DNA of 64,000 nucleotides from Tannerella sp. Lineage in GTDB: Bacteria > Bacteroidota > Bacteroidia > Bacteroidales > Tannerellaceae. Numbering within the stretch: position 1 is the stretch's first letter; every line of letters begins with the position of its first letter. The notes under the pieces were generated by a model. The model was not told the origin of the DNA, searched no databases, and saw nothing but the letters and a program-made list of their open reading frames with translations. The translations under genes and the position numbers were made by a program. The stretch spans positions 7,923 through 71,922 of the forward strand of contig JAIRMH010000099.1 in the NCBI GenBank assembly GCA_031258835.1, written 5' to 3'. Below are positions 1 through 64,000 of the stretch, piece after piece.

Positions 1-226
1 GAGAAAATTCAATTCCGTCCAATCCTAAATCAGCTAAATTATTTATTGCCTCGGAAAGAGGAATGTTACGTTTCTTGAAGTCACGCCATAAAATCCAACC
101 CATCGCCCATTGAAGATTTTTCCCCTTTTGTGAAATCTTCCTGTTTGAGCAAGACGCAAAACCGACCCCTGCAACCATTGACAGCGAACCGACAGCAACA
201 TTTTGTATAAAAGATCTTCTATTCAT
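1..226 (-). CDS. Tat-exported (lipo)protein, sugar-phosphate isomerase/epimerase (xylose-isomerase-like TIM barrel); 5' part only, runs off window edge
   Basis: Manual translation from ATG at 226: MNRRSFIQNVAVGSLSMVAGVGFASCSNRKISQKGKNLQWAMGWILWRDFKKRNIPLSEAINNLADLGLDGIEFS. It has a twin-arginine motif, a lipobox-like FASC, and the xDLGxDGIE motif typical of the AP-endonuclease-2/xylose-isomerase-like barrel. Not in the ORF track because it is truncated. Confidence 0.7.
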   Translation of the reverse strand, partial: MNRRSFIQNVAVGSLSMVAGVGFASCSNRKISQKGKNLQWAMGWILWRDFKKRNIPLSEAINNLADLGLDGIEFS

Positions 227-254
227 ATTGATATATTTTTATAAGTTTATATAA

Positions 255-1259
255 TTATTTAGGATCTACTTCCCTGTATGCCTGTATAATGGCCATTTCA
301 CCTTCTTTTCCGGGCTTGCTCTGCCCGTGTTCAAGGGAAATCACTTCGTCGTAGTTGCGATTATGCAGCCATTGAAAAATAAATTTGTAGTTGATTTCAC
401 CTGATGTCGGTTCATTGCGTCCGGGGTTATCGCCGACATGTATAGACCCGATATAATCCCAACAATCGATCATGTTAGGGATAAGATTCCCTTCCGTGAC
501 TTGCTGATGATAGAGGTCGTTCACCATTTTGCAACACGGGTGATTTACGGCTACGCAAATCATTTTGGCCTGCGTGGTGCGCGTAAGGAAAACACCAGGA
601 TGATTCACGTACGTATTCAGCGGTTCCATCACTAATTCCAAACCGGCATCACCGACAATATCACAGCAAAACCGCAAATTCTCAATAACATTGGCAGTCT
701 GATATTCCACATGCAATTTAGGATCAATATTACCCAATACGATCAGGCCTTTATTGATACCCGTACGCTTCTGAACTTCAAGCCCTGCCAGCATTTTCTC
801 TTTCAACATGTTCCTGACGGAATCATTTTTAAGAACGAAATGCGTACCTCCGGCTGTTTTCAGGGAAAACTGTCCCAGTTCGAGACCCCGTTTATGGGCT
901 TCATTGGCTATTTTTTCCTGCTCCTGCACCGGACGTTCTATCAGCCCAAGATCATAAGCCGCACGAAAACCCTGGTCGGCAATAAACCTGAGGTTATCGA
1001 CAGTATCCTGCCCGGCGTTCTGTTTAAACATGCCCAACGCAGGGGCATATTTCAATGTAAATTTAGCGCCGTTCGACACCCTTGCACTTGCACTCGCATT
1101 CGCATTCGCATTTGCACTCGCACCCGCACCCGCACTTGCATTCGCACTCGCATTTGCACTCGCATTCGCCACCGCTGGCTCACCCCCGTTCATTCCTGCG
1201 CCAAGAGATGCTAAAGCGGCGCTGCCGACAATTCTTTTGATAAAATTTCTACGTTCCAT
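255..1259 (-). CDS. Tat-exported hydroxypyruvate-isomerase-like (xylose-isomerase-like TIM barrel) protein
   Basis: MERRNF Tat motif; Hyi-family motifs [37 protein letters not shown]. Confidence 0.85.
1084..1167. repeat. 14 x 6-bp in-frame tandem repeat (GCAYYY) encoding an Ala-X linker after the Tat signal
   Basis: gcactt gcactc gcattc gcattc gcattt gcactc gcaccc gcaccc ...; protein [28 protein letters not shown]. Confidence 0.95.
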
Positions 1260-1267
1260 ATTCCTGT

Positions 1268-2008
1268 TTATTTATTAACATTAAAAATCATTGTTATCCC
1301 CACTAAAAGTAATGAAGCAAACACTACTTTCTTGAAAAGCGTTTCACTTACCCTTTTATGTGTAACTTCGCCTGCTATTATCCCCAAAATCAAAAAAGGG
1401 AACAAGAATAACAGTTCACATCCGACAGTTTCGGTTATTTTCTTTTCCATAAAATATTGTATTAACAATACGGAATTCAGCATTGCCCATAAAAGGCACA
1501 TTGTTGCGCGAAATTGCCCTTTGTCCGTTATTTTGTGCGCCGAATAAAGCACGATCAAAGGACCTCCAGTAGCAAACGCTCCGTGAACGACTCCTCCGAA
1601 AAACAGATAGAGATATCGCGGGACAACAGTCCGTACACGTTGTTGGAAAGACGCCTTATACAGTTGTATGGCTGCCGTAAATATGATGAATATCCCCAAT
1701 ATCCTCATTAAGGTATTACCATCCATACTTTTGAACATTAGCATCCCTGCCGGCATCCCCGCCCCGGCTAAACCTGCAATGATCCCCAATTGTTTCCAAT
1801 TGATTTCTCTCGATTTGGCGATTGCAAAATACGCAGCCAATATCCATGCAAAAATCGAAAGAATGATTTTGGAATGTTCCATATCTCCGTCCAAAAGCAT
1901 AAGTACAAACGGAAACGCCAACACCGTACAGCCGAATCCCGTCACGGCTTCAAGCGCATGAGTGAGTAATATTACGATTCCTGCAGAAAATAACTGTAAC
2001 GTATCCAT
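1268..2008 (-). CDS. TauE/SafE family sulfite/sulfonate exporter (putative isethionate exporter)
   Basis: 246-aa polytopic membrane protein, VTGFGC and GAFATGGP motifs; context of SQ-pathway genes. Confidence 0.85.
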   Translation of the reverse strand: MDTLQLFSAGIVILLTHALEAVTGFGCTVLAFPFVLMLLDGDMEHSKIILSIFAWILAAYFAIAKSREINWKQLGIIAGLAGAGMPAGMLMFKSMDGNTLMRILGIFIIFTAAIQLYKASFQQRVRTVVPRYLYLFFGGVVHGAFATGGPLIVLYSAHKITDKGQFRATMCLLWAMLNSVLLIQYFMEKKITETVGCELLFLFPFLILGIIAGEVTHKRVSETLFKKVVFASLLLVGITMIFNVNK

Positions 2009-2011
2009 TCC

Positions 2012-3286
2012 TTATATTTTAAGCGTTAACAAGGAAACAATCATCGCCTCATCCATATCGACAATATTATTTTTCATCTTCGGATCGTCAAGCGACTTGC
2101 GAAACAAATCCCCTATCCTGCCGACTTCCAAACAGATATTTAAATCGCCGAAAGTAAACGGCAAAGAGAATTTCTTTTTCAATGCGACGATTCTGTCCAG
2201 CAATGCCGCAGTCATGCAATCGTCGTCGCGTTCTCCCGATGCCGCAGCAGTCATGCGATCGTCATTGTGTTCTCCCGATACTGCCGCAGTCATGCGATCG
2301 TCATTGTGTTCTCCCGATGCCGCGGTCATACCGGCGTCGCTTTCTCCGAACAGTTCCCTGCCGATTTTTGCAAGTCGCCGTTTCGTAGCCACATTCACAA
2401 CATTGAGCCGGAAGACGTCTTCAAGTAGAAACGCACAAGCCGTTCCGTGCGGGACATGCCACTCTTCGGAGAGGATAAACGACAAGGCATGAACTGCCGC
2501 CGTGCCCGTCATGCTGAAAGCCGCTCCTGCCATACATGCTCCTTCGAGCATCTCGGCGCGACCATCCGTCGACCCCGACAATGAACTATCGTAGGCGCGT
2601 TCCATCCATTTCAGGATATGTACGGCGCTTTCTACAGCCACCCTGTCGGTTAGCGGATTGGCGTTTTTGTTCCATATTGTTTCCAAAGCATGCGAAAGCG
2701 CGTCAAAAGCAGTCGAAGCCGTGAGAGCCGGAGGAAGCGTTTCGACATATTCAGTAACAAGAACGGCGATATCTGCCTGCATCAAAGGATGCCCTAACGT
2801 ATATTTGCGTCCGTCGTGCGACGTATAAACGCCCACTTTCGTTACCTCCGAGCCGGTTCCTGCAGTAGTAGGAATAAGTATCAGTTTAACATCCCGTTTT
2901 TCTATTTTTCTTGACGGCATTGCTCCCAGATAATCATCCGGTTCGCCGCCATTACTTAATATGACAGCCACGCCTTTGGCCGCATCCATCGAACTGCCGC
3001 CACCAATACCGATCACCACATTAACAGGCTTGCCTTTCATCGCGTTGACCATTGCCGTCACGTCACGGGTCTTCGGATCAGGAAACACCTTGTCTTGAAT
3101 TTCTACGTTACGTAATTTTTGCAACCCTTTGAGCATGGCGTCGCGCGGCGGCAAGGGATAATTGTCGATAATCATGCATGGATAAGCGCTCTCCCCGCCA
3201 ACGTAAAAGATGAGCTTGTCCATATCCTGTGGCGATAAATGTCCGACACGGATAATTTTAGTGGTCGTTACAGCTTGTTCAAACAT
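2012..3286 (-). CDS. Iron-containing (group III) alcohol dehydrogenase, putative sulfoacetaldehyde reductase (SqwF-like)
   Basis: GGGSSMDAAK, PTTAGTGSEVT, DALSHALE, HALS...HVPHG metal ligands; the specific function is inferred from context. Confidence 0.85.
   Translation of the reverse strand: MFEQAVTTTKIIRVGHLSPQDMDKLIFYVGGESAYPCMIIDNYPLPPRDAMLKGLQKLRNVEIQDKVFPDPKTRDVTAMVNAMKGKPVNVVIGIGGGSSMDAAKGVAVILSNGGEPDDYLGAMPSRKIEKRDVKLILIPTTAGTGSEVTKVGVYTSHDGRKYTLGHPLMQADIAVLVTEYVETLPPALTASTAFDALSHALETIWNKNANPLTDRVAVESAVHILKWMERAYDSSLSGSTDGRAEMLEGACMAGAAFSMTGTAAVHALSFILSEEWHVPHGTACAFLLEDVFRLNVVNVATKRRLAKIGRELFGESDAGMTAASGEHNDDRMTAAVSGEHNDDRMTAAASGERDDDCMTAALLDRIVALKKKFSLPFTFGDLNICLEVGRIGDLFRKSLDDPKMKNNIVDMDEAMIVSLLTLKI
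2204..2329. repeat. About 3.3 copies of a 36-39-bp in-frame tandem repeat inside the Fe-ADH gene
   Basis: Repeated gcagtcatgcgatcgtcattgtgttctcccgat; protein MTAASGEHNDDR MTAAVSGEHNDDR MTAAASGERDDDC MTAA. Confidence 0.95.
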
Positions 3287-3298
3287 TGATTTACCGGT

Positions 3299-3781
3299 TT
3301 ATTTATACAATTCCGTTTCCATGTCGCCGATCTCTTTCACACAGTTCGCCAGGAATATTTTCCAGTCATCGTCAACGCCATCTGTGAAATTTGTTTCCAG
3401 CCACTTATCAATCAGTAGAAATGCATGTTTTGGCGGTGTCAACCATTCGCCGAACACTACGACATTACAATTATTAATAGCTTTCGCTTGCTGTGCAGTG
3501 AAAGTATTGAACACATGCACAGGATATACGCCTTTGAACTTGGCCGCTGTGATAACGCTGCCTGCGCCCGTACCGCAAATAATAACGCCGCGCCGGTATT
3601 TTTTTTCAGACACTCCGCGAGCGACTGCTGCGGCCGCTTTATGGTAAGGCACAAACTCCCCGTCCGTTTTCATGCCGACGTCATCCGCCTCAAATCCCTT
3701 GTTTTCCAGGTAAGCAATCAATTCCCCCTTCAAGGTCAGACCCGCGCGGGTACTACCTATAATAATTTTTTCTTTTCCCAT
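3299..3781 (-). CDS. RpiB/LacAB family isomerase, putative sulfoerythrose isomerase (SqwI-like)
   Basis: ICGTGAG catalytic motif and NNCNV. The N-terminal GSTRAG replaces canonical GxDHxG, suggesting altered specificity. Confidence 0.85.
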   Translation of the reverse strand: MGKEKIIIGSTRAGLTLKGELIAYLENKGFEADDVGMKTDGEFVPYHKAAAAVARGVSEKKYRRGVIICGTGAGSVITAAKFKGVYPVHVFNTFTAQQAKAINNCNVVVFGEWLTPPKHAFLLIDKWLETNFTDGVDDDWKIFLANCVKEIGDMETELYK

Positions 3782-3799
3782 TCCAATTCTTTTTAAAAG

Positions 3800-4741
3800 T
3801 TATTTTTTCTTTCCCAGTAATTTTATTGCATTAGAAGCCAAATTCTCGGCTGTCAGGCCAAAACGTTGTTGCAGGTATTTTTGTTCGCCAACCTCTCCAA
3901 ATTCATCGTTTACTCCTATACGTTTCATTAACGTCGGATAATTTTCCGAAAGGACTTCCGCTACCGCAGAACCTAATCCGTTTATTATCTGGTGATTTTC
4001 AAAAGTAAGCAGTGCGCCCGTTTTCTTTGCATACCGCAATACAAGTTCTTCGTCAATCGGTTTAACAGTATGCATGTCAATCACAGCTGCTGATATACCT
4101 TTACCGGCAAGTATTTCGCTTGCCTTCAACGCTTCATTCACGGGAATAACGCCGATAGCAATTAATGCGACATCGCCGCCGTCCTTCAACACCTTCCCTT
4201 TTCCCAATTCAAACGTCTCATTTTCAGAATATATAACCGGAGCGGGCTTACGAAACAGCCGCATATAGGTACAACCCTGATGATAAGCGCTTTTAACCGT
4301 CAACATCTTCAACGATACCGGATCGCACGGTTCAAAAACGACTAATTCGGGTATATTCCTCATGATGCCCAAATCTTCAAAAGGCATGTGTGTCCCCCCA
4401 TTATATGCAGCCGATATACCAGGGTCTGTGCCTGTTAGCTTAACATTACGCCGTGCATAATTGGCCGAAATAAAAAATTGATCGTACGTTCTTCGGGAAG
4501 CAAAACATCCAAAGGTATCGGCAAAGGGAATCTTTCCTCCCGCCGAAAGACCGGCGGCAATCCCCACCATATTGGCTTCCGCCACACCTACATTAAAAGT
4601 ACGTTGCGGAAATTTATTACGGAACGCGGTGGTGCCCGATGCTTTCATCAAATCAGCCTCCAATAACACAATCCGCTCATCTTTTTCCGCAAGTGTCATA
4701 AGTGTCTGAGCATATACCGCTCTCATCTCCAATTGATCCAT
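3800..4741 (-). CDS. Transketolase, C-terminal (pyrimidine-binding) subunit, SqwH-like
   Basis: VGVAEANMVG, NGGTHMPFED, ENHQIINGLGSAVAE; start moved to ATG 4741 (MDQLEMR). Confidence 0.92.
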   Translation of the reverse strand: MDQLEMRAVYAQTLMTLAEKDERIVLLEADLMKASGTTAFRNKFPQRTFNVGVAEANMVGIAAGLSAGGKIPFADTFGCFASRRTYDQFFISANYARRNVKLTGTDPGISAAYNGGTHMPFEDLGIMRNIPELVVFEPCDPVSLKMLTVKSAYHQGCTYMRLFRKPAPVIYSENETFELGKGKVLKDGGDVALIAIGVIPVNEALKASEILAGKGISAAVIDMHTVKPIDEELVLRYAKKTGALLTFENHQIINGLGSAVAEVLSENYPTLMKRIGVNDEFGEVGEQKYLQQRFGLTAENLASNAIKLLGKKK

Positions 4742-4763
4742 CGTTTTTTTCCATGTTAAAAAT

Positions 4764-5588
4764 TCAACTATTGTCAAGCATGACGCAAGCTTCTTGCGCC
4801 ATTTCATATTTCACATTCATATTATGATTATCCAAACGTCTTTCTGCAAAGAATGCACCTTTGCCTTTGATCGTATCAAGAATGATCATCGAAGGTCTGT
4901 ACTGTTCTTTTTTCGCACGTTCGACAGCCATGTCCATATCTTCAAAATCGTGACCATTAACACGCTGGACAAACCATCCGAAAGCGCTCCATTTGGCGTT
5001 CAAGTCTTCTATGTTCATAATGTCGTGCACATAACCGTCAATCTGCATCTTGTTGTAATCGGTGAAAGCTATCAGGTCGTTCAATTTGAAATGTGCTGCG
5101 GCCATCGCTCCTTCCCATATCTGTCCTTCGTTCGATTCGCCGTCGCCAATAATGAGATACACTTTTTTATTGATCCTGTCAAGCCGGTTTGCCAATGCAA
5201 TACCGACAGCCGCCGATATACCCTGTCCCAGCGAACCGGTAGACATGTCGATGCCCGGCGTCCGGTTCATATCACAATGACTGGGCAAATTCGTACCGCC
5301 AACGTTCAAGGTATGCAACCATTCCGTTGGGAAAAATCCCTTTTCCGCCAGGATGCTGTACAAGGCCGGACCGGCATGTCCTTTCGACATCACCAGCTTG
5401 TCGCGTTCTTTTTTGCCGGGGTCTACAGGAGAAACTTCCATGTGACGTTCATACAGCAACGTCAGGATTTCTACCACCGATAAAGCGCCACCTATATGGC
5501 CGACCCCCAAATATCCGATAGCATCAATCGTCATTTTGCGGATTTCTTTCGCTTTCGCTTCCAATCGTTTTATTTCCAATAATTCCAT
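4764..5588 (-). CDS. Transketolase, N-terminal ThDP-binding subunit, SqwG-like
   Basis: GHIGGALS, SKGHAGP, STGSLGQG, GDGESNEG..N ThDP motif. Confidence 0.93.
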   Translation of the reverse strand: MELLEIKRLEAKAKEIRKMTIDAIGYLGVGHIGGALSVVEILTLLYERHMEVSPVDPGKKERDKLVMSKGHAGPALYSILAEKGFFPTEWLHTLNVGGTNLPSHCDMNRTPGIDMSTGSLGQGISAAVGIALANRLDRINKKVYLIIGDGESNEGQIWEGAMAAAHFKLNDLIAFTDYNKMQIDGYVHDIMNIEDLNAKWSAFGWFVQRVNGHDFEDMDMAVERAKKEQYRPSMIILDTIKGKGAFFAERRLDNHNMNVKYEMAQEACVMLDNS

Positions 5589-5602
5589 TTTAATAATTCC
5601 GT

Positions 5603-6268
5603 TTATATCAATATTTTTATATTATCGCCTGTAATGCCCGGCCATGCGCCTTTTTGCATCAAGGGTTCCCTGTCGGGATGAGCAAGCAACCATTTATTGC
5701 GGGCGAACAGATATTTGTCGCCATATTTTGATTTATCATTTTCCAATGGCTCATTAGTGCCGCGCGGCAAAACCACAATACATTTAAAACCTTCGGAACA
5801 TGTTTTGCAAGGGGAAAAATGCAACGTTGTTTCATATAATTGTACGGCAGTATGCTTAGGGACGAAAAACGCTTCCACTTCTCTCGAAAAATAATATCCT
5901 CCTTTTATATCCTGCAAATGTCCCACCAACAGTACGAGATCGGTAACCGCTACGTCAATCTCACTGCCGCGATGATACTCCAGTCCGTTCAAAGTAGAAT
6001 TACGTCCGTTGCAATAACCTGTCTGAACCGGCATTTCACCATAAAACCCATTTTCCAGCAGATTTCTAAGCGGTAAATTTTCCAGTTCCGACACCGATGC
6101 TTTGTATATATTACCTTCTTCTGGAATTGACGTTTCGTTTTCCATGTAATTCAACGCTTCCGTAAAATCATAGTCCGTAATAAGCGTACCATACGCCCGG
6201 AACGATTCATTGCTTACTTCTTTTATCTCAATATGAGCGTTTTTTAGCGCCAGCTTTTCAATGATCAT
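5603..6268 (-). CDS. DUF4867 family protein (SftX/SqvB-like, marker of sulfoglycolysis clusters)
   Basis: GYCNGRNSTLNGLEYHRGSE, LYETTLHFSPC, ARNKWLLAHP motifs. Confidence 0.85.
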   Translation of the reverse strand: MIIEKLALKNAHIEIKEVSNESFRAYGTLITDYDFTEALNYMENETSIPEEGNIYKASVSELENLPLRNLLENGFYGEMPVQTGYCNGRNSTLNGLEYHRGSEIDVAVTDLVLLVGHLQDIKGGYYFSREVEAFFVPKHTAVQLYETTLHFSPCKTCSEGFKCIVVLPRGTNEPLENDKSKYGDKYLFARNKWLLAHPDREPLMQKGAWPGITGDNIKILI

Positions 6269-6291
6269 TGTAAAAGATTTTAATGATTAAA

Positions 6292-7626
6292 CTAATATTC
6301 TTTATGCTCAATACCCCAAAAATTACACATCATCCTTACTTCTTCGGTAATCTCGCCATACGCCGCAACGAAATGAGGCTCCCAGCCGTCGCGGACAAGT
6401 TCGGCTATTTTTGCAGCCGGAGAACCCGAAAGCGGACGAACGGTAAGCGATGTACCACAAAACTTTTGCGGTTCGTCCAGCGCTTGACCTCTCATAGTCA
6501 TCATCCTCAATCCATTCTTATCTTTACCTAAACGAAGTATGGTAACAGCGCCTTGTTTAAGGCCAAATTCCATGGTCGGGCCGATTCTCCGGTTTGGATG
6601 TACTCCGAGGAAAGCGCCTTCGGCTGTCCTCGCCAACGACGTAGCTCCCGCTCCACAGTGCCAGAACACAATGCCACCGCATCTTTCGTCGATAGCGACA
6701 GGATCGCCGAAATATGCGGCGCCGGCTGTCAATTCGGATGCGATATACATGCTTATAGCTCCTCCGATGTCCGTCTCGCATGACGCCGCTATGCCGGCAT
6801 CATTCAACAACGATAATACGGCGCACACCGGAACCCCGTATTCTGTGAAAAAATCCGGCCAACAACGCGACGCAATGCTTTTCACTCCGTTTTGCACGGC
6901 AAACTCCTGGTAAGATTTACGCAACCGGGCATACTTGTCCAGATTTTCGGCCGGTATTGATTCCCATCCCTTAGTCCGCGCTTTCAATTCCGCCAGTTCA
7001 CCTGTAATAGCTTCCGATGCATACGATTTCGCCTGCTTTATGATGTTTGCCGCTTCGGTACGAACGATCCTGACGCCGAGTTTTCCTGCGAGCAGGGCCT
7101 CATCGACATCGCCAAAGCCAAACCCGGCCGGTTGAGAGCCAACAACGCCTATCACAAGGTCAGACATCTTTTTCGTTAATGAGAACGCAAACATCATTTG
7201 CCTGAATTTAACTTCAACAGCCGATTCGTCCGGATTACCTAAAACAAACCTGTAATTATATCCTTGCATGAACAGGCTGTTGCATGCGGAGAAGGCGCCG
7301 GTCAGGGAGTTCAACCTTAACCTGCCACCATCAATAGCAGGTTCGCGTAATGACCAAACGACGACCGGGCAATGAAAACGCCGCGTAATCTCCGACACAA
7401 AATCGCTGCCTATAAACGTAGCGCACTGATAAATTACCAACCCGGGATTATCGACCGTATCCATAAAAACCGATAACATTTCGGGAGAAGTAAGCAATTC
7501 CTGAGGATAGCAAATATCATCAAAAAATCGGTTTAGCAGATTGCACGATCTCCTAAAATTGTTTTCGGCGTCAGCTATTGAAAACGTCGTCCGAGCCAAG
7601 GGCAGAAAAAGTATTTTCGATTTCAT
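6292..7626 (-). CDS. L-fucose/L-arabinose-isomerase-fold protein, putative sulfoquinovose isomerase (SqvD/SftI-like)
   Basis: GGRLRLNSLTGA, RCWPDFF, SCETD, FWHCGAG, VHPNRRIGPTMEFGLK, EPHF motifs. Confidence 0.82.
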   Translation of the reverse strand: MKSKILFLPLARTTFSIADAENNFRRSCNLLNRFFDDICYPQELLTSPEMLSVFMDTVDNPGLVIYQCATFIGSDFVSEITRRFHCPVVVWSLREPAIDGGRLRLNSLTGAFSACNSLFMQGYNYRFVLGNPDESAVEVKFRQMMFAFSLTKKMSDLVIGVVGSQPAGFGFGDVDEALLAGKLGVRIVRTEAANIIKQAKSYASEAITGELAELKARTKGWESIPAENLDKYARLRKSYQEFAVQNGVKSIASRCWPDFFTEYGVPVCAVLSLLNDAGIAASCETDIGGAISMYIASELTAGAAYFGDPVAIDERCGGIVFWHCGAGATSLARTAEGAFLGVHPNRRIGPTMEFGLKQGAVTILRLGKDKNGLRMMTMRGQALDEPQKFCGTSLTVRPLSGSPAAKIAELVRDGWEPHFVAAYGEITEEVRMMCNFWGIEHKEY

Positions 7627-7656
7627 TTTTTTTTGACTTTGTTAAATATGAAAATA

Positions 7657-9024
7657 TCACTGTACCTTACGATTCCTTCGTTGCGCCAACTCTCCTATAA
7701 TCTCGTTATAACGCTTATCCGAAAGTTTGTAACAAAACAACATCACGATAAATGTCGCTACCGCTAAAACGCCGGGGTAGATAAACATAAGTCCCCTGAT
7801 ACCCGTCAATGCCGCAGAGGTCTGCTCCTGATTGGGGATATATCCGGCGACAGCCAATACCACGCCGGGGATGAATCCGGCTATCGCTTGCGAGAATTTA
7901 CGAAAAAAGGTGAAAAATGAGTAAACAAGACCTTCCAGTCGTTTGCCGGTTTTCCATTCACCAAATTCTACAGCATCCGATACGAAAACCCAATTGAGCG
8001 TATTAATGAACGAAGATCCGAAAAAAGCTACGCACGAAAGAACAATAAAATCGAACGTATCATTGGCGAGAAACCATGCCGAAAGATCGGCAATCGCCCA
8101 GATCAGGCAGCCAAGCACATACGTCATCTTTTTACCTGTACGCCTGACTGACAACGGCACAAACGCGACACCGATAAAGACGCATAAAATGCTGAAAAAA
8201 CCCATATACGGCACTATATTAATGTCGTTAAGCGAATACTGGCAATAATAAACCTGTACAGCTAATTTTACATTAAAGGCGGAGAACGTAAACAAATTGA
8301 CCAAACACAAGACCAAAAGAGGCATATTTCGAAAAATAGAAGCAAAGCCTACCTTAAGCGATATTTGCTCCTTTTGCCGTTTTACGTCAACATGCCGTTC
8401 CTTTACATTGGCATAACACGTCAACTGCAAGGCCAAACCGGCAAAGGCGAAAACGGCAGCCGCTACCGTATAGCCGGTCTGCATATTATCGAAAGCGGTA
8501 ACAATCGGCATGAAACCCACAGTAGTCAATAGCAAACCGGTATTGGCTCCCGCCCACCGCATCGAAGCCAAATCGGAACGCTCTACCGTATTGCGCGTCA
8601 TAGCCGGTATCATCGATCCGTAAGGTATATTAAAAATACTGTAAACCGTGCCAAAAGTCATGTATGTGGCAAATGCCCATACCGTACGCCCTGTCAGGTC
8701 GAAATCCGGAGTTGTGAAACTGACTACCGTCATAAGCGAAAGCGGTAACGCGGCATATAGCATAAAAGGCCGGAACTTTCCCCTCTTACCGATATTTTTA
8801 CGGTTATCAATCCATGTACCCACGGCAAGATCGGCAAAACCGTCCCACAATTTTGTAACGAGAAACACTAACCCCGCCGTGGTTGCCGGCAAACCCAATG
8901 AATCGGTATAAAATTTCAGGAGGTAAATCTGCCCCATATCAAAGAGGAAATTATTACCCACATCGCCTAACCCGTAGGAGATCTTTTCTTTAAGAGTTAT
9001 ACCTTTGTTTAGTCCTGCTCCCAT
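7657..9024 (-). CDS. yihO: GPH-family MFS cation symporter, closely resembling the E. coli SQ importer YihO
   Basis: Long stretches shared with YihO/YihP as recalled: YLLKFYTD, RKNIG..GKFRPF.LYAA.P, IFRN.PLLVLC..NL.T..AFN.KLA.QVYY.QY.LNDIN, MGFFS, GEWKTG. Confidence 0.8.
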   Translation of the reverse strand: MGAGLNKGITLKEKISYGLGDVGNNFLFDMGQIYLLKFYTDSLGLPATTAGLVFLVTKLWDGFADLAVGTWIDNRKNIGKRGKFRPFMLYAALPLSLMTVVSFTTPDFDLTGRTVWAFATYMTFGTVYSIFNIPYGSMIPAMTRNTVERSDLASMRWAGANTGLLLTTVGFMPIVTAFDNMQTGYTVAAAVFAFAGLALQLTCYANVKERHVDVKRQKEQISLKVGFASIFRNMPLLVLCLVNLFTFSAFNVKLAVQVYYCQYSLNDINIVPYMGFFSILCVFIGVAFVPLSVRRTGKKMTYVLGCLIWAIADLSAWFLANDTFDFIVLSCVAFFGSSFINTLNWVFVSDAVEFGEWKTGKRLEGLVYSFFTFFRKFSQAIAGFIPGVVLAVAGYIPNQEQTSAALTGIRGLMFIYPGVLAVATFIVMLFCYKLSDKRYNEIIGELAQRRNRKVQ

Positions 9025-9033
9025 ATACTTGCT

Positions 9034-10230
9034 CTATCCCAATTCTTTTACATCGATTACCCTCTTTTCCTGTGCGGAACGAACAGATCCTTCCATTATC
9101 CGAACTACTTGCCGAGCCATGTAACCATCAGGATAAGATTTTTCCTTTCCCTCCAATACCTTTACAAAATGTTTGAATTGTTCAACCACGCCATCTCCTT
9201 CTCTGTTATTAGCGTTCAGCGCTATTTTTTCGGGTTGGGGCAAATCTTGCGGCTTGGGGAATCCGGGAGCGGAACCATACCGTATGTCAAGTATGCCTCC
9301 TCCCATTTGTAACGTGCCGTTGACGGCAAAAAATGTATCCAATGCCGTCGAACCGTAATTGTAAACGTTCCCGCCATAATTCATCAAAGCGCCATTCGCA
9401 TAATAAGCAAGTACACCCGAATGATCGCTCGAATCACGCTTACGCAAAGAGAAGTTATTGACGCCCTGCAAACTGACAACAGAGACCGGCTCGCTGTCGA
9501 ATACCCAATTATTCACATCGATTATATGCGCTCCCATTTCGTAGACAACGCCCCCGCTACGTTTCTGATTTAAACGCCAATACGGAGTGCCTGCCGGATA
9601 TTCGTCGGCATCCGGAACACGCCAATCCCCCCTGAAATCATACAGACTTGATTGCAGTATCTTTCCAACCGGTTTCGCACGTACACACTCTATCAATGTT
9701 TTGTATTCACCTGAATGACGACGCTGATGGCCGATTTGCAAATATCTTCGGGTGCGTTCCGAAACGCCGATAATATCATTACATTCAGACACCGTCAAAG
9801 CTAACGGTTTTTCGCAGAAAACATGCTTGCCCGCTTCCATTGCGGCAATTGCAATCTCTGTGTGCGTGTCGTTTGGAGTGACAATAACAATCGCATCTAT
9901 TTCGCCCATGTCAAACACCTCTTTCATGTTAGCGATAAATTTCGGTTTAACACCGGTTTTAATCAATTGCGCACGCTGTTGCATCTTATGAGGTACAATG
10001 TCGCATAAAACGCTCATTTCAAGTTCGGGAACACTGTTCAATGCACTTATCAACGCCTTGCTGCGGTTCCCGCATCCGATAATGGCCATCTTAAACTTTG
10101 AAGCGGCAACATCTCCTTTCTCGCTGAAAAGATGCTTCGCCATCGACTCGCCGCCCGATAAAATCAAGCCGCCACCGACAAGTCCGCTCGTTGTAATAAA
10201 ATTACGTCTGGTAAAATTTTTCTCTTTCAT
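9034..10230 (-). CDS. Tat-exported Gfo/Idh/MocA family NAD(P)-dependent oxidoreductase
   Basis: TRRNF Tat motif, IIGCGNR Rossmann motif, GKHVFCEKPLA, GGVVYEMGAH. Confidence 0.9.
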   Translation of the reverse strand: MKEKNFTRRNFITTSGLVGGGLILSGGESMAKHLFSEKGDVAASKFKMAIIGCGNRSKALISALNSVPELEMSVLCDIVPHKMQQRAQLIKTGVKPKFIANMKEVFDMGEIDAIVIVTPNDTHTEIAIAAMEAGKHVFCEKPLALTVSECNDIIGVSERTRRYLQIGHQRRHSGEYKTLIECVRAKPVGKILQSSLYDFRGDWRVPDADEYPAGTPYWRLNQKRSGGVVYEMGAHIIDVNNWVFDSEPVSVVSLQGVNNFSLRKRDSSDHSGVLAYYANGALMNYGGNVYNYGSTALDTFFAVNGTLQMGGGILDIRYGSAPGFPKPQDLPQPEKIALNANNREGDGVVEQFKHFVKVLEGKEKSYPDGYMARQVVRIMEGSVRSAQEKRVIDVKELG

Positions 10231-10310
10231 TTCATCTCCTTTTTTAATTCATGGTAAATTCAAACATTATGTATAATCGTAAAAACACATTCCAAATCAA
10301 CAATATAAAT

Positions 10311-10328
10311 TGAAAAATCGATTTTTCA
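10311..10328. promoter_or_regulatory. Perfect 18-bp palindromic LacI-type operator TGAAAAATCGATTTTTCA
   Basis: Exact palindrome with central CG, immediately downstream of the operon -7 promoter element; second copy at 11479. Confidence 0.8.
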
Positions 10329-10335
10329 TGCGCCG

Positions 10336-10343
10336 CAAATATA
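10336..10343 (-). promoter_or_regulatory. Bacteroidota sigma-A -7 element (TATATTTG) of the SQ operon
   Basis: Matches TAnnTTTG on the minus strand about 105 bp upstream of the first ATG; -33 element weak. Confidence 0.6.
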
Positions 10344-10400
10344 TGGTTATTTTTTTGCATACACTATTTTTCTTCATTAAAAAATACGGCATTATATATA

Positions 10401-10429
10401 TTTAACTTTTAGTCGCGCAAAAAGTTAAA
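10401..10429. terminator. AT-rich inverted repeat downstream of the lacI-family gene (possible terminator)
   Basis: TTTAACTTTT-N9-AAAAGTTAAA. Confidence 0.35.
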
Positions 10430-10449
10430 ATAACAATATAAAAACAAGG

Positions 10450-11478
10450 TCAGAATTTATCGGAAACGATTGATGCAGGTAAAACGCAATTGATCTTTTT
10501 ATTTTCTTTTGTTTCGATTTGGTTCAGCAGAATATCAAATGAATGTTTACAAATCTCATACATAGGTTGTTTCACATATGGGATAGAAACGCCTGTCGCT
10601 ACCTCCATCCGGCCAAAACCTACAATTTGCACGTCGGATTGGAGTTTGACGCCCATATTTATCAGGCACCGGCTGGCAAGAGCCGTTATACCGCCTGTCG
10701 CAAAAACAAAGCCGTCCACTCCGGTATTCTTCAATTTTTCCGTTAGAAAATCTGCAATCTTTTCATACTTAAGGCTAAAATAATCAATTTCGCATATCAA
10801 ATTTTCGTCAAAGCTATTATTTGCGGTTAACGCATCTACGAATCCTCTTTTTCTATCTTGAAGATGCATCAGACTTTCTTTATACGATATAAAAGCCAAT
10901 TTCTTACAGCCTTTCCCTATCAATAATTGCGTCGCCATTAGGGTTATTTCATAATTGTTTATAATAACGCGACTGGTGTTCAACGTCTTAAAATAACGGT
11001 CCACATAGACAATCGGAATATCAAGCCCCAATTTTTCAATTTCCTCCTCTTCGATATTAGCGATCGGAACCATGATTACCCCGTCGACCGGCCTGTTTGA
11101 AAGCATATTGAATACGGGAAGCAAACGTTCTTTTTTTTCTCCCGTATTGAGAATTATCAATGCATATCCTTTTGATTCCGCATACTCCTGCAGGTTATAT
11201 GCCATAGCGCCAAAGAAAACATCGGATATATCAGCTATAACCAATGCAATCGTATTGAAGCACCCGGTACGTAACCCCCTGGCAACCACGTTAACCTGAT
11301 AATTCATCTCTTTTGCTGTCATACGGATCTTTTGCGCAAGTTCTTCACCGATTCTGCCTTGCTTCTCCTTGCCATTAAGAACAAACGATACCGTAGAGCG
11401 CGCTACACCCAACTCATCTGCAATACTCTGCATAGAGACTTTCTTTCCCGACGTTTCCCTTTTTTTCGGTTTATCCAT
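10450..11478 (-). CDS. LacI/GalR family transcriptional regulator
   Basis: N-terminal HTH SMQSIADELGVARSTVSFVLNG, YQVNVVARGL hinge, periplasmic-binding-protein-like C-domain. Confidence 0.93.
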   Translation of the reverse strand: MDKPKKRETSGKKVSMQSIADELGVARSTVSFVLNGKEKQGRIGEELAQKIRMTAKEMNYQVNVVARGLRTGCFNTIALVIADISDVFFGAMAYNLQEYAESKGYALIILNTGEKKERLLPVFNMLSNRPVDGVIMVPIANIEEEEIEKLGLDIPIVYVDRYFKTLNTSRVIINNYEITLMATQLLIGKGCKKLAFISYKESLMHLQDRKRGFVDALTANNSFDENLICEIDYFSLKYEKIADFLTEKLKNTGVDGFVFATGGITALASRCLINMGVKLQSDVQIVGFGRMEVATGVSIPYVKQPMYEICKHSFDILLNQIETKENKKINCVLPASIVSDKF

Positions 11479-11492
11479 AAAAATCGATTTTT
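11479..11492. promoter_or_regulatory. Second operator copy AAAAATCGATTTTT abutting the LacI start codon (autoregulation)
   Basis: 14-bp palindrome identical to the core of 10311-10328. Confidence 0.75.
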
Positions 11493-11671
11493 CGTTGTCA
11501 ATTAAAAAATTATAGACTCAACACACTATATGAATACAATTTAATCGTGCAAATGTACATGAAATTTTTCAATTCCACACAGACCGAGAAAAATGTCCGG
11601 CGAAATTTATACGGGAAATACAGGAAAAACAATTCTTTATGAGGATAAAATTAAATTATTTCTTTAAACAT

Positions 11672-11702
11672 TTTGCAGTAATAAAAAAAAGATATACTTT
11701 TG
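11672..11702 (+). promoter_or_regulatory. Bacteroidota promoter of tRNA-Gln (TTTG-N19-TACTTTTG)
   Basis: Consensus -33/-7 elements with 19-nt spacing, 21 nt upstream of the tRNA. Confidence 0.7.
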
Positions 11703-11723
11703 CACCACTAAAAAAAACCGGAT

Positions 11724-11794
11724 TGTTCTATGGTGTAATGGTAAACCGTCAGATTCTGGTCCTGAAATTCAAGGTTCGAATCCTTGTAGAACAA
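11724..11794 (+). tRNA. tRNA-Gln (CTG)
   Basis: Acceptor TGTTCTA/TAGAACA, anticodon loop TT-CTG-GT, T-arm CAAGG-TTCGAAT-CCTTG; D-stem poorly paired. Confidence 0.85.
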
Positions 11795-12058
11795 CTTCTT
11801 AAAAATATTTATGACAAAGGGTATATCTTAATCCAACCTGTGGCCTGCCCATTCAAATAATTATAGGATGTATGGATAGCAAATTCCATAATAATCCCTG
11901 AACAGGAAACGTTGCCATGCTCTGAATATACACTATTAGGTGGCGTGAAACGTTCATTATTCATAACATTATGTACTACGCGGCCATGCCGATTGACAAA
12001 GATTAGTTTGTCTTTATAGAATCTTTTCTGATGCTCCCTGATATAAAAATCCGTTACG

Positions 12059-12093
12059 AAAAACGGGAACGTCCATGTTACTGAACGTTCCCG
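12059..12093 (-). terminator. Intrinsic terminator after rpoC
   Basis: Stem CGGGAACGT/ACGTTCCCG followed by TTTTT on the minus strand, about 100 bp after the rpoC stop. Confidence 0.7.
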
Positions 12094-12191
12094 CCATATC
12101 TGCAACGTACGGGTCTTACTACCCTGTAGCGCCGGTAATAGAGCCGTCACGATTCGCCATTCTATGGAGAATACACAAATGTATGACGAAT

Positions 12192-15100
12192 TTACTTGAA
12201 CTCCATTTTCATAGAAGTATCTCCTTTCGAACGAGTGCTCCGCGTAGGGGCAGGAGTGTTATGTTCAAATTCCTCCTTTGCTCCGACAATAATACGATCA
12301 AACTCACGCTGTCCCGTACCGGCCGGTATCAGGTGACCGCAAATAACGTTTTCTTTCAATCCTTCCAGATAATCTGTTTTCCCGTTAATAGCCGCTTCGT
12401 TCAACACTTTTGTCGTTTCCTGGAAGGAAGCGGCTGACATAAAGCTTGAAGTCTGCAATGCTGCACGGGTAATACCTTGCAAAATCTGGTTGGTAGTAGC
12501 CGGAATGGCATCGCGTACCTGAACAAGTTTCAAATCACGGCGCTTAAGCTGACTGTTCTCATCACGCAGTTTCCGGGCGGTAACAATCTGTCCGGGACGA
12601 AGGTTGTGCGAATCGCCGGCATCCATAACGACTTTTTTACCCCATATACGGTCATTTTCTTCCATGGCTTCCAGTTTGTCAACCACCTGTTGCTCAAGGA
12701 AACGAGTATCCCCCGGATCGACAACCTCAACCTTGCGCATCATCTGGCGTACAATCACTTCAAAATGCTTGTCGTTAATCTTCACGCCCTGCAGACGATA
12801 AACATCCTGCACTTCGTTTACGATATACTCCTGAACAGCCGTCGGCCCTTTTATGGCAAGGATATCTGCAGGCGTGATAGCTCCGTCGGACAACGGCATA
12901 CCGGCGCGCACATAATCATTCTCCTGTACAAGCAACTGTTTGGAAAGCGGAACCATATATTTCTTTTCTTCTCCCAACTTGGAGGTAACAATAATTTCAC
13001 GATTACCGCGTTTTATTTTACCGAACGTAACCTCTCCGTCTATTTCGGAAACGACAGCCGGATTCGACGGATTACGCGCTTCGAACAACTCGGTAACACG
13101 AGGAAGACCTCCAGTGATATCGCCGGTCTTACCAACCGCGCGTGGAATCTTAACCAGCACTTCGCCGCTTTTAACAGGTTCTCCGGCTAACTTCGTCATG
13201 TGGGCGCCAAGAGGCAACGAATAATTTTTGAGTACGTTTTCATTCTCATCGACAATGTAGGCCGAAGGCGCTTTCGTTTTGTCTTTAGATTCGATAATAA
13301 TCATCTCTTTCAAGCCGGTGGTCTCATCACTTTCAACTTTATACGTGATATTTTCTTCCATGCTTCCAAAAGCGACCGTACCGTCGGCTTCTGCAATAAT
13401 CACCGCATTAAACGGGTCCCACTCGATAATTTTATCGCCCTTTTTAATACTGTCACCACTATTGAAGAACAATTTCGATCCGTAAGGAATATTATTGTTA
13501 TGCAAAATGATTTTAGTATGCGGCTCAACTATACGCATTTCGGCAAGACGGCTGACAACCACATGACATTTATCGTCTACCGAATATACAGTACGTAATT
13601 CGTCAATTTCGAGAGCGCCATCATATTTCGAAATAAGGCTATTTTCCGTTGCGATATTCGATGCGATACCTCCAACGTGGAACGTACGAAGCGTCAACTG
13701 CGTACCCGGCTCACCGATAGATTGCGCGGCGATGACTCCGACAACCTCTCCTTTCTGAACCATCTGCCCGGTAGCAAGGTTTCGTCCGTAACATTTAGCA
13801 CAAACGCCCTTCTTTGATTCGCAGGTGAGCACCGAACGTATTTCTACGCTTTCGATAGGAGATTCCTGTATTTCGTACGCTTCTTTTTCACGTATTTCTT
13901 CACCGGCTTTTACAATAATTTTTCCGGTTATCGGATGAATCACATCATGAACGGAAACACGTCCGAGAATACGTTCATAAAGATTCGCAATCACATCTTC
14001 GTTATTTTTCAACTCGGTACATGTCAATCCGCGAAGCGTCCCGCAGTCCTCTTCATTTACGATCACATCATGCGACACATCCACCAGACGACGCGTCAGA
14101 TATCCGGCATCGGCAGTCTTCAGCGCCGTATCGGCCAAACCTTTGCGGGCACCGTGCGTAGAAATAAAATACTCTAACACCGACAAACCTTCTTTAAAGT
14201 TGGATAAGATAGGATTCTCAATAATTTGTCCGCCATCGCTTCCGCTTTTCTGCGGTTTAGCCATCAATCCGCGCATCCCTGAAAGCTGACGAATTTGTTC
14301 CTTCGAACCGCGGGCGCCGGAATCCATCATCATAAAGACGGAGTTGAATCCGTCATTGTCGGCACTCAGTTTATCGATCAGAATCTTTGACAATTTACTG
14401 TTGACATGGGTCCATGTATCGATAATCTGGTTATAACGTTCGTTATTGGTGATGAATCCCATGCTATAGTTCGACACGATCTGTTCCACTTCTTCGTATC
14501 CTTCTTTCACAAATTCATCTTTTTCCACCGGGATAATTACATCGGCAAGATTGAAGGACAAACCGCCCTTAAATGCCATATAATATCCGAGGTTTTTTAT
14601 ATCGTCAAGGAACTGACATGTACGGGCGACGCCGCATGTCTTAATAACCTTACTTATGATGTCGCGTAACGCTTTCTTTCCGAGCACTTCGTTTATGAAT
14701 CCGACTTCCCTCGGTATATATTCGTTTACCATTAGGCGTCCGACGCTCGTTTCCACGATTTTTTTAACGTATTTACCGTTTTCATCGACATCTTCGATGC
14801 AAACTTTTATAAGTGCATGTATGGCGACTCTCCTTTCGTTATAAGCGATCGCAGCTTCTTCAGGCCCATAAAACACAAGCCCTTCCCCTTTCATTCCGGA
14901 ACGGGTCTTAGTTATATAATACAGTCCTAACACCATATCCTGCGACGGCACTGTTATCGGGGCACCGTTCGCCGGGTTCAAAATATTATGGGAGGCAAGC
15001 ATTAACATCTGCGCTTCGAGAATCGCTTCATTCCCAAGGGGGAGATGAACGGCCATCTGATCGCCGTCGAAGTCAGCATTAAATGCCGTACATGCCAACG

Positions 15101-16481
15101 GATGTAACTGAATGGCTTTACCTTCGATCATCTTCGGCTGGAAAGCCTGTATACCAAGCCGGTGCAATGTCGGGGCACGGTTAAGCAGCACCGGGTGTCC
15201 CTTCATTACATATTCCAATATATCCCACACGACAGGCTCTTTCCGGTCGACAATTTTCTTTGCGGATTTAACAGTCTTGACAATACCGCGTTCTATCAAT
15301 TTACGGATGATAAACGGTTTATACAACTCGGCTGCCATATCTTTAGGAATGCCACATTCGCCCATTTTAAGTTCCGGTCCGACGACGATAACCGAACGTG
15401 CGGAATAATCGACACGCTTACCCAGCAAATTCTGACGGAAACGTCCCTGCTTACCTTTCAGACTGTCGGACAAGGATTTTAACGGACGGTTTGCATCCGA
15501 TTTAACTGCGCTTGACTTTCGGGAATTATCAAAAAGCGAATCAACAGCCTCCTGCAACATACGTTTTTCGTTACGCAAGATCACTTCGGGAGCTTTGATG
15601 TCAATAAGTCGTTTCAGACGATTATTACGTATAATCACACGACGATACAAGTCATTGAGGTCGGACGTTGCAAAGCGGCCTCCATCAAGCGGAACAAGCG
15701 GACGCAGTTCCGGCGGAATAACAGGCACTACTTTTACAATCATCCATTCCGGTTTATTTCGCCCTTTCGAGGCGCGGAATGATTCAACCACCTGCAGTCG
15801 TTTTAATGCTTCATTTTTACGTTGCTGCGACGTATCCGTCATTGCATGGTTACGTAAATCATACGAAAGCGCATCCAAATCAAGGCGAAGCAACAAGTCA
15901 TAGATGGCTTCCGCTCCAATCTTCGCGACGAATTTATTCGGGTCGGTATCTTCCAGCAATTGATTCTCTTTGGGAAGGTTATCAATAATCTGCAGATATT
16001 CTTCTTCCGATAAAAGGTCTAAATTGCTTATCGTATCCGCACAACCTTTTTGTATGACGACATAACGCTCGTAATAAATGATAGCATCCAGTTTTTTCGT
16101 CGGCAACCCCAACAAATAACCGATTTTATTAGGCAATGTACGGCAATACCAGATATGAGCGACAGGTACGACAAGATGTATATGTCCTGTACGTTCGCGG
16201 CGCACTTTCTTTTCCGTAACTTCCACGCCGCAACGGTCACAAACTATGCCTTTATAGCGGATACGTTTATACTTACCGCAATAACATTCATAATTTTTCA
16301 CAGGGCCGAAAATGCGTTCGCAAAACAAACCATCGCGTTCAGGCTTGTATGTACGATAATTGATAGTTTCCGGTTTCAGCACCTCGCCATGCGAACTCTC
16401 CAGAATTTCTTCGGGTGATGCTAAACCAATCGTTATTTTTGTAAAGTCACTCTTTATTTTTGTATCTCTTCTAAAAGCCAT
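12192..16481 (-). CDS. rpoC: DNA-directed RNA polymerase beta' subunit
   Basis: [12 protein letters not shown] catalytic motif, Zn-finger CYCGKYK, 1429 aa. Confidence 0.99.
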
Positions 16482-16506
16482 ATTATATTGATTTATAAAG
16501 AGTTAA

Positions 16507-19500
16507 TTATTCTAATGTAAAACTTAAACACAAACCTCTCAATTCATGGAGAAGAACGTTCAATGATTCGGGGATGCCGGGTCTCGGCATGGGTTCGCCT
16601 TTAACAATCGCCTCATACGTCTTGGAACGTCCGACAACATCGTCCGATTTCACCGTAAGTATCTCCTGAAGGATATGAGATGCACCAAAAGCTTCTATCG
16701 CCCAGACCTCCATTTCTCCAAAACGCTGGCCTCCGAACTGGGCTTTACCGCCAAGCGGCTGTTGCGTTATCAAAGAATAAGGGCCGATAGAACGAGCGTG
16801 CATCTTATCATCAACCATATGACCTAATTTCAAAAAGTAGGTAACGCCCACCGTCGCCGGCTGGTCAAAACGCTCGCCGGTGCCACCGTCGTACAGATAT
16901 GTTTTACCGTAACGCGGAAGGTCGGCTTTATCCGTCCATGCATTGAGGTCATCCAGCGAAGCGCCGTCAAAAATCGGAGTAGAGAATTTCTCTCCCAGCA
17001 CGTGTCCAGCCCAACCCAGTACCGCTTCAAAAATCTGACCGAGGTTCATGCGCGAAGGCACACCAAGAGGATTCAGACAAATATCCACCGGCGTCCCGTC
17101 TTCGAGGAAGGGCATGTCTTCCTGACGTACGATTTTCGAGACAATACCTTTATTCCCGTGGCGTCCGGCCATTTTGTCGCCGACTTGTATTTTACGTTTC
17201 TTTGCCACATAAACTTTTGCAATCTGAACGATACCGGTAGGCAACTCATCGCCAATCGTCAGATCAAACTTCCGGCGACGCAGTTCCGCATCAAGTTCTT
17301 TATATTTCTTCAGATAATTCAGGATAAGTTTTTTTATCATCCCGTTCGTATGAGCATCGGAAGTCCATTTACTTACCTGAATTGTGTTATAGTCAAGATC
17401 TTCAAGCGCTTTTTTAGCAAACTTGGCGCCTTTGGAAATGATTTCCATATTCAGATAATCTTTAACTCCCTGCGACGTTTTCCCTGTCGTTAGCGTAAGC
17501 AGTTTCTCTATAAGGACAATTTTCAGTTCGGCCATCTTCCGTTCATACTCTTCTTCGATTTTAGGCAGAACACTCTTTTCCATCTGCCGGCCATTCTTTT
17601 TCTTAATGATACGCGAAAAGAGGCTTGTTGCGATCACAACGCCATGCAAAGAAGGAGTAGCCTTCAATGATGCGTCTTTCACATCGCCGGCCTTATCGCC
17701 GAAAATGGCACGGAGCAACTTCTCTTCGGGAGAAGGATCAGATTCCCCTTTCGGGGTAATTTTACCAATAATAATATCTCCAGGATGAATACGGGCGCCA
17801 ACACGAACAATACCCCTTTCGTCCAAATCCTTAATCGCATCTTCGCTTACGTTCGGGATATCGGAAGTGAGTTCTTCCATTCCGCGTTTTGTCTCCCGGA
17901 CTTCGAGTATATATTCGTCAACATGAACGGATGTAAATACGTCTTCACGGACGATGCGTTCGTTAAGTACAACGGCATCTTCGTAATTATAACCTTTCCA
18001 CGGCATATACGCAACTTTGACGTTACGCCCCAATGCCAGTTCCCCGTTTTGTATGGAATAGCCTTCCGTCAGAATCTCGCCGTTTTCAATACGTTGACCA
18101 CGACGGCAAATAGGACGCAAATCAACTGTCGTACTCTGATTCGTCTTACGCCATTTGGGGATATTATATATCTTAACCGAATCTTCGAAACTTACAAATT
18201 CCTCATCTTCGGTACGATCATATTTTATTTTGATTGTCGTGGCGTCCACAAATATCACTTCGCCCGAACCTTCTGCAACAATTTGCGTACGGGAATCATG
18301 CGCCAACTGACTTTCGATGCCGGTGCCGACAATAGGAGCATCCGCATGAATAAGCGGAACTGCCTGACGCATCATATTCGATCCCATCAACGCACGGTTT
18401 GCATCATCATGTTCAAGGAAAGGAATCAATGCGGCGGCAATTGATGCGATCTGCGTAGGAGCTACGTCCATCAAATTTACCTCTTCGGGCAAAACGACCG
18501 GGAAATCCGCCTCAAATCGTGCTTTTACACGGTCGCGAATAAACCGGCCTTCCGCGTTAAGCGGTGCATTACCCTGTGCAACAATTTTATCTTCCTCTTC
18601 TTCAGCCGTATAATATTCTAACGTACTGTCCGAAAAATCCACCTTTCCGTTTTCCACTTTACGATAAGGCGTTGTAATAAATCCCAGATCGTTTATTTTG
18701 GCATAAACACAAAGTGAAGAAATCAAACCGATATTAGGGCCTTCGGGTGTTTCTATCGGACAAAGGCGTCCGTAATGGGTGTAATGCACGTCGCGCACCT
18801 CAAATCCGGCACGGTCGCGCGACAGACCTCCGGGTCCTAATGCAGACAAACGGCGTTTGTGGGTGATCTCGGCCAACGGATTTGTTTGATCCATAAACTG
18901 CGACAATGCATTTGTCCCGAAGAACGAATTTACGACGGACGAAATCGTCTTTGCATTTATCAGGTCGATAGGCGTAAACACCTCGTTATCGCGAACGTTC
19001 ATACGTTCGCGCACCGTACGCGACATACGCGCCAGCCCTACGCCGAACTGATTGTAAAGTTGCTCGCCAACCGTACGTACACGGCGATTACTCAAGTGGT
19101 CGATATCATCAACAATCGCTTTCGAGTTAATCAACTGTATCAAATATTTAATAATTTCGATAATATCTTCTTTCGTCAACACTCTGATATCATCGTTTAT
19201 TTGCAGATTCAGCTTACGATTGATACGAAAACGTCCGACATCGCCAAGATCATAACGTTTCTCTGAGAAAAACAGGTTGGTTATGACTTCGCGTGCGCTT
19301 GCATCATCTGCAGGTTCCGCATTTCGCAATTGACGGTATATATATAATACAGCTTCTTTTTCCGAGTTACTCGGATCTTTTTGCAACGTATTATAAATGA
19401 TAGCATAATCATTCAGATTCTGGTCTTCGCGATGCAGCAAGATATGTTGTGCGCCGGAATCTAAAATCAAGTCAATATTATCCTCATCAAGCGAAGCCTC

Positions 19501-20319
19501 GCGATCAACAACAACATCATTACGTTCGATAGATACGACTTCACCTGTATCTTCATCGACAAAATCTTCGACCCATGTTCTAAGTACACGGGCGGCCAGT
19601 CTGCGACCGGCATATTTTTTCAGGTTTACCGTCGAAACTTTCACTTCTTCCGCAAGGTTAAATATTTCAAGAATATCCTTGTCGCTTTCGAAGCCTATGG
19701 CCCTCAGGAGAGTTGTTACGGGTAACTTCTTTTTACGGTCAATATATGCATACATGACATTATTAATGTCTGTTGCAAATTCGATCCATGAGCCTTTAAA
19801 CGGAATAATACGCGCCGAATAAAGTTTTGTTCCGTTAGCATGAATACTTTGTCCGAAAAACACGCCGGGCGAGCGATGTAATTGTGAAACCACAACCCGT
19901 TCGGCGCCATTGATAATGAACGTACCCCGATTGGTCATATACGGAATCGGGCCAAGATACACATCCTGAACAACCGTATCGAAATCTTCATGTTCGGGAT
20001 CGGTACAATATAACTTCATTTTCGCCTTGAGAGGCACACTATAAGTTAGTCCCCGCGCTATACATTCGTCCATCGTATAACGGGGAGGATCAAGATAATA
20101 ATCAAGAAACTCCAATACAAAATTGTTACGCGTATCGGCTATTGGGAAGTTTTCTGTAAATACTTTGTACAACCCCTCTTTTTTTCTTTTTTCGGGGGGC
20201 ATATCTAATTGGAGAAAGTCTTGAAATGACTTCAATTGCACTTCGAGGAAATCAGGATAAGGAAGTTGATCTTTTATCGAAGCAAAGTTAATTCGTTGGG
20301 TTTTAGTTGTTGAAGACAT
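16507..20319 (-). CDS. rpoB: DNA-directed RNA polymerase beta subunit
   Basis: [50 protein letters not shown]. Confidence 0.99.
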
Positions 20320-20360
20320 CTATCGTAGGAATTAATTGAACTAATAATAAAAATAGACAC

Positions 20361-20401
20361 AAAAAGGTTAAGAATCTTCATCAAAAGAAAGATTCTTAAC
20401 C
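20361..20401 (-). terminator. Intrinsic terminator/attenuator between rplL and rpoB
   Basis: 13-bp stem GGTTAAGAATCTT/AAGATTCTTAACC with TTTTT tail on the minus strand. Confidence 0.75.
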
Positions 20402-20430
20402 AATTAACCTGCTAAGCAGGATTATATGAA

Positions 20431-20805
20431 CTATTTAAGCTCAACTTCCGCTCCCGCTTCTTCCAATTGTTTCTTAATTCCTTCTGCATCAGCTTTTGGC
20501 AAGCCTTCTTTTACATTGTTAGGAGCGCCGTCTACCAGATCTTTTGCTTCTTTCAAGCCAAGACCGGTCAGTTCCTTAACTAACTTCACTACTGCCAGCT
20601 TATTAGTGCCCGGCGCTTTAAGTACAACATCAAATTCTGTTTTTTCTTCAACTGCTGCGGCGCCGGCGCCACCATCAACAGCAACAGCTACCGCTGCGGC
20701 TGCCGGTTCGATTCCATATTCTTCCTTAAGAATTGTTGCTAATTCGCTTACTTCTTTTACTGTAAGATTTACTAATTGTTCTGCAAAAGCTTTCAAATCT
20801 GCCAT
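20431..20805 (-). CDS. rplL: 50S ribosomal protein L7/L12
   Basis: [24 protein letters not shown]. Confidence 0.98.
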
Positions 20806-20844
20806 TTTCGTTATGATTTAAATGATTTATATTCTGTAAAAAAT

Positions 20845-21378
20845 TCAATTACGCTCTTCGAGCGCCTTTAATATTCCGTGTATTTTCTGTCCGCCATTAG
20901 ACTGCAAAGCTGAGATAATGTTCTTCATCGGTGATTGTAACAATCCGATTATATCTCCGACGAGTTCTTCTTTGCTCTTTATTGTAGCCAGCGCTTCCAA
21001 GTCATTTTCGGTATAGAACCCTTCCTGGACATATGCTCCTTTCAACTTCGGCTTTCCGTCACCGCCTTTTACATCCTTCGTAAAGTTTTTAATAAGGCGT
21101 GCCGGCGCATTCGCAACATTCGCAAACATGACGGCGGTGTTACCCTTTAATACACTGTATAATTCCGAATAATCGGTCTCTTCCACATTATCCATTGCTT
21201 TTTTCAGCAACGTATTTTTAACCATAACAAGTTTCACTTCCTGTTTGAAACATTCCCGTCTCAACTTACTTGTCTTTTCCGCGTTCAGGGCTTCGATATC
21301 CATAAGATAGATATGGGGATATTGTTTCAATTGTTCGGCTAACTCGTTAATGATTCTGCCTTTATCTTCCTTTTTCAT
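20845..21378 (-). CDS. rplJ: 50S ribosomal protein L10
   Basis: VKNTLLKKAM motif; synteny. Confidence 0.97.
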   Translation of the reverse strand: MKKEDKGRIINELAEQLKQYPHIYLMDIEALNAEKTSKLRRECFKQEVKLVMVKNTLLKKAMDNVEETDYSELYSVLKGNTAVMFANVANAPARLIKNFTKDVKGGDGKPKLKGAYVQEGFYTENDLEALATIKSKEELVGDIIGLLQSPMKNIISALQSNGGQKIHGILKALEERN

Positions 21379-21399
21379 CGTCTCAATTTTTTTTAATTA

Positions 21400-22095
21400 T
21401 TAATCTTCAACCGTTTTAGGGTCAACCTTAATACCGGGACTCATTGTTGATGAAAGATAAATGCTCTTTAAATAAGCGCCTTTAGCAGCAGAAGGTTTCA
21501 ACTTAATCAGCGTTAAAATAAACTCCTTTGTATTTTCGTATATCTGATCGGCGCGGAAAGAGGCTTTGCCGACAGAAGAGTGTACAATTCCGGTTTTATC
21601 GACCTTAAAGTCAATTTTACCATGTTTCACTTCCGTAACAGCTTTTCCTATTTCATTTGTCACCGTACCGCTTTTCGGATTCGGCATCAAACCACGCGGT
21701 CCTAATATGCGTCCTAACGCACCTATTTTTCCCATAATGGAAGGCATTGTGATAATGATGTCTATATCGGTCCAACCACCTTTGATTTTATCAATATATT
21801 CATCAAGTCCGACATAATCGGCTCCAGCCTCTTTCGCTTCGGCTTCTTTGTCGGGAGTACATAACGCAAGAACCCTTGTCACCTTTCCGGTTCCGTGTGG
21901 CAGAGACACAACGCCTCTTACCATCTGATTGGACTTGCGGGGATCTACACCGAGACGCACATCCACATCTACGGATGCGTCAAACTTAGTCAAAGTAATT
22001 TCTTTTACCAATGCAGACGCTTCTTTCAATGTATACGCTTTCCCGTTTTCAATCTTACCCGAAGCCAGTTTTTGATTTTTTGTAAGTTTGCTCAT
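21400..22095 (-). CDS. rplA: 50S ribosomal protein L1
   Basis: [23 protein letters not shown]. Confidence 0.98.
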
Positions 22096-22110
22096 CTTCT
22101 ACCTGACTTT

Positions 22111-22557
22111 TTACTGGTTTGTTCCCGGGAATGTCCCTGTTATTGTAATACCCATACTTCGTGCTGTTCCGGCAACCATTTTCATTGCGGATTCAACATT
22201 GAAACAATTCATATCGACAATCTTATCTTCTGCAATTGTTTTCACTGCATCCCAAGTGATTTGCGCCACTTTTTTCCGGTTTGGTTCCGCCGAGCCGCCT
22301 TTCAGTTTGGCGGCCTCCAACAATTGGACTGCTACCGGAGGCGCTTTTACAACAAAATCAAACGATTTGTCCGAATAATAAGTAATTACAACAGGTAATA
22401 CTTTACCGCTTTTGTCCTGGGTTCTGGCATTGAATTGCTTGCAAAACTCCATAATATTAATACCTTTCGAACCCAAAGCCGGCCCTACGGGTGGAGAAGG
22501 ATTTGCGGCTCCTCCTTTGATCTGCAACTTAATTTGTCCAGCAATTTCTTTCGCCAT
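22111..22557 (-). CDS. rplK: 50S ribosomal protein L11
   Basis: [19 protein letters not shown]. Confidence 0.98.
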
Positions 22558-22629
22558 CTTCTTGATTTTTTTAAACTATTTATATAAATGAAAAAACAAA
22601 AAGGCATCTAACTTTCCGTAACAAAAGTC

Positions 22630-23172
22630 TTATTCCTTTTCTACTTGCACATAACTTAACTCAAGCGGTGTTTTTCGTCCGAAGATTTTTACCATCACTT
22701 TGAGTTTCTTTTTCTCGACGTTAACCTCTTCTATAATGCCCGTAAAACCGTTAAAAGGACCATAAGTCACTTTCACGGATTCGCCGACAAAATATTGAAG
22801 ATCCATCTCTTCATCCTGTTCCAGCAATTCGTCGACCGTTCCTAGTATACGGCTGACTTCCGACGGGCGCAGGGGGGTCGGATTTTCATTCCCGCCAAGA
22901 AATCCTATCACATTCGGTACTGTTCTCAAACAGTGAGCTACCTCGCCTAACAAAATCGCTTCTACTAATACATAACCCGTCAAATAAGCGCGTTCTTTCA
23001 TCACTTTTTTACCGTTACGTATGCTAATCGTTTTTTCTGTAGGGATAAGCACCTGTAACACATATTGCCCTAAGTCCGAATTTTTCATTTCGGACTCGAT
23101 ATATTCACGCACTTTGTTCTCTTTTCCGCTTATTGCGCGAAGAACGTAAAATTTGGGTTGAACGTCTGACAT
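22630..23172 (-). CDS. nusG: Transcription termination/antitermination factor NusG
   Basis: NGN domain plus KOW ([18 protein letters not shown]); start moved to ATG 23172. Confidence 0.97.
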
Positions 23173-23179
23173 AACAATA

Positions 23180-23371
23180 CTAAATGCTGTTATAAACAAA
23201 ACGCATCGTATGCTCGAAAACAAAATCGATTGCAAAGACAACTAATGCTATGATTATGGAAGCAAATAAAACAACCACAGCACTGTTGGATAACTCTACT
23301 CTTGTAGGCCATGAAACTTTATGTACAAGTTCGTTATATGAATCTCTAAAATATTGAACTATTTTTTTCAT
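23180..23371 (-). CDS. secE: Preprotein translocase subunit SecE
   Basis: ELVHKVSWPT plus one TM helix; true start 23371 (the longer ORF overlaps tRNA-Trp). Confidence 0.95.
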   Translation of the reverse strand: MKKIVQYFRDSYNELVHKVSWPTRVELSNSAVVVLFASIIIALVVFAIDFVFEHTMRFVYNSI

Positions 23372-23391
23372 TGAGTATTTATTTGAAATTG

Positions 23392-23464
23392 CACGGAAGG
23401 AGAGGCTCGAACTCCCGACAGCCGGTTTTGGAGACCGGTACTCTACCAACTGAGCTACTTCCGT
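23392..23464 (-). tRNA. tRNA-Trp (CCA)
   Basis: ACGGAAGTAGCTCAGTTGGTAGAGTACCGGTCTCCAAAACCGGCTGTCGGGAGTTCGAGCCTCTCCTTCCGTG; canonical tuf-trnW-secE synteny. Confidence 0.97.
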
Positions 23465-23468
23465 GTTT

Positions 23469-23502
23469 AATATAGTCAACCTTTTGACCGATTGACTATA
23501 TT
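23469..23502. other. 11-bp stem-loop between tuf and tRNA-Trp (mRNA 3' protection/processing hairpin)
   Basis: AATATAGTCAA-N12-TTGACTATATT, no U-tract. Confidence 0.45.
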
Positions 23503-23513
23503 CCTTCTATCCA

Positions 23514-24701
23514 TTAATCTTCCAATTCGGTGATCTGACCGGCGCCAACCGTGCGACCGCCTTCACGGATAGCAAAACGCAAACCTACGTTACATGCTAC
23601 CGGATAGATCAAATCTACTTCGATTGTTACGTTATCGCCGGGCATTACCATTTCAACGCCTTCCGGCAAGGAGATTTCGCCCGTTACGTCCAGCGTGCGG
23701 ATATAGAACTGCGGACGGTATTTGTTGTGGAACGGAGTATGACGACCACCCTCTTCTTTCTTCAGGATATAAACCTCGGCTTTGAATTTAGAATGAGGTT
23801 TAACTTTCCCCGGATGACCAAGCACCATGCCGCGTTTGATTTCATTTTTGTCGATACCGCGAAGCAACAAACCTACGTTATCGCCAGCCTGACCTTCGTC
23901 AAGAATCTTCCTGAACATTTCAACTCCGGTAACAACAGATTTCTTATTTTCCGAGCCTAAACCGATAATTTCAACTTCTTCACCGGTTTTTATAATACCT
24001 GTTTCAATACGACCGGTAGCAACTGTACCGCGACCAGTAATAGAGAACACGTCTTCAACGGGCATAAGGAACGGTTTGTCAACATCACGCGGAGGAAGTG
24101 GAATCCACGTGTCAACAGCATCCATCAATTCGACTATTTTCTCTTCCCATTTAGGATCTCCGTTCAATCCGCCCAATGCAGAGCCTTGTATTACAGGAGT
24201 ATTATCACCGTCGAAATCATAGAATGAAAGCAATTCGCGCATTTCCATTTCTACCAATTCCAACATTTCAGGATCGTCTACCATATCGCATTTATTCATA
24301 AACACAACTAAACGCGGTACATTTACCTGACGGGCCAACAATATATGTTCGCGAGTCTGGGGCATAGGACCATCAGTAGCGGCAACTACAATGATCGCTC
24401 CGTCCATCTGGGCAGCACCCGTTACCATGTTCTTTACATAGTCGGCATGACCCGGACAGTCAACGTGTGCATAATGGCGATTTGCCGTTTCGTATTCTAC
24501 ATGTGCTGTATTGATGGTGATACCTCTCTCTTTTTCTTCCGGTGCGTTGTCGATGGAATCAAACGAACGTATTTCGGAAAGACCTTTCTTTGCCAAAACA
24601 GTTGTAATAGCAGCTGTCAAAGTAGTTTTACCATGGTCAACGTGACCAATTGTACCGATGTTTACATGCGGTTTTGTCCTGTTAAAATGTTCTTTTGCCA
24701 T
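23514..24701 (-). CDS. tuf: Elongation factor Tu
   Basis: [25 protein letters not shown]. Confidence 0.99.
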
Positions 24702-24786
24702 AATCTTAAATATCTTTATATTAATTTAGAATGTTCATCTATCCTTACTCTCTCTGTATCTCGATACTTCTGTAAGCCACTTTCAG

Positions 24787-24858
<72 letters not shown>

Positions 24859-24904
24859 ATCATTGTTTCGCATCTCCTCAAACGCTTCTCTCTTCTTCGT
24901 TCCG

Positions 24905-24978
24905 AGCCTCTTGTCGGATTTGAACCAACGACCCCAAGATTGCAAATCACGTGCTCCAGCCAACCGATCGAAAGAGGC
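24905..24978 (-). pseudogene. Degenerate tRNA: Thr(TGT)-type body with TGC (Ala) anticodon
   Basis: GCCTCTTTCGATCGGTTGGCTGGAGCACGTGATTTGCAATCTTGGGGTCGTTGGTTCAAATCCGACAAGAGGCT. Acceptor stem and T-loop are intact; A14 and A21 are lost, there is an 11-24 mismatch, and no G3:U70. Confidence 0.75.
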
Positions 24979-25018
24979 GTTTTTAAAAAAGCCGCTTCGT
25001 CATCGGGCGAAACGGCTG

Positions 25019-25049
25019 CAAATTTAGACATTATTTTTGTACCCGCAAA
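25019..25049 (-). promoter_or_regulatory. Promoter of the tRNA-tuf operon (TTTG-N19-TAAATTTG)
   Basis: Consensus Bacteroidota -33/-7 elements. Confidence 0.7.
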
Positions 25050-25075
25050 ATTTCTCTGTCCTTTTTTGTTTTTTT

Positions 25076-25375
25076 TTATTTTGTCCTGCTTTTTTCCTTA
25101 AACTTAAGTAGCTGTTTTTCCAATGCATCTACCGCTAAATCAACGCCTTCCTCAAAAGTATCACATATTTTCTCGGCAAAGCAGTCCCCACTTTTGATTT
25201 TAAGCCTTATACTGACATCTTTGTTTTTAGCCGTTTCGGGTTTAACAACTTTCAGAACAATATCGGCCATCAAAATTCCGTCATAAAAATGTTCTAACTT
25301 TGAAACTTTTTTTTCAATGAACAATTCCAACTTTTCAGTTGCATCAAAATGAATCGATTTAATCTTAATATCCAT
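25076..25375 (-). CDS. hpf: Ribosome hibernation promoting factor / RaiA
   Basis: MDIKIKSIHFDATEKL ... FEEGVDLAVDALEKQLLKFKEK; rpsU-xerC-hpf synteny. Confidence 0.92.
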   Translation of the reverse strand: MDIKIKSIHFDATEKLELFIEKKVSKLEHFYDGILMADIVLKVVKPETAKNKDVSIRLKIKSGDCFAEKICDTFEEGVDLAVDALEKQLLKFKEKSRTK

Positions 25376-25382
25376 AAAAAAT

Positions 25383-25390
25383 CCTCCTTA
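25383..25390 (-). promoter_or_regulatory. Strong Shine-Dalgarno sequence TAAGGAGG, 7 nt before hpf
   Basis: Read directly; overlaps the xerC stop codon. Confidence 0.6.
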
Positions 25391-26284
25391 CTTTTTTGCT
25401 CTTGGATGAGCGTTATACACTTTCTTCAATTCCTCAAATGTCACATGCGTGTAGATCGATGTTGAAGCCAGACTGCTATGCCCCAACAGATTCCTGATGG
25501 CGCTTAATGCGGCGCCGTCATTCAGCATACTGGTAGCAAAGGTGTGTCTTAAAACATGCGGACTTCGCTTTGACAATGTTGGAATATTCGACAAATTCTT
25601 CTTCACTATATAGTAAACGATAGCAGGCGATACCGACCGACCGTCCTTACGGACAAAAAACGACGGACTTTTCACCACAATTTCTCGCGCACGTACATTA
25701 ATATAATATACAATCATTTCTTTCAGGCGATCCGCAAAAGGAATCAGACGCTGCTTATTACGCTTCCCCGTCACTTTAAGCAACATGGCATCTATATCCA
25801 CATCAACATCTTTTATCCCGACGAGTTCCGAACAACGAAGGCCGGTTTCGTAAAGCATCTCAATGATAAGTTTGTTGCGGATCCCATTGAAATCATCTCC
25901 GAAGTTTTCTTCGTCAAGAATCTTCTCCATTTCTTTTTCTTTTACGAAATAAGGTAATGATTTTGCCTTTTTAGGTCCCGAAAGAAATGCGAAATTCGCG
26001 ATAATTCCCTGGCGAATAAGATATCTGAAAAATGACTGTAGAGCGCTCAATTTACGATTGACCGAAGCGGAAGACAATGACTGTTTCATCAAGTCCATCA
26101 TCCACAAGCGAACGATATCGGGATCAATCCTTTCCACGCCAAAAGATTCTCCTTCCGAAATTTCCTTTTCCCTGATAAATGAAGTAAACTGCAACAAGTC
26201 ATTCATATACGCGTCTAATGTATGAACCGAATAATTCCGCTCATACAGCAAATACTCTATAAACATATTCACATATTTCTCCAC
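25388..26284 (-). CDS. xerC: Tyrosine recombinase XerC
   Basis: R-K-HxxR-H-Y tetrad (GLRCSEL, GKRNKQR, HVLRHTFAT, LLGHSSL, TSIYTH); start GTG 26284 or ATG 26266. Confidence 0.9.
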   Translation of the reverse strand: MEKYVNMFIEYLLYERNYSVHTLDAYMNDLLQFTSFIREKEISEGESFGVERIDPDIVRLWMMDLMKQSLSSASVNRKLSALQSFFRYLIRQGIIANFAFLSGPKKAKSLPYFVKEKEMEKILDEENFGDDFNGIRNKLIIEMLYETGLRCSELVGIKDVDVDIDAMLLKVTGKRNKQRLIPFADRLKEMIVYYINVRAREIVVKSPSFFVRKDGRSVSPAIVYYIVKKNLSNIPTLSKRSPHVLRHTFATSMLNDGAALSAIRNLLGHSSLASTSIYTHVTFEELKKVYNAHPRAKK

Positions 26285-26362
26285 ACTACATTCATTAAGA
26301 TGCAACGAATATACGTGTTTTTTTCAAAAAAAACAAATATCACAGGTTTTTTTTTCTTCCAG

Positions 26363-26554
26363 CTAAATTTCAGCCTGCTGTAACTGCTTTACATAAATAG
26401 CGTGAATACGCTGTTTTCTCTTCTTTATGGAAGGTTTAATAAATGCTTGACGACTCCTAAGTTCTTTTACAACTCCGGTTTTCTCAAACTTTCTTTTAAA
26501 CTTTTTCAAGGCTCTCTCGATGTTTTCGCCTTCTTTCAATGGAACTACGATCAT
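26363..26554 (-). CDS. rpsU: 30S ribosomal protein S21
   Basis: ENIERALKKFKRKFEKTG, FIKPS; promoter TTTG-N19-TAATTTTG at 26618-26648. Confidence 0.97.
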   Translation of the reverse strand: MIVVPLKEGENIERALKKFKRKFEKTGVVKELRSRQAFIKPSIKKRKQRIHAIYVKQLQQAEI

Positions 26555-26732
26555 AAACTAATTTTTAAATTATATTGTTTTTTGTATTATATTCTTATTA
26601 TGCAAGTTTTTGAGCCGCAAAATTACTGATTGTTTTTTTATCAACAAAATTTTCAATCATATATTTTCATGAAACAATTAATTCCATTCTTTTTATTTAC
26701 TTTTGTATCCTCAAATTATAAATCTACAAACT

Positions 26733-27245
26733 ATGGCATTGATAAAATCTGTACGGGGATTTACTCCCATTATCGGCGAAGATACTTATTTAGCCGACAA
26801 TGCGGCAATCATTGGAGATGTTGTTATAGGTAAAGGTTGCAGCATCTGGTTCGGTGCCGTGTTGCGGGGAGATGTGAACTCTATACGAATAGGAAACGGC
26901 GTGAATATTCAGGATGGGTCCGTCTTGCATACTTTATACCAAAAATCAACGATAGAAATAGGCGACGATGTTTCAATCGGCCATAACGTGACGATCCACG
27001 GCGCTAAAATATGCAATGGAGCGCTTATCGGCATGGGCGCTGTTGTGCTCGACCATGCCGTTATCGGCGAAGGCGCTATTATAGCGGCAGGTTCTGTGGT
27101 GCTAAGCGACACGCAGGTTGAACCCGGAAGTATATACGCCGGAGCGCCGGCAAAATTCGTAAAGAAAGTGGATGCGGAACAATCAAAAGAGATAAATCTG
27201 CGGATAGCGCACAACTACCACATGTATGCATCATGGTACAAATGA
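26733..27245 (+). CDS. Gamma-carbonic-anhydrase family hexapeptide-repeat protein (YrdA/PaaY-like)
   Basis: AVLRGDVNSIRIG, NIQDGSVLH, IGHNVTIHG; start at MALIKSVRG. Confidence 0.92.
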   Translation: MALIKSVRGFTPIIGEDTYLADNAAIIGDVVIGKGCSIWFGAVLRGDVNSIRIGNGVNIQDGSVLHTLYQKSTIEIGDDVSIGHNVTIHGAKICNGALIGMGAVVLDHAVIGEGAIIAAGSVVLSDTQVEPGSIYAGAPAKFVKKVDAEQSKEINLRIAHNYHMYASWYK

Positions 27246-27303
27246 CATCAATAACGGTTAACTGCTGTCATGTCAACACTTGATCTTCACTAATCCATAT
27301 GAT

Positions 27304-29508
27304 ATGAAACGAAATAACAGGAAATGTATCTTGATTACGGCAGCCATCCTTGTTTGCCTGTTGACTGCAGGTATCTGGCTGACGCTTCCGTCCATGTATT
27401 ATATCCGGCAAGCATTGATTCATCTTACACCTAAAATAGACCAGTATCCGATTTTCGAAAACCGTACCGTAAAAACAGGAGATCCCCAACCTTGGCCTTT
27501 CTCCGAATATTATAACAAACTCTCCATTCCCGACAAATATATGAAAGATTTTGATACATACGGCACGGTTGCATATGTAATCATTCAAAACGGAGAGTTG
27601 CTGTTCGAACAATACTGGGACGATTACTCGCCTCAATCGCACAGCAATTCTTTCTCTATGGCAAAAAGTATCATTTCACTTGCAACAGGATGCGCTATTG
27701 ACGACGGGGTTATAAGAGATGTAGACCAGCCGGTCGGCGATTTTTTCCCACAATTCGGGAGTTATAACGGAAAACGCATGACGATCAGGCATCTGCTGAC
27801 CATGAGTGCGGGAGTTGATTTTCAAGAAGCATACACCTCCATATCCTCTCCTACTACACAATTATATTATGGCAACGATCTCGACAAGATAGCTCTCGGG
27901 ATGAAACAGATAGAAGAACCCGGCGTAAATTTTATTTATCAAAGCGGAGTAACTCAACTGCTGGCGTTCATACTGGAAAAAGCTACCGGCGAAAGCATCA
28001 GTTCGTATGTCTCCCGTAAATTATGGACGCCGTTGCAAGCTGAAGAAGATGCGATATGGTCGCTCGACCGCAAAGACGGATTTGAAAAATCTTTTTGCTG
28101 TTTTAACAGCAATGCGCGGGATTTTGCCCGTTTAGGGCAGTTAGTCCTGAACGGAGGCCTGTGGAACGACCGGCAAATCGTAGCAGAACAATATATAACG
28201 GAAGCCATCACTGCCGACAGTAACCTGATATTTAAAAAATACGGCGAGATAAACCGGCATTACGGATATCAGTTCTGGTTACTTGAAAAAAACAGGATAA
28301 AGATACCCTATTTACGTGGCATCAAAGGCCAATATGTATTTATCATTCCTGAAAAAAATGCAATCGTTGTCAGGCTGGGACGCAAGCGATCCGATAAAGA
28401 AACGGACGACCAGCATTATCCGACAGATATAGATATCTGGTTAGATGCCGCTTTCGACATGCTTGACGAAACGCCCAAACACGCACGCCTGCTATTTGGA
28501 GGCGACTTGATGCAGCACATCTCTCAAGTTGATGCGGCAAAGAATGACAATGGCGAATACGATTATACCGAATCGTTCCGTTACGTAAAACCGCTATTCG
28601 AACAAGCCGACCTTTCTATTATAAATCTTGAGACTACATTGACCACATCGAGGCATCATACGGGATATCCCTTATTTCGTTCGCCAAAGGAACTTGCAGG
28701 AGCGCTAAGCGATGCCGGCATTGATGTTGCCGTCATGGCGAATAATCATGTTTTCGACGGAGGTAAAAGCGGCGTAATGACAACGTTGGCGTTGCTTGAT
28801 TCGGCAGGTATTAAGCATACGGGAGTATTTACCGACAGCCGCCGGTTTATCCAAAACCATCCGCTGATACTTCGGACGAAAGGCCTTACGTTCGCACTGT
28901 TCAATTATACTTATGGGACAAACGGCCTTCCGACGCCGGACGGGATAAGTGTCAACCGTATTGATTCATTTGCAATTGCACGCGACATTGCCTTGACCGA
29001 CCGCTCGAAAATCGATTGCATAATCGTCTTTTTCCATTGGGGATATGAATATTCAAGATATCCGAACGAAGAACAAAAAGCGCTTGCCGAATTGTGTCAC
29101 AGATACGGAGCGGAAATTGTCATCGGAAGTCATCCGCATGTCATACAACCTGTTACGAATTACAACGATACATATACGGACAACTCCGGAAACGAACATG
29201 GATATACCGGTCACGTCACCCTCTATTCATTAGGGAACTTAGTTTCTAATCAACGTGACCGTTATCGGGACGGCGGCATAATCGCAACATTAGATATAAT
29301 GAAAAAGAAAAACAAACCGCTGACGATAAACACTTCATACACGCCTGTCTGGGTAAAACTTCCAAAATACAACATATTGCCGCCATCGGTTGCCGACACA
29401 ATCGCTATGTCTGCATCCGAACGCCTTGCATATGAACAGTATATCAACGACACAAAAAAAATGCTTTCTCCGGACGAACGCTCAAGTACGGTCGTTCAGC
29501 GCCAATAG
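27304..29508 (+). CDS. Membrane-anchored fusion: class-C beta-lactamase-like serine hydrolase plus CapA (PGA_cap) metallophosphatase domain
   Basis: N-terminal TM; SMAK (SxxK), HLLTMSAG, YQS, ARDFARLG; then GGDLM, NLET, ANNHVFD, HWGYEY, GSHPHVIQP, YSLGN. Confidence 0.85.
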   Translation: MKRNNRKCILITAAILVCLLTAGIWLTLPSMYYIRQALIHLTPKIDQYPIFENRTVKTGDPQPWPFSEYYNKLSIPDKYMKDFDTYGTVAYVIIQNGELLFEQYWDDYSPQSHSNSFSMAKSIISLATGCAIDDGVIRDVDQPVGDFFPQFGSYNGKRMTIRHLLTMSAGVDFQEAYTSISSPTTQLYYGNDLDKIALGMKQIEEPGVNFIYQSGVTQLLAFILEKATGESISSYVSRKLWTPLQAEEDAIWSLDRKDGFEKSFCCFNSNARDFARLGQLVLNGGLWNDRQIVAEQYITEAITADSNLIFKKYGEINRHYGYQFWLLEKNRIKIPYLRGIKGQYVFIIPEKNAIVVRLGRKRSDKETDDQHYPTDIDIWLDAAFDMLDETPKHARLLFGGDLMQHISQVDAAKNDNGEYDYTESFRYVKPLFEQADLSIINLETTLTTSRHHTGYPLFRSPKELAGALSDAGIDVAVMANNHVFDGGKSGVMTTLALLDSAGIKHTGVFTDSRRFIQNHPLILRTKGLTFALFNYTYGTNGLPTPDGISVNRIDSFAIARDIALTDRSKIDCIIVFFHWGYEYSRYPNEEQKALAELCHRYGAEIVIGSHPHVIQPVTNYNDTYTDNSGNEHGYTGHVTLYSLGNLVSNQRDRYRDGGIIATLDIMKKKNKPLTINTSYTPVWVKLPKYNILPPSVADTIAMSASERLAYEQYINDTKKMLSPDERSSTVVQRQ

Positions 29509-30722
29509 GATAATATTTTTTCGGTTGCTCCTGCGTTTTTATCGACGAAGTCCCCGGCTGCCGCTCCTGCAATACGGCATAATTCGGGATCGGAGATAAA
29601 ATTGTCCATGCAATCGGCGAATGCCGTTTCGTTGTCAACGGAAAATCCGCCGCCACAGTTTATCAAATTTTCAGCTTCTCTAAATTTATGATATTTAGGG
29701 CCAAAAACAACCGGAATACCATAAACAGCCGCCTCCAGCGTATTATGTATTCCACCGCCGAAGCCACCGCCGATATAAGCCACATCACCATAACGATAAA
29801 TAGACGAAAGCAAGCCAAAACTATCGATTATCAGACAATCGTTCGTCCGTAAAGATTCTTCGCACGCCTCCGACAAACGAATGGAAGGACGATTAAGTAA
29901 TGATTGTATGTACAGCAGATGCTCGCGATGAATCTCATGGGGCGCAATGATAAGTTTCATTTCGGGGTGTGCATTAAAATAAGGGATAATGATCTCTTCG
30001 TCTTCCGGCCAGGCGCTTCCGGCAATCAGCAGCAATTTGCTCCCTTCTGCAAAAACTTCTACTTCCGGCAAAAGACGCGCATTCTGCTGTATTTCAAGAA
30101 CACGGTCAAAACGCGTATCACCACAAACGTCCACATTATCAATCCCATATCCGGCCAATAACATCCGGGAATCCTCATCCTGAACAAACAAACGCTCATA
30201 ACACGACAAGGCTTTACGATACCACGTACCGTACCATTTAAAAAACATCTGGTTAGGGCGAAAAACCGCTGATATAAGATATGTTTTTATGCCGCGTTTC
30301 TTTAACTCGGCGAGGTAATTGAGCCAAAACTCGTACTTGATAAAAACAGCGATACTGGGGTTCGCCAGATACAGGAATTTACGCACCTTGAAAGGAGTAT
30401 CAAAAGGCAAATAGCATATTACATCCGCGCCTTCGTAATTTTTACGCACTTCATAGCCGGAAGGAGAAAAAAACGTCAACAGTATTTTAAATTGCGGATA
30501 ACGCTTCCGGATTATTTCTATCATCGGCCGCCCCTGCTCAAACTCTCCCAACGATGCGGCATGAAACCATATGTATTTGGCATTCCGGTCTATTTTTTTC
30601 CGCAAAATCCCATTTGTATACCATTGTCCTATACGCGTCATACGCGCTTTCCTGTTGAAAAAAGAAGCTATCTCAACCGATAAAGCATACAAATGCAAAG
30701 CTAATGTGTATAAATACTTCAC
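29496..30722 (-). CDS. waaA: 3-deoxy-D-manno-octulosonic acid (Kdo) transferase
   Basis: WFHAASLGEFEQ, YLPFDT, GDTRFDRV, GIHNTLEAAVYG. Confidence 0.95.
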   Translation of the reverse strand: MKYLYTLALHLYALSVEIASFFNRKARMTRIGQWYTNGILRKKIDRNAKYIWFHAASLGEFEQGRPMIEIIRKRYPQFKILLTFFSPSGYEVRKNYEGADVICYLPFDTPFKVRKFLYLANPSIAVFIKYEFWLNYLAELKKRGIKTYLISAVFRPNQMFFKWYGTWYRKALSCYERLFVQDEDSRMLLAGYGIDNVDVCGDTRFDRVLEIQQNARLLPEVEVFAEGSKLLLIAGSAWPEDEEIIIPYFNAHPEMKLIIAPHEIHREHLLYIQSLLNRPSIRLSEACEESLRTNDCLIIDSFGLLSSIYRYGDVAYIGGGFGGGIHNTLEAAVYGIPVVFGPKYHKFREAENLINCGGGFSVDNETAFADCMDNFISDPELCRIAGAAAGDFVDKNAGATEKILSYWR

Positions 30723-30753
30723 AACAATTAAGGGTGAATGATTAATAATGATT

Positions 30754-32274
30754 TCAACCTAACATTTCAACGGCTCTACGCAATCTCCGTAGCGTTTCGT
30801 CCTTTCCGATCGCCTCGGTAATAAGAAAAACCTGCGGACCAATACCTTGACCGACAAGCGCCAACCGTACGGCATTCATGATATTTCCGAGATGGTATCC
30901 TTTTTGTTCAATCCAGGATTTGACGTACTCTTCCGTTCCCTCGATATCGAAAGGCTCACGATTACCCAGTATTCCGACTAATTCCGTAAGTTGCGCGGCG
31001 CTGTCATCTCGCCAACGTTTCTTGCGCGTTTTTTCATCATAGTCGCTCGGCGCAACGAAAAAATAATACGTCTGTTCCCACAATTCGGGGACAAAACTCA
31101 CCCGTTCCTTCATCATCCCGGCGATCTTCTCTACATAAGCGGGATCTGCATTGTTAACGCCATGACTTTCCAAGACAGGAATAAACATTTCAGCAATATC
31201 CCGGTTACTCCGCTTCCTGATATATTGATGGTTGAACCACTTTCCTTTCTCGTAATCAAATTTGGCGCCGCTCTTACTGCAATGGTTTAAGTCAAAAAGC
31301 CGAATCAGTTCGTCCATCGTCATCAGTTCCTGATCATTTCCGGGATTCCAGCCGAGCAAAGCCAGAAAATTTACAACTGCTTCCGGCAAATAACCGCTTT
31401 CTCGATAACCTGTCGAGACTTCGCCGTTTTTAGGATCATGCCATTCGAGCGGGAAAACAGGGAATCCGAGCCGGTCGCCATCCCGTTTGCTTAGCTTCCC
31501 GCCGCCTTCCGGTTTCAACAATAACGGAAGATGCGCAAACGCCGGCATCGTATCGTCCCAACCCAGATAGCGGTAAAGCAACACATGCAAAGGCGCACTC
31601 GACAGCCATTCTTCGCCACGTATCACATGAGTAATCTCCATCAAATGATCATCCACGATATTTGCAAGATGATAAGTTGGCAGGTTGTCAGCCGATTTGA
31701 ATAGAACTTTGTCGTCGATGATAGAAGAACTTATGACGACATCGCCCCGTATGAGATCGCGGATATGAATATCTTCGCCGGGTTCGATTTTTATACGCAC
31801 TACATAATGCCGGCCTGCATCGATATTCGACCTCACCTCTTCGGGTGATAATGTCAACGAATTACGCATCTCCATTCTCGTCGAAGCGTCATACTGGAAA
31901 TTAGGAATTTCCTTTCTCTTAACCTCCAGCTCTTCCGGCGTGTCGAATGCTATATACGCCAAGCCTGCGTCAAGCAACTGACATACATATTTTTTGTATA
32001 TTTCTTTCCGTTCACTCTGGCGATACGGCCCATAATCGCCTCCATAACCCACACCTTCATCAAACCCGATATCGAGCCATTTGAAGGATTCTATGATATA
32101 CGCTTCCGCACCGGGCACAAAACGCCGGGAATCTGTGTCTTCAATACGAAGAATCATCTCGCCGCCGCGTTGTTTTGCAAACAAATAATTATACAAAGCC
32201 GTACGCACGCCTCCTATGTGAAGCGGCCCTGTTGGACTTGGGGCAAAACGCACTCTTACTTTCCGTTCCGACAT
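30754..32274 (-). CDS. gltX: Glutamate--tRNA ligase
   Basis: [28 protein letters not shown]; start moved to ATG 32274. Confidence 0.97.
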
Positions 32275-32400
32275 ATATTTCTCACTTACAATATTTAAGA
32301 ATTTTGCAAAAGTAGCGTTTTTTTTTCTCATACTAAATTTTTTATGTATTTTCGCCATGAAAAAATTACATTTTCAGTCAACAATTAAAACAACAACATC

Positions 32401-34482
32401 ATGAATACTAAGAGATCTATTATTCTGTCCGCTTTTTGTATTTTCATTACTGCTTTTGTCATTGCGTTTTTCTTTCCGCGCGAAGGGAAATTCCGTTATC
32501 AGTTTAATGAAGGTAAACCCTGGAAATATGGCTTACTGACCGCTCCGAGCAACTTCCCAATTTATAAAGAGGCAAGTGAAATAGAAGCGGTAAAAGACAG
32601 TATACGTAAAAAATTCGAACCTTATTTTCGTTTCAACCCCGACAAAGAACATGTGAAACTCGAAAACTGGCGCAATCGCATGCCTGTTTTGCGGGAGGCG
32701 GGAATACCCTATAATATATTAATGTATATAGATAAAAGTCTTCGCGAAACATATCGCAAAGGCATCATTTCGGGTAGCGACTTTGAATTGATGAATAAAG
32801 AAAACCGTACACGCATAACGACGCTTACAAACAGTGTGGCAAATGTCAGGCCGTTGACAGACTTCCGTTCGGTAAAATCGGCATATGAAGAAATCATAAA
32901 CCGCGCTCCGGCAGATATCGACAAAGATATTCTCAAAGGATGCAATATCAATGAATATTTGACTGAAAATGTCTTTTATGATCCCGAAACATCGAATAAG
33001 ATACTGGGCGATCTAATCCAGAATATCCCACTGTCCAGCGGTATGGTACAAGCCGGCGAACGGATTGTCGACCGTGGCGAAGTAATTGACAGTCACACAT
33101 ATAGCGTACTTCGTTCGTTAAAAATCGTGCACGAGACAAAATCCGGGGGTGCACAACGCCAAAACATTATACTTATCGGACAATTTATTCTCATATTCGG
33201 AATCATGGCTTGTTTCGGACTTTATATGGCCACTTTTAATCCGAGGATATTTTTTAAACGTAAGAACCTTATTTTTATATTATTATGCATCATCGTAACG
33301 TGTATCCTCTCTGAAATATGTATTAAATACAATCTTATCAATATTTATATCATCCCTTTTGCAATCATTCCTATTGTTATCCGTACGTTTTTCGATTCTC
33401 ACACGGCGCTGTTTACGCATCTGATAACGATAGCAATCTGTTCGCTAACGGCATTGTTCCCTTACGAATTTCTGCTATTACAGATTTTCACGGGTATTGT
33501 CGTAATATTCAGTCTAAAAGAACTGTCACAACGTTCGCAATTGATTAAATGCTCTTTATTTGTATTCCTTTCGTACATGATATTTTATCTAAGTCTCGTG
33601 ATTTATCAGGAAGGCGATTTCAGTAAAATAAATTGGGAAATGGCGCTCTATTTCAGCATCAATTTCATATTACTAATGTTCTCATACATACTCATTTATG
33701 TATTGGAGAAAATTTTTGGGTATCTCTCTTCCATCACACTGGTCGAACTTTCGAACCTGAACAACCCGCTCCTCAAAAAACTTTCGGAAACGGCGCCCGG
33801 CACATTCCAGCACACGCTTCAGGTATCAATATTAGCTTCTAAGGCCGGCGAAAAAGTCGGTGCAGATACTCAACTCATACGTACCGGTACATTATATCAT
33901 GATATCGGAAAAATGAATAACCCCTTATTTTTCACGGAAAACCAGAATGGATTTAATCCGCACGAAAAACTGTCGTTCGAACAAAGTGCACAGATTATCA
34001 TTTCCCATGTTACGGATGGCATAAAAATAGCGGAAAAAGCCGGACTTCCCAAAGCCATCATTGATTTTATATGTACGCATCACGGCAGAGGAAAAACCAA
34101 GTTTTTCTACAATTCTTTCCGTAATAATTTCCCGGACAAACCGGTTAACGACGCGGCATTTACCTATCCTGGCCCTAACCCTTTTACAAAAGAAACGGCA
34201 ATATTAATGATGGCCGATTCTACCGAAGCTGCATCCCGCAGCCTGAAAGATTATACTGATGAAAGCATTAAAAACCTGATTAATAAGATTATTGACAGTC
34301 AGATAGCAGACGGACTGATGAAAAACGCGCCTTTGACATTCAAAGACATTGATGCTATAAAAAGCGTATTTTTTGAACGGTTGAAAACCATGCACCACAC
34401 GCGTGTAAGTTATCCCGAACTGAAAGAACAAGAGAAACCGACGGAAGAGGTCACTGGGGATCCACATCATAGTGCAAAATAA
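32401..34482 (+). CDS. 7TM-HD (HDIG) membrane phosphohydrolase, PgpH-like
   Basis: Extracytoplasmic domain, multiple TM helices, APGTFQH, YHDIGK, HHG, MADSTEAASRS. Confidence 0.9.
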   Translation: MNTKRSIILSAFCIFITAFVIAFFFPREGKFRYQFNEGKPWKYGLLTAPSNFPIYKEASEIEAVKDSIRKKFEPYFRFNPDKEHVKLENWRNRMPVLREAGIPYNILMYIDKSLRETYRKGIISGSDFELMNKENRTRITTLTNSVANVRPLTDFRSVKSAYEEIINRAPADIDKDILKGCNINEYLTENVFYDPETSNKILGDLIQNIPLSSGMVQAGERIVDRGEVIDSHTYSVLRSLKIVHETKSGGAQRQNIILIGQFILIFGIMACFGLYMATFNPRIFFKRKNLIFILLCIIVTCILSEICIKYNLINIYIIPFAIIPIVIRTFFDSHTALFTHLITIAICSLTALFPYEFLLLQIFTGIVVIFSLKELSQRSQLIKCSLFVFLSYMIFYLSLVIYQEGDFSKINWEMALYFSINFILLMFSYILIYVLEKIFGYLSSITLVELSNLNNPLLKKLSETAPGTFQHTLQVSILASKAGEKVGADTQLIRTGTLYHDIGKMNNPLFFTENQNGFNPHEKLSFEQSAQIIISHVTDGIKIAEKAGLPKAIIDFICTHHGRGKTKFFYNSFRNNFPDKPVNDAAFTYPGPNPFTKETAILMMADSTEAASRSLKDYTDESIKNLINKIIDSQIADGLMKNAPLTFKDIDAIKSVFFERLKTMHHTRVSYPELKEQEKPTEEVTGDPHHSAK

Positions 34483-37012
34483 CTTGCTTGAATAGAGGAT
34501 GATGTTGCATTTCCTCATATACTGTTTCCAATACTTTACGGGTATCGGAAACAGATACTGACAGATCCATTTTCAACATTATCTTACGGATAAACAACGT
34601 CTGAACGCGGGTTACAGGAGGATATACGGGATTCGAAACACAGTCTCCGAACCTCGATTTCAATTCGGCGGAATAGCGGTCTGCTATTTGGTCTAAAACA
34701 TCTTCATTGCGACTGCGCAACACAATCATTATCAGACGCGTATAGGGAGGATAACGAAATATAAAACGCTCTTTCAGTTGTACCTGCGCCATTCCCGAAT
34801 AATCAAAATTCCGCGCCATTTGCAGTAACGGATGGTCTTCGGACTGCGATGTTTGCAGGATAACAGTTCCCCGTTTATCTCTGCGTCCGGTACGCCCGCT
34901 CACTTGAAGTATCATCTGAAAGGCCCTCTCATAGGCGCGGAAATCAGGAATATTCATCAGGCCATCCACATTCAACATTCCTGCGACACTGACATTTTCA
35001 AAATCAAATCCTTTTGAAACCATTTGCGCGCCTATCAGAATCTGCGTTTCTCCTTCCTCAAAATCATTCAAAATACGTCTGTAAGCATTTCGTGTGCGCG
35101 CTGTATCCGTATCCAGACGGGCGGTTTTTGCAGAAGGGAACAGCGTGCGAATCTCCTCTTCGACTTTCTCTGTACCGAACCCCTGCATTTTAAGTTCCAT
35201 ACTGCCACATGAGGGGCATTTCGATGATAATGGTATGGAATAACCGCAATAATGACACACTAAACGATGTAACTGTTTATGATACGTAAGGCAGACATCG
35301 CAATTGACGCAGTGCGGTACGTCGCCACAAGTCCGGCATACGACCAATGGTGCAAAGCCACGACGGTTCTGAAATAATATAACTTGCTCACCTTTTGATA
35401 ATGCCTCCTGAATTTTTTCACAAAGCAACGGCGAAAACAATGTATCTCTCATGCGTTTCTTACGACGCAAATCCCTGACATTAACAACCTCTATTTGCGG
35501 AAACCGCCCATTTCCATAGCGGTTATTGAGTTCTACCATGCCATATTTCCCGTTTAACGCCCACAAATAAGATTCTAACGATGGCGTCGCCGATCCTAAC
35601 AACACCTTGCCGCCATGTTCGAGAGCCAGCATCATCGCGACATTCCGGGCGTGGTAACGTGGCGCTGATTCCTGTTGTTTGTATGAAGCGTCATGTTCCT
35701 CATCGACAATAATCAATCCCAGTCGTGCAAATGGTAAAAATATAGACGAACGGATTCCTAATACGACAATCGGCTCATCTGTTTGTAATAAACGGTTCCA
35801 TATTTCAACTCTTTCATTATCCGAAAAACCTGAATGATACACCAAAAGGCGACTGCCGAAAACCCGTTGCAGGCGATCCGTAACCTGCGCGGCAATAGCG
35901 ATTTCGGGCAATAAATAAAGCGCCTGCCGGCCTTCCGTCAACATATCGGAAATCATACGAATATATATATCCGTCTTACCGCTTGAAGCAACGCCGTACA
36001 ACAACGCGATATCCTTCGTTTCAAAAGATTTTTTTATATCTTCGTACGCTTTTTGCTGCGTTTCGGATAACGTAACGACTTCCCGCATGCTTATATCCGA
36101 CGAGACAATACGGCTCACCGCTCGTTCTTCCGCAACAAAAATTCCCCGTTTCAATAAGACATTCAGCACTGCCGGCCTAACACCGGAATACGCTAATAAT
36201 CTTTTCCTTAACACAAAGACGGGAGTTGTCCCGTTTAATTTGACTTTTAATTCGTCCACATTACCGACCAAAGCGGAGAGCGTCCCGGCAACCGGAACGG
36301 CATTTGTACCATCCCAAACCGAAACGACTCCGCTAAGGATAAGGTAATCCAATAATAACTTTTCCTGTTGCTTCGCTCTCACAAGCAATGCCAAAACGAC
36401 ATTCAGATCTTCTTCATTACGTATATTTCCGGCCAGGCATACATATGTTTCCATTTTATCCTTAAATCTTTGCTTCAAAGATTCATTGATCTCAATCGCC
36501 CCCTTTTCCAGTAAAGAATTGATTAGAGGAAAAACATTTTTCAGGCCGGAGATACGTTCCAGATCCGAAACAGACAAACCCCTATGAGACGAAAAAGCGC
36601 CCAATATCTTTTGTTCGTTGGGTTTCAGGCGCTCTTCCACCTCATATTCCGGGTTTATCGTAACAATCGTTTGGCTCTCCGGTTTTAGTCCCGAGGGCAA
36701 AGCCCCCCGGAAAACCTCTCCTATCGAACATAAATAATAAGAAGATATCCATTGCCATAAGCGCAACTGATATGCACGTACGACCGGCTTTTCATCCAAC
36801 AATGCAAATATCTCCTTTATTTCCTGATAGTTGTCTGATTTTCCGGGTTTGTAATCATATATTTCCGCGACAATGCCCGTATAATAATGTTTTTTACCAA
36901 AAGGCACGACAACACGAACATACACGGAAATAGCATTTTCCATCACATCCGGCACACAATAAATAAAAGTACCGGCCAGAGGTAACGGGAGTATCACTTC
37001 TACATATTTCAT
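34451..37012 (-). CDS. priA: Primosomal protein N' (replication restart helicase)
   Basis: GVASSGKT, DEEH, SATPS, QNRRGFAP, four CxxC Zn motifs, QVSGRTGR. Confidence 0.96.
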   Translation of the reverse strand: MKYVEVILPLPLAGTFIYCVPDVMENAISVYVRVVVPFGKKHYYTGIVAEIYDYKPGKSDNYQEIKEIFALLDEKPVVRAYQLRLWQWISSYYLCSIGEVFRGALPSGLKPESQTIVTINPEYEVEERLKPNEQKILGAFSSHRGLSVSDLERISGLKNVFPLINSLLEKGAIEINESLKQRFKDKMETYVCLAGNIRNEEDLNVVLALLVRAKQQEKLLLDYLILSGVVSVWDGTNAVPVAGTLSALVGNVDELKVKLNGTTPVFVLRKRLLAYSGVRPAVLNVLLKRGIFVAEERAVSRIVSSDISMREVVTLSETQQKAYEDIKKSFETKDIALLYGVASSGKTDIYIRMISDMLTEGRQALYLLPEIAIAAQVTDRLQRVFGSRLLVYHSGFSDNERVEIWNRLLQTDEPIVVLGIRSSIFLPFARLGLIIVDEEHDASYKQQESAPRYHARNVAMMLALEHGGKVLLGSATPSLESYLWALNGKYGMVELNNRYGNGRFPQIEVVNVRDLRRKKRMRDTLFSPLLCEKIQEALSKGEQVILFQNRRGFAPLVVCRTCGDVPHCVNCDVCLTYHKQLHRLVCHYCGYSIPLSSKCPSCGSMELKMQGFGTEKVEEEIRTLFPSAKTARLDTDTARTRNAYRRILNDFEEGETQILIGAQMVSKGFDFENVSVAGMLNVDGLMNIPDFRAYERAFQMILQVSGRTGRRDKRGTVILQTSQSEDHPLLQMARNFDYSGMAQVQLKERFIFRYPPYTRLIMIVLRSRNEDVLDQIADRYSAELKSRFGDCVSNPVYPPVTRVQTLFIRKIMLKMDLSVSVSDTRKVLETVYEEMQHHPLFKQVILHYDVDPQ

Positions 37013-37057
37013 TATTCTTCCTGCAACAACATTCGATTAATACAGATTGTCGAAGTA

Positions 37058-37660
37058 TTAAAAGAAGATCGTTGCATTCACCGACCATGTATGCGCCTTA
37101 CCTTTATAACTTTCTATATCCTTCACATTAAACGTTTCGTAATTATCCGTCAGTCCGAGGCTATAAGTAATACCTAATTGCAAATTCTTAAACACTTCCG
37201 CTCCTGCGCTGAAATCCAATCCGGCGCCAAAACTTTTTGTTTTTATCTGATGTATTATCCCTTCGGTCGTCTTTGATACGTCCCATTTCTTATCTCCCGC
37301 GATACGAATATCTATATACGGACCTACAGCCACATACGGATTCACAAGAGGCAACCCTAATTTAAATTTAAGATGAAGAGGTATCTCCATGTATGCGTTC
37401 CGGACTTTTCCATTATCCGAGTTAAACCCTTTCTGAGAATATAAAACAGCCGTTTCAATGCCTATACCGCCTTGTCCGACCATCCCTTCTAACGTAGGCC
37501 CCACATGGAAACCCGTTATATTACCCGATTTAAAATACTTCTTCTCAAACTTTGCTTTGGCGACATTCACGCCGCCCTTTACACCAAAACGCAACTGAGC
37601 ATCTGCCGTTGACACGACCAACAATGCCGCCACTATCAAAAAAAACTTCACATTTTTCAT
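37058..37660 (-). CDS. Outer-membrane beta-barrel (porin family / OMP_b-brl_2) protein
   Basis: Signal peptide ...ADAQ, RFGVKGGVN, YMEIPLHLK, C-terminal aromatic (IFF). Confidence 0.8.
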   Translation of the reverse strand: MKNVKFFLIVAALLVVSTADAQLRFGVKGGVNVAKAKFEKKYFKSGNITGFHVGPTLEGMVGQGGIGIETAVLYSQKGFNSDNGKVRNAYMEIPLHLKFKLGLPLVNPYVAVGPYIDIRIAGDKKWDVSKTTEGIIHQIKTKSFGAGLDFSAGAEVFKNLQLGITYSLGLTDNYETFNVKDIESYKGKAHTWSVNATIFF

Positions 37661-37818
37661 AATCGCTAATTTTAATAAAACATTCAATATTGCAAACAAT
37701 ATATTTTCTTCATTTTGTTTACAACAGACAAATATAATACAAAAATATAGCATTTGCAAATATTTTGCCGGATATTTTTAAAATAATTCTCAACAGCTTT
37801 GCCTCCAATAATACCGCT

Positions 37819-38973
37819 CTAAATATTCGGAATCGCATCACCGCCGGTCGGATTCGCCGGATCGCAGATGGCTACGCCGACTTTCGAGTCTGCACATCCA
37901 TAGTATAGATACCATTTTTGATGATAATATACCAATCCTTCGATAAAAACCGTACCATCCGCATATTGACCGCTTTTCTCAAAGTCAGCCATCGGGCGGA
38001 AGAAGGGAACGTCCAAACGAGCAATGGCTTTATACGGGTCATTCAGGTCGAACAGTACCTGACCGGCGCTGTATGTGCCGGCATTAAACCGCAAGTCGCG
38101 CTTGTCGTTTGTTTGATTCTTTCCGTTGTACAGGAGAAGTATCCCCTTGCCGGTAATCAAAGCAGGAGGCCCACACTCGGTCAGGGCGCTGTCGAAGTAG
38201 CCTTCCCTCGGAAAGATTAACCTCCGTAGTTCATTGTTTGCGTCCAGTACCGGCGTCCAGTGTATCAAATCATCAGATACGGCTGCGGCGACCATTTTTT
38301 CGCCCCAATACATCAGGTATTTGCCATTAACCTTGGCTATTACCTGTCTGCCATCCTTAATTTTCGTAACGATAGACCCGGATTTGCAGGCCATATCTTT
38401 AAACCGTCCGTTAAAGGCGTCGAAAAATGCGGGACCGTGCTTCTCCCATGTCAGCAAATCGCGGGATGTTGCTACTGCCAGACGCGGGACTTTCCTGTTC
38501 CATGAAGTGTACATCATCACATACAGACCATCTTCGGTCACTGCCACGCGAGGGTCTTCACATCCGCCTGGCCATTCCCATTCTTTAGCATTGTCTTCGG
38601 CCGGAAACATTACCGGTTCGCTGCGGCGTTTCATCCGTATACCGTCTACGGATTCAGCCAGTCCGATACGTGAAGTTCTTTTTCCTATTCCCGTCGCCGA
38701 ATTGTCTTCCGCCCGATACAAGACCTGTATCCTGTCATCTTTGACAACGGCCGCAGGATTGAAGACGTCGCTCTCTTCCCATTTGACCTGTTTTTTCTGC
38801 ATTGGGCAATAAAAACGGCTTTTAGCCTCCGGCGCAATGACCGGATTCGCGCCTTCGGGCCGCACGAAACCACCTAAAGCCCAATCAGGTAAAATATTTT
38901 CGTTCCGGTCTTTCTGTGCAAAGAGAGGAAAAGACAACAGGAGACAAATAGTCGTTATTTCCAAATATTTCAT
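37819..38973 (-). CDS. Secreted GH130 enzyme, BT3780-like beta-1,2-mannosidase
   Basis: LPDWALGGF, FNPAA, LYRAED, EWPGGCEDPR, DSALTECGPPA, EKSGQY.DGTVFIEG, YYGCADS closely match BT3780 as recalled; SpI signal. Confidence 0.85.
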   Translation of the reverse strand: MKYLEITTICLLLSFPLFAQKDRNENILPDWALGGFVRPEGANPVIAPEAKSRFYCPMQKKQVKWEESDVFNPAAVVKDDRIQVLYRAEDNSATGIGKRTSRIGLAESVDGIRMKRRSEPVMFPAEDNAKEWEWPGGCEDPRVAVTEDGLYVMMYTSWNRKVPRLAVATSRDLLTWEKHGPAFFDAFNGRFKDMACKSGSIVTKIKDGRQVIAKVNGKYLMYWGEKMVAAAVSDDLIHWTPVLDANNELRRLIFPREGYFDSALTECGPPALITGKGILLLYNGKNQTNDKRDLRFNAGTYSAGQVLFDLNDPYKAIARLDVPFFRPMADFEKSGQYADGTVFIEGLVYYHQKWYLYYGCADSKVGVAICDPANPTGGDAIPNI

Positions 38974-39106
38974 TGCATTTGTTCTTTTTTGGGTACAATG
39001 TACCAGTACATTATTTTTCATATTACTCTCGCTATCGAACAGTTTTGATGAGTATAAAGATCCTTTTCAAATTCTGTTTTTGATTAATATTTGCATAAAA
39101 AACAAA

Positions 39107-39802
39107 TCATACTGTTACCGTTAAAATAACGCTGTAATTCACGTTTCCATCTACTTTAGCGCCAATACGCACATAAATCCGGTTTCCATTCGCCTGGATT
39201 TTGTAATGATTATTCTTGTACGTCTGGTTATTATTCAGATCAAATTTTATCTCGCCCGAAGTTTCGGTAACGGTAATTTTCTCTGCATAATTGGCTACGC
39301 CGTCATCAACACCCGGAGCAAAATTCCAATAACCATAGACGTCCGACACTTTAAAAGATGAAGAAGTCGTATTTACCGCATATTGAACAGTGACAACTCC
39401 ACCCGACACGGTTGCAGATGCGTTAATACGGGCATAAGGAAGCGCTTTCAAATCATAAGAAGTCTGGCCTTTTACGGTTACATTTCCTTTACACGGGGAG
39501 ACAAACGGGCCATTGACAACTATTTCATAATCGCCGTTAAATACTTGAGTGTTTTCATACGTCCCATCGTATTTTGCATAAAAATCAACTGATTTTGTCG
39601 CATCCGTATTCAGTTCATACAAATTGATGATGGTTCCTGTTGAACCTTGGACCGGCAGAGGAACAGGTTCGTTTGTTTCCGCATCCAGAATTTTTCCCGT
39701 TATACCTCCGTCCGGTGCGTCATAGTTATCAAGCTCATTCAGGCAACCGGTCAGTAAGAACATGATTGCCATTGATGTAAGATATAAATTTATTTTTTTC
39801 AT
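39107..39802 (-). CDS. DUF3823 family PUL lipoprotein (surface glycan-binding-like)
   Basis: Lipobox LTGC, DNYDAPD, G.ILDAETNEPV, DGTYENTQVFNGDY, RIYVRIGA. Confidence 0.8.
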   Translation of the reverse strand: MKKINLYLTSMAIMFLLTGCLNELDNYDAPDGGITGKILDAETNEPVPLPVQGSTGTIINLYELNTDATKSVDFYAKYDGTYENTQVFNGDYEIVVNGPFVSPCKGNVTVKGQTSYDLKALPYARINASATVSGGVVTVQYAVNTTSSSFKVSDVYGYWNFAPGVDDGVANYAEKITVTETSGEIKFDLNNNQTYKNNHYKIQANGNRIYVRIGAKVDGNVNYSVILTVTV

Positions 39803-39825
39803 ATCAGTTTTGTTTAATTCGTTTG

Positions 39826-41670
39826 TTAATTTGTGTATCCCGGATTTTGAACCAATTTCGGATTGGAATTAATATCATCGGTATTTATTTTCAAGTAATA
39901 GTTTTTTTCGAGAAAAATCCTTCTCTGTTTAGGAGCATTATATCCTCTTTCAAAAACGAATTTATTGTCGCTGATGTCAAGCCATGGATATATCGCTGTC
40001 CCCCTGAAGCCGTTCAATCCACCCTGTTCAACATCCAAATGCGCTATTCGCCAGCGTTTCATATCCCAAAAACGGTGTCCTTCGAACGCCAGTTCTATTT
40101 TACGTTCATGGCGCACTTTAGCCATATCGATATTTGTTAACAAAAATATTCCTGCCCGTTCCCGAATTGAGTTCACGGCCTGCAAAGCTTCGGCATTTTT
40201 CCCCAATTCCATAGCCGCTTCCGCCAGATTCAGATAAATCTCGCCCAGTCGAAAAACCGGCCATGGAGTTTCCGACTTACCCATATTCATGTCCGTCAAC
40301 GTCTCATCGAAGAATTTCTTCTGATAGAATCCTGTTTTGGAAGCATCTCCGGCATCGGCTCCGCCATCTTTTCCGGTTGTACTGTATACCACACCGCCTA
40401 TTTCCGCTTGATTGCCACCGTCCGGCTGACTGGTAGCAATGTGGCGATTCCCTTCAAAATCAATGATTCCACGGCGCCATTCCATCACGGAGCCTTTTAT
40501 TGGTGATCCGGGCAAATAAATACTGGCATACAAGCGAGGATCTCTTCCCATGAACAGTTCGTAAGGATCTTCGAACCGTAGCGACGTCCCTTGGGAATCC
40601 GTTATCCGTAGCGGTTCCGCAACGCCATCCGTACATTCATACTCTTCAATCATCTCAAGCGTAGGAGCTACGCCACAACCCCATCCTCCGGCACGGAAAG
40701 AAAAAGGCGCATTTCGCTTGTCCCAGTCATGTCCTTTCCCTCCGGCCACATTGTATTGTTTCTGGAAAATATACTCGCCATTGTCTCCGTTTCCTTTCAA
40801 AAACATGTCACAATAATTCTGAGATCTGTCATCCGGTTTTTTATTGTACAGAGCATACACGCCCAGCGACAGAATCTCCGAAGAAACATCGTATGATGTT
40901 TGAAAGAAACGGGTGGCGTCGGATGCAGGGATACCCACCACTCCATCCAACTGGACTGAACCATATTTCGCTATGGAGCCGGCGTATAATGCAGCCCGCG
41001 AGCAAAGAGCTAAAGCTGCACCTCTGTCAGTGCGATATTTTGCCGAGGCTTCTCGACGTAAAGGCAATCCGGCTGCGGCTTCCCGACATTCTTTCACGAT
41101 AAAATCATATACTTCAACTTCTTTGTTGCGGGGAACCATCAATGCCTCCAGATTGTTGGGGTCATATTCCTGCGGTTCGGTAACCAAAGGTACGCCTCCG
41201 TATCGCTTTACCAAAGTAAAGTAATGCATGGCGCGAAGGAAACGGGCTTCTGCCAGAAGCAATGTTTTATCGGCATCGGAGAGTGAAACGGCCGTTTCGA
41301 CCTGTACGATAAAATCGTTACAGTTCCGTATGAGTTTGTACCGATCGGAAAATTTCTGTTCGAACAGATAATCTTCATACGTATACGTGGCATTCCCATT
41401 ATCGAACAAGGGGTCTTTCTGAAAGGAACCCTGCGCTTCGTCGGACATGGTACTCGGATTTTGAAGCCGCCATGCGTCTCTGTACCAGTAATTAAAATCT
41501 TCCAGTTGAAGACCGTCATACAAATTGACCATCACACCGTTTATGAGTTTCGGTTCTTTCCATACCTGTTCCGGCGTAATGATATCAAACGATTCTTTCT
41601 CCAGATAATCATTGCAAGCGGTAATTATCAATGAGACAATAGCGAAAACTGTTACTTTATATAATTTCAT
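39826..41670 (-). CDS. SusD/RagB family lipoprotein
   Basis: Lipobox ITAC, EARFLRA.HYF.LVKRYGGVP, RLGEIYLNLAEA, ERKIELAFEGHRFWD, QNPGY. Confidence 0.95.
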   Translation of the reverse strand: MKLYKVTVFAIVSLIITACNDYLEKESFDIITPEQVWKEPKLINGVMVNLYDGLQLEDFNYWYRDAWRLQNPSTMSDEAQGSFQKDPLFDNGNATYTYEDYLFEQKFSDRYKLIRNCNDFIVQVETAVSLSDADKTLLLAEARFLRAMHYFTLVKRYGGVPLVTEPQEYDPNNLEALMVPRNKEVEVYDFIVKECREAAAGLPLRREASAKYRTDRGAALALCSRAALYAGSIAKYGSVQLDGVVGIPASDATRFFQTSYDVSSEILSLGVYALYNKKPDDRSQNYCDMFLKGNGDNGEYIFQKQYNVAGGKGHDWDKRNAPFSFRAGGWGCGVAPTLEMIEEYECTDGVAEPLRITDSQGTSLRFEDPYELFMGRDPRLYASIYLPGSPIKGSVMEWRRGIIDFEGNRHIATSQPDGGNQAEIGGVVYSTTGKDGGADAGDASKTGFYQKKFFDETLTDMNMGKSETPWPVFRLGEIYLNLAEAAMELGKNAEALQAVNSIRERAGIFLLTNIDMAKVRHERKIELAFEGHRFWDMKRWRIAHLDVEQGGLNGFRGTAIYPWLDISDNKFVFERGYNAPKQRRIFLEKNYYLKINTDDINSNPKLVQNPGYTN

Positions 41671-41687
41671 AATCGTAATTTTAAAGG

Positions 41688-44600
41688 TTAGAATAAAATA
41701 TTTACACCTGCATTTATTGTTTTCATCTGAGGATAATAACGGAACATAGTATTATCATTTTCCGGATCCATATATTTCATATACCCTGTTGTATTTGAGA
41801 AGGTTAAAATATTGAATCCATTCAAATACAACCTGATATTATCTATACCCATATGCGTCAACCACGTTTTTGGCAAGGAATATCCTATTTCGACAGTTTT
41901 CAGTCGAAGATAAGCTGCGTTCTGCAACGTCCAGGTATTGTTCGTTCGATTTGCCTGATAACCTGTCGGTCGGAGAGCCGGCATATATCCCGGAATCCAG
42001 TTACTGTAGAGGTCTGACGGGTCTTCTCTATGCCAGCGATCCATCCACATGTCGATGCCATTTCCCAGTCCCTGTTGTATAAACGGATCTGCAAAATCGC
42101 CGTTAATGAACACTTCGTGACCGGCTGCACCCTGGAAAAACAGGGTCAAATCGAATCCCTTCCATGCTCCGGACAAATTCAATCCGTAATACATGCGAGG
42201 ATTTGAACCATGTCCTATCGGCTGATCATCATTTCCGTTGATAAGACCGTCATTATTCCAGTCTTCATACCTGAAATCGCCCGGCAGCAGAGATTTATTC
42301 CCGTTGCCGTCCTGAATCGGGGCGTTCAGAATTTCTTCGAACGACTGAAACTGCCCAACGACCTTTTTGCCCCAGCTGATAGATTTATATCGGTTATTCG
42401 TGTTATTTCGCCAATTGTCGTACATATTGATTGAGGCGGCACGCTCGACATATCCGTAGTATTGCCTTGTCGTTGAGAAATTGGCTTTTACGTCGTATGT
42501 GAAATCATTTATCCTGTTCCGGTGTCCCAGCACGATTTCAAAACCGGACGTTTTGTCCGAATTAAGATTTTCTTCAGGCAGTGATTGTCCGAATGTGGTA
42601 GGCAAAGTGAGCAGCCGTGTCGCCAACAATCCATCCCGTTGTCTGGTAAAATAATCAAATTCTGCCGATAACAGTCCGTGAAGGACTGAAATCTCGATGC
42701 CTATGTTCGAAGTGGTTGATTCGTACCACGTCAAGTTTGTATTGGGCATTCCTTTGTCTTTCGCACCGTTCGAGAGACCGTCCGAACCAAGTACATAGTT
42801 TCCGCTCGGATAATTATATCCGGTTAAATACTGGTATGCGGCAAAATCGCCTTCATCTCCCACTTTCCCGTAAGAACCCCTTATTTTCAGATTTTCGATA
42901 AAAGCCAATGCGTTCTTGAAAAATGATTCTTCGGAGATTCTCCAGCCCAAAGAAACTGCCGGGAAAAATCCCCACCTCTTTTTGGGAGCAAATTTATACG
43001 AACCGTCGTAGCGAAAACTTACTTCCGCCAAATACTTGCTGGCATATGCATAGTTCAGCCGTCCTACTAATCCCTCATGAGCCGATACGGATGCGTTGCC
43101 GTCATTATTCAAATTGACCTTGTCTCCGGCGCCTATTTGGTCGATGGCGCCTACTGAAAACTGACGATACGCTTTTACCCAGTCTGTCCTGTGGTTGTAC
43201 ATTTCCCACAACAGCAAAGCTCCTATGTCGTGGTTTGCAAACGTACGGCTGTAGTTGAGAGAATATTGCTGAGTCGGCTTAAAATAATTCTCCGAATTGG
43301 CAGTCAATTCGGATATTGTGTGACTTCCGGTAATATTGTATACATCAGCAGCCGCATCGTAGCTGTATTCATACCATTCCCTGTACCAGTCTTTAGTGTA
43401 AGTGTTTCTGTAGTCATAAGCTAACACTGCTTTTGCAATTAAACCCTGAACCCATGGTATTTCCCAGTTAAATATTATTGAGCCATTCCATTCCCGCCTG
43501 TCTCTCCGCGAGTACCCTACTTCGTCGACATCTGACATGTGTACGGGATTTCCTTTATCGCCGGCATTTTGCCAATAGGAAGAATTGTTGTTTGCATATA
43601 AAGGAAATACCGGTTTCGCCATCTGAATGCTGCGGGTAATCAAACCTCCTTCATATTCGTAAGGTTTGATTCGTGTATCCAAACGTCCGCTCAATTGCAA
43701 ATCGACGCTGAACCCCTTTACTATCTGCGCTGAAACATTGGAACGAACATTATAGCGCTGAAATGAATAATCTCCGGATTTATAAATACCCTCCTGATCG
43801 GTAAGCCCCAGAGAAAAGAAATATTTCACTTTTTCAGATCCGCCGGATACACTCATATTGTGATACATCTGCGGGATCGAATTACGAATTGTTTCCTTGT
43901 ACCAGTCAACTGTTCCCAATTTGAATCTTTCCAGTTCCTCTGCCGAATATGGGGCATTCACTCCTATATTCTGTTGAGCTTCGTTATACAGAAGAGCGTA
44001 TTCATATCCGTTCAAAAATTCCGGATACCGCGTGATGTTCTGAACTCCGGCATATCCCGTATAACTGATCTTGGGCTTTCCTATTTCACCTTTTTTTGTA
44101 TTAACAAGGATAACTCCGTTAGCTCCCTTGAATCCGTATACGGCTGCCGAAGCGTCTTTCAGTACGCTGATGGATTCGACATCATTCGCGTCAATCTGAC
44201 TGAAATCGCGCTCAACGCCATCCACAATAATTAGTGCACTCCCGAAACCGCGGATATCAATAGAGGCGGCATCGTCTCCCGGAGCTCCGCTTCGTTGCAC
44301 GGCGCGTAATCCGGGCAACTTCCCGGCAAGTGTATTGGTAATATTAGGTGTTTTCACAGTCACAATGTCTTTTGACTGAATAGATGCAACCGAGCCTGTT
44401 ACCGAAGCTCTTTTCTGCACTCCATATCCGACTACTACTACTTCATTAAGCGCCTGCACATCTTCTATTAGCTTGATCACAAGGTATTTACCCCTCTCTC
44501 CCACGAATGAAGATAATACGCCTGTTTCCTGCGTAATATATCCGATATAAGATACTTGCAGCACAGCATTCTCCTCTACTTCCAGCGAAAAGTTTCCGTC

Positions 44601-45137
44601 CACATCGGTCACGGTTCCGTTTGTCGTTCCTTTCTCCTTGATATTGGCGCCGATGACCGGCTCGTTGTTTTCATCGACGACCATTCCGGTGATGCGCCTT
44701 TCGACCGCTTGTGTCCTGACGGTTGATTTGTGGATCACGATGTTTTTCTCATTGATTTCATACGTCACATCCTGCCCCACGAGAATTTGGTTCAGTACTG
44801 CATCCAGAGATTGGTTCTGAGCATTGACGGAAACGGTTTTCCGCGTATTCACATCGTTCGATTCGTAAATGAACATGTATTTATACTCTTTCTTCAACGC
44901 CTCGAAAGCGCTTCTCACTGTTACATTGTTCAAATTCAGGGTTATGCCTTGCGCAAATGTTGTTAAATAAAAGCAAAACAGCATCCCCATCATAAAAATG
45001 ATTTTCTTTTTATGTTCCATGATAATAGAGATATAAAAATAATTATTAATAGTTGATAATTTTGCCCAAAAGAGATTATTTGATATTTTTCCATCGCTTC
45101 CGGACGCCTTCGGAATTTTGTCGGCAAGATACTTCAT
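41688..45137 (-). CDS. SusC/RagA TonB-dependent transducer with N-terminal STN domain
   Basis: STN plus CarboxypepD-like domain, EVVVVGYG, VLKDASAAVYG, GANGVIL, C-terminal F; start 45137 (adjacent to fecR stop) or 45020. Confidence 0.95.
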   Translation of the reverse strand: MKYLADKIPKASGSDGKISNNLFWAKLSTINNYFYISIIMEHKKKIIFMMGMLFCFYLTTFAQGITLNLNNVTVRSAFEALKKEYKYMFIYESNDVNTRKTVSVNAQNQSLDAVLNQILVGQDVTYEINEKNIVIHKSTVRTQAVERRITGMVVDENNEPVIGANIKEKGTTNGTVTDVDGNFSLEVEENAVLQVSYIGYITQETGVLSSFVGERGKYLVIKLIEDVQALNEVVVVGYGVQKRASVTGSVASIQSKDIVTVKTPNITNTLAGKLPGLRAVQRSGAPGDDAASIDIRGFGSALIIVDGVERDFSQIDANDVESISVLKDASAAVYGFKGANGVILVNTKKGEIGKPKISYTGYAGVQNITRYPEFLNGYEYALLYNEAQQNIGVNAPYSAEELERFKLGTVDWYKETIRNSIPQMYHNMSVSGGSEKVKYFFSLGLTDQEGIYKSGDYSFQRYNVRSNVSAQIVKGFSVDLQLSGRLDTRIKPYEYEGGLITRSIQMAKPVFPLYANNNSSYWQNAGDKGNPVHMSDVDEVGYSRRDRREWNGSIIFNWEIPWVQGLIAKAVLAYDYRNTYTKDWYREWYEYSYDAAADVYNITGSHTISELTANSENYFKPTQQYSLNYSRTFANHDIGALLLWEMYNHRTDWVKAYRQFSVGAIDQIGAGDKVNLNNDGNASVSAHEGLVGRLNYAYASKYLAEVSFRYDGSYKFAPKKRWGFFPAVSLGWRISEESFFKNALAFIENLKIRGSYGKVGDEGDFAAYQYLTGYNYPSGNYVLGSDGLSNGAKDKGMPNTNLTWYESTTSNIGIEISVLHGLLSAEFDYFTRQRDGLLATRLLTLPTTFGQSLPEENLNSDKTSGFEIVLGHRNRINDFTYDVKANFSTTRQYYGYVERAASINMYDNWRNNTNNRYKSISWGKKVVGQFQSFEEILNAPIQDGNGNKSLLPGDFRYEDWNNDGLINGNDDQPIGHGSNPRMYYGLNLSGAWKGFDLTLFFQGAAGHEVFINGDFADPFIQQGLGNGIDMWMDRWHREDPSDLYSNWIPGYMPALRPTGYQANRTNNTWTLQNAAYLRLKTVEIGYSLPKTWLTHMGIDNIRLYLNGFNILTFSNTTGYMKYMDPENDNTMFRYYPQMKTINAGVNILF

Positions 45138-45138
45138 C

Positions 45139-46167
45139 TTATTTTTCCTCTCGCAATATGACATTTTTTCCTTCTATCGTGTAAGTCAGTTTCCTGGTAG
45201 ACTTAAGCAGTCGGAGAATGTCTTCAATATTTTGTTCCTGCTGCGAGAAATCGCTGTAAAAACGGGCGGTCTCCAGCGATTTGTCGGCGATACTTATTTT
45301 TACGTCGTAGCTCCGTTCCAGTGCTTTGACAATATCGGGCAGCAGCTCGTTGTCGAAACACAGGTATCCGTTTGTCCACTCGGACGAAGAGGACGTCTTG
45401 TGGCTTAAGGTGCGCATTTGTCCTGTTTTCTTGTTCAGGAAAACTTTTTCGTCGGGCGCCATATTCTTTTCTTCGTTCACATTCATCAGATTTCTCACAT
45501 GCACTTTTCCTTCAATCAGGCTCACGATGGCCTCTTCGTTATCAGGATAGTTGCTGAAATTGAATTTTGTCCCCAGCACGCAGACATGCAATTCGTCCGT
45601 TTTCACCCGAAAGGGAAGTTTGACGTTCCCAGTCACTTCAAAATACCCTTCTCCCGTCAGGCTGACATTCCGGTCACTGACGCCGAAGCCTTGCGAATAG
45701 GTGATTTTAGAACTTGCATTCAGCCAGACGAGCGTACCGTCGGGGAGAAACATTTTCGTTTTTGCTCCCTTTGGTGCCTCAATGATAATGTCGGCAAAGC
45801 GATTTTTCACCTGCTCGCCGCCATGCCGGTACGACGCGTACGAAACGACTATCAGCAGGGCGACAGCCGCTGCGGTATAACTCAGGTAACGTAAGACGAC
45901 ATGCTTTCCCGTCTTTGCCTTTCTGCCGGCACTCGTGTGACGGTTCATGTAAGCGGAAAATCGCTCACAGGCAAGGTTTTTATCAAAACGTTCGGCATGG
46001 TCGAGGACGCCGCTTGCCAGCCATATTTCGCGTATTGCCCGAAGATGCGCGCTGTTCTCGGGAGAAGCGTCGAGCCACTCTTTCAGTTCCGCCATTTCAT
46101 CCGGCGTCGAATTGCCGGACAGACAGGACAGAATCAGTTCGTCTATATGTGATATATTATGTTCCAT
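45139..46167 (-). CDS. FecR-family anti-sigma factor
   Basis: LPDGTLVWLNASS, GEGYFEV, VLGTKFN, single TM. Confidence 0.93.
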   Translation of the reverse strand: MEHNISHIDELILSCLSGNSTPDEMAELKEWLDASPENSAHLRAIREIWLASGVLDHAERFDKNLACERFSAYMNRHTSAGRKAKTGKHVVLRYLSYTAAAVALLIVVSYASYRHGGEQVKNRFADIIIEAPKGAKTKMFLPDGTLVWLNASSKITYSQGFGVSDRNVSLTGEGYFEVTGNVKLPFRVKTDELHVCVLGTKFNFSNYPDNEEAIVSLIEGKVHVRNLMNVNEEKNMAPDEKVFLNKKTGQMRTLSHKTSSSSEWTNGYLCFDNELLPDIVKALERSYDVKISIADKSLETARFYSDFSQQEQNIEDILRLLKSTRKLTYTIEGKNVILREEK

Positions 46168-46253
46168 ATATTAAGAGGACAGCCCGGAAGAAGGAAGGGA
46201 TAGTATAAAAGTGAGATTTAACACTTAAGGAGGCGAAATTTAACATTTTACTT

Positions 46254-46820
46254 TTACTGCAAAAACTCCCGCAATTCGTCTTTCAGCCGCATGAGTGCGT
46301 TTTTGATATGGTATTTGACAGTACTGACGGAAATACCCGATTCTTCGGCAATCTGGTCGTGCCGTTTGTTTTCGAAGCGGCTCATCTTGAATATCCTGCG
46401 GGAATCTGCGGGCAGATTTTCAATGGCCTGTCTGATTTTCTCTTCCAGTTCGTTTTCGAGCAGTACGGCTAACGGATAGTCTCCGGATTCGGACGTTTGA
46501 ATTGTTTCATACTCGTCTGCGTTCATCGCTGAAAACGTAAATTCGCGCCGTTCGCGTTCGCGTTGAAGCGCGTTGATACAACGATTTCGGATAGCGCGTA
46601 TCAGGTAACTCCGCAGAGACGTGACGATTTCGAGCGTTTCCCGCCTTTCCCAGAGATGAAAAATAAGTTCGTTCACAATGTCTTCGATCGGGAAGCGGTC
46701 GTCCAGATATTCGTATGCAACAGCGCACAACAAGGTATAATACCTGTCATACAGATACTTGTAAGCTCTGCTGTCTCCTTCTTTAAGCAGGCGGATGATT
46801 TGCTGCTCTTCCTGTTTCAT
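46254..46820 (-). CDS. ECF sigma-70 factor (Bacteroides expansion family)
   Basis: HLWERRE, SLRSYL...RNRCIN, IFKMSRFE, ISVSTVKYHI. Confidence 0.93.
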   Translation of the reverse strand: MKQEEQQIIRLLKEGDSRAYKYLYDRYYTLLCAVAYEYLDDRFPIEDIVNELIFHLWERRETLEIVTSLRSYLIRAIRNRCINALQRERERREFTFSAMNADEYETIQTSESGDYPLAVLLENELEEKIRQAIENLPADSRRIFKMSRFENKRHDQIAEESGISVSTVKYHIKNALMRLKDELREFLQ

Positions 46821-46922
46821 TCCATACGAATACGGGACAAAAGTATATTTTTTCCGGTAAATAAACAAAAGAAACACCGATTACAGTGAGCAGTGAGGCC
46901 GTTGATCAGTAGTGATATTGTT

Positions 46923-48611
46923 TCAATCCGGCGCCGGAAATACCATTGTTCGTTTTGCCCATTCCTCGTATTGGGAAATCATACGGGCCAGCCTTTCCGG
47001 ATTTTCCGCTGCAACGTTATGCATTTCCGTACGGTCTTCGTTCAAATTGTAGAGTTCCCATCCGGCTTTTTTTCCCGGTTGTATGATTTTCCAGCCGTCG
47101 TTACTCATCAGCGCTTTTTCATTGAAATGTTCAAAACCGATAAACGGATGTCTTTCCCGTTCGCCTGTTTTTAATATGGGAAAGATGCTTTTCCCTTCGT
47201 AAGGAATAATGGCGTTTCCATTATATTCTTCCGGGTATTCGGCGTGCGTAATATCAAGGATTGTCGCCATAATATCAATGATATGGCAGGGTTCATCCGT
47301 TATTACGGAATTTTTTTTCAGGTCTGTTCCGGCAGGCCAGTGAGCGATCACCGGCGTACAAATACCGCCTTCATACATTTTCGCTTTCCAGAAACGGAAC
47401 GGCATATTGGCAACGTTAGCCCATTCCGGGCCTAAAGAGGCATAAGTTGTCTCCGGTCCGGGCAACGCCTCCTTATTTTTCGGGTAAATCATCGGCGTAC
47501 CGTCGCGTAACATATCCGGACGGTCATTTTCTCCGGGCGAATAATTCTGACAAACCTCAGGGCTACATCCGTTATCAGACAGGAATAATATCAGCGTATT
47601 ATCCATTTCGCCGGCGTCTTCCAAAGCTTTCAGCGCCTTACCTATACCCTGATCCATACGGTCGACCATGGCTGCATGTACGGCCATTGCACGGGCGTCC
47701 CATTCCTTATGCGGATTAGATTCCCATTCTTTCTTTGACTGCCTGTTCGTCAGATAATCGGTATAGTCATCAAATATTCCCAGTTCTTCCATACGCTCGT
47801 ACCGGGCATTACGGATGGCTTCCCAGCCTGCTTTATAGACGTCTTCATATTTTTTGACGTCTTCCTCCAAAGCATGCAATGGCCAGTGAGGGGCGTGGTA
47901 AGATAAATATATGAAAAAAGGCTTATCCGAAGCCGCATATTTTTTTATATATGCTACTGCACTATCGGACAAAGCATTGGTGCTATAATAATCTTCCGGC
48001 ACCTCACGAACCGGCTCTTCGCCATTCACAAGGCTAAAAGGGTCAAAATAATCGACAACTCCGTATATTGTGCCGTAAAAATCTTCGAATCCGCGATATG
48101 TCGGATAATTTTCTTTCGGCGCAAATTCTTCATGATATACCTGATGGGCAAGCCACTCCCGTTGATCCGGACGAAGCGGCGTTTCCGCGACATGCCATTT
48201 ACCTATCATTCCGGTATGATAGCCTGATTCTTTTAACACTTCGGCAATAGTAACGCCGTTATGCGTCATGGTTCCCCTGTATCCGGGCAGATGCTGGTCG
48301 AACGTCATACGTCCCACGCCGGCCTGATGAGGGTAGAGGCCTGTTAACAGCGAAGCGCGCGTAGGGCAACTGCGTCCGGCATTGTAAAAACGGGTGAAAC
48401 GCACGCCGTTTTGAGCCAGCCGATCCAGATTGGGGGTTTGTATTTCGCCTCCGTAACAACCCATATCGGAGTAGCCCATATCATCGGCAAGTATAACAAG
48501 AATATTTGTTTTAGCAGTCTTGCCGTTTTTCTCTTTTTCAGCGCCGTTGCATACGCTCGCCGACAGGGCGAGCGCAGCAAACGGCAATGTTTTTGACATT
48601 ATTGTATTCAT
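46923..48611 (-). CDS. Secreted S1-family (formylglycine) sulfatase, Cys-type
   Basis: ILADDMG, SCPTRASLLTG, GKWH, APHWPLH, SDNG. Confidence 0.93.
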   Translation of the reverse strand: MNTIMSKTLPFAALALSASVCNGAEKEKNGKTAKTNILVILADDMGYSDMGCYGGEIQTPNLDRLAQNGVRFTRFYNAGRSCPTRASLLTGLYPHQAGVGRMTFDQHLPGYRGTMTHNGVTIAEVLKESGYHTGMIGKWHVAETPLRPDQREWLAHQVYHEEFAPKENYPTYRGFEDFYGTIYGVVDYFDPFSLVNGEEPVREVPEDYYSTNALSDSAVAYIKKYAASDKPFFIYLSYHAPHWPLHALEEDVKKYEDVYKAGWEAIRNARYERMEELGIFDDYTDYLTNRQSKKEWESNPHKEWDARAMAVHAAMVDRMDQGIGKALKALEDAGEMDNTLILFLSDNGCSPEVCQNYSPGENDRPDMLRDGTPMIYPKNKEALPGPETTYASLGPEWANVANMPFRFWKAKMYEGGICTPVIAHWPAGTDLKKNSVITDEPCHIIDIMATILDITHAEYPEEYNGNAIIPYEGKSIFPILKTGERERHPFIGFEHFNEKALMSNDGWKIIQPGKKAGWELYNLNEDRTEMHNVAAENPERLARMISQYEEWAKRTMVFPAPD

Positions 48612-48613
48612 AA

Positions 48614-50227
48614 TCAATTCCATCCGTCATTTTGAGTTAAGTTCGTATTTAATTGTCTTTCATTATAAGGGATCGGCCAAAGATAATCCTTTTTGGTGAA
48701 TTTTTTATTATAATCGGTCGTTATTGTGACAAGTTCGCCGGAATCTTTATTCACATACCTCATTCCTGTGATATAGTCCATATTGCAGACATCTTCCGCT
48801 ATCTTCCAGCGCCGGATATCAAAGAAGCGGTTTCCTTCCAGTCCGAGTTCAACCATCCGTTCATGGCGTACAGCCTGCCGCAGCTCCCCTTGCGACGTAA
48901 TACCCGACAACGCCGGCATATTCACATCGGGACGCTGACGCACCTCGTTTATATACTTTAGCGCCACATCTGCTTCCATATTAAGTTCAATCCGGGCTTC
49001 TGCCGCAACGAGCAGAATCTCCGCATAACGGATTAAAATAAGATTTATACCGCAGTTTGTACGATTACTTTGCCCTATGTCTTCCGCATTAATATATTTT
49101 TTAGGGAGCAGACCGGTCTTGGATACCTGATAACTTGCACCAATCACATCGGCGGAACTGCTCCATCCCGGACGTGAATCATAAACCGTGCCATTAGGCA
49201 AAATGCCGCCAGGCACATATAGCGTATAGCCAAGTCGCGGATCACGGTTTTCATAAGGATTCTTCGGGTCGTAGGATAAGTCTTCCGTAATTTTCTTCCC
49301 ATCGGAGGTCTCGTATTCATCTACCAGCACAATCGTCGGCGACATCATCGAACCGTTATTACCGAGTGATACTGCACCGAAATTATTCATCACCGAATTA
49401 GACTGCAGATCTTTGATAAACTGTTTATCGAAGATAACTTCCTGACTGTTTTCGTTTTCGTACGTAAACAAATCATTATATGCGGGTAAAAGGGAATAAA
49501 CGTTCGAAGCTATTACCGCATCGGCGGCGATCCTGGCACGTTCATAATAGACGGAGGAACGGTTATCGACGCCCGTCACATTTCCTGCGGCGAACAGCAT
49601 CGTACGCGCCAGAATACTCAATGCGGCGCCTTTCGTCACACGCCCTTTTTCGTTTGTTTTCTCCGGCAGATATGCCACAGATTCGGAAATCTCCTTATAA
49701 ATAAAATCATAAATTTCAGCCGCAGGAGTCCGGGTCAGGGTTTTCGATTCGCTGATGCCAACAGGCGTTGTAACCAGAGGCACATCGCCAAAATAAGAAA
49801 CTAAGCGGGAATAAAAATAACAACGAAGCGTACGCACTTCGGCGGTAACGCGATTGACGAACGCTTCGTCTGCCGGCGTTATCTTGCCGACATTTGCCAT
49901 GTAATCGTTACAACGGCGAACACCTTTGTACAAATCATTCCATGTGTTTTGAAAAATATTCGTCTGCGGGTCGGCAATGCTGGCTTCAACTTTTGTTTCG
50001 TCCGAAGTCTCGAACGTAGCGCGCGCAATATCCGACATCGCGTCGCGTCCGAGTATAGTTACCGGACTTTCCAGGAACTGATAGATAGCGTTCGCCGCAT
50101 ATTCCGCATCTTTGTCGGTCTGCCAGTACACTTCAGACGACAAGCGGTCGGTAGGGATCGTATCCAGAATATCGGTACATCCAAACATGACACATAACAA
50201 AAACAGATATATAGATTTTTTTTTCAT
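48614..50227 (-). CDS. SusD/RagB family lipoprotein
   Basis: Lipobox MFGC, FGDVPL, RYAEILL, ERMVELGLEGNRFFDIRRW, QNDGW. Confidence 0.95.
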   Translation of the reverse strand: MKKKSIYLFLLCVMFGCTDILDTIPTDRLSSEVYWQTDKDAEYAANAIYQFLESPVTILGRDAMSDIARATFETSDETKVEASIADPQTNIFQNTWNDLYKGVRRCNDYMANVGKITPADEAFVNRVTAEVRTLRCYFYSRLVSYFGDVPLVTTPVGISESKTLTRTPAAEIYDFIYKEISESVAYLPEKTNEKGRVTKGAALSILARTMLFAAGNVTGVDNRSSVYYERARIAADAVIASNVYSLLPAYNDLFTYENENSQEVIFDKQFIKDLQSNSVMNNFGAVSLGNNGSMMSPTIVLVDEYETSDGKKITEDLSYDPKNPYENRDPRLGYTLYVPGGILPNGTVYDSRPGWSSSADVIGASYQVSKTGLLPKKYINAEDIGQSNRTNCGINLILIRYAEILLVAAEARIELNMEADVALKYINEVRQRPDVNMPALSGITSQGELRQAVRHERMVELGLEGNRFFDIRRWKIAEDVCNMDYITGMRYVNKDSGELVTITTDYNKKFTKKDYLWPIPYNERQLNTNLTQNDGWN

Positions 50228-50266
50228 ACGATTTATTTTTACATTAATATATTCATAACGATAAAA

Positions 50267-53200
50267 TCAGAATGTCAGATTAAGGCCAATAGTATAAACA
50301 GCTGTCTGCGGATAATACAAAAACCGTCCTGCGACAAATTCCGGGTCAAGTCCCCATTCCTTAAGCGGCGACAACGTCAACACATTACTGCCTGCCAGAT
50401 AAATACGGGCTTTTTCAATATACACCTTCCGGCTCAACGCATGCGGCAATGTATAGCCTAACTGTATGTTTTTCAAACGGATATAATTGGCGTCAACCAC
50501 CCAGAAATCCGACATCATCGCATTATAATCCACGCTTTTACGTGGACGGGGGAAGCGCGCGTCCGTATTTTCAGACGTCCAATAATCTTCGAATATGTTA
50601 AGCGTAAAACCTTCGAAATTACCGCCTTCGGCAAGCGCTCCCGATACGCGCGTCTGCGCATCCATAACGCCCTGAAACATCAAAGAGAGATCAAATCCCT
50701 TCCATGCCGCATTAGCGCTTATTGCGAACGGGTATCGCGGAAACTCGTCGCCAATCACCGTCATATCTTCCGCGTCAATCTTATTGTCCTGAGTACGGTC
50801 GATATATTTCACATCGCCGGCAGTCATACGGCTGTCGTATACCGGATAGTTATTGTCTATATCGGCCTGGGTAAGTAATCCGTCGGTCTGATATCCCCAA
50901 TATGTATTAATCGGATATCCTTCCCTGACGGTGGTTATTACATCGGCCGCACCGCCGCTTACCGTAGGATTTGCACCTCCGAGACTAATCACTTCGTTCC
51001 GGTTATTCGAGATATTGAAATGCAGGCCATAGGAGAAATCGCCGATATTATCCCTCCAATCCAGGGCCAACTCAAATCCTTTATTGTCAACAATTGCCGC
51101 ATTCTGTACCGGAGCATCCAGACCGATTGTCCCTGATATCGGCAAGCTGACAAGGATTCCATCCGTACGTTTGTAGTAATAATCCGCTGCCAGCGTCAGA
51201 CGGTTCTTAAGGAAACCGGCATCTATTCCAATATCGGTTTGCACGCTCGTTTCCCACATCAAATCCTTATTCGCCAGTGCAGTTTGCATATAACCCGTAA
51301 CGACTTCGCCGTTAAAATTATAAATAGTAGAAGTATACGATTCGTAGAAAGCATAAAGGCCGGCAGTCTGATTCCCGGTTTTTCCCCACGAGCCTCTCAG
51401 CTTAAGGTCGGATATTACGTCGCGAAGCCCATCGTTCCAGAATGCTTCGTTCGACGCACGCCAGCCGGCCGAAAACGACGGGAACATTCCGTACTGATTA
51501 TCTCCCGTAAAGCGGGATGTACCGTCGTAACGCAAGTTCGCTTCTATCAAGTAACGATCGTCATAATTGTAATTCAATCGTCCGAAATACGAACGCAAAG
51601 CATATTCATTATTATATCCCCATGCTTTCCACGTACTTTCCGACCCCATATTGATAGAAGGCACATCATTGTTGTAAAAATCCTGTCTGTAAGCCTGATT
51701 GTGAGACCATTTATTTTCTATCTGAGAAAATCCCAGCAACGCGTGCACATTATGCCGTCCGAATTGTTTTTCATAGTCAAGCAAAAGATTGAGTGTATAT
51801 TCACTCAGATCTTGCCGGTAATCGTCCATGCTGTTACGTGTTATCGCCCTTCGGCGCACACGGGTGGGACTGGGATTGTAAGCCTCTTCCCTTGCCGTAG
51901 CGCCCCAGTCTAAGAAGTTTTTGTCTTCCACCGTATAGGCATTCGTAAAGTTAACCGTTTTATTATAAGCGTAACGTTGGGCATATTGCGTAATAAACTT
52001 CAAGCCGTCGTAAAGATTTATTTCGGCTTTCAGGTTTGCTATGAAAAGGTTATTCCACTGTTGATTATCGCCGGCCATTTCAGCAAGGAGCAGCGGATTC
52101 GCGTTCTTATTTCCAAGTCCGTAGCTGCCGTCGGAATAGCGGGGCACGACAAATTGCGTAGCATGATACATCGAATAAAAGATACCTCCCCCATTCACGT
52201 CGTATGCATATGCATCTACCGGTTCGCTCGAATAACGCGTTCGGAAGTTGGCATCTGCCGATAATTTAATAAACCGGAAGGGTTTGAAATCGGTATTGAC
52301 ACGCATCTCCTTAATATCCGAATTAAAGTTTGGAATAACACCGTCCTGTTTATAATAGCGCAAAGCCATTAAGCCTCTCGCCTTCTCATTGCCGCCGCTG
52401 ACGCTAAGGTTATAATTATGCTGAAGCGCATTACGGTACACTACATCTTGCCATTGATTGGCTTTTCTGTAAGTGACAGGATCTTTTTCATGATTATCCG
52501 CCCATTCCTGAATAAAAGTTTCGGAGTAACGCGGATTTTGCCCGGCATTCGTAAAAGCATAATTCTGCTGGCGCATATAAGCCACACTTTCCATATGTTC
52601 GGGTCTGTCGGTAACGTTTTGGACGCCCCAGTAAGTGTTCAAGTCAATTTTCACTCCACCTTCCTTACCGCGTTTGGTCGTTATGAGTACGACGCCATTC
52701 GCGGCGCGCGAGCCATAAATGGCTGTCGTTGAAGCATCTTTCAGAATGGAGATGCTTTCAATATCATCCGGATTAATATCCGATATACGTTGTTCTATAC
52801 CGTCGACAAGCAGCAAGGCGTCGCTGTTGTTAAGGGTCGTGATCCCGCGAATACGAAGCGTCGTATTGGCGCGTCCCGGAGCGCCGCCTTTGTCAAGGAT
52901 CGTCAGTCCCGGCGACACCCCTTGCATAGCCGCCACCGTACTGTTTGCCATACGGTTTATACTCTCATTCTTAATGCTTCCGACAGCTCCCGTAATACTC
53001 ACTTTCTTCTGCTGCCCATAACCGACGACAACCACCTCGTCAAGCGTCTGCGTATCTTCTTTCATAGTGATTGTCAATGTTGTCTGATTAGTAATGACAA
53101 TCGTCTGCGTCAGATATCCGATATACGAGATCATAATGGCTGCATTTTCTGCAACATCAATGCCAAATACGCCATTAATGTCAGATATCACTCCGTTTGT

Positions 53201-53674
53201 CGTTCCTTTCTCAATTATACCGGCCCCCACCACCGGTGCTCCCGTTTCGTCGACAACGACGCCTGTAATTTTTCGTTTACCTTGCTGACGTCCGGTTTCA
53301 ATAAATTCTTTTTTACTCAAGATGATTTGCCGGTCTTCCACTTTATAGGCGACATCCGTTTTATCAAACAATTTATTCAAAACCTCCTCAACCGGTTGTG
53401 ATTCCGCACGCACGCTTACTTTACGGTCAACGTCAACCAACTTACTGTTGTACAGAAAATAAAATTCTGATTTTTCTTCAATGGTATGCAAAACCTCTTC
53501 TACGGTAGCGTTCCGCATATTCAGACTGACTCGCGCCTTCTGAGAATAAAGGTTATTTGCGCCCGTTTGAAGCACAATTACAAATAATAATATGGTTACT
53601 CGCATAAAAATCGGTATTTTAGAAATTAAATCGGAATAAGATTTAAAATCTCTGTTGTATTTAAAATTCTTCAT
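50267..53674 (-). CDS. SusC/RagA TonB-dependent transducer with STN domain
   Basis: STN domain, EVVVVGYG, ILKDASTTAIYGSRAANGVVLITTK, GLNLTF. Confidence 0.95.
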   Translation of the reverse strand: MKNFKYNRDFKSYSDLISKIPIFMRVTILLFVIVLQTGANNLYSQKARVSLNMRNATVEEVLHTIEEKSEFYFLYNSKLVDVDRKVSVRAESQPVEEVLNKLFDKTDVAYKVEDRQIILSKKEFIETGRQQGKRKITGVVVDETGAPVVGAGIIEKGTTNGVISDINGVFGIDVAENAAIMISYIGYLTQTIVITNQTTLTITMKEDTQTLDEVVVVGYGQQKKVSITGAVGSIKNESINRMANSTVAAMQGVSPGLTILDKGGAPGRANTTLRIRGITTLNNSDALLLVDGIEQRISDINPDDIESISILKDASTTAIYGSRAANGVVLITTKRGKEGGVKIDLNTYWGVQNVTDRPEHMESVAYMRQQNYAFTNAGQNPRYSETFIQEWADNHEKDPVTYRKANQWQDVVYRNALQHNYNLSVSGGNEKARGLMALRYYKQDGVIPNFNSDIKEMRVNTDFKPFRFIKLSADANFRTRYSSEPVDAYAYDVNGGGIFYSMYHATQFVVPRYSDGSYGLGNKNANPLLLAEMAGDNQQWNNLFIANLKAEINLYDGLKFITQYAQRYAYNKTVNFTNAYTVEDKNFLDWGATAREEAYNPSPTRVRRRAITRNSMDDYRQDLSEYTLNLLLDYEKQFGRHNVHALLGFSQIENKWSHNQAYRQDFYNNDVPSINMGSESTWKAWGYNNEYALRSYFGRLNYNYDDRYLIEANLRYDGTSRFTGDNQYGMFPSFSAGWRASNEAFWNDGLRDVISDLKLRGSWGKTGNQTAGLYAFYESYTSTIYNFNGEVVTGYMQTALANKDLMWETSVQTDIGIDAGFLKNRLTLAADYYYKRTDGILVSLPISGTIGLDAPVQNAAIVDNKGFELALDWRDNIGDFSYGLHFNISNNRNEVISLGGANPTVSGGAADVITTVREGYPINTYWGYQTDGLLTQADIDNNYPVYDSRMTAGDVKYIDRTQDNKIDAEDMTVIGDEFPRYPFAISANAAWKGFDLSLMFQGVMDAQTRVSGALAEGGNFEGFTLNIFEDYWTSENTDARFPRPRKSVDYNAMMSDFWVVDANYIRLKNIQLGYTLPHALSRKVYIEKARIYLAGSNVLTLSPLKEWGLDPEFVAGRFLYYPQTAVYTIGLNLTF

Positions 53675-53772
53675 ATATTTATACTGTCAAATTTAATTAA
53701 TCAGGTTATTTTAATAGCTTAATTGATTCATTACCACTCGTCAGATGAGATTTTCGGACAGGTAATTTTTTT
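53674..53772 (+). ncRNA. Putative cis-antisense sRNA between fecR and susC (DonS-like)
   Basis: Plus-strand -7-like TATATTTA overlapping the susC ATG; imperfect hairpin ATTACC...GGTAAT followed by a T-run at 53730-53772. Confidence 0.35.
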
Positions 53773-53834
53773 GATTCTTTACAATTTGTTTTCCATAGGC
53801 AATTCGTTTTTTAAAAGTGAACACTAACATTGTT

Positions 53835-54923
53835 TCATTTCTGTCTCATACTAATAATCAGTATTTTCTTAGTAAATGTATAATCATGGGATGGTTCGGG
53901 ATAAATGATTTTACATTTTATAGGAGCCGACTTCTCCAGTAAAGACAATATTTCTTCCAGCGTTTCGGTAGTGAAAGTTGCAGAATATTCATAATCGTGC
54001 AGTTCATCGCCTTCCAGCCGTATATCTACATTGAAATGACGCGAGAAACGACGGGCTATCTCCGTCATATTCGCTCTACGAAATATGATCTTTCCATCTT
54101 TCCACGAAGTTTTCACGGCAAGGTTGACACTGGCCGTCGCAAGGCTGTCATTACTCTTATTAAATATGACCTGCTGTCCTTTCGCGAGAGTTACGGTATT
54201 CAATTTCCGTTTCTCCGGCGGAGAGGCTTCCATATTCCCGCCGGACGAGGATCTTCCAACATCTCCGTCGTCCAGCGTCACTACGACATTGCCGTCAACA
54301 AGGGTAGCTTCGGCAATCGAATCTTCATCGTATGTACAAACATTAAACTCCGTACCGTAAGCACTCACGTTCAAACCATCTTTCGTTTGCACCTCAAAAA
54401 GGTTCGTTTTATCAGCCTTAACCTTAAAATAGGCTTCACCCGAAAGCGAAACTCTGCGGGCGCCACCGGTAAAACGTTGCGGATATGAAATTTTAGAGCC
54501 TGAATTAAGCCATACTTCCGAACTGTCGGGAAGCGTTATTTTTGTAACAATACCATAGGCCGACGTCAACTCTACCGGCTCAATAACCTCGCAACGTTCC
54601 TGCTCCTTTATATCTCTGAATAAAACCATCGTTGTGATGATAAGGGGGATAAACAAAACCGCGGCAGCATTACGTAAAAAATACCATAACTTCTTCCGAT
54701 ACCGGTCTGTCGCGATCCTGCGGGAAAGTTCATTCCAGTTTTTCTCCGTATCAATACGCTTATGCCTCTTTAATTCCTCGGAAGCCTCCCAAACAAAGCG
54801 TATCTCCGTCAGTTCACGTCGCAAATCGGCAGAATTATCCAATAATTCTTCAAACGATTTTCTTTCCTTAGCCGACAATCTGTTCTCCAGATAAGCGATG
54901 AGATGTTGCATATTGTTCTCCAT
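53835..54923 (-). CDS. FecR-family anti-sigma factor
   Basis: LPDSSEVWLNSGS, GEAYFKV, AYGTEFNV, SWKDGK; start 54923. Confidence 0.93.
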   Translation of the reverse strand: MENNMQHLIAYLENRLSAKERKSFEELLDNSADLRRELTEIRFVWEASEELKRHKRIDTEKNWNELSRRIATDRYRKKLWYFLRNAAAVLFIPLIITTMVLFRDIKEQERCEVIEPVELTSAYGIVTKITLPDSSEVWLNSGSKISYPQRFTGGARRVSLSGEAYFKVKADKTNLFEVQTKDGLNVSAYGTEFNVCTYDEDSIAEATLVDGNVVVTLDDGDVGRSSSGGNMEASPPEKRKLNTVTLAKGQQVIFNKSNDSLATASVNLAVKTSWKDGKIIFRRANMTEIARRFSRHFNVDIRLEGDELHDYEYSATFTTETLEEILSLLEKSAPIKCKIIYPEPSHDYTFTKKILIISMRQK

Positions 54924-55015
54924 GATTTCATTTTTTACAGGATAGACGTACAAAAAAGAATATACCCTACGAAAAAACGCGTTTTTTTTTGCAAGATTCT
55001 TACAAGGCAAGATTT

Positions 55016-55588
55016 TTACAGGAAAAGCAAAAGCAACGGCAGGAAATCTTTCAATTCCACACGAAGCTGTTTTAATGCTTTCGTCATATAAGCTTCCACC
55101 GTTTTCACCGACATCTGTTGTTCGACAGCAATTTCGGCATACGTCTTCCCTTCAAAACGGCTCTGTTCAAATACGAAACGGATATTTTCCGGCAAGTGCG
55201 AAAGAGCCGTATTCAACATTGTCTCAAGCTCTGTCGCCGTGTAAAGTTCCTCCGTGCCTGGCGCAATCTTATCGAACAGAGTCTCTTGTCGCCATGCCGT
55301 TTCCATATCTTTTTTACGCAAATAATCTATACAGCCATTTCTCACGATCGTAATCATGAAATTCCTGCCGGAAGTATTTATTTTGAGCGTCTTCCGATTC
55401 TTCCATATTTTGAAAAAAGCGTCCTGCACGACATCCTCGCACGTCTCCCAATCATCGATATACCTGTGGGCAAATACACAAAGCGGCGAGAAAAAATCAA
55501 GAAATAAAAAACGGAAAGCATTCTCATCATCATGTAATGCTATCCTCCAAAAAAGCTGATCTATTTCATTCTTCTTTTCGACTTCCAT
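55016..55588 (-). CDS. ECF sigma-70 factor
   Basis: EDVVQDAFFKIWKNR, SRFEGKTYAEIA, SVKTVEAYMTKALK. Confidence 0.93.
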   Translation of the reverse strand: MEVEKKNEIDQLFWRIALHDDENAFRFLFLDFFSPLCVFAHRYIDDWETCEDVVQDAFFKIWKNRKTLKINTSGRNFMITIVRNGCIDYLRKKDMETAWRQETLFDKIAPGTEELYTATELETMLNTALSHLPENIRFVFEQSRFEGKTYAEIAVEQQMSVKTVEAYMTKALKQLRVELKDFLPLLLLFL

Positions 55589-56644
55589 TTGGCAAAGTTA
55601 AAACATAACGCGAAAAAATTCAACATTTCTTTATTATTTTGTCGAATTACCGATTATTATTGCAATCGTATAAAACGGCATAACAATAAAGACATTGCAA
55701 AGATACGAACGATCCACAATACAAAAAATACCATAAATATGGCATTTTTCATTTCTGTGTTTCCAAACTCCGACAACCCTGCGCTTTGCGTTACTTTGCA
55801 AAAAGTATGCCTGTATAGAGCAGGCCTGACGGCAATAATGCCTCATAAACAGGGCGGAGGATCTCATTATGTTTAGATGTTTTTGATATACGCCCCAAAT
55901 AACTAATGCTAGCACCTCCTTCTATACAACCTAATTGTATCATAATTCTTTGAGTTTAATAGTTTCCTCTGCCAAAAGTTCATCAAAAGTTTTTCCATTT
56001 TCAGGCAATACAAACTCCATTCCTGAATAATTGCCATTTGCATAAATGGTATATTTATCTATCAAATGACCTGTTATTTTATCGACAGTCAAAGCAGTTT
56101 CTTCAGTGATAATTTCACCAAACAAATCGAGTGTTTGTATAGGTTTCTTTTTGTTCCCAATATGATATTCAAGTGTTTGTGTGCCGTTTTGAAAACGATT
56201 AAGTATCCGTCTATCAGCAAACTCTATGACATAGAGTTGCAGGTGTCGGACTACAAAACGGTCGGCACCATGACATGGAAACGAAAAGAACGCTCCCGAT
56301 AGCCTGTATTTTGTAAGATATTCGCTAAAGTCAGATCATCCGCCAACCTTCGCGCACCAGTCAACACACCGCTCAAATATATAATGCCCTTCAATTTAAA
56401 CAGTCGAACCCCGATATGAGAAAAAATTCGTACTCCCCCATTAGCAATATGCCACTGGCGCATACTCCTTATTACAAAACAATTACGTTAATTGACTGGC
56501 CAAGTTTGGTTAAATGTTTTACCATGAAAGAAAGCAAATAGTCGAACGGGCAACTGAGATTACCAACTGCAAAACGTATATAATGCTTTAGAATACGTTT
56601 TGAGACACATTGAGATTTGTTAAAAAATGACGTCTTTCCATAAA

Positions 56645-56767
56645 AAAACATAACCATGATAAATTTGTTGTGATTCCATTTGTTCATTCAAAAAACTATT
56701 CTTTTATTTGCGACATAATTTTGAATTTATATATTTACGAACGAGAATTTATCATGATTTGCCGTCA
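56645..56767 (+). repeat. 123-bp direct repeat copy 1: promoter-bearing element with terminal inverted repeats
   Basis: 4 mismatches against the copy at 59827-59949; IR CATGATAAATT (56655-56665)/AATTTATCATG (56746-56756); TTTG-N20-TTTATTTG inside. Confidence 0.9.
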
Positions 56768-56819
56768 GGTTTGCTGTTGGAATCATGGTAGTGTTAATTA
56801 AATAAGTTTGAAACAACGT

Positions 56820-57467
56820 ATGAGGACTATTCATATATATGGTGCGGCGATTGCAATGTTAATTGCCATTTGTCTTTCTTCCTGCAAGAAAAACAGGAAG
56901 AGGGACTATGCCGTTAAAATCGTTACTGAATGGGCGGGAAAGAAAGTCCTATTTCCAAAAGGGATACCTTGTACTTCTATGGGTATAAAAGACACCTCCT
57001 GTGTGGATTTATATAATGATAATTATAAGATCCTGCTCTACGTGGATTCGCTTGGGTGCACAAACTGCCGGCTGAAACTCTTATCTACATGGAAAAAGAT
57101 CATCGAAGAATCCGACACCGTTTTCGGCATAAAACCCGAATTTGCATTTTTCTTCCAACCCAAAAAGGCCGGCAAAAAAGATTTACAGCATATTCTCAAA
57201 CAGCACGGATTCCGTTATCCTGTTTTTATTGATAACGGGAATGAAATCGGAAAACTGAATAATTTCCCTTCCGATCCCGAATATCAATGTTTCTTGCTCA
57301 ACAGAGACAACACCGTTTTAATGGTTGGTAATCCGTCGTATAATCAGGGTATTTGGACATTATTCAAAAAAATCATAACAAGAAGGGATTCCAAACAGTC
57401 ATCACTCTCTGTCCATGCTTCCCTTCAAAAAAAGAAAGGAGGTGCACAAGATAAGATAAGAAATTAA
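56820..57467 (+). CDS. Lipoprotein with thioredoxin-like CxxC domain (the N-terminal domain usually fused to DUF1573)
   Basis: Lipobox LSSC; YKILLYVDSLGCTNCRLKL, YPVFID, YQCFLLN..N.VLMVGNP. Confidence 0.7.
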   Translation: MRTIHIYGAAIAMLIAICLSSCKKNRKRDYAVKIVTEWAGKKVLFPKGIPCTSMGIKDTSCVDLYNDNYKILLYVDSLGCTNCRLKLLSTWKKIIEESDTVFGIKPEFAFFFQPKKAGKKDLQHILKQHGFRYPVFIDNGNEIGKLNNFPSDPEYQCFLLNRDNTVLMVGNPSYNQGIWTLFKKIITRRDSKQSSLSVHASLQKKKGGAQDKIRN

Positions 57468-57638
57468 GTCGATAATTTTCATGCCAGGCGGGAAATTATA
57501 AAAAAGAGAACAGGGTGCCGGTAGTCTTCCTATAACTCTTTTGGCTTGTGAGTAGAAAATAATTCGAATCAAGTTTACAAAAGCCGTAAGGCGTATTACC
57601 GAAAAAATTATTTATTAACAATTAACAATGTAAACGTT

Positions 57639-57917
57639 ATGAACAAAAAAAGAACTTTTGGCTTTTTAGCCATATTGGCAATCGCAGCAATGGCTGCATG
57701 GAATGTGAATGTAAACATTCAGAAAGACAGGTTATCTGATATTCTCTTAGAAAATGTTGAAGCATTAGCATGGGAACATGTATCAACATTAGATTGTTAT
57801 TCAAATTGTACGCCGGATCCAATGTGGTATTGTACTATAACATTATACTATCTCAATATTGAGATGGGGTCTGTTACATGTAACAGTTATAAACCTGGAT
57901 TTTACGGATATTACTAA
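57639..57917 (+). CDS. NVEALA-family peptide
   Basis: Hydrophobic N-terminus, LSDILLENVEALA motif, 48-aa C-terminal part with 4 Cys. Confidence 0.9.
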   Translation: MNKKRTFGFLAILAIAAMAAWNVNVNIQKDRLSDILLENVEALAWEHVSTLDCYSNCTPDPMWYCTITLYYLNIEMGSVTCNSYKPGFYGYY

Positions 57918-57924
57918 TTTTAAA

Positions 57925-57990
57925 GGCGTGTCAAAGGATTATTTATAGATACAATCATCTAATAAAACTATTCATAATTTTTGACACGCC
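57925..57990. repeat. Long inverted repeat (GGCGTGTCAAA...TTTGACACGCC) after the NVEALA gene
   Basis: 11-bp perfect arms, extendable with G:T pairs. Confidence 0.7.
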
Positions 57991-58018
57991 ATAATTAATC
58001 ACTCTATAAAAATCAAAA

Positions 58019-58648
58019 ATGAAGTATCTATTTGTATTACTATGTTTATCATTATGTGTGTATGACGGAGTTTGCCAGACATCAGGCAAAATAAAAACGG
58101 TTGTAACTGGAGGCAGAATGTTGCCTTCCACGCCTGTGACAAACCAGGAAAATATATTCAAATATAAATTTAAATGCCCGGATGATAAAAATAAAATAAA
58201 AATTGAAACGATTGAATATAAAAATAGCGAAAAATCGGAAATGCAAATCAGACCTCCGGCTATATTTGATTTCAGTGATAATATTGCATTTGAAATGCAT
58301 ATAGGATTGCATGAAAAATCAATCCTTAATAAAGATCTGCCAAATGTCAAAAACATGAAGAATGTCCTTATCATCAATACCATTACGCCATCAATCAAGT
58401 ATAACGCCATCTTTTATTCCGATGAATACATTTATAAATGGCGTCATTTTGAGACAAATGCCGAACAAACGGAAAAGGGAATATTATACCCTCTATTCCT
58501 AATCTATGGCGAATCTCCAGATAGCACCTCGGCTGAATCTTTCATTAAGGATAAATGGCAAAACCAGGATTTTCCTGCATCACTAAAACCGGATAATTTC
58601 AAGACCATCCATCATTATTTTATAATGTATTATAGTATCATAGAATGA
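58019..58648 (+). CDS. Hypothetical secreted protein
   Basis: 209-aa ORF with signal peptide; stop overlaps next ATG (ATGA). Confidence 0.7.
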   Translation: MKYLFVLLCLSLCVYDGVCQTSGKIKTVVTGGRMLPSTPVTNQENIFKYKFKCPDDKNKIKIETIEYKNSEKSEMQIRPPAIFDFSDNIAFEMHIGLHEKSILNKDLPNVKNMKNVLIINTITPSIKYNAIFYSDEYIYKWRHFETNAEQTEKGILYPLFLIYGESPDSTSAESFIKDKWQNQDFPASLKPDNFKTIHHYFIMYYSIIE

Positions 58649-59730
58649 AACTGTTAATAAAGAATTTTCTGATATCATACGCACTCCTTTGCATTTGCGG
58701 ATGCGAGAGCGAAAAAAGTTATAAAAATGCAGATACGTTTTCTTATAAAGATTTTGTAGAGAAGCCGTTAACCCTTCATGGAGAAATATTACCCATAGAA
58801 GTTATGAGTAATATACCTAAAGTTTTATGTGTGGACTCTACTGCATTAATCATTAATTTTAACAGGGACTACTGGATCACATCATACAATCTGAACAATT
58901 TTCAAGAAATCGATAATTATATTCCTTTTGGAAGTGGCCCCGAAGAAATGTTAGATTTGAGAGATTATTTTTTCAAAGATGAAAAAATATGGGCGTTTTC
59001 TATTAATCAACAAAAGATTCAAACATATTGTTTATCTCAATTTCTTTGTGCCGGTCAAACAACACCTGAAAAAATCATACATTTGAATGAAAAGCAAAAT
59101 TGCAACGTATTGAGCCTGACTTCCGGCCATATAATTACGGCCACATTTGGACACAAAAACACGCATTTGGCCCTCTATTCCGAAGATGGAACTTTCCTCA
59201 GACATTTTGGCGAAGTTCCTGATTATGGCGTGAAGCTAACGTTAGTTGAACAGGAAATGGCTTTCATTTGTCAATTATGCAATATACCTCCCGATAATTT
59301 TTTAATTTCCTATTTGGGAACAGATCTTCTTGAATTATATGATAACACCGGTGTTTTAAAGAAAACGATACATGGACCTGATCATTTTTTTCCAGATATG
59401 AAACAAACAAGTACACCCGAAGGATATATTAGTAATATAGGGAGAAAGGCGCATTATGGATATTACTCTCCCGTATTTACAGGAAACGAGATTTGGATTC
59501 TGTATTCAGGAGAAAATATGTTCTCTTATGAAAAATCAAATCCACAAAAACCTTTATTAATGAATAAAATATTGGTTTTTTCAAAAGATTTGGTTCCTAA
59601 AAGGATTATTGATCTTGATATACCAATCTATTCTTTAACGATTGATTCCTTAAATAATGTTTTTTATGGTATAACGTTAGATTCAGAATACTGCATAGTC
59701 AAATATAAAACGACATTTAACAGGGATTGA
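58645..59730 (+). CDS. TolB-like 6-bladed beta-propeller lipoprotein (BF3164-like)
   Basis: Lipobox ICGC; FGSGPEEM, HGPDHFFP, ILVFSKDLVP..IIDLD. Confidence 0.75.
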   Translation: MKLLIKNFLISYALLCICGCESEKSYKNADTFSYKDFVEKPLTLHGEILPIEVMSNIPKVLCVDSTALIINFNRDYWITSYNLNNFQEIDNYIPFGSGPEEMLDLRDYFFKDEKIWAFSINQQKIQTYCLSQFLCAGQTTPEKIIHLNEKQNCNVLSLTSGHIITATFGHKNTHLALYSEDGTFLRHFGEVPDYGVKLTLVEQEMAFICQLCNIPPDNFLISYLGTDLLELYDNTGVLKKTIHGPDHFFPDMKQTSTPEGYISNIGRKAHYGYYSPVFTGNEIWILYSGENMFSYEKSNPQKPLLMNKILVFSKDLVPKRIIDLDIPIYSLTIDSLNNVFYGITLDSEYCIVKYKTTFNRD

Positions 59731-59826
59731 TATCAGACATAACCTATATGCAGAATGAGCATACAGTCTGAAGTCAGGAGTACTGCAAGGCCATGTTAGA
59801 CTTGTTCTGCGCAAACGAACGGAACG

Positions 59827-59949
59827 AAAACATAATCATGATAAATTTGTTGTGATTCCATTTGTTCATTCAAAAAACTATTCTTTTATTTGCGACATAA
59901 TTTTGAATTTATATATTTACGAACGAAATTTTATTATGATTTGCCGTCA
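59827..59949 (+). repeat. 123-bp direct repeat copy 2
   Basis: 3182 bp downstream of copy 1, about 97% identical, directly upstream of the DUF4221 remnant. Confidence 0.9.
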
Positions 59950-59974
59950 AAAAAACAATAACAACTCAATTGCT

Positions 59975-60241
59975 ATGAAAAAGTTTTTATCCATATCTAT
60001 CTTATTATTGCTTCTCTTCTCCTGCAAAAATTCAAAAAACAAGGGAGAACAATCCGTCAGCTATAAATACGAACTTGAAATAGCGGCAGATAAAGATTTG
60101 AAATACCCTTTAGGAGATGATATTGAATTTGCGTTCAGTGTTCTGTTCCCATATATTGATAAATCAGGAAAGGAATATCTTACTTTCAGATCGCTTGAAA
60201 ACAACTCCATACTGTTTTATAACTTAACCACAGGTAAATAG
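59975..60241 (+). pseudogene. Truncated DUF4221-like lipoprotein (88 aa N-terminal remnant)
   Basis: Lipobox LFSC; YIDKSGKEYLTF...NSILFYNLTTG then stop, no continuation seen. Confidence 0.65.
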
Positions 60242-60322
60242 TCAGTCCTAACAATACATGCTCAGATAGCGAGTAGATAAAAATATTGCGAAAAAAACAG
60301 TCGAAAAATAAATGGCAAAAGT

Positions 60323-60604
60323 TTATACTTCATTTACGGTTCGTTTCATAACAAGGGGATATTGTTCAGGGTGTATCAGGCTGTCTATTTCCAAATCAAC
60401 ATTAAGCGCTTCCCACCGTATGCCGTCATTTCCGCACATTTTTACATTGAAAATGTCGGAAACTTTGGCCTCTCTAAACCATGGCAAACGATCATATGAA
60501 ATATAATAGTCGCATCCGGATACGGATACAATTATTCCCATAGGAGTAATAAGGCGTACTTCAACGTATGTGCGCTCTGTATTTTGATTTAAATTCTTCT
60601 TCAT
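60323..60604 (-). CDS. DUF2442 family antitoxin-like protein
   Basis: YISYDRLPWFREA, GIRWEALNVDLEIDSL..PEQYPL. Confidence 0.85.
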   Translation of the reverse strand: MKKNLNQNTERTYVEVRLITPMGIIVSVSGCDYYISYDRLPWFREAKVSDIFNVKMCGNDGIRWEALNVDLEIDSLIHPEQYPLVMKRTVNEV

Positions 60605-60797
60605 TTTCTATTACTGTTTGAATGATTTTACTTAATTCTTTTTCTTGAAATCCCTTGTTGTCAGCTAATTCCACTAATGGTTCAAGCCATATTTTTGCGC
60701 TGTTATTTTCTTTATAAACGTGTACATGCATACGATTTTCTTCGTTTGAAAAAATTCCGAACCTGTACCCGTTTTCGCATTTAAATGTTGGACTCAT
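60561..60797 (-). CDS. DUF4160 family toxin-like protein
   Basis: MSPT...GYRF.IFSNEE.RMHVHV...AKIWLEP; overlaps DUF2442; promoter TATCTTTG at 60831-60838. Confidence 0.85.
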   Translation of the reverse strand: MSPTFKCENGYRFGIFSNEENRMHVHVYKENNSAKIWLEPLVELADNKGFQEKELSKIIQTVIENEEEFKSKYRAHIR

Positions 60798-60898
60798 TCC
60801 TCAAATATTTTATATTGATTAACTACGCCACAAAGATAACCATTTTTCTACTGTCTGCAATTCTTTATTGCTGATTATTTTTATATGTTCTACAATAT

Positions 60899-60930
60899 AA
60901 AAAAAGCCCCGCCGTGGTGATAGTGGGGCT
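60899..60930 (-). terminator. Intrinsic terminator upstream of the TA promoter
   Basis: Stem AGCCCCAC/GCGGGGCT plus a T7 tail on the minus strand. Confidence 0.65.
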
Positions 60931-61281
60931 AATCGGAAGTCTGAAGACAAACCAATTTCACCTTCTAAACCTGACATATCTTTAAAATCAGGAGTTTTAA
61001 TTCCGACCTTTAATTCCGAGAGAGAAATATCATTTTTATAGATATATTCTATTTTAGTCCCTATTCCAGCAAATATAAAAATATATGCTTATCTCCTCGT
61101 GAATGTAATACGTTTGACTTGTCATATCTCACTCTGAAAGAGAATTTATACCGTTTGAAGCGAAAAAAAAGAAATAGTGCAAATCTCGGAAGCAAAACCG
61201 TCTACTGTATGTCGAATACTAATTTGTTTTTGCAGTTCACCCAATTTTTTACCGCAACTTTTCACGGTTCTATACTTTTGC

Positions 61282-61314
61282 TTCGTAATATATTCGTAAT
61301 ATATTCGTAATATA
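61282..61314 (+). repeat. 3 x 11-bp tandem repeat TTCGTAATATA just after the -7 element TACTTTTG (61273-61280)
   Basis: Read directly. Confidence 0.85.
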
Positions 61315-61342
61315 AATGTATTAAAGAAAATTGATGATTGAA

Positions 61343-63961
61343 ATGAAGAGAGGAAATTTAATCCAATTAATCAAAGGCGGGATCTATATTTTTGTTGTCA
61401 TAGTTTCCGGCTTCATGCTGAATTTCTGTAAATCGGAAGAGATTTTTGAAGATATGCCACAAATATTCAGCATTGGCGGCGTGGTAACAAAATCGGACGG
61501 AGGTGTAGCTTCGGGTGCTTCGATTATGCTCGTCAACGCGTTTGACGACAGCGATATCGAACAATCATCGACCACCATAACCGGAGAATACGTTATAACC
61601 GGCGTAAGCGCGGGAAGTTATAAAATTATAGTCGCGCTAACCGGATATGAGACGAATTCTATTGACGGAATAAAAGTTCTCAATACCGATATAACGCTCG
61701 ATGAAATTGTACTCCAAAAAATTATAGTCCCGACCTATGTCATCAGCGGTACTGTCACCAAATCCGACGGCAGTGCGGCGGCAGGCGCTTCCGTACAGGT
61801 GAAAAAAGCAGGCGACAACGTCTATGTCGGACAGGCCGTAACAACTGATGCTTCGGGAACATATTCGATTGGCGATATTCCTTCGGGTAAATACAATATC
61901 ATTATTATGCTCGACGGATATGACACAGGTATCCTTTCCGACGTAATGGTAAATAATGCCGATCTGACTTCTTTAAATGTTATCCTGCAAACAATCACAA
62001 TAAATGCGAACGCCGTAAATATTGTTTTTTCGGATAACGATGTAACGATAGATAATCTTCCTTCCGACGGCAGCGTTACGGCAACAAAAAACGGGGCGGA
62101 TGTAACGATCGTTTCCTCTGCAACGAAAACTGTCGAATGTTTTGTTTCCGGTGCAACCTCCAACGGTTCGCTGAAAATTCAGAACAATGCCACAGTTCCT
62201 AATACGCTTCGCCTGACCTTGAACAATGTAATGATAACCTCTGCATCCAAACTGCCGCCCATTCAGGTTACAAAAAATGAAGGTGTTACCATTGTTGAAC
62301 TTAAAGGGAATAACATTCTCTCCGACAATGCCTCCAATGAAGAGAACGCCACGCTGATCACCAAAAGCGGCTCTTTTGAATTTGAAGGTTACGGCAAACT
62401 CAATATCAGTGGCATTGCAAAACATGCCATTGCAAGCAGTAAGAAAAGTATTACGGTACGTGGTGGCGACATTAACGTTGCATCAGCCGCATCCGATGGT
62501 CTCCACGCCGAAGCCGGATTCGAGATTTCGGACGGCTCGCTGGATATTACCGCTTCGGGCGACGGCATTGATGCCGGCAGCGGCACAGCCATTCTCAACG
62601 GAGGAAAGATCCGCATCACCTCCCGCTCCGACGATACTAAAGGGATCAAAGCCGACGCGGGAATCTCCGTGAACGGCGGCGTTGTCGAAATGGCCGTTTC
62701 CGGCGCGCAGTCGAAAGGCATCAGCAGCAAAGCCGACATAACCGTCGCCGGTGGGGATCTATCCATTATCGTCTCCGGCGCCACCGTTCTCGAACCTGTT
62801 GGTAGCGGCTACGATCCGTCTTATTGCACCGCCATCAAAAGCGACGCCAACATCATTGTCACAGATGGAATCATTCATATCGAAAGCGGCAGAACTTCCG
62901 ACGGGGGAAAAGGTATATCGGCCGACGGCGATATATTAATCAGCAACGGCACGCTTAATATCACAACCGCCGGCGACGGCAAAGTGTATACCTCCGAAAC
63001 CGGCGCGACAGATTCCTACACCTCGACTTGCATAAAGAGCGACCAGAATATTGCGCTGTTGGGCGGAAAAATCACTTGCAGCAGTTCGGGAACAGGCGGT
63101 AAAGGCATTGACGCCGACAGAAGCATCACCATCGGTAATGCAGGCGCCAACAATGCCGACCTCACATTGACCGTCGGCACGTCGGGCGCCCGTTTCCTCG
63201 TGTCGGGCAGCTCCGGTGGAGGGGGTGTCGGGCGTCCCGGTGGAGGTTTCGGCAGTAACGGCAGTGATTATGCCAATCCAAAAGCCATTAAAAGCGAAGG
63301 TGATATGACTGTCAACAGCGGAACTGTCGTCATCAACTGCACCCAGACGAGCGAAGGCGGCGAAGGACTGGAAAGCAAAGGTGCACTGACCGTCAATGGT
63401 GGAAATATCAGCATCAATTCTTATGACGACTGCATCAATGGCGGCACGTCCGTCACCATCAACGGCGGCAATATATTCGTTGCTGCACGAGGCCAGGACG
63501 CGATCGACAGTAACGGTTCGCTGGTCATCAATGGCGGACTGACCATTGCCAATGGTGTCCGTGGCGATGGCGAAGCCCTCGACGGACAGACCGGTCGTTA
63601 TCCCATCAATGGCGGCGTCATCGTCGGCACCTGCGGTAACCTGATGGAAGTCCCCGCCGGGCCTCAACGCGCCGTCATCTATTCGCGCGCCACGGCAGGT
63701 AGCGACATTTGCATCAAAAACGCGGCGGGCGAAACGATCCTCCTGTTCCGCGTCCCTGTCATATCGGGCGCAAGTAGCGGAACAAGCGTCATTGTAGTAT
63801 TTTCAGACCCGCGCTTAGTGTCAGGAACCTATACATTATTTTATAATGGTAAAATCGAAGGCGGTGCCAACTACAACGGTTACATCACGGGCGGCGCCTA
63901 CTCCGGCGGTGCCTCGAAATCGTTCACCATTGGCAATGCCACTTATACTCAAGTGCAATAA
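61343..63961 (+). CDS. Putative surface lipoprotein: two carboxypeptidase-regulatory-like Ig domains plus a Cthe_2159 (DUF4353) carbohydrate-binding beta-helix
   Basis: Two repeats ISG.VTKSDG..A.GAS....G.Y.I..V..G.Y.I...L.GY; then SNGSLKI, KHAIAS, DGIDA, KGIKAD, EGLESK, DDCINGG, DAIDSNG. Confidence 0.85.
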   Translation: MKRGNLIQLIKGGIYIFVVIVSGFMLNFCKSEEIFEDMPQIFSIGGVVTKSDGGVASGASIMLVNAFDDSDIEQSSTTITGEYVITGVSAGSYKIIVALTGYETNSIDGIKVLNTDITLDEIVLQKIIVPTYVISGTVTKSDGSAAAGASVQVKKAGDNVYVGQAVTTDASGTYSIGDIPSGKYNIIIMLDGYDTGILSDVMVNNADLTSLNVILQTITINANAVNIVFSDNDVTIDNLPSDGSVTATKNGADVTIVSSATKTVECFVSGATSNGSLKIQNNATVPNTLRLTLNNVMITSASKLPPIQVTKNEGVTIVELKGNNILSDNASNEENATLITKSGSFEFEGYGKLNISGIAKHAIASSKKSITVRGGDINVASAASDGLHAEAGFEISDGSLDITASGDGIDAGSGTAILNGGKIRITSRSDDTKGIKADAGISVNGGVVEMAVSGAQSKGISSKADITVAGGDLSIIVSGATVLEPVGSGYDPSYCTAIKSDANIIVTDGIIHIESGRTSDGGKGISADGDILISNGTLNITTAGDGKVYTSETGATDSYTSTCIKSDQNIALLGGKITCSSSGTGGKGIDADRSITIGNAGANNADLTLTVGTSGARFLVSGSSGGGGVGRPGGGFGSNGSDYANPKAIKSEGDMTVNSGTVVINCTQTSEGGEGLESKGALTVNGGNISINSYDDCINGGTSVTINGGNIFVAARGQDAIDSNGSLVINGGLTIANGVRGDGEALDGQTGRYPINGGVIVGTCGNLMEVPAGPQRAVIYSRATAGSDICIKNAAGETILLFRVPVISGASSGTSVIVVFSDPRLVSGTYTLFYNGKIEGGANYNGYITGGAYSGGASKSFTIGNATYTQVQ

Positions 63962-64000
63962 TAGTCTTTAATGTCATTTAGAATGAAAATAAAAAGTCTT

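Follow-up and report, generated by a model that had tools for sequence, protein, structure and literature searches.

A gene cluster at the left end of a 64,000-nucleotide stretch of a contig from a gut bacterium, Tannerella sp. (the window), appears to be a PUL for sulfoquinovose (SQ) glycosides. In this locus, a co-inherited, likely periplasmic set of a Gfo/Idh/MocA oxidoreductase (Gfo) and two TIM barrels (TIM1 and TIM2) probably replaces the missing GH31 sulfoquinovosidase (SQase) by stepwise non-Koshland cleavage, a reading to which, on sequence evidence, we give a probability of roughly 0.6. The cluster as a whole is predicted to degrade SQ by the sulfo-TK type of pathway, with isethionate as end product. 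A first-pass annotation had proposed such an entry route, and the positions and families that it gave were correct: all three open reading frames with twin-arginine (Tat) signals were verified on the minus strand, and both xylose-isomerase-like barrels match PF01261. The operon also goes past the left edge of the window, as stated there, with the remainder of TIM2 and then SusC/SusD on the same contig (C77). The genes are as follows.

10450..11478, minus strand: LacI-family regulator, likely controlling the locus (Pfam LacI/Peripla_BP; orthologues 61-94% identical adjoin related loci)
9034..10230, minus strand: Tat Gfo/Idh/MocA oxidoreductase, predicted SQ-glycoside 3-dehydrogenase (family match, conserved residues, Tat score, co-distribution)
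7657..9024, minus strand: GPH-family symporter, predicted SQ importer (TIGR00792, 468.6 bits; 49% identity to E. coli YihO and YihP)
6292..7626, minus strand: SqvD/SftI-like SQ isomerase (NF048012, 433.5 bits, cut-off 700; 39% to an above-cut-off SftI)
5603..6268, minus strand: DUF4867 protein, typical of sulfo-SFT/TK clusters (PF16161; 55% to its counterpart in a YihQ + SftI locus)
4764..5588, minus strand: transketolase N-subunit, SqwG-like (56% to the TK of the YihQ + SqvD locus L128)
3800..4807, minus strand: transketolase C-subunit, SqwH-like (50% to L128)
3299..3781, minus strand: RpiB/LacAB isomerase, SqwI-like (profile matches)
2012..3286, minus strand: Fe-dependent alcohol dehydrogenase, SqwF-like, predicted to reduce sulfoacetaldehyde (44% to its counterpart in SqvD locus L162)
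1268..2008, minus strand: TauE/SafE exporter, SqwE-like, predicted to export isethionate (PF01925)
255..1259, minus strand: TIM1, Tat-type Hyi/OtnI/YcjR-like TIM barrel (PF01261; E212, D248, H274, E310)
1..226, minus strand: 5' part of TIM2, Tat-lipoprotein IolE-like TIM barrel (whole gene 309 aa, PF01261, C77:7219-8148)
C77:2589-5807, outside the window (left): SusC, predicted outer-membrane importer (TIGR04056, 910 bits)
C77:666-2573, outside the window (left): SusD, predicted outer-membrane importer (PF07980)

To the left of the window, the operon continues with the full IolE-like barrel and, past the remnant of a gene and one gene for a lipoprotein, with SusC/SusD, whose orthologues in related SQ loci are 56-79% identical. 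A scan of the locus for promoters and terminators gave matches at chance level only. The clustered SqvD, split TK, RpiB, Fe-ADH and TauE genes constitute a sulfo-TK gene set. SqvD scores below the NF048012 cut-off, as do two YihQ-linked controls (402 and 409), and the transketolase N-subunit is at most 39% identical to the genome's own paralogues versus 56% to the L128 enzyme. The identity of the symporter to YihO agrees with its first-pass assignment. A sulfonate context is further indicated by HpsG-family enzymes that score above cut-off in two related loci, and by a 76% homologue in a third. As in the sulfo-TK pathway of Clostridium sp. MSTE9 (SqvD, SqwGH, SqwI, SqwF and SqwE; PMC12890257), homologues for all core functions lie in one operon, but the Bacteroidales locus differs in having SusCD and a YihO-type symporter and in lacking YihQ. 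The sulfo-TK hosts listed in a review are Clostridia/Firmicutes, Spirochaetes, Thermotogae and Tenericutes, with Bacteroidota not among them (PMC12890257), and our literature searches found no report of sulfo-TK in Bacteroidota.

The first-pass annotation had described the visible part of the operon as lacking a GH31 SQase and had named such a gene just downstream as the observation that would count against its proposal. No GH31 is encoded among the operon genes inside the window or in the 7.9 kb between its left edge and the contig end. The genome, which is 86% complete, has four GH31s elsewhere; none exceeds 28% identity to E. coli YihQ, against 48-58% for controls, and the YihQ Q/R/W sulfonate motif is absent from them. 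When related genomes were searched with the YihQ model NF007746, the E. coli control itself fell under the cut-off; the search was redone with protein queries in seven of the eight other SqvD genomes and two more, G562 being covered by NF007746 only. No YihQ-level match was found in the nine SqvD-positive genomes of the family, the best reaching 32% identity or 150 bits.

A lack of co-conservation between the Tat proteins and the sulfo-TK genes was likewise to count against the proposal, but the three proved to be co-conserved with them. Of 183 genomes of the family, an identical set of nine encodes the SqvD-like isomerase and TIM2; Gfo is found in the same nine plus one 55%-complete genome, and TIM1 in eight, all SqvD-positive. 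In metagenomes, Gfo accompanies SqvD in 10 of 10 Bacteroidales-type loci with at least 4 kb of upstream sequence and YihQ in 0 of 21. Of the other SqvD loci, 0 of 59 have Gfo, whereas 23 of 24 with at least 7 kb upstream have YihQ. Two short contigs (L087 and L098) carry SqvD beside unrelated upstream genes, with no Gfo in view. The co-distributed genomes form one clade in a quick SqvD tree (99% SH-aLRT) and probably share one acquisition, so the carriers are kin rather than independent cases. Samples of the order and phylum added no independent lineage, since SqvD and TIM2 were each found in 1 of 401 genomes, G000 in both cases. A contig scan with Gfo as query (3 of 64 parts) returned one true orthologue among 80 matches, the rest being distant Gfo proteins; SqvD at 35% identity or more was near none of these other 79.

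A 4XPO-type GH31 adjoins or lies near the SQ loci in L096 and G472. We rejected it as a hidden SQase, as it is not co-distributed with SqvD: its clade, which lacks the YihQ motif, is present in 35 of the 183 family genomes and was not found in five of the nine SqvD genomes, including the 100%-complete G521. (Both G472 and G521 are near-complete carrier genomes.) This enzyme, together with a BT2158 orthologue that lies beside a DUF1080 in the window genome (NF058561, 877.7 bits; cut-off 750), could be taken to mean that the cluster lives on free SQ alone, or depends for SQ release on an unlinked GH31 or the housekeeping BT2158/DUF1080 system, the Tat genes having some unrelated glycoside as their substrate. 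We give this little credence, given the clade's distribution and missing motif, and it would leave the exact co-distribution of Gfo and TIM2 with SqvD unexplained.

We next consider the cassette itself. An N-terminal RRxF[ILVM] motif is present in 25 of the 2140 long open reading frames of the genome (1.2%), and three of these 25 are in this operon: Gfo, TIM1 and TIM2, matching the signals first noted. On the Tat model TIGR01409 (cut-off 16.7 bits), Gfo (18.7) and TIM2 (20.3) pass and TIM1 (15.0) falls just below. The TIM2 signal also contains a lipobox-like FAS-C, and the genome encodes TatC. These results suggest that all three proteins are likely periplasmic.

In an alignment of 68 sequences, Gfo residues K141, R200, W203, R204, E231 and H235 are invariant, and Q169 is conserved in 67. 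The Q169/R200-x-x-W203/E231-x3-H235 arrangement corresponds to the AL3 pattern Q161/R192/W195/D248/H252, with E replacing D, and lines up with that of the BT2158 orthologue encoded in the same genome; Gfo combines a Tat signal with an AL3-type active site, as expected of a BT2158/AL3-like enzyme. The pattern is not specific, because a similar Q/R-x-x-W/[DE]-x3-H arrangement is found in the paralogue C326 (431 aa). Gfo itself falls outside the BT2158 family (NF058561, 65.9 bits against the cut-off of 750), and its best NCBIfam match, IolG, is far below cut-off (119.5 bits; 355).

Comparison with GH188 and 3-keto-glycoside dehydrogenases, which the first-pass annotation had called for, gave a divided answer: the AL3-like signature is present and the structure ties with GH188, but the sulfonate motif is missing. 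The top structural matches of Gfo are five GH188 SqgA structures (VIA-align Z 35.9-36.3, r.m.s.d. 2.6-2.7 Å, 333-335 residues aligned, 18% identity), and by offset K141, R200, E231 and H235 stand at SqgA positions K107, R166, E189 and H193. Gfo therefore has the two-domain fold and the K107/E189/H193 equivalents of GH188, the equivalence being taken from offsets. SqgA, an NAD+-dependent SQase, likewise uses C3-oxidation chemistry and complements loci without GH31, but acts as a single enzyme (PMC10755693); one marine GH188 was reported without a signal peptide (PMC12780224). The structural tie leaves room for Gfo alone being a new, GH188-like, single-enzyme NAD+-dependent SQase with the TIM barrels and DUF1080 proteins as accessories, and Gfo is the most constant cassette member (10 of 10 informative loci). 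However, the Z values also tie with those of the non-hydrolases 3db2 (35.6) and DgpA1 (35.3), the sequence match to GH188 8QC2 reaches only E 2e-11, and TIM2 is retained in all nine SqvD genomes. Furthermore, the motif R166-x3-L170-x-K172 has no match in Gfo or its homologues by a regular-expression search without a GH188 positive-control sequence, and the site inferred for SqgA H321 is V348, with no conserved His (placed from offsets and a WlbA alignment rather than a residue-level SqgA alignment). We consider a single-enzyme Gfo unlikely.

For TIM2, H179-x-H181, D209, H235 and E281 are invariant in 66 aligned sequences. The H-x-H, D and H residues align with BT1 and IolE, with His where BT1 has Trp, giving TIM2 the metal site and single catalytic Glu of AL1/BT1. 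We predict from these residues that TIM2 is a 3-keto-glycoside lyase/hydratase. Its nearest structure is IolE (Z 32.6, E 1e-30); AL1/BT1 match at E 3e-11 to 5e-10 only, and neither is listed in its top 50 by structure. This fold and the best NCBIfam matches, IolG for Gfo and IolE for TIM2 (TIGR04379, 118.7 bits), could point to an IolG/IolE/IolI-like cyclitol entry by Gfo, TIM2 and TIM1, unrelated to SQ. We attach hardly any weight to this option: the IolE score, like that of IolG, is far below its cut-off (290), IolD is below cut-off in 5 of 5 carriers while passing in 3 of 14 controls, and inositol catabolism is cytoplasmic.

TIM1 matches the 3-ketoglucoside 4-epimerase YcjR (E 1.7e-9; hhalign 97.7%) and keeps two Glu bases among E212, D248, H274 and E310, but scores better on Hyi/OtnI models; the ESM Atlas returned only generic TIM/Hyi clusters. 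Its site looks like that of an isomerase/epimerase, and candidate roles are hydratase or keto-isomerase/epimerase. The first-pass view of both barrels as eliminases would therefore suit TIM2, though it is nearer IolE, and need not apply to TIM1. The YcjR match and the presence of two dehydrogenases in relatives would also fit a cassette whose main task is to make SQ from another sulfosugar by oxidizing, epimerizing and reducing it, in the way that YcjS/YcjR/YcjQ of E. coli act on gulosides. The starting sugar could be an epimer of SQ or an amino derivative, such as one from archaeal glycans. We regard this as distinctly doubtful as the main function, although it can coexist with stepwise cleavage: besides the higher Hyi/OtnI scores, the recruitment of DUF1080 and the single-base, eliminase-type site of TIM2 favour elimination, and the opening of SQ glycosides without YihQ would be left unexplained.

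Some relatives carry a second Tat Gfo, DUF1080 proteins or both, and the window locus is a reduced form of this cassette, with neither a DUF1080 gene nor a second Gfo. Misassembly was ruled out as the reason for the missing second Gfo, as one 3157-bp contig, possibly from the source sample, matches from the SusC 5' end to the TIM1 3' end without differences. Of the neighbours that the first-pass annotation had suggested seeking, SusCD is present here and in relatives, DUF1080 in relatives only, and GH31 is absent from this locus. The PF06439/DUF1080 genes of related loci belong to two distinct clades, between which identity does not exceed 29%, and are placed directly after Gfo in eight loci or at the cluster tail in four genomes. 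Three genomes (G536, G560 and G973) have two Gfo proteins and two TIM barrels in clusters without DUF1080; in G973, a TauE-TIM1-TIM2-Gfo2 block is retained on a separate contig. Natural SQ glycosides are alpha-linked. DUF1080 is the alpha-lyase of the AL/BT system, and its absence from the window locus runs counter to the stepwise reading.

Two known systems resemble the cassette. Like BT2156-2160 and Alistipes AL1-5, it has a Tat Gfo with the Q/R-x-x-W/[DE]-x3-H site, a TIM-barrel lyase metal motif, a Bacteroidota periplasmic setting, DUF1080 (here in relatives) and a dispensable second Gfo. In contrast to those broad-specificity glucoside systems, its Gfo is not orthologous, the genome holds a separate BT2158 orthologue, and the locus includes SusCD, sulfo-TK genes and an extra Hyi-like barrel. 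The P2B11 cluster (Oxido1/2 and Iso1/2; PDB 8TDI) has two Gfo proteins and two TIM barrels without DUF1080, as in G536, G560 and G973. It acts on C6-anionic glycosides, cleaving alpha- and beta-glucuronides and, slowly as a side activity, a sulfoquinovoside (bioRxiv 10.1101/2024.03.25.586180). It differs in its Gram-positive source, glucuronide preference and lack of a nearby transporter, regulator or sulfoglycolysis link, and the similarity of 8TDI to the window Gfo goes no further than E 2e-12 (Z 33.6). Adding free NAD+ made no difference in the AL/BT or P2B11 systems. The claim that the architecture is new to sulfoglycolysis must accordingly be narrowed: the oxidation-elimination chemistry has a precedent in P2B11, but our literature searches found no dedicated coupling of it to sulfoglycolysis.

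From the gene content, co-distribution and conserved residues that we observed, and the lack of a YihQ-level match, we infer the substrate, localization and each catalytic role of the cassette. SusCD would take up SQ-glycerol or a related SQ glycoside, and Gfo, with tightly bound NAD, would oxidize its C3. TIM2, through its IolE/AL1-type metal site, would then eliminate the aglycone to give a 2-hydroxy-3-keto-sulfoglycal, which TIM2, TIM1 or a DUF1080 may hydrate. Re-reduction of 3-keto-SQ by Gfo would regenerate the cofactor, the YihO-like symporter would carry SQ inward, and the SqvD, SqwGH, SqwI, SqwF and SqwE homologues would convert it to isethionate. With no GH31 SQase just downstream and the Tat proteins co-conserved with sulfo-TK genes, our results support the periplasmic multi-enzyme redox-elimination entry first proposed, its activity being a prediction.

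We see an even chance that this is a sulfolipid PUL that is the first of its kind, in which SusCD import and dedicated periplasmic redox-elimination, by a third SQase class with an undescribed Gfo family, feed the first Bacteroidota sulfo-TK pathway. On this reading, some relatives have a glycyl-radical sulfolyase instead of isethionate export, so a single cell of theirs may degrade SQ as far as sulfite. If true, this would be a third way into the degradation of SQ, a plant sulfosugar, which is a major sulfur-cycle pathway. SQ degraders are currently found by SQase marker genes (GH31 and GH188), and a multi-enzyme route would escape such surveys. The stepwise 3-keto pathway would gain a substrate-specialized physiological role, and gut Bacteroidales would be placed among the primary SQ fermenters that supply isethionate to H2S producers.

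The window, from a source genome 86% complete, holds a minus-strand operon whose genes, from the oxidoreductase Gfo through the TIM barrel TIM2, are spaced at -44 to 30 bp. Its order is:

minus strand, LacI
9034-10230, minus strand, Gfo/Idh/MocA oxidoreductase (Gfo)
minus strand, GPH symporter
minus strand, SqvD-like sulfoquinovose (SQ) isomerase
minus strand, DUF4867
minus strand, transketolase (TK) N and C halves, two genes
minus strand, RpiB
minus strand, Fe-ADH
minus strand, TauE
255-1259, minus strand, PF01261-type TIM barrel (TIM1)
1-226, minus strand, PF01261-type TIM barrel (TIM2), 309 aa when completed left of the window
left of the window, after TIM2, 115-aa remnant, lipoprotein, SusC, SusD

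The first-pass annotation had the operon, with no GH31 in its visible part, running past the left edge, and had pointed to possible neighbouring SusCD genes; the leftward genes bear this out, and GH31 is absent from the window's left edge to the contig end. Of the three Tat signals that it had assigned, those of Gfo and TIM2 exceed the TIGR01409 cut-off, whereas TIM1 falls narrowly below. An N-terminal Tat-type motif occurs in 25 of 2140 long ORFs of this genome, which encodes TatC. Two tandem repeats are expanded in frame. One, a 6-bp unit x14 (1084-1169), encodes an Ala-rich linker behind the TIM1 signal peptide; the other, a 39-bp unit x3 (2208-2323), lies within Fe-ADH (424 aa versus 383-411 aa in relatives). 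A tRNA-Gln (11724-11795) beside the cluster's LacI end, close to the rpoC end, is a possible insertion site. The window DNA was found in one sequencing run, a termite gut metagenome, and named Gfo homologues (65-92% identity) come from MAGs with the label Tannerella sp.

With E. coli YihO/YihP, the GPH symporter has 49% identity and the other GPH transporter of this genome 26-27%; DUF4867 shares 55% identity with its counterpart in a locus carrying SftI and YihQ, the classical GH31 SQ-glycoside-cleaving enzyme (SQase). The TK halves are 56% (N) and 50% (C) identical to those of a YihQ and SqvD locus, versus at most 39% and 33% for the genome's own paralogues. This set of genes corresponds to the sulfo-TK pathway reviewed in PMC12890257, the accessible text of which does not mention Bacteroidota in this connection. 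The isomerase scored 433.5 bits on NF048012, below the cut-off, and two YihQ-linked controls scored lower still (402 and 409). In related Bacteroidales SQ loci, an HpsG-family glycyl-radical enzyme stands where Fe-ADH/TauE would be, above the NF048011 cut-off in L101 (14677-17990, with an activase-like gene) and L187 (2767-5247) and as a 76% homologue in L186 (5336-7073), hinting at C-S cleavage within the same cell, with DHPS or isethionate as the possible substrate. Some related loci (L089:352-1803 and L090:1344-2816) carry a sodium:solute symporter instead of the YihO-type transporter.

The genome's four GH31 proteins are all at most 28% identical to YihQ (controls, 48-58%), and none of the eight other SqvD genomes, two of them 100% complete, yielded a YihQ-level match (G562 was covered by an HMM search alone, whose control failed). 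A 4XPO-type GH31 lies near two SQ loci and is present in 35 of 183 family genomes; it was not found in five of the nine SqvD genomes. We consider it very unlikely that the operon handles free SQ only, or SQ released by an unlinked enzyme.

In 21 of 80 metagenome SqvD loci, identity to the SqvD of the window reached 60% or more. None of these shows YihQ; Gfo is visible in 12, including 10 of 10 with at least 4 kb upstream, DUF1080 directly follows Gfo in eight, and TIM2 is present in four. The remaining 59 loci, many of them near-identical copies, have YihQ in 27 (23 of 24 with at least 7 kb upstream) and show no Gfo orthologue. In L087 and L098, unrelated genes precede SqvD and no Gfo is in view. 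Co-conservation, which the first-pass annotation had left to be judged, is close: SqvD and TIM2 occur in the same 9 of 183 family genomes, Gfo in these nine and a 55%-complete genome whose contig stops after the Gfo gene, and TIM1 in eight of the nine. In the order and phylum samples, SqvD and TIM2 were found in the source genome alone (1/401 each). In a quick tree of 49 of 84 SqvD sequences (near-duplicates dropped) plus outgroup, carriers of the Gfo cassette form one clade and probably derive from a single acquisition, so this co-distribution is not independent evidence.

Gfo homologues form a small discrete family. GH188 heads the structural matches (Z 36.3), but non-hydrolases tie; by sequence, the closest PDB entries belong to generic or 3-oxidising Gfo proteins (DgpA1, profile E 3e-30). 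The R-x3-L-x-K loop described for GH188 (PMC11465081) is absent, and an equivalent of SqgA H321 (PMC10755693) may be missing. A motif regex, run without a positive control, found the loop in none of 26 Gfo-like ORFs from this genome. Gfo carries Q169, R200-x-x-W203 and E231-x3-H235, following the pattern Q161, R192, W195, D248 and H252 of AL3 (10.1101/2024.03.25.586180), from the Alistipes AL1-5 stepwise 3-keto glycoside pathway. A role for Gfo as a stand-alone SQase is unlikely. The invariant R204, R263 and R265 are candidate sulfonate binders. Gfo is not the BT2158 orthologue, which the genome encodes elsewhere; both BT2158, as described in available parts of PMC8121099, and AL3 fit a Tat-exported Gfo with bound cofactor, as proposed here.

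TIM2 keeps H179-x-H181, D209, H235 and E281 across 66 aligned sequences, matching the AL1/BT1 metal site. Its nearest relative, though, is IolE, which likewise eliminates beta to a ketone; IolD fell below the cut-off in all five carriers, and a cyclitol route seems scarcely credible. TIM1 is Hyi/OtnI/YcjR-like with two glutamates, and its putative role is the weakest link of the proposal. It is quite unlikely that the cassette converts another sulfosugar.

The fullest cassettes (G472, G521 and G542) end in TIM1-TIM2-Gfo2-DUF1080, where Gfo2 is a second Gfo. Gfo2 was seen in the SQ locus of six of the nine SqvD genomes, and G973 retains a TauE-TIM1-TIM2-Gfo2 block on a different contig; the SQ-locus Gfo2 had no PDB match at E 1e-8. 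Its housekeeping paralogue belongs to a 458-aa Gfo family with matches in most family genomes (159 of 183); in the source genome the housekeeping cluster (L179:935-6024) combines a pair of Gfo genes with a 518-aa gene and one for a Tat TIM barrel. The source genome's SQ locus has lost Gfo2: a contig bridges the junction, and the 115-aa ORF (L001:6713-7060), matching just the final third of a 312-aa G536 gene, marks the rearrangement that removed it. The loss parallels AL4/BT4, dispensable in vitro (10.1101/2024.03.25.586180). The main gap is DUF1080, which performs alpha-elimination in the AL and BT2156-2160 pathways; PMC9007349 supports a part for DUF1080 in 3-keto pathways. The locus has none; the first-pass annotation had proposed to look for one, and loci of relatives carry it, after Gfo or in the tail. 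Identity between the two DUF1080 types does not exceed 29%, which suggests separate recruitment; the source genome also has unlinked DUF1080s, one of which shares 60% identity with the tail type. TIM barrels of P2B11, a 2-Gfo and 2-TIM glucuronide cluster, can serve both anomers (10.1101/2024.03.25.586180).

Outside Bacteroidales, L138:3600-10120 (also L139) encodes an ABC permease, GntR, an M24-like protein, a signal-less Gfo, a TIM barrel, SqvD (662 bits) and a PFK-type kinase; no GH31 is visible before the contig ends. Gfo and TIM may have been recruited independently here, or the module may act on another sulfosugar. TIM2 and Gfo relatives also occur in Compostibacter hankyongensis, Blastocatellia and Acidobacteriota (P0193, P0225 and P0247).

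The architecture had been put forward as new. The chemistry is already known, because the main text of bioRxiv 10.1101/2024.03.25.586180 describes a 2-Gfo and 2-TIM cluster that cleaves a sulfoquinovoside slowly. Its coupling to sulfoglycolysis was not found: the accessible literature (PMC13436972, PMC12890257 and PMC12780224 included), in which subscription journals are barely represented, gives SQases as GH31 and GH188 only and places no Gfo/TIM cassette in a sulfoglycolytic cluster. One 2026 review (PMC13436972 / PMC12890257, in part) notes sulfoglycolytic homologues in bloom-associated Bacteroidota. At a probability of roughly 0.6, we propose that SusCD would import the glycoside, which would undergo C3 oxidation, elimination, hydration and re-reduction in the periplasm, and that the YihO-type symporter would then deliver SQ to sulfo-TK catabolism.

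What the first reader, a model, noticed from the sequence alone, without database searches (positions are those of the whole stretch)
1268..11492. Complete sulfoglycolytic transketolase (sulfo-TK) gene set in a Bacteroidales genome
Seen: one co-oriented operon with a YihO-like GPH importer, fucose-isomerase-fold isomerase, DUF4867, split transketolase, divergent RpiB, Fe-ADH and TauE exporter, under a LacI. Established: this is the enzyme set of the sulfo-TK pathway described in Clostridium sp. MSTE9 (SqvD, SqwGH, SqwI, SqwF: SQ -> sulfofructose -> sulfoerythrose/sulfoerythrulose -> sulfoacetaldehyde -> isethionate). DUF4867 and TauE also mark Bacillus sulfo-transaldolase clusters, and YihO is the E. 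coli SQ importer. Inference: this organism ferments SQ and excretes isethionate, which can feed sulfide-producing bacteria. To my knowledge sulfoglycolysis has been characterised mainly in Proteobacteria, Bacillota and Actinomycetota, so a Bacteroidales sulfo-TK would extend it to a dominant gut lineage.
Basis: partly seen in the sequence, partly recalled or inferred. Interest (0 to 1): 0.88.

Follow-up and report, generated by a model that had tools for sequence, protein, structure and literature searches.

The report
Bacteroidales sulfoquinovose locus lacking known sulfoquinovosidases
A termite-gut Bacteroidales bacterium and a few relatives carry a gene cluster that likely ferments the plant sulfur-sugar sulfoquinovose to isethionate by the known transketolase route, but instead of either known sugar-releasing enzyme they carry predicted exported oxidoreductase and TIM-barrel genes that would free the sugar by stepwise oxidation and elimination.

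Summary
The genes are there, co-oriented and tightly packed. The sulfo-TK reading holds (about 85%). The isomerase nests inside the SqvD/SftI radiation. The transketolase has the published sulfonate signature (R-A-D-R): 10 of 10 orthologues, 0 of 21 other transketolase-like proteins. The importer is 49% identical to E. coli YihO. Fe-ADH and TauE are sisters of spirochaete sulfo-TK proteins. Two corrections. First, the trait is rare (about 11 of 183 family genomes, 0 of 400 across the order) and comes from termite gut, so it is not a trait of a dominant gut lineage. No YihQ (0 of 10 genomes) or true SqgA (0 of 6) was found. Instead a Tat-type Gfo/Idh/MocA oxidoreductase, two TIM-barrel proteins and a SusC/SusD pair travel with the core; relatives add a second Gfo and DUF1080. 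That is the layout of stepwise 3-keto glycoside cleavage. The Gfo keeps four SqgA substrate residues but lacks Tyr136, Lys172 and His321. Best reading: a sulfoquinovose PUL with a third glycoside-release route (45%); untested. The scan found sulfo-TK before on other DNA (Clostridia, Thermotogota, a spirochaete), none in Bacteroidales. New variant of a known kind.

The parts
10450..11478 (-). LacI-family repressor, likely regulator of the locus
   Evidence: Pfam LacI + Peripla_BP; orthologues at 62-94% beside the cluster in 8 of 17 locus sets, many of the others cut by contig ends
9034..10230 (-). Gfo/Idh/MocA NAD oxidoreductase with twin-arginine-type N-terminus (TRRNF); SqgA-related but not GH188; candidate SQ-glycoside 3-dehydrogenase
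   Evidence: 24% to a true SqgA and best SqgA match in 6 of 6 genomes; keeps K107/R166/E189/H193 equivalents, lacks Y136/K172/H321
7657..9024 (-). GPH cation symporter, likely SQ importer (YihO/SftA type)
   Evidence: 49% over 447 aa to E. coli YihO, next paralogue 26%; 65% to the GPH beside YihQ in L065; tree
6292..7626 (-). SqvD/SftI-type isomerase, likely SQ to sulfofructose
   Evidence: only NCBIfam hit NF048012, 433.5 bits; nested in SqvD tree; keeps 98 of 114 conserved positions
5603..6268 (-). DUF4867 (SqvB/SftX), function unknown, proposed ring-opening helper
   Evidence: PF16161 E 7e-78; 43-55% to most YihQ-adjacent homologues
4764..5588 (-). Split transketolase, N subunit (SqwG-like)
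   Evidence: PF00456; 51-61% to other SQ-cluster TK-N
3800..4741 (-). Split transketolase, C subunit (SqwH-like) with R7, A34, D106, R164 signature
   Evidence: the start at 4741 (313 aa) fits homologue lengths; the longest ORF starts at 4807
3299..3781 (-). RpiB/LacAB-family isomerase (SqwI-like), likely sulfoerythrose to sulfoerythrulose
   Evidence: PF02502; groups with SQ-cluster RpiBs apart from housekeeping RpiB
2012..3286 (-). Fe-ADH (SqwF-like), likely sulfoacetaldehyde reductase; has a 3 x 39-bp in-frame insert
   Evidence: PF00465; D195/H199/H266/H280 invariant; sister to spirochaete sulfo-TK ADHs, support 100; repeat
1268..2008 (-). TauE/SafE exporter, likely isethionate export
   Evidence: PF01925; sister to spirochaete sulfo-TK TauE, support 100
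255..1259 (-). TIM barrel 1 with RR-type N-terminus; Hyi/epimerase type (E211, D248, H274, E310 region); candidate keto-sugar isomerase/epimerase
   Evidence: orthologues in 8 of 183 family genomes, all 8 carrying the TK orthologue
1..226 (-). 5' part of TIM barrel 2 (contig C77:7219-8148); IolE/3-keto-glycoside-lyase type; candidate lyase/hydratase. SusC/SusD follow at C77:666-5807, outside the window
   Evidence: orthologues in 9 of 183 family genomes, all 9 carrying the TK orthologue; SusC/D

Best explanation
This co-oriented gene cluster is likely a sulfoquinovose (SQ) utilisation locus: a predicted SusC/SusD pair would import an SQ glycoside, predicted periplasmic enzymes would cleave it by oxidation at C3 and elimination, and the cytoplasmic genes would likely run the known sulfo-transketolase pathway to isethionate. 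Steps: (1) SusCD uptake of SQ-glycerol or a related glycoside (inferred from linkage). (2) Gfo 9034-10230 oxidises C3; TIM barrel 2 eliminates the aglycone and rehydrates, with DUF1080 and a second Gfo where present; the 3-keto-SQ is reduced back by the Gfo (inferred by analogy with BT2156-2159, AL1-4 and P2B11). (3) The GPH symporter imports SQ (inferred; close to YihO). (4) The isomerase gives sulfofructose; the transketolase removes C2 onto G3P; the RpiB homologue converts sulfoerythrose to sulfoerythrulose; the transketolase removes a second C2; the Fe-ADH reduces sulfoacetaldehyde; TauE exports isethionate (inferred from homology and signature residues). Two xylulose-5-phosphate go to the housekeeping transketolase/RpiB on contig C109 (genes shown). 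Shown here: gene content, order, co-occurrence, residues. No activity is shown. Core pathway about 0.85; this entry route, jointly with the core, about 0.45.
For: Core: isomerase clade of 15 Bacteroidales rows (support 100) lies between Bacillales SftI that pass NF048012 and clostridial/spirochaete SqvD, apart from a paralogue group of 3 (FastTree). 16 non-Bacteroidales SqvD score 347-497 bits on NF048012, 13 of them next to YihQ; the window scores 433.5, the non-SQ paralogue 115. TK signature (S to A, H to D; PMC11659671): 10 of 10 family orthologues, 18 of 18 TK-C from non-Bacteroidales-clade SQ loci, 0 of 21 other TK/DXS-like rows. All blastn hits shown in E. coli are yihO (6 rows shown of 381); 49% protein identity. 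No kinase in the cluster; no SqwD/SqwKL, SF-transaldolase or SLA-reductase match in G000; the only glycyl-radical enzyme found is pyruvate formate-lyase. Entry: YihQ model over cut-off in 0 of 10 cluster genomes against 5 of 5 positive controls; YihQ in 0 of 10 Bacteroidales loci against 50 of 70 others. True SqgA in 0 of 6; best match is the cluster Gfo each time. Gfo, TIM1 and TIM2 orthologues occur in 10, 8 and 9 of 183 family genomes; 9 of 10, 8 of 8 and 9 of 9 also have the TK orthologue. G134, G183 and G030 have Gfo + 2 TIM + Gfo2 + DUF1080 in one run with the core. SusD orthologues at 66% or more occur in 8 genomes, 7 with the core, and lie inside the operon in G134. The P2B11 system (2 Gfo + 2 TIM, no DUF1080) cleaves sulfoquinovosides slowly in vitro (bioRxiv 2024.03.25.586180).
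Against: No biochemistry, expression or growth data. NF048012 is below its cut-off of 700, and no SqwF/SarD model is met (SarD 136 of 700). MSTE9 proteins were not compared directly. G000's contig lacks Gfo2 and DUF1080 (paralogues at 53% and 63% lie on other contigs). In the published systems DUF1080 is the alpha-lyase, and plant SQ glycosides are alpha-linked. TIM2 is closer to IolE and Art22 (Z 25) than to the AL1/BT1 lyases (Z 22.5-22.8). TIM1 looks like an epimerase with no needed role. The R166 equivalent is not specific: many unrelated Gfo rows have it. The structural ranking of SqgA is tied within 1 Z with other Gfo proteins. The genomes are kin and mostly incomplete MAGs, so co-occurrence may be one inherited block. 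SqgH-type GH31 was not tested. Signal peptides were judged by eye.
Confidence: 0.45

Rival explanations
1. Sulfo-TK core as above, but the Gfo is itself a one-protein NAD+-dependent sulfoquinovosidase, a divergent periplasmic sister of GH188; the TIM barrels are accessory.
For: Gfo sits directly before the importer (or before SusCD) in every locus that shows it. It is the best SqgA match in 6 of 6 genomes. SqgA structures fill 5 of the top 6 VIA rows. Atlas feature neighbours carry the GH109 C-terminal family (a lead only). Sequence intermediates with EKxCH and GHHG-like motifs exist.
Against: Y136, K172 and H321 of SqgA are replaced (Q169, P206, no His); R166/L170/K172 are 96-98% conserved in GH188 (PMC11465081). 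Identity is 24% against about 50% within the family. The TIMs co-occur strictly.
Confidence: 0.2
2. Sulfo-TK core, but the exported module does not cleave SQ glycosides: it converts another sulfo-sugar or epimer (for example sulfofucose, via 3-keto oxidation and 4-epimerisation) into SQ, or serves a co-occurring substrate; SQ release is left to other microbes or to an unrecognised GH31.
For: TIM1's solved relatives include 3-keto-D-glucoside 4-epimerase 6wn6 (E 2e-9). TIM2 is IolE-like. Sulfo-TK Caproiciproducens lack both SQases (PMC13219744). A non-YihQ GH31 lies beside the cluster in 2 loci and G000 has a 73% orthologue on C237.
Against: That GH31 lacks the YihQ QDW..R..SFG.R stretch and was not found in 3 of 3 other cluster genomes, one 100% complete (no positive control in that call). 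DUF1080 and Gfo2, both typical of glycoside cleavage, adjoin the TIMs in the most complete genomes.
Confidence: 0.2
3. The locus is not for a sulfo-sugar: a kinase-free transketolase route for another unphosphorylated or 6-substituted hexose.
For: All family models are below cut-off. DUF4867 with fucose isomerase occurs mostly in non-SQ clusters, and a 14-member DUF4867 cluster with RpiB/TK/Fe-ADH was filed as pentose phosphate (PMC11968277). The Bacteroidales proteins are their own clade on long stems. A->S and D->H swaps are known to shift TK specificity in general, not only toward sulfonates.
Against: Six independent parts (isomerase, TK signature, RpiB, Fe-ADH, TauE, YihO-like importer) each have their nearest non-Bacteroidales relatives in SQ loci, mostly beside YihQ. 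No FGGY kinase, unlike the non-SQ DUF4867 clusters.
Confidence: 0.1

Closest known systems
Reductive sulfo-TK pathway of Clostridium sp. MSTE9 (Liu et al. 2021; known here only through PMC9594981, PMC11659671, PMC12890257 passages)
   Same: SqvD-, SqvB-, SqwG-, SqwH-, SqwI-, SqwF-like genes and an exporter; TK signature residues; no kinase; predicted product isethionate.
   Different: No YihQ; GPH symporter rather than ABC transporter; LacI regulator; SusC/SusD; Tat-type Gfo and TIM-barrel genes; phylum Bacteroidota.
Spirochaete sulfo-TK loci (L040 Treponema, L033/L052 Sphaerochaetaceae; Neosphaerochaeta in PMC13219744)
   Same: Same order TK-N, TK-C, RpiB, Fe-ADH, TauE; highest non-Bacteroidales identities (TK-C 65%, TK-N 61%, Fe-ADH 38-41%, TauE 42%); Fe-ADH and TauE are sister clades.
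   Different: Those loci use YihQ (2 of 3 shown) and ABC or tripartite transporters. Direction of any transfer was not tested.
Stepwise 3-keto glycoside cleavage clusters BT2156-2160, AL1-4 and P2B11 (bioRxiv 2024.03.25.586180)
   Same: Gfo/Idh/MocA dehydrogenases + TIM-barrel + DUF1080 with Tat/lipoprotein-type N-termini; P2B11 has 2 Gfo + 2 TIM and cleaves sulfoquinovosides slowly.
   Different: Only distant sequence likeness (BT_2158 model 66 of 750 bits; TIM2 to AL1 E 6e-7). Those clusters are broad-specificity and not tied to a sulfoglycolytic pathway.
GH188 SqgA NAD+-dependent sulfoquinovosidase (PMC10755693; 8QC2-8QC8)
   Same: Fold (Z 34.0, rmsd 2.7 over 329 residues); K107, R166, E189, H193 equivalents; place in a YihQ-less SQ cluster.
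   Different: 17-24% identity; lacks Y136, L170, K172, H321; has a twin-arginine-type leader.

Membership tests
sulfo-TK pathway cluster | SqvD/SftI-type SQ isomerase | tested here: met
   Nested in the SqvD tree; 98 of 114 conserved positions against 47 for the paralogue
NCBIfam NF048012 SftI equivalog | score at or above 700 bits | tested here: not met
   433.5; but 16 other SqvD, 13 beside YihQ, also fail (347-497) and only 2 Bacillales pass, so the cut-off marks the Bacillus subgroup
sulfo-TK pathway cluster | split transketolase with R-A-(F)-D-R head-group site | tested here: met
   R7, A34, D106, R164 against S and H in 6YAK; 10 of 10 orthologues, 0 of 21 controls. The Phe position was not mapped.
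sulfo-TK pathway cluster | RpiB-family SqwI next to the TK | tested here: met
sulfo-TK pathway cluster | terminal sulfoacetaldehyde enzyme (SqwF or SqwD/KL) and exporter | tested here: inconclusive
   Fe-ADH and TauE present and sister to spirochaete sulfo-TK copies; no specific model met (SarD 136 of 700); MSTE9 SqwF not available for comparison
sulfo-TK pathway cluster | GH31 YihQ or GH188 SqgA in or near the cluster | tested here: not met
   published sulfo-TK genomes also lack both, so this does not exclude the pathway
sulfo-TK pathway cluster | SQ-dependent isethionate production | not testable with these tools
   needs culture or enzymes
GH188 (SqgA) | sulfonate triad R166/L170/K172 and catalytic Y136, H193, H321 | tested here: not met
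   R166 and H193 kept; Y136, L170, K172, H321 not (alignment at 24% identity)
stepwise 3-keto glycoside cleavage cluster | Gfo dehydrogenase(s) + TIM lyase and/or DUF1080, exported | tested here: met
   Gfo + 2 TIM in G000; plus Gfo2 + DUF1080 (PF06439) in G134, G183, G030; export signals by eye only
stepwise 3-keto glycoside cleavage cluster | TIM barrel is a 3-keto-glycoside 1,2-lyase (His-x-His, Asp, His, Glu site) | tested here: inconclusive
   HPH, DTGH, HxKD, VEQD invariant, shared with IolE; IolE/Art22 rank above AL1/BT1
polysaccharide utilisation locus | SusC/SusD pair linked to catabolic genes | tested here: met
   C77:666-5807, 66-79% to pairs inside or next to the cluster in G134, G010, G086, G196, G013; not found in G030 or G183 (6 candidates scored per genome)

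The most novel reading that the evidence does not exclude
This is the first sulfoglycolytic PUL in Bacteroidota, and it holds a third way into SQ catabolism: a multi-enzyme, periplasmic oxidation-elimination-hydration sulfoquinovosidase built around a Gfo family that is a sister of GH188. The Gfo + TIM pairs inside YihQ-less SQ clusters of Chlorohelix (L247) and Thermobacillus (L051) suggest the same logic recurs in other phyla, which would fill the known gap of SQ clusters that lack both YihQ and SqgA and mean yihQ/sqgA surveys miss a class of degraders.
Probability: 0.4. Interest if true: 0.8.

Novelty: new variant of a known kind. Interest (0 to 1): 0.62.

Why it matters
Surveys of SQ degraders key on yihQ and sqgA, and the rumen study asks outright whether YihQ/SqgA-less sulfo-TK bacteria hold an unknown sulfoquinovosidase. 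This locus names concrete candidates that can be tested with PNP-SQ in vitro. It also extends sulfoglycolysis to Bacteroidota and to termite guts, with SusCD-type capture. Two carriers have essentially complete genomes (G134, G183: 100% complete), so a growth test may be possible if they are cultured.

Tried and rejected
PDB sequence search with the isomerase: no hit. Metagenome scan with the Gfo alignment was swamped by a generic motif: 2 of 64 parts scanned, 1 orthologue among 80 loci, so Gfo contexts outside the family and the named MAGs (for example Prolixibacteraceae orthologues at 61%) stay unknown. No RNA holder listed. Promoter/terminator scan at chance level (29 against 26.5 sites). 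DUF4867 tree does not separate SQ from non-SQ copies; only one non-SQ row. TK-C tree was the quick version and leaves the deep forks open; no donor or direction of transfer is claimed. Chimeric contig: rejected, because orthologous clusters recur in separate Bacteroidales assemblies and depth is even. Recent transfer: GC and GC3 match rpoB/rpoC. Sulfoacetate variant: no SqwD/KL match. The E. coli control did not pass the YihQ cut-off, so a separate positive control was run. A literature search with five broad terms returned noise. No complex prediction was sent, as no binding claim is made. 'Flavobacterium sp. K172', source of FlSqgA, is by my recall an Arthrobacter-type organism, so I did not count it as a Bacteroidota precedent (recalled; one search shows its SqgA is very close to the Arthrobacter one).

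Full report
Observation. Eleven ORFs from 255 to 11478 lie on the minus strand. Pfam names them AP_endonuc_2 TIM barrel, TauE, Fe-ADH, LacAB_rpiB, transketolase C, transketolase N, DUF4867, Fucose_iso_C (weak), MFS_2, GFO_IDH_MocA and LacI. Gaps are 3-30 bp from 255 to 10230, and 219 bp before LacI. The contig goes on to the left with a second TIM barrel, two small ORFs and a SusC/SusD pair (C77:666-8148). To the right lie tRNA-Gln and rpoC/rpoB. G000 is an 86% complete, 4.9% contaminated assembly. The one run holding the DNA (0.93 of words) is on record as termite gut metagenome. The rest of the window has SusC/D, FecR and ECF genes typical of Bacteroidota (read by eye), and the nearest named clusters are MAGs titled Tannerella sp., Bacteroidales and Dysgonomonadaceae.

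Conservation. The isomerase fetched 80 loci (best 80 of 87). Ten Bacteroidales loci (58-86%) keep the order Gfo, GPH, isomerase, DUF4867, TK-N, TK-C as far as their contigs reach (L008 lacks DUF4867); five continue with some or all of RpiB, Fe-ADH, TauE, TIM. In four genomes where that second block is not adjacent it was found elsewhere as a block; in a fifth it was not found. Five pairs of named loci and family handles share identical DNA, so the two sets are not independent. In the whole family (183 genomes) orthologues were found for Gfo in 10, TK-C in 10 (70-100%, next best 39% or less), DUF4867 in 7, TIM1 in 8, TIM2 in 9; 11 genomes in 4 of 19 genera in all. In 400 genomes drawn across the order, Gfo was found in 0 (only 4 candidates scored per genome) and DUF4867 in 2, neither in such a cluster. 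The locus is rare, and its flanks differ between genomes.

Is the core sulfo-TK? Isomerase: its only NCBIfam hit is SftI (433.5 of 700). Of 28 isomerases scanned, 16 non-Bacteroidales SqvD score 347-497, two Bacillales pass, seven Bacteroidales score 425-464, two outliers 254-272 and G000's paralogue 115. In a 77-row FastTree the Bacteroidales clade (100) sits inside the SqvD/SftI radiation. The window keeps 98 of 114 positions conserved in 58 non-Bacteroidales rows; the paralogue keeps 47. E284, D308 and H418 fit the FucI-type metal site (role recalled). Transketolase: PMC11659671 reports S383A and H466D in SF transketolases. The window has A34 and D106 where 6YAK has S and H, as do 18 of 18 TK-C from other SQ loci and 10 of 10 family orthologues; 0 of 21 control rows have both (11 split TK-C, 10 DXS-like; the best 30 loci from 130 matching genomes, plus one). 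G000 has a separate housekeeping TK with S and H, and an RpiB. Importer: 49% to E. coli YihO and YihP. Fe-ADH and TauE are sister to Treponema/Sphaerochaetaceae copies, which have the same five-gene order. No sulfoacetate branch, SF transaldolase or isethionate lyase was found in G000, which fits export of isethionate; the genome is incomplete. Against: no specific SqwF model is met, DUF4867 is not SQ-specific, and the MSTE9 proteins could not be compared.

The missing gateway. Three YihQ queries find only 21-29% partial GH31 matches in G000. The YihQ model is over cut-off in 0 of 10 cluster genomes (best 159 of 553 bits) and in 5 of 5 controls. A true SqgA from a Zymomonas plasmid SQ cluster (E 4e-102 to 8QC2) finds as best hit the cluster Gfo, at 24-27%, in G000 and five other genomes. 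Aligned, the Gfo family keeps K141, R200, E231 and H235 (SqgA K107, R166, E189, H193: C3-OH, sulfonate, C4-OH, C3-OH contacts) but has Q169 for Y136, P206 for K172 and no H321. An AlphaFold model (pLDDT 74.6) ranks SqgA structures first but tied with other Gfo proteins. None of the best 150 representatives carries the SqgA EHRxPF motif. So it is SqgA-related, not GH188. What it keeps serves binding and C3 oxidation; what it lacks serves elimination (inference). The missing chemistry has candidates in the same operon. TIM2 resembles IolE and the AL1/BT1 3-keto-glucoside lyases, TIM1 resembles Hyi and 3-keto-glucoside 4-epimerase, and in G134, G183 and G030 Gfo2 and DUF1080 follow. Gfo, TIM1 and TIM2 begin with RRxF motifs (read by eye). 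The preprint on AL/BT and P2B11 shows this set hydrolyses glycosides by oxidation, elimination and hydration, and that P2B11 slowly cleaves sulfoquinovosides. The SusC/SusD pair is 68-79% identical to a pair inside the operon in G134 and next to it in G010, G086, G196, G013. SusD orthologues at 66% or more occur in 8 of 183 genomes, 7 with the core; a 50-53% tier occurs in 9 genomes without it. Against this reading: G000's contig lacks Gfo2 and DUF1080; a non-YihQ GH31 adjoins the cluster in two loci, though it lacks the YihQ motif and was not found in three other carriers; and kin share blocks.

What is in print. Seen as passages: PMC9594981, PMC12890257 (lists sulfo-TK for Firmicutes, Spirochaetes, Thermotogae, Tenericutes; 0 'bacteroid'), PMC11659671, PMC12330013 (type strains of Bacteroides, Phocaeicola and Alistipes lack SQ pathways), PMC13436972 (bloom Bacteroidota have scattered homologues), PMC10755693, PMC12780224. 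PMC13372026: passages, section 22 and supplement rows; all 11 sulfo-TK genomes in Table S9 are Bacillota_I (10, 75, 79, 82). PMC13219744: passages and places 1-32 of 61 for 'Bacteroid' in the supplement. Its Table S19 assigns a few 'SqgA reads' to Bacteroidales, among them genus BNXB01, the record prefix of L004, whose best SqgA match is this Gfo; this may be an unremarked trace of the family. PMC11968277: passages, section 6 and all 25 'Bacteroid' places in its DUF4867 table, none a Tannerellaceae entry. PMC11465081: part 1 of 2. bioRxiv 2024.03.25.586180: parts 1-2 of 4 and passages; supplement not seen. Liu 2021 and Chu 2023 were not read; their genome lists may bear on novelty. Searches found no report of a Bacteroidales sulfoglycolytic cluster or an SQ PUL (138: 0 papers); the library lacks most subscription papers. 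The scan's own notes hold seven sulfo-TK findings in other phyla and nothing like this Gfo.

Verdict. The pathway is known; this is a new variant: new phylum, PUL-type capture and a candidate third glycoside-release route. Core 0.85; stepwise entry with core 0.45; one-enzyme Gfo 0.2; other role for the exported set 0.2; non-sulfo substrate 0.1. Interest 0.62.

Noticed in passing
L247:12576-14483 (Chlorohelix plasmid) and L051:8043-9978 (Thermobacillus): A Gfo + TIM-barrel pair (36% and 41% to each other) sits inside SqvD clusters that show no YihQ; the Chlorohelix Gfo is not GH188 and not an orthologue of the window's Gfo.
   Followed up: partly
L010:11459-12583, L011:3587-4702, L051:6818-7930, L015:1-663: A 370-aa protein with no Pfam hit recurs next to SqvD or the TK in four loci that show neither YihQ nor DUF4867; candidate unknown SQ-pathway enzyme.
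   Followed up: partly
L009:8888-9709: A BD-FAE alpha/beta esterase is inserted between DUF4867 and TK-N; possible sulfolipid deacylase. G000 has a 62% homologue on C166.
   Followed up: partly
L245:3649-17084 (Zymomonas mobilis plasmid): Plasmid-borne SQ cluster: PfkB kinase, class II aldolase, epimerase, SqvD-like isomerase, true SqgA, TonB receptor.
   Followed up: partly
L067:3865-18857: A record titled uncultured Bacteroides sp. has a YihQ + ABC transporter + ROK sulfo-TK cluster at 34% GC whose proteins group with Bacillota/Spirochaetota, not with this clade; likely misbinned or mislabelled.
   Followed up: partly
window 2208-2323 and 1084-1169: In-frame tandem repeats: 3 x 39 bp in the Fe-ADH (absent from 7 homologues) and a 6-bp repeat giving an Ala/Asn/Ser linker after the TIM1 leader.
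   Followed up: yes
L132 (G000:C10:3756-8776): Second sugar cluster with a lone TK-C, FGGY kinase, fucose-isomerase paralogue and permease; TK lacks the SQ signature. Substrate unknown.
   Followed up: no
window 11724-11795: tRNA-Gln lies between the LacI gene and rpoC; relatives have the cluster in other contexts, so this may be an insertion site.
   Followed up: no
L246:8818-12621 (Persicobacter plasmid): A Bacteroidota (Cytophagia) plasmid has kinase + distant SqvD-like isomerase (26%) + aldolase-like genes before a TonB receptor; possibly another sulfo-sugar locus.
   Followed up: no
window 37819-55588: Two ECF-sigma/FecR-controlled SusC/SusD loci, one with a sulfatase-like ORF (46923-48623) and one with a glycosidase-like ORF (37819-39021), read by eye.
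   Followed up: no
L112:16597-18849, L007:9875-11110: A 750-aa protein family (83% between the two) lies near the cluster in two genomes; G000 has a 67% homologue on C125.
   Followed up: no
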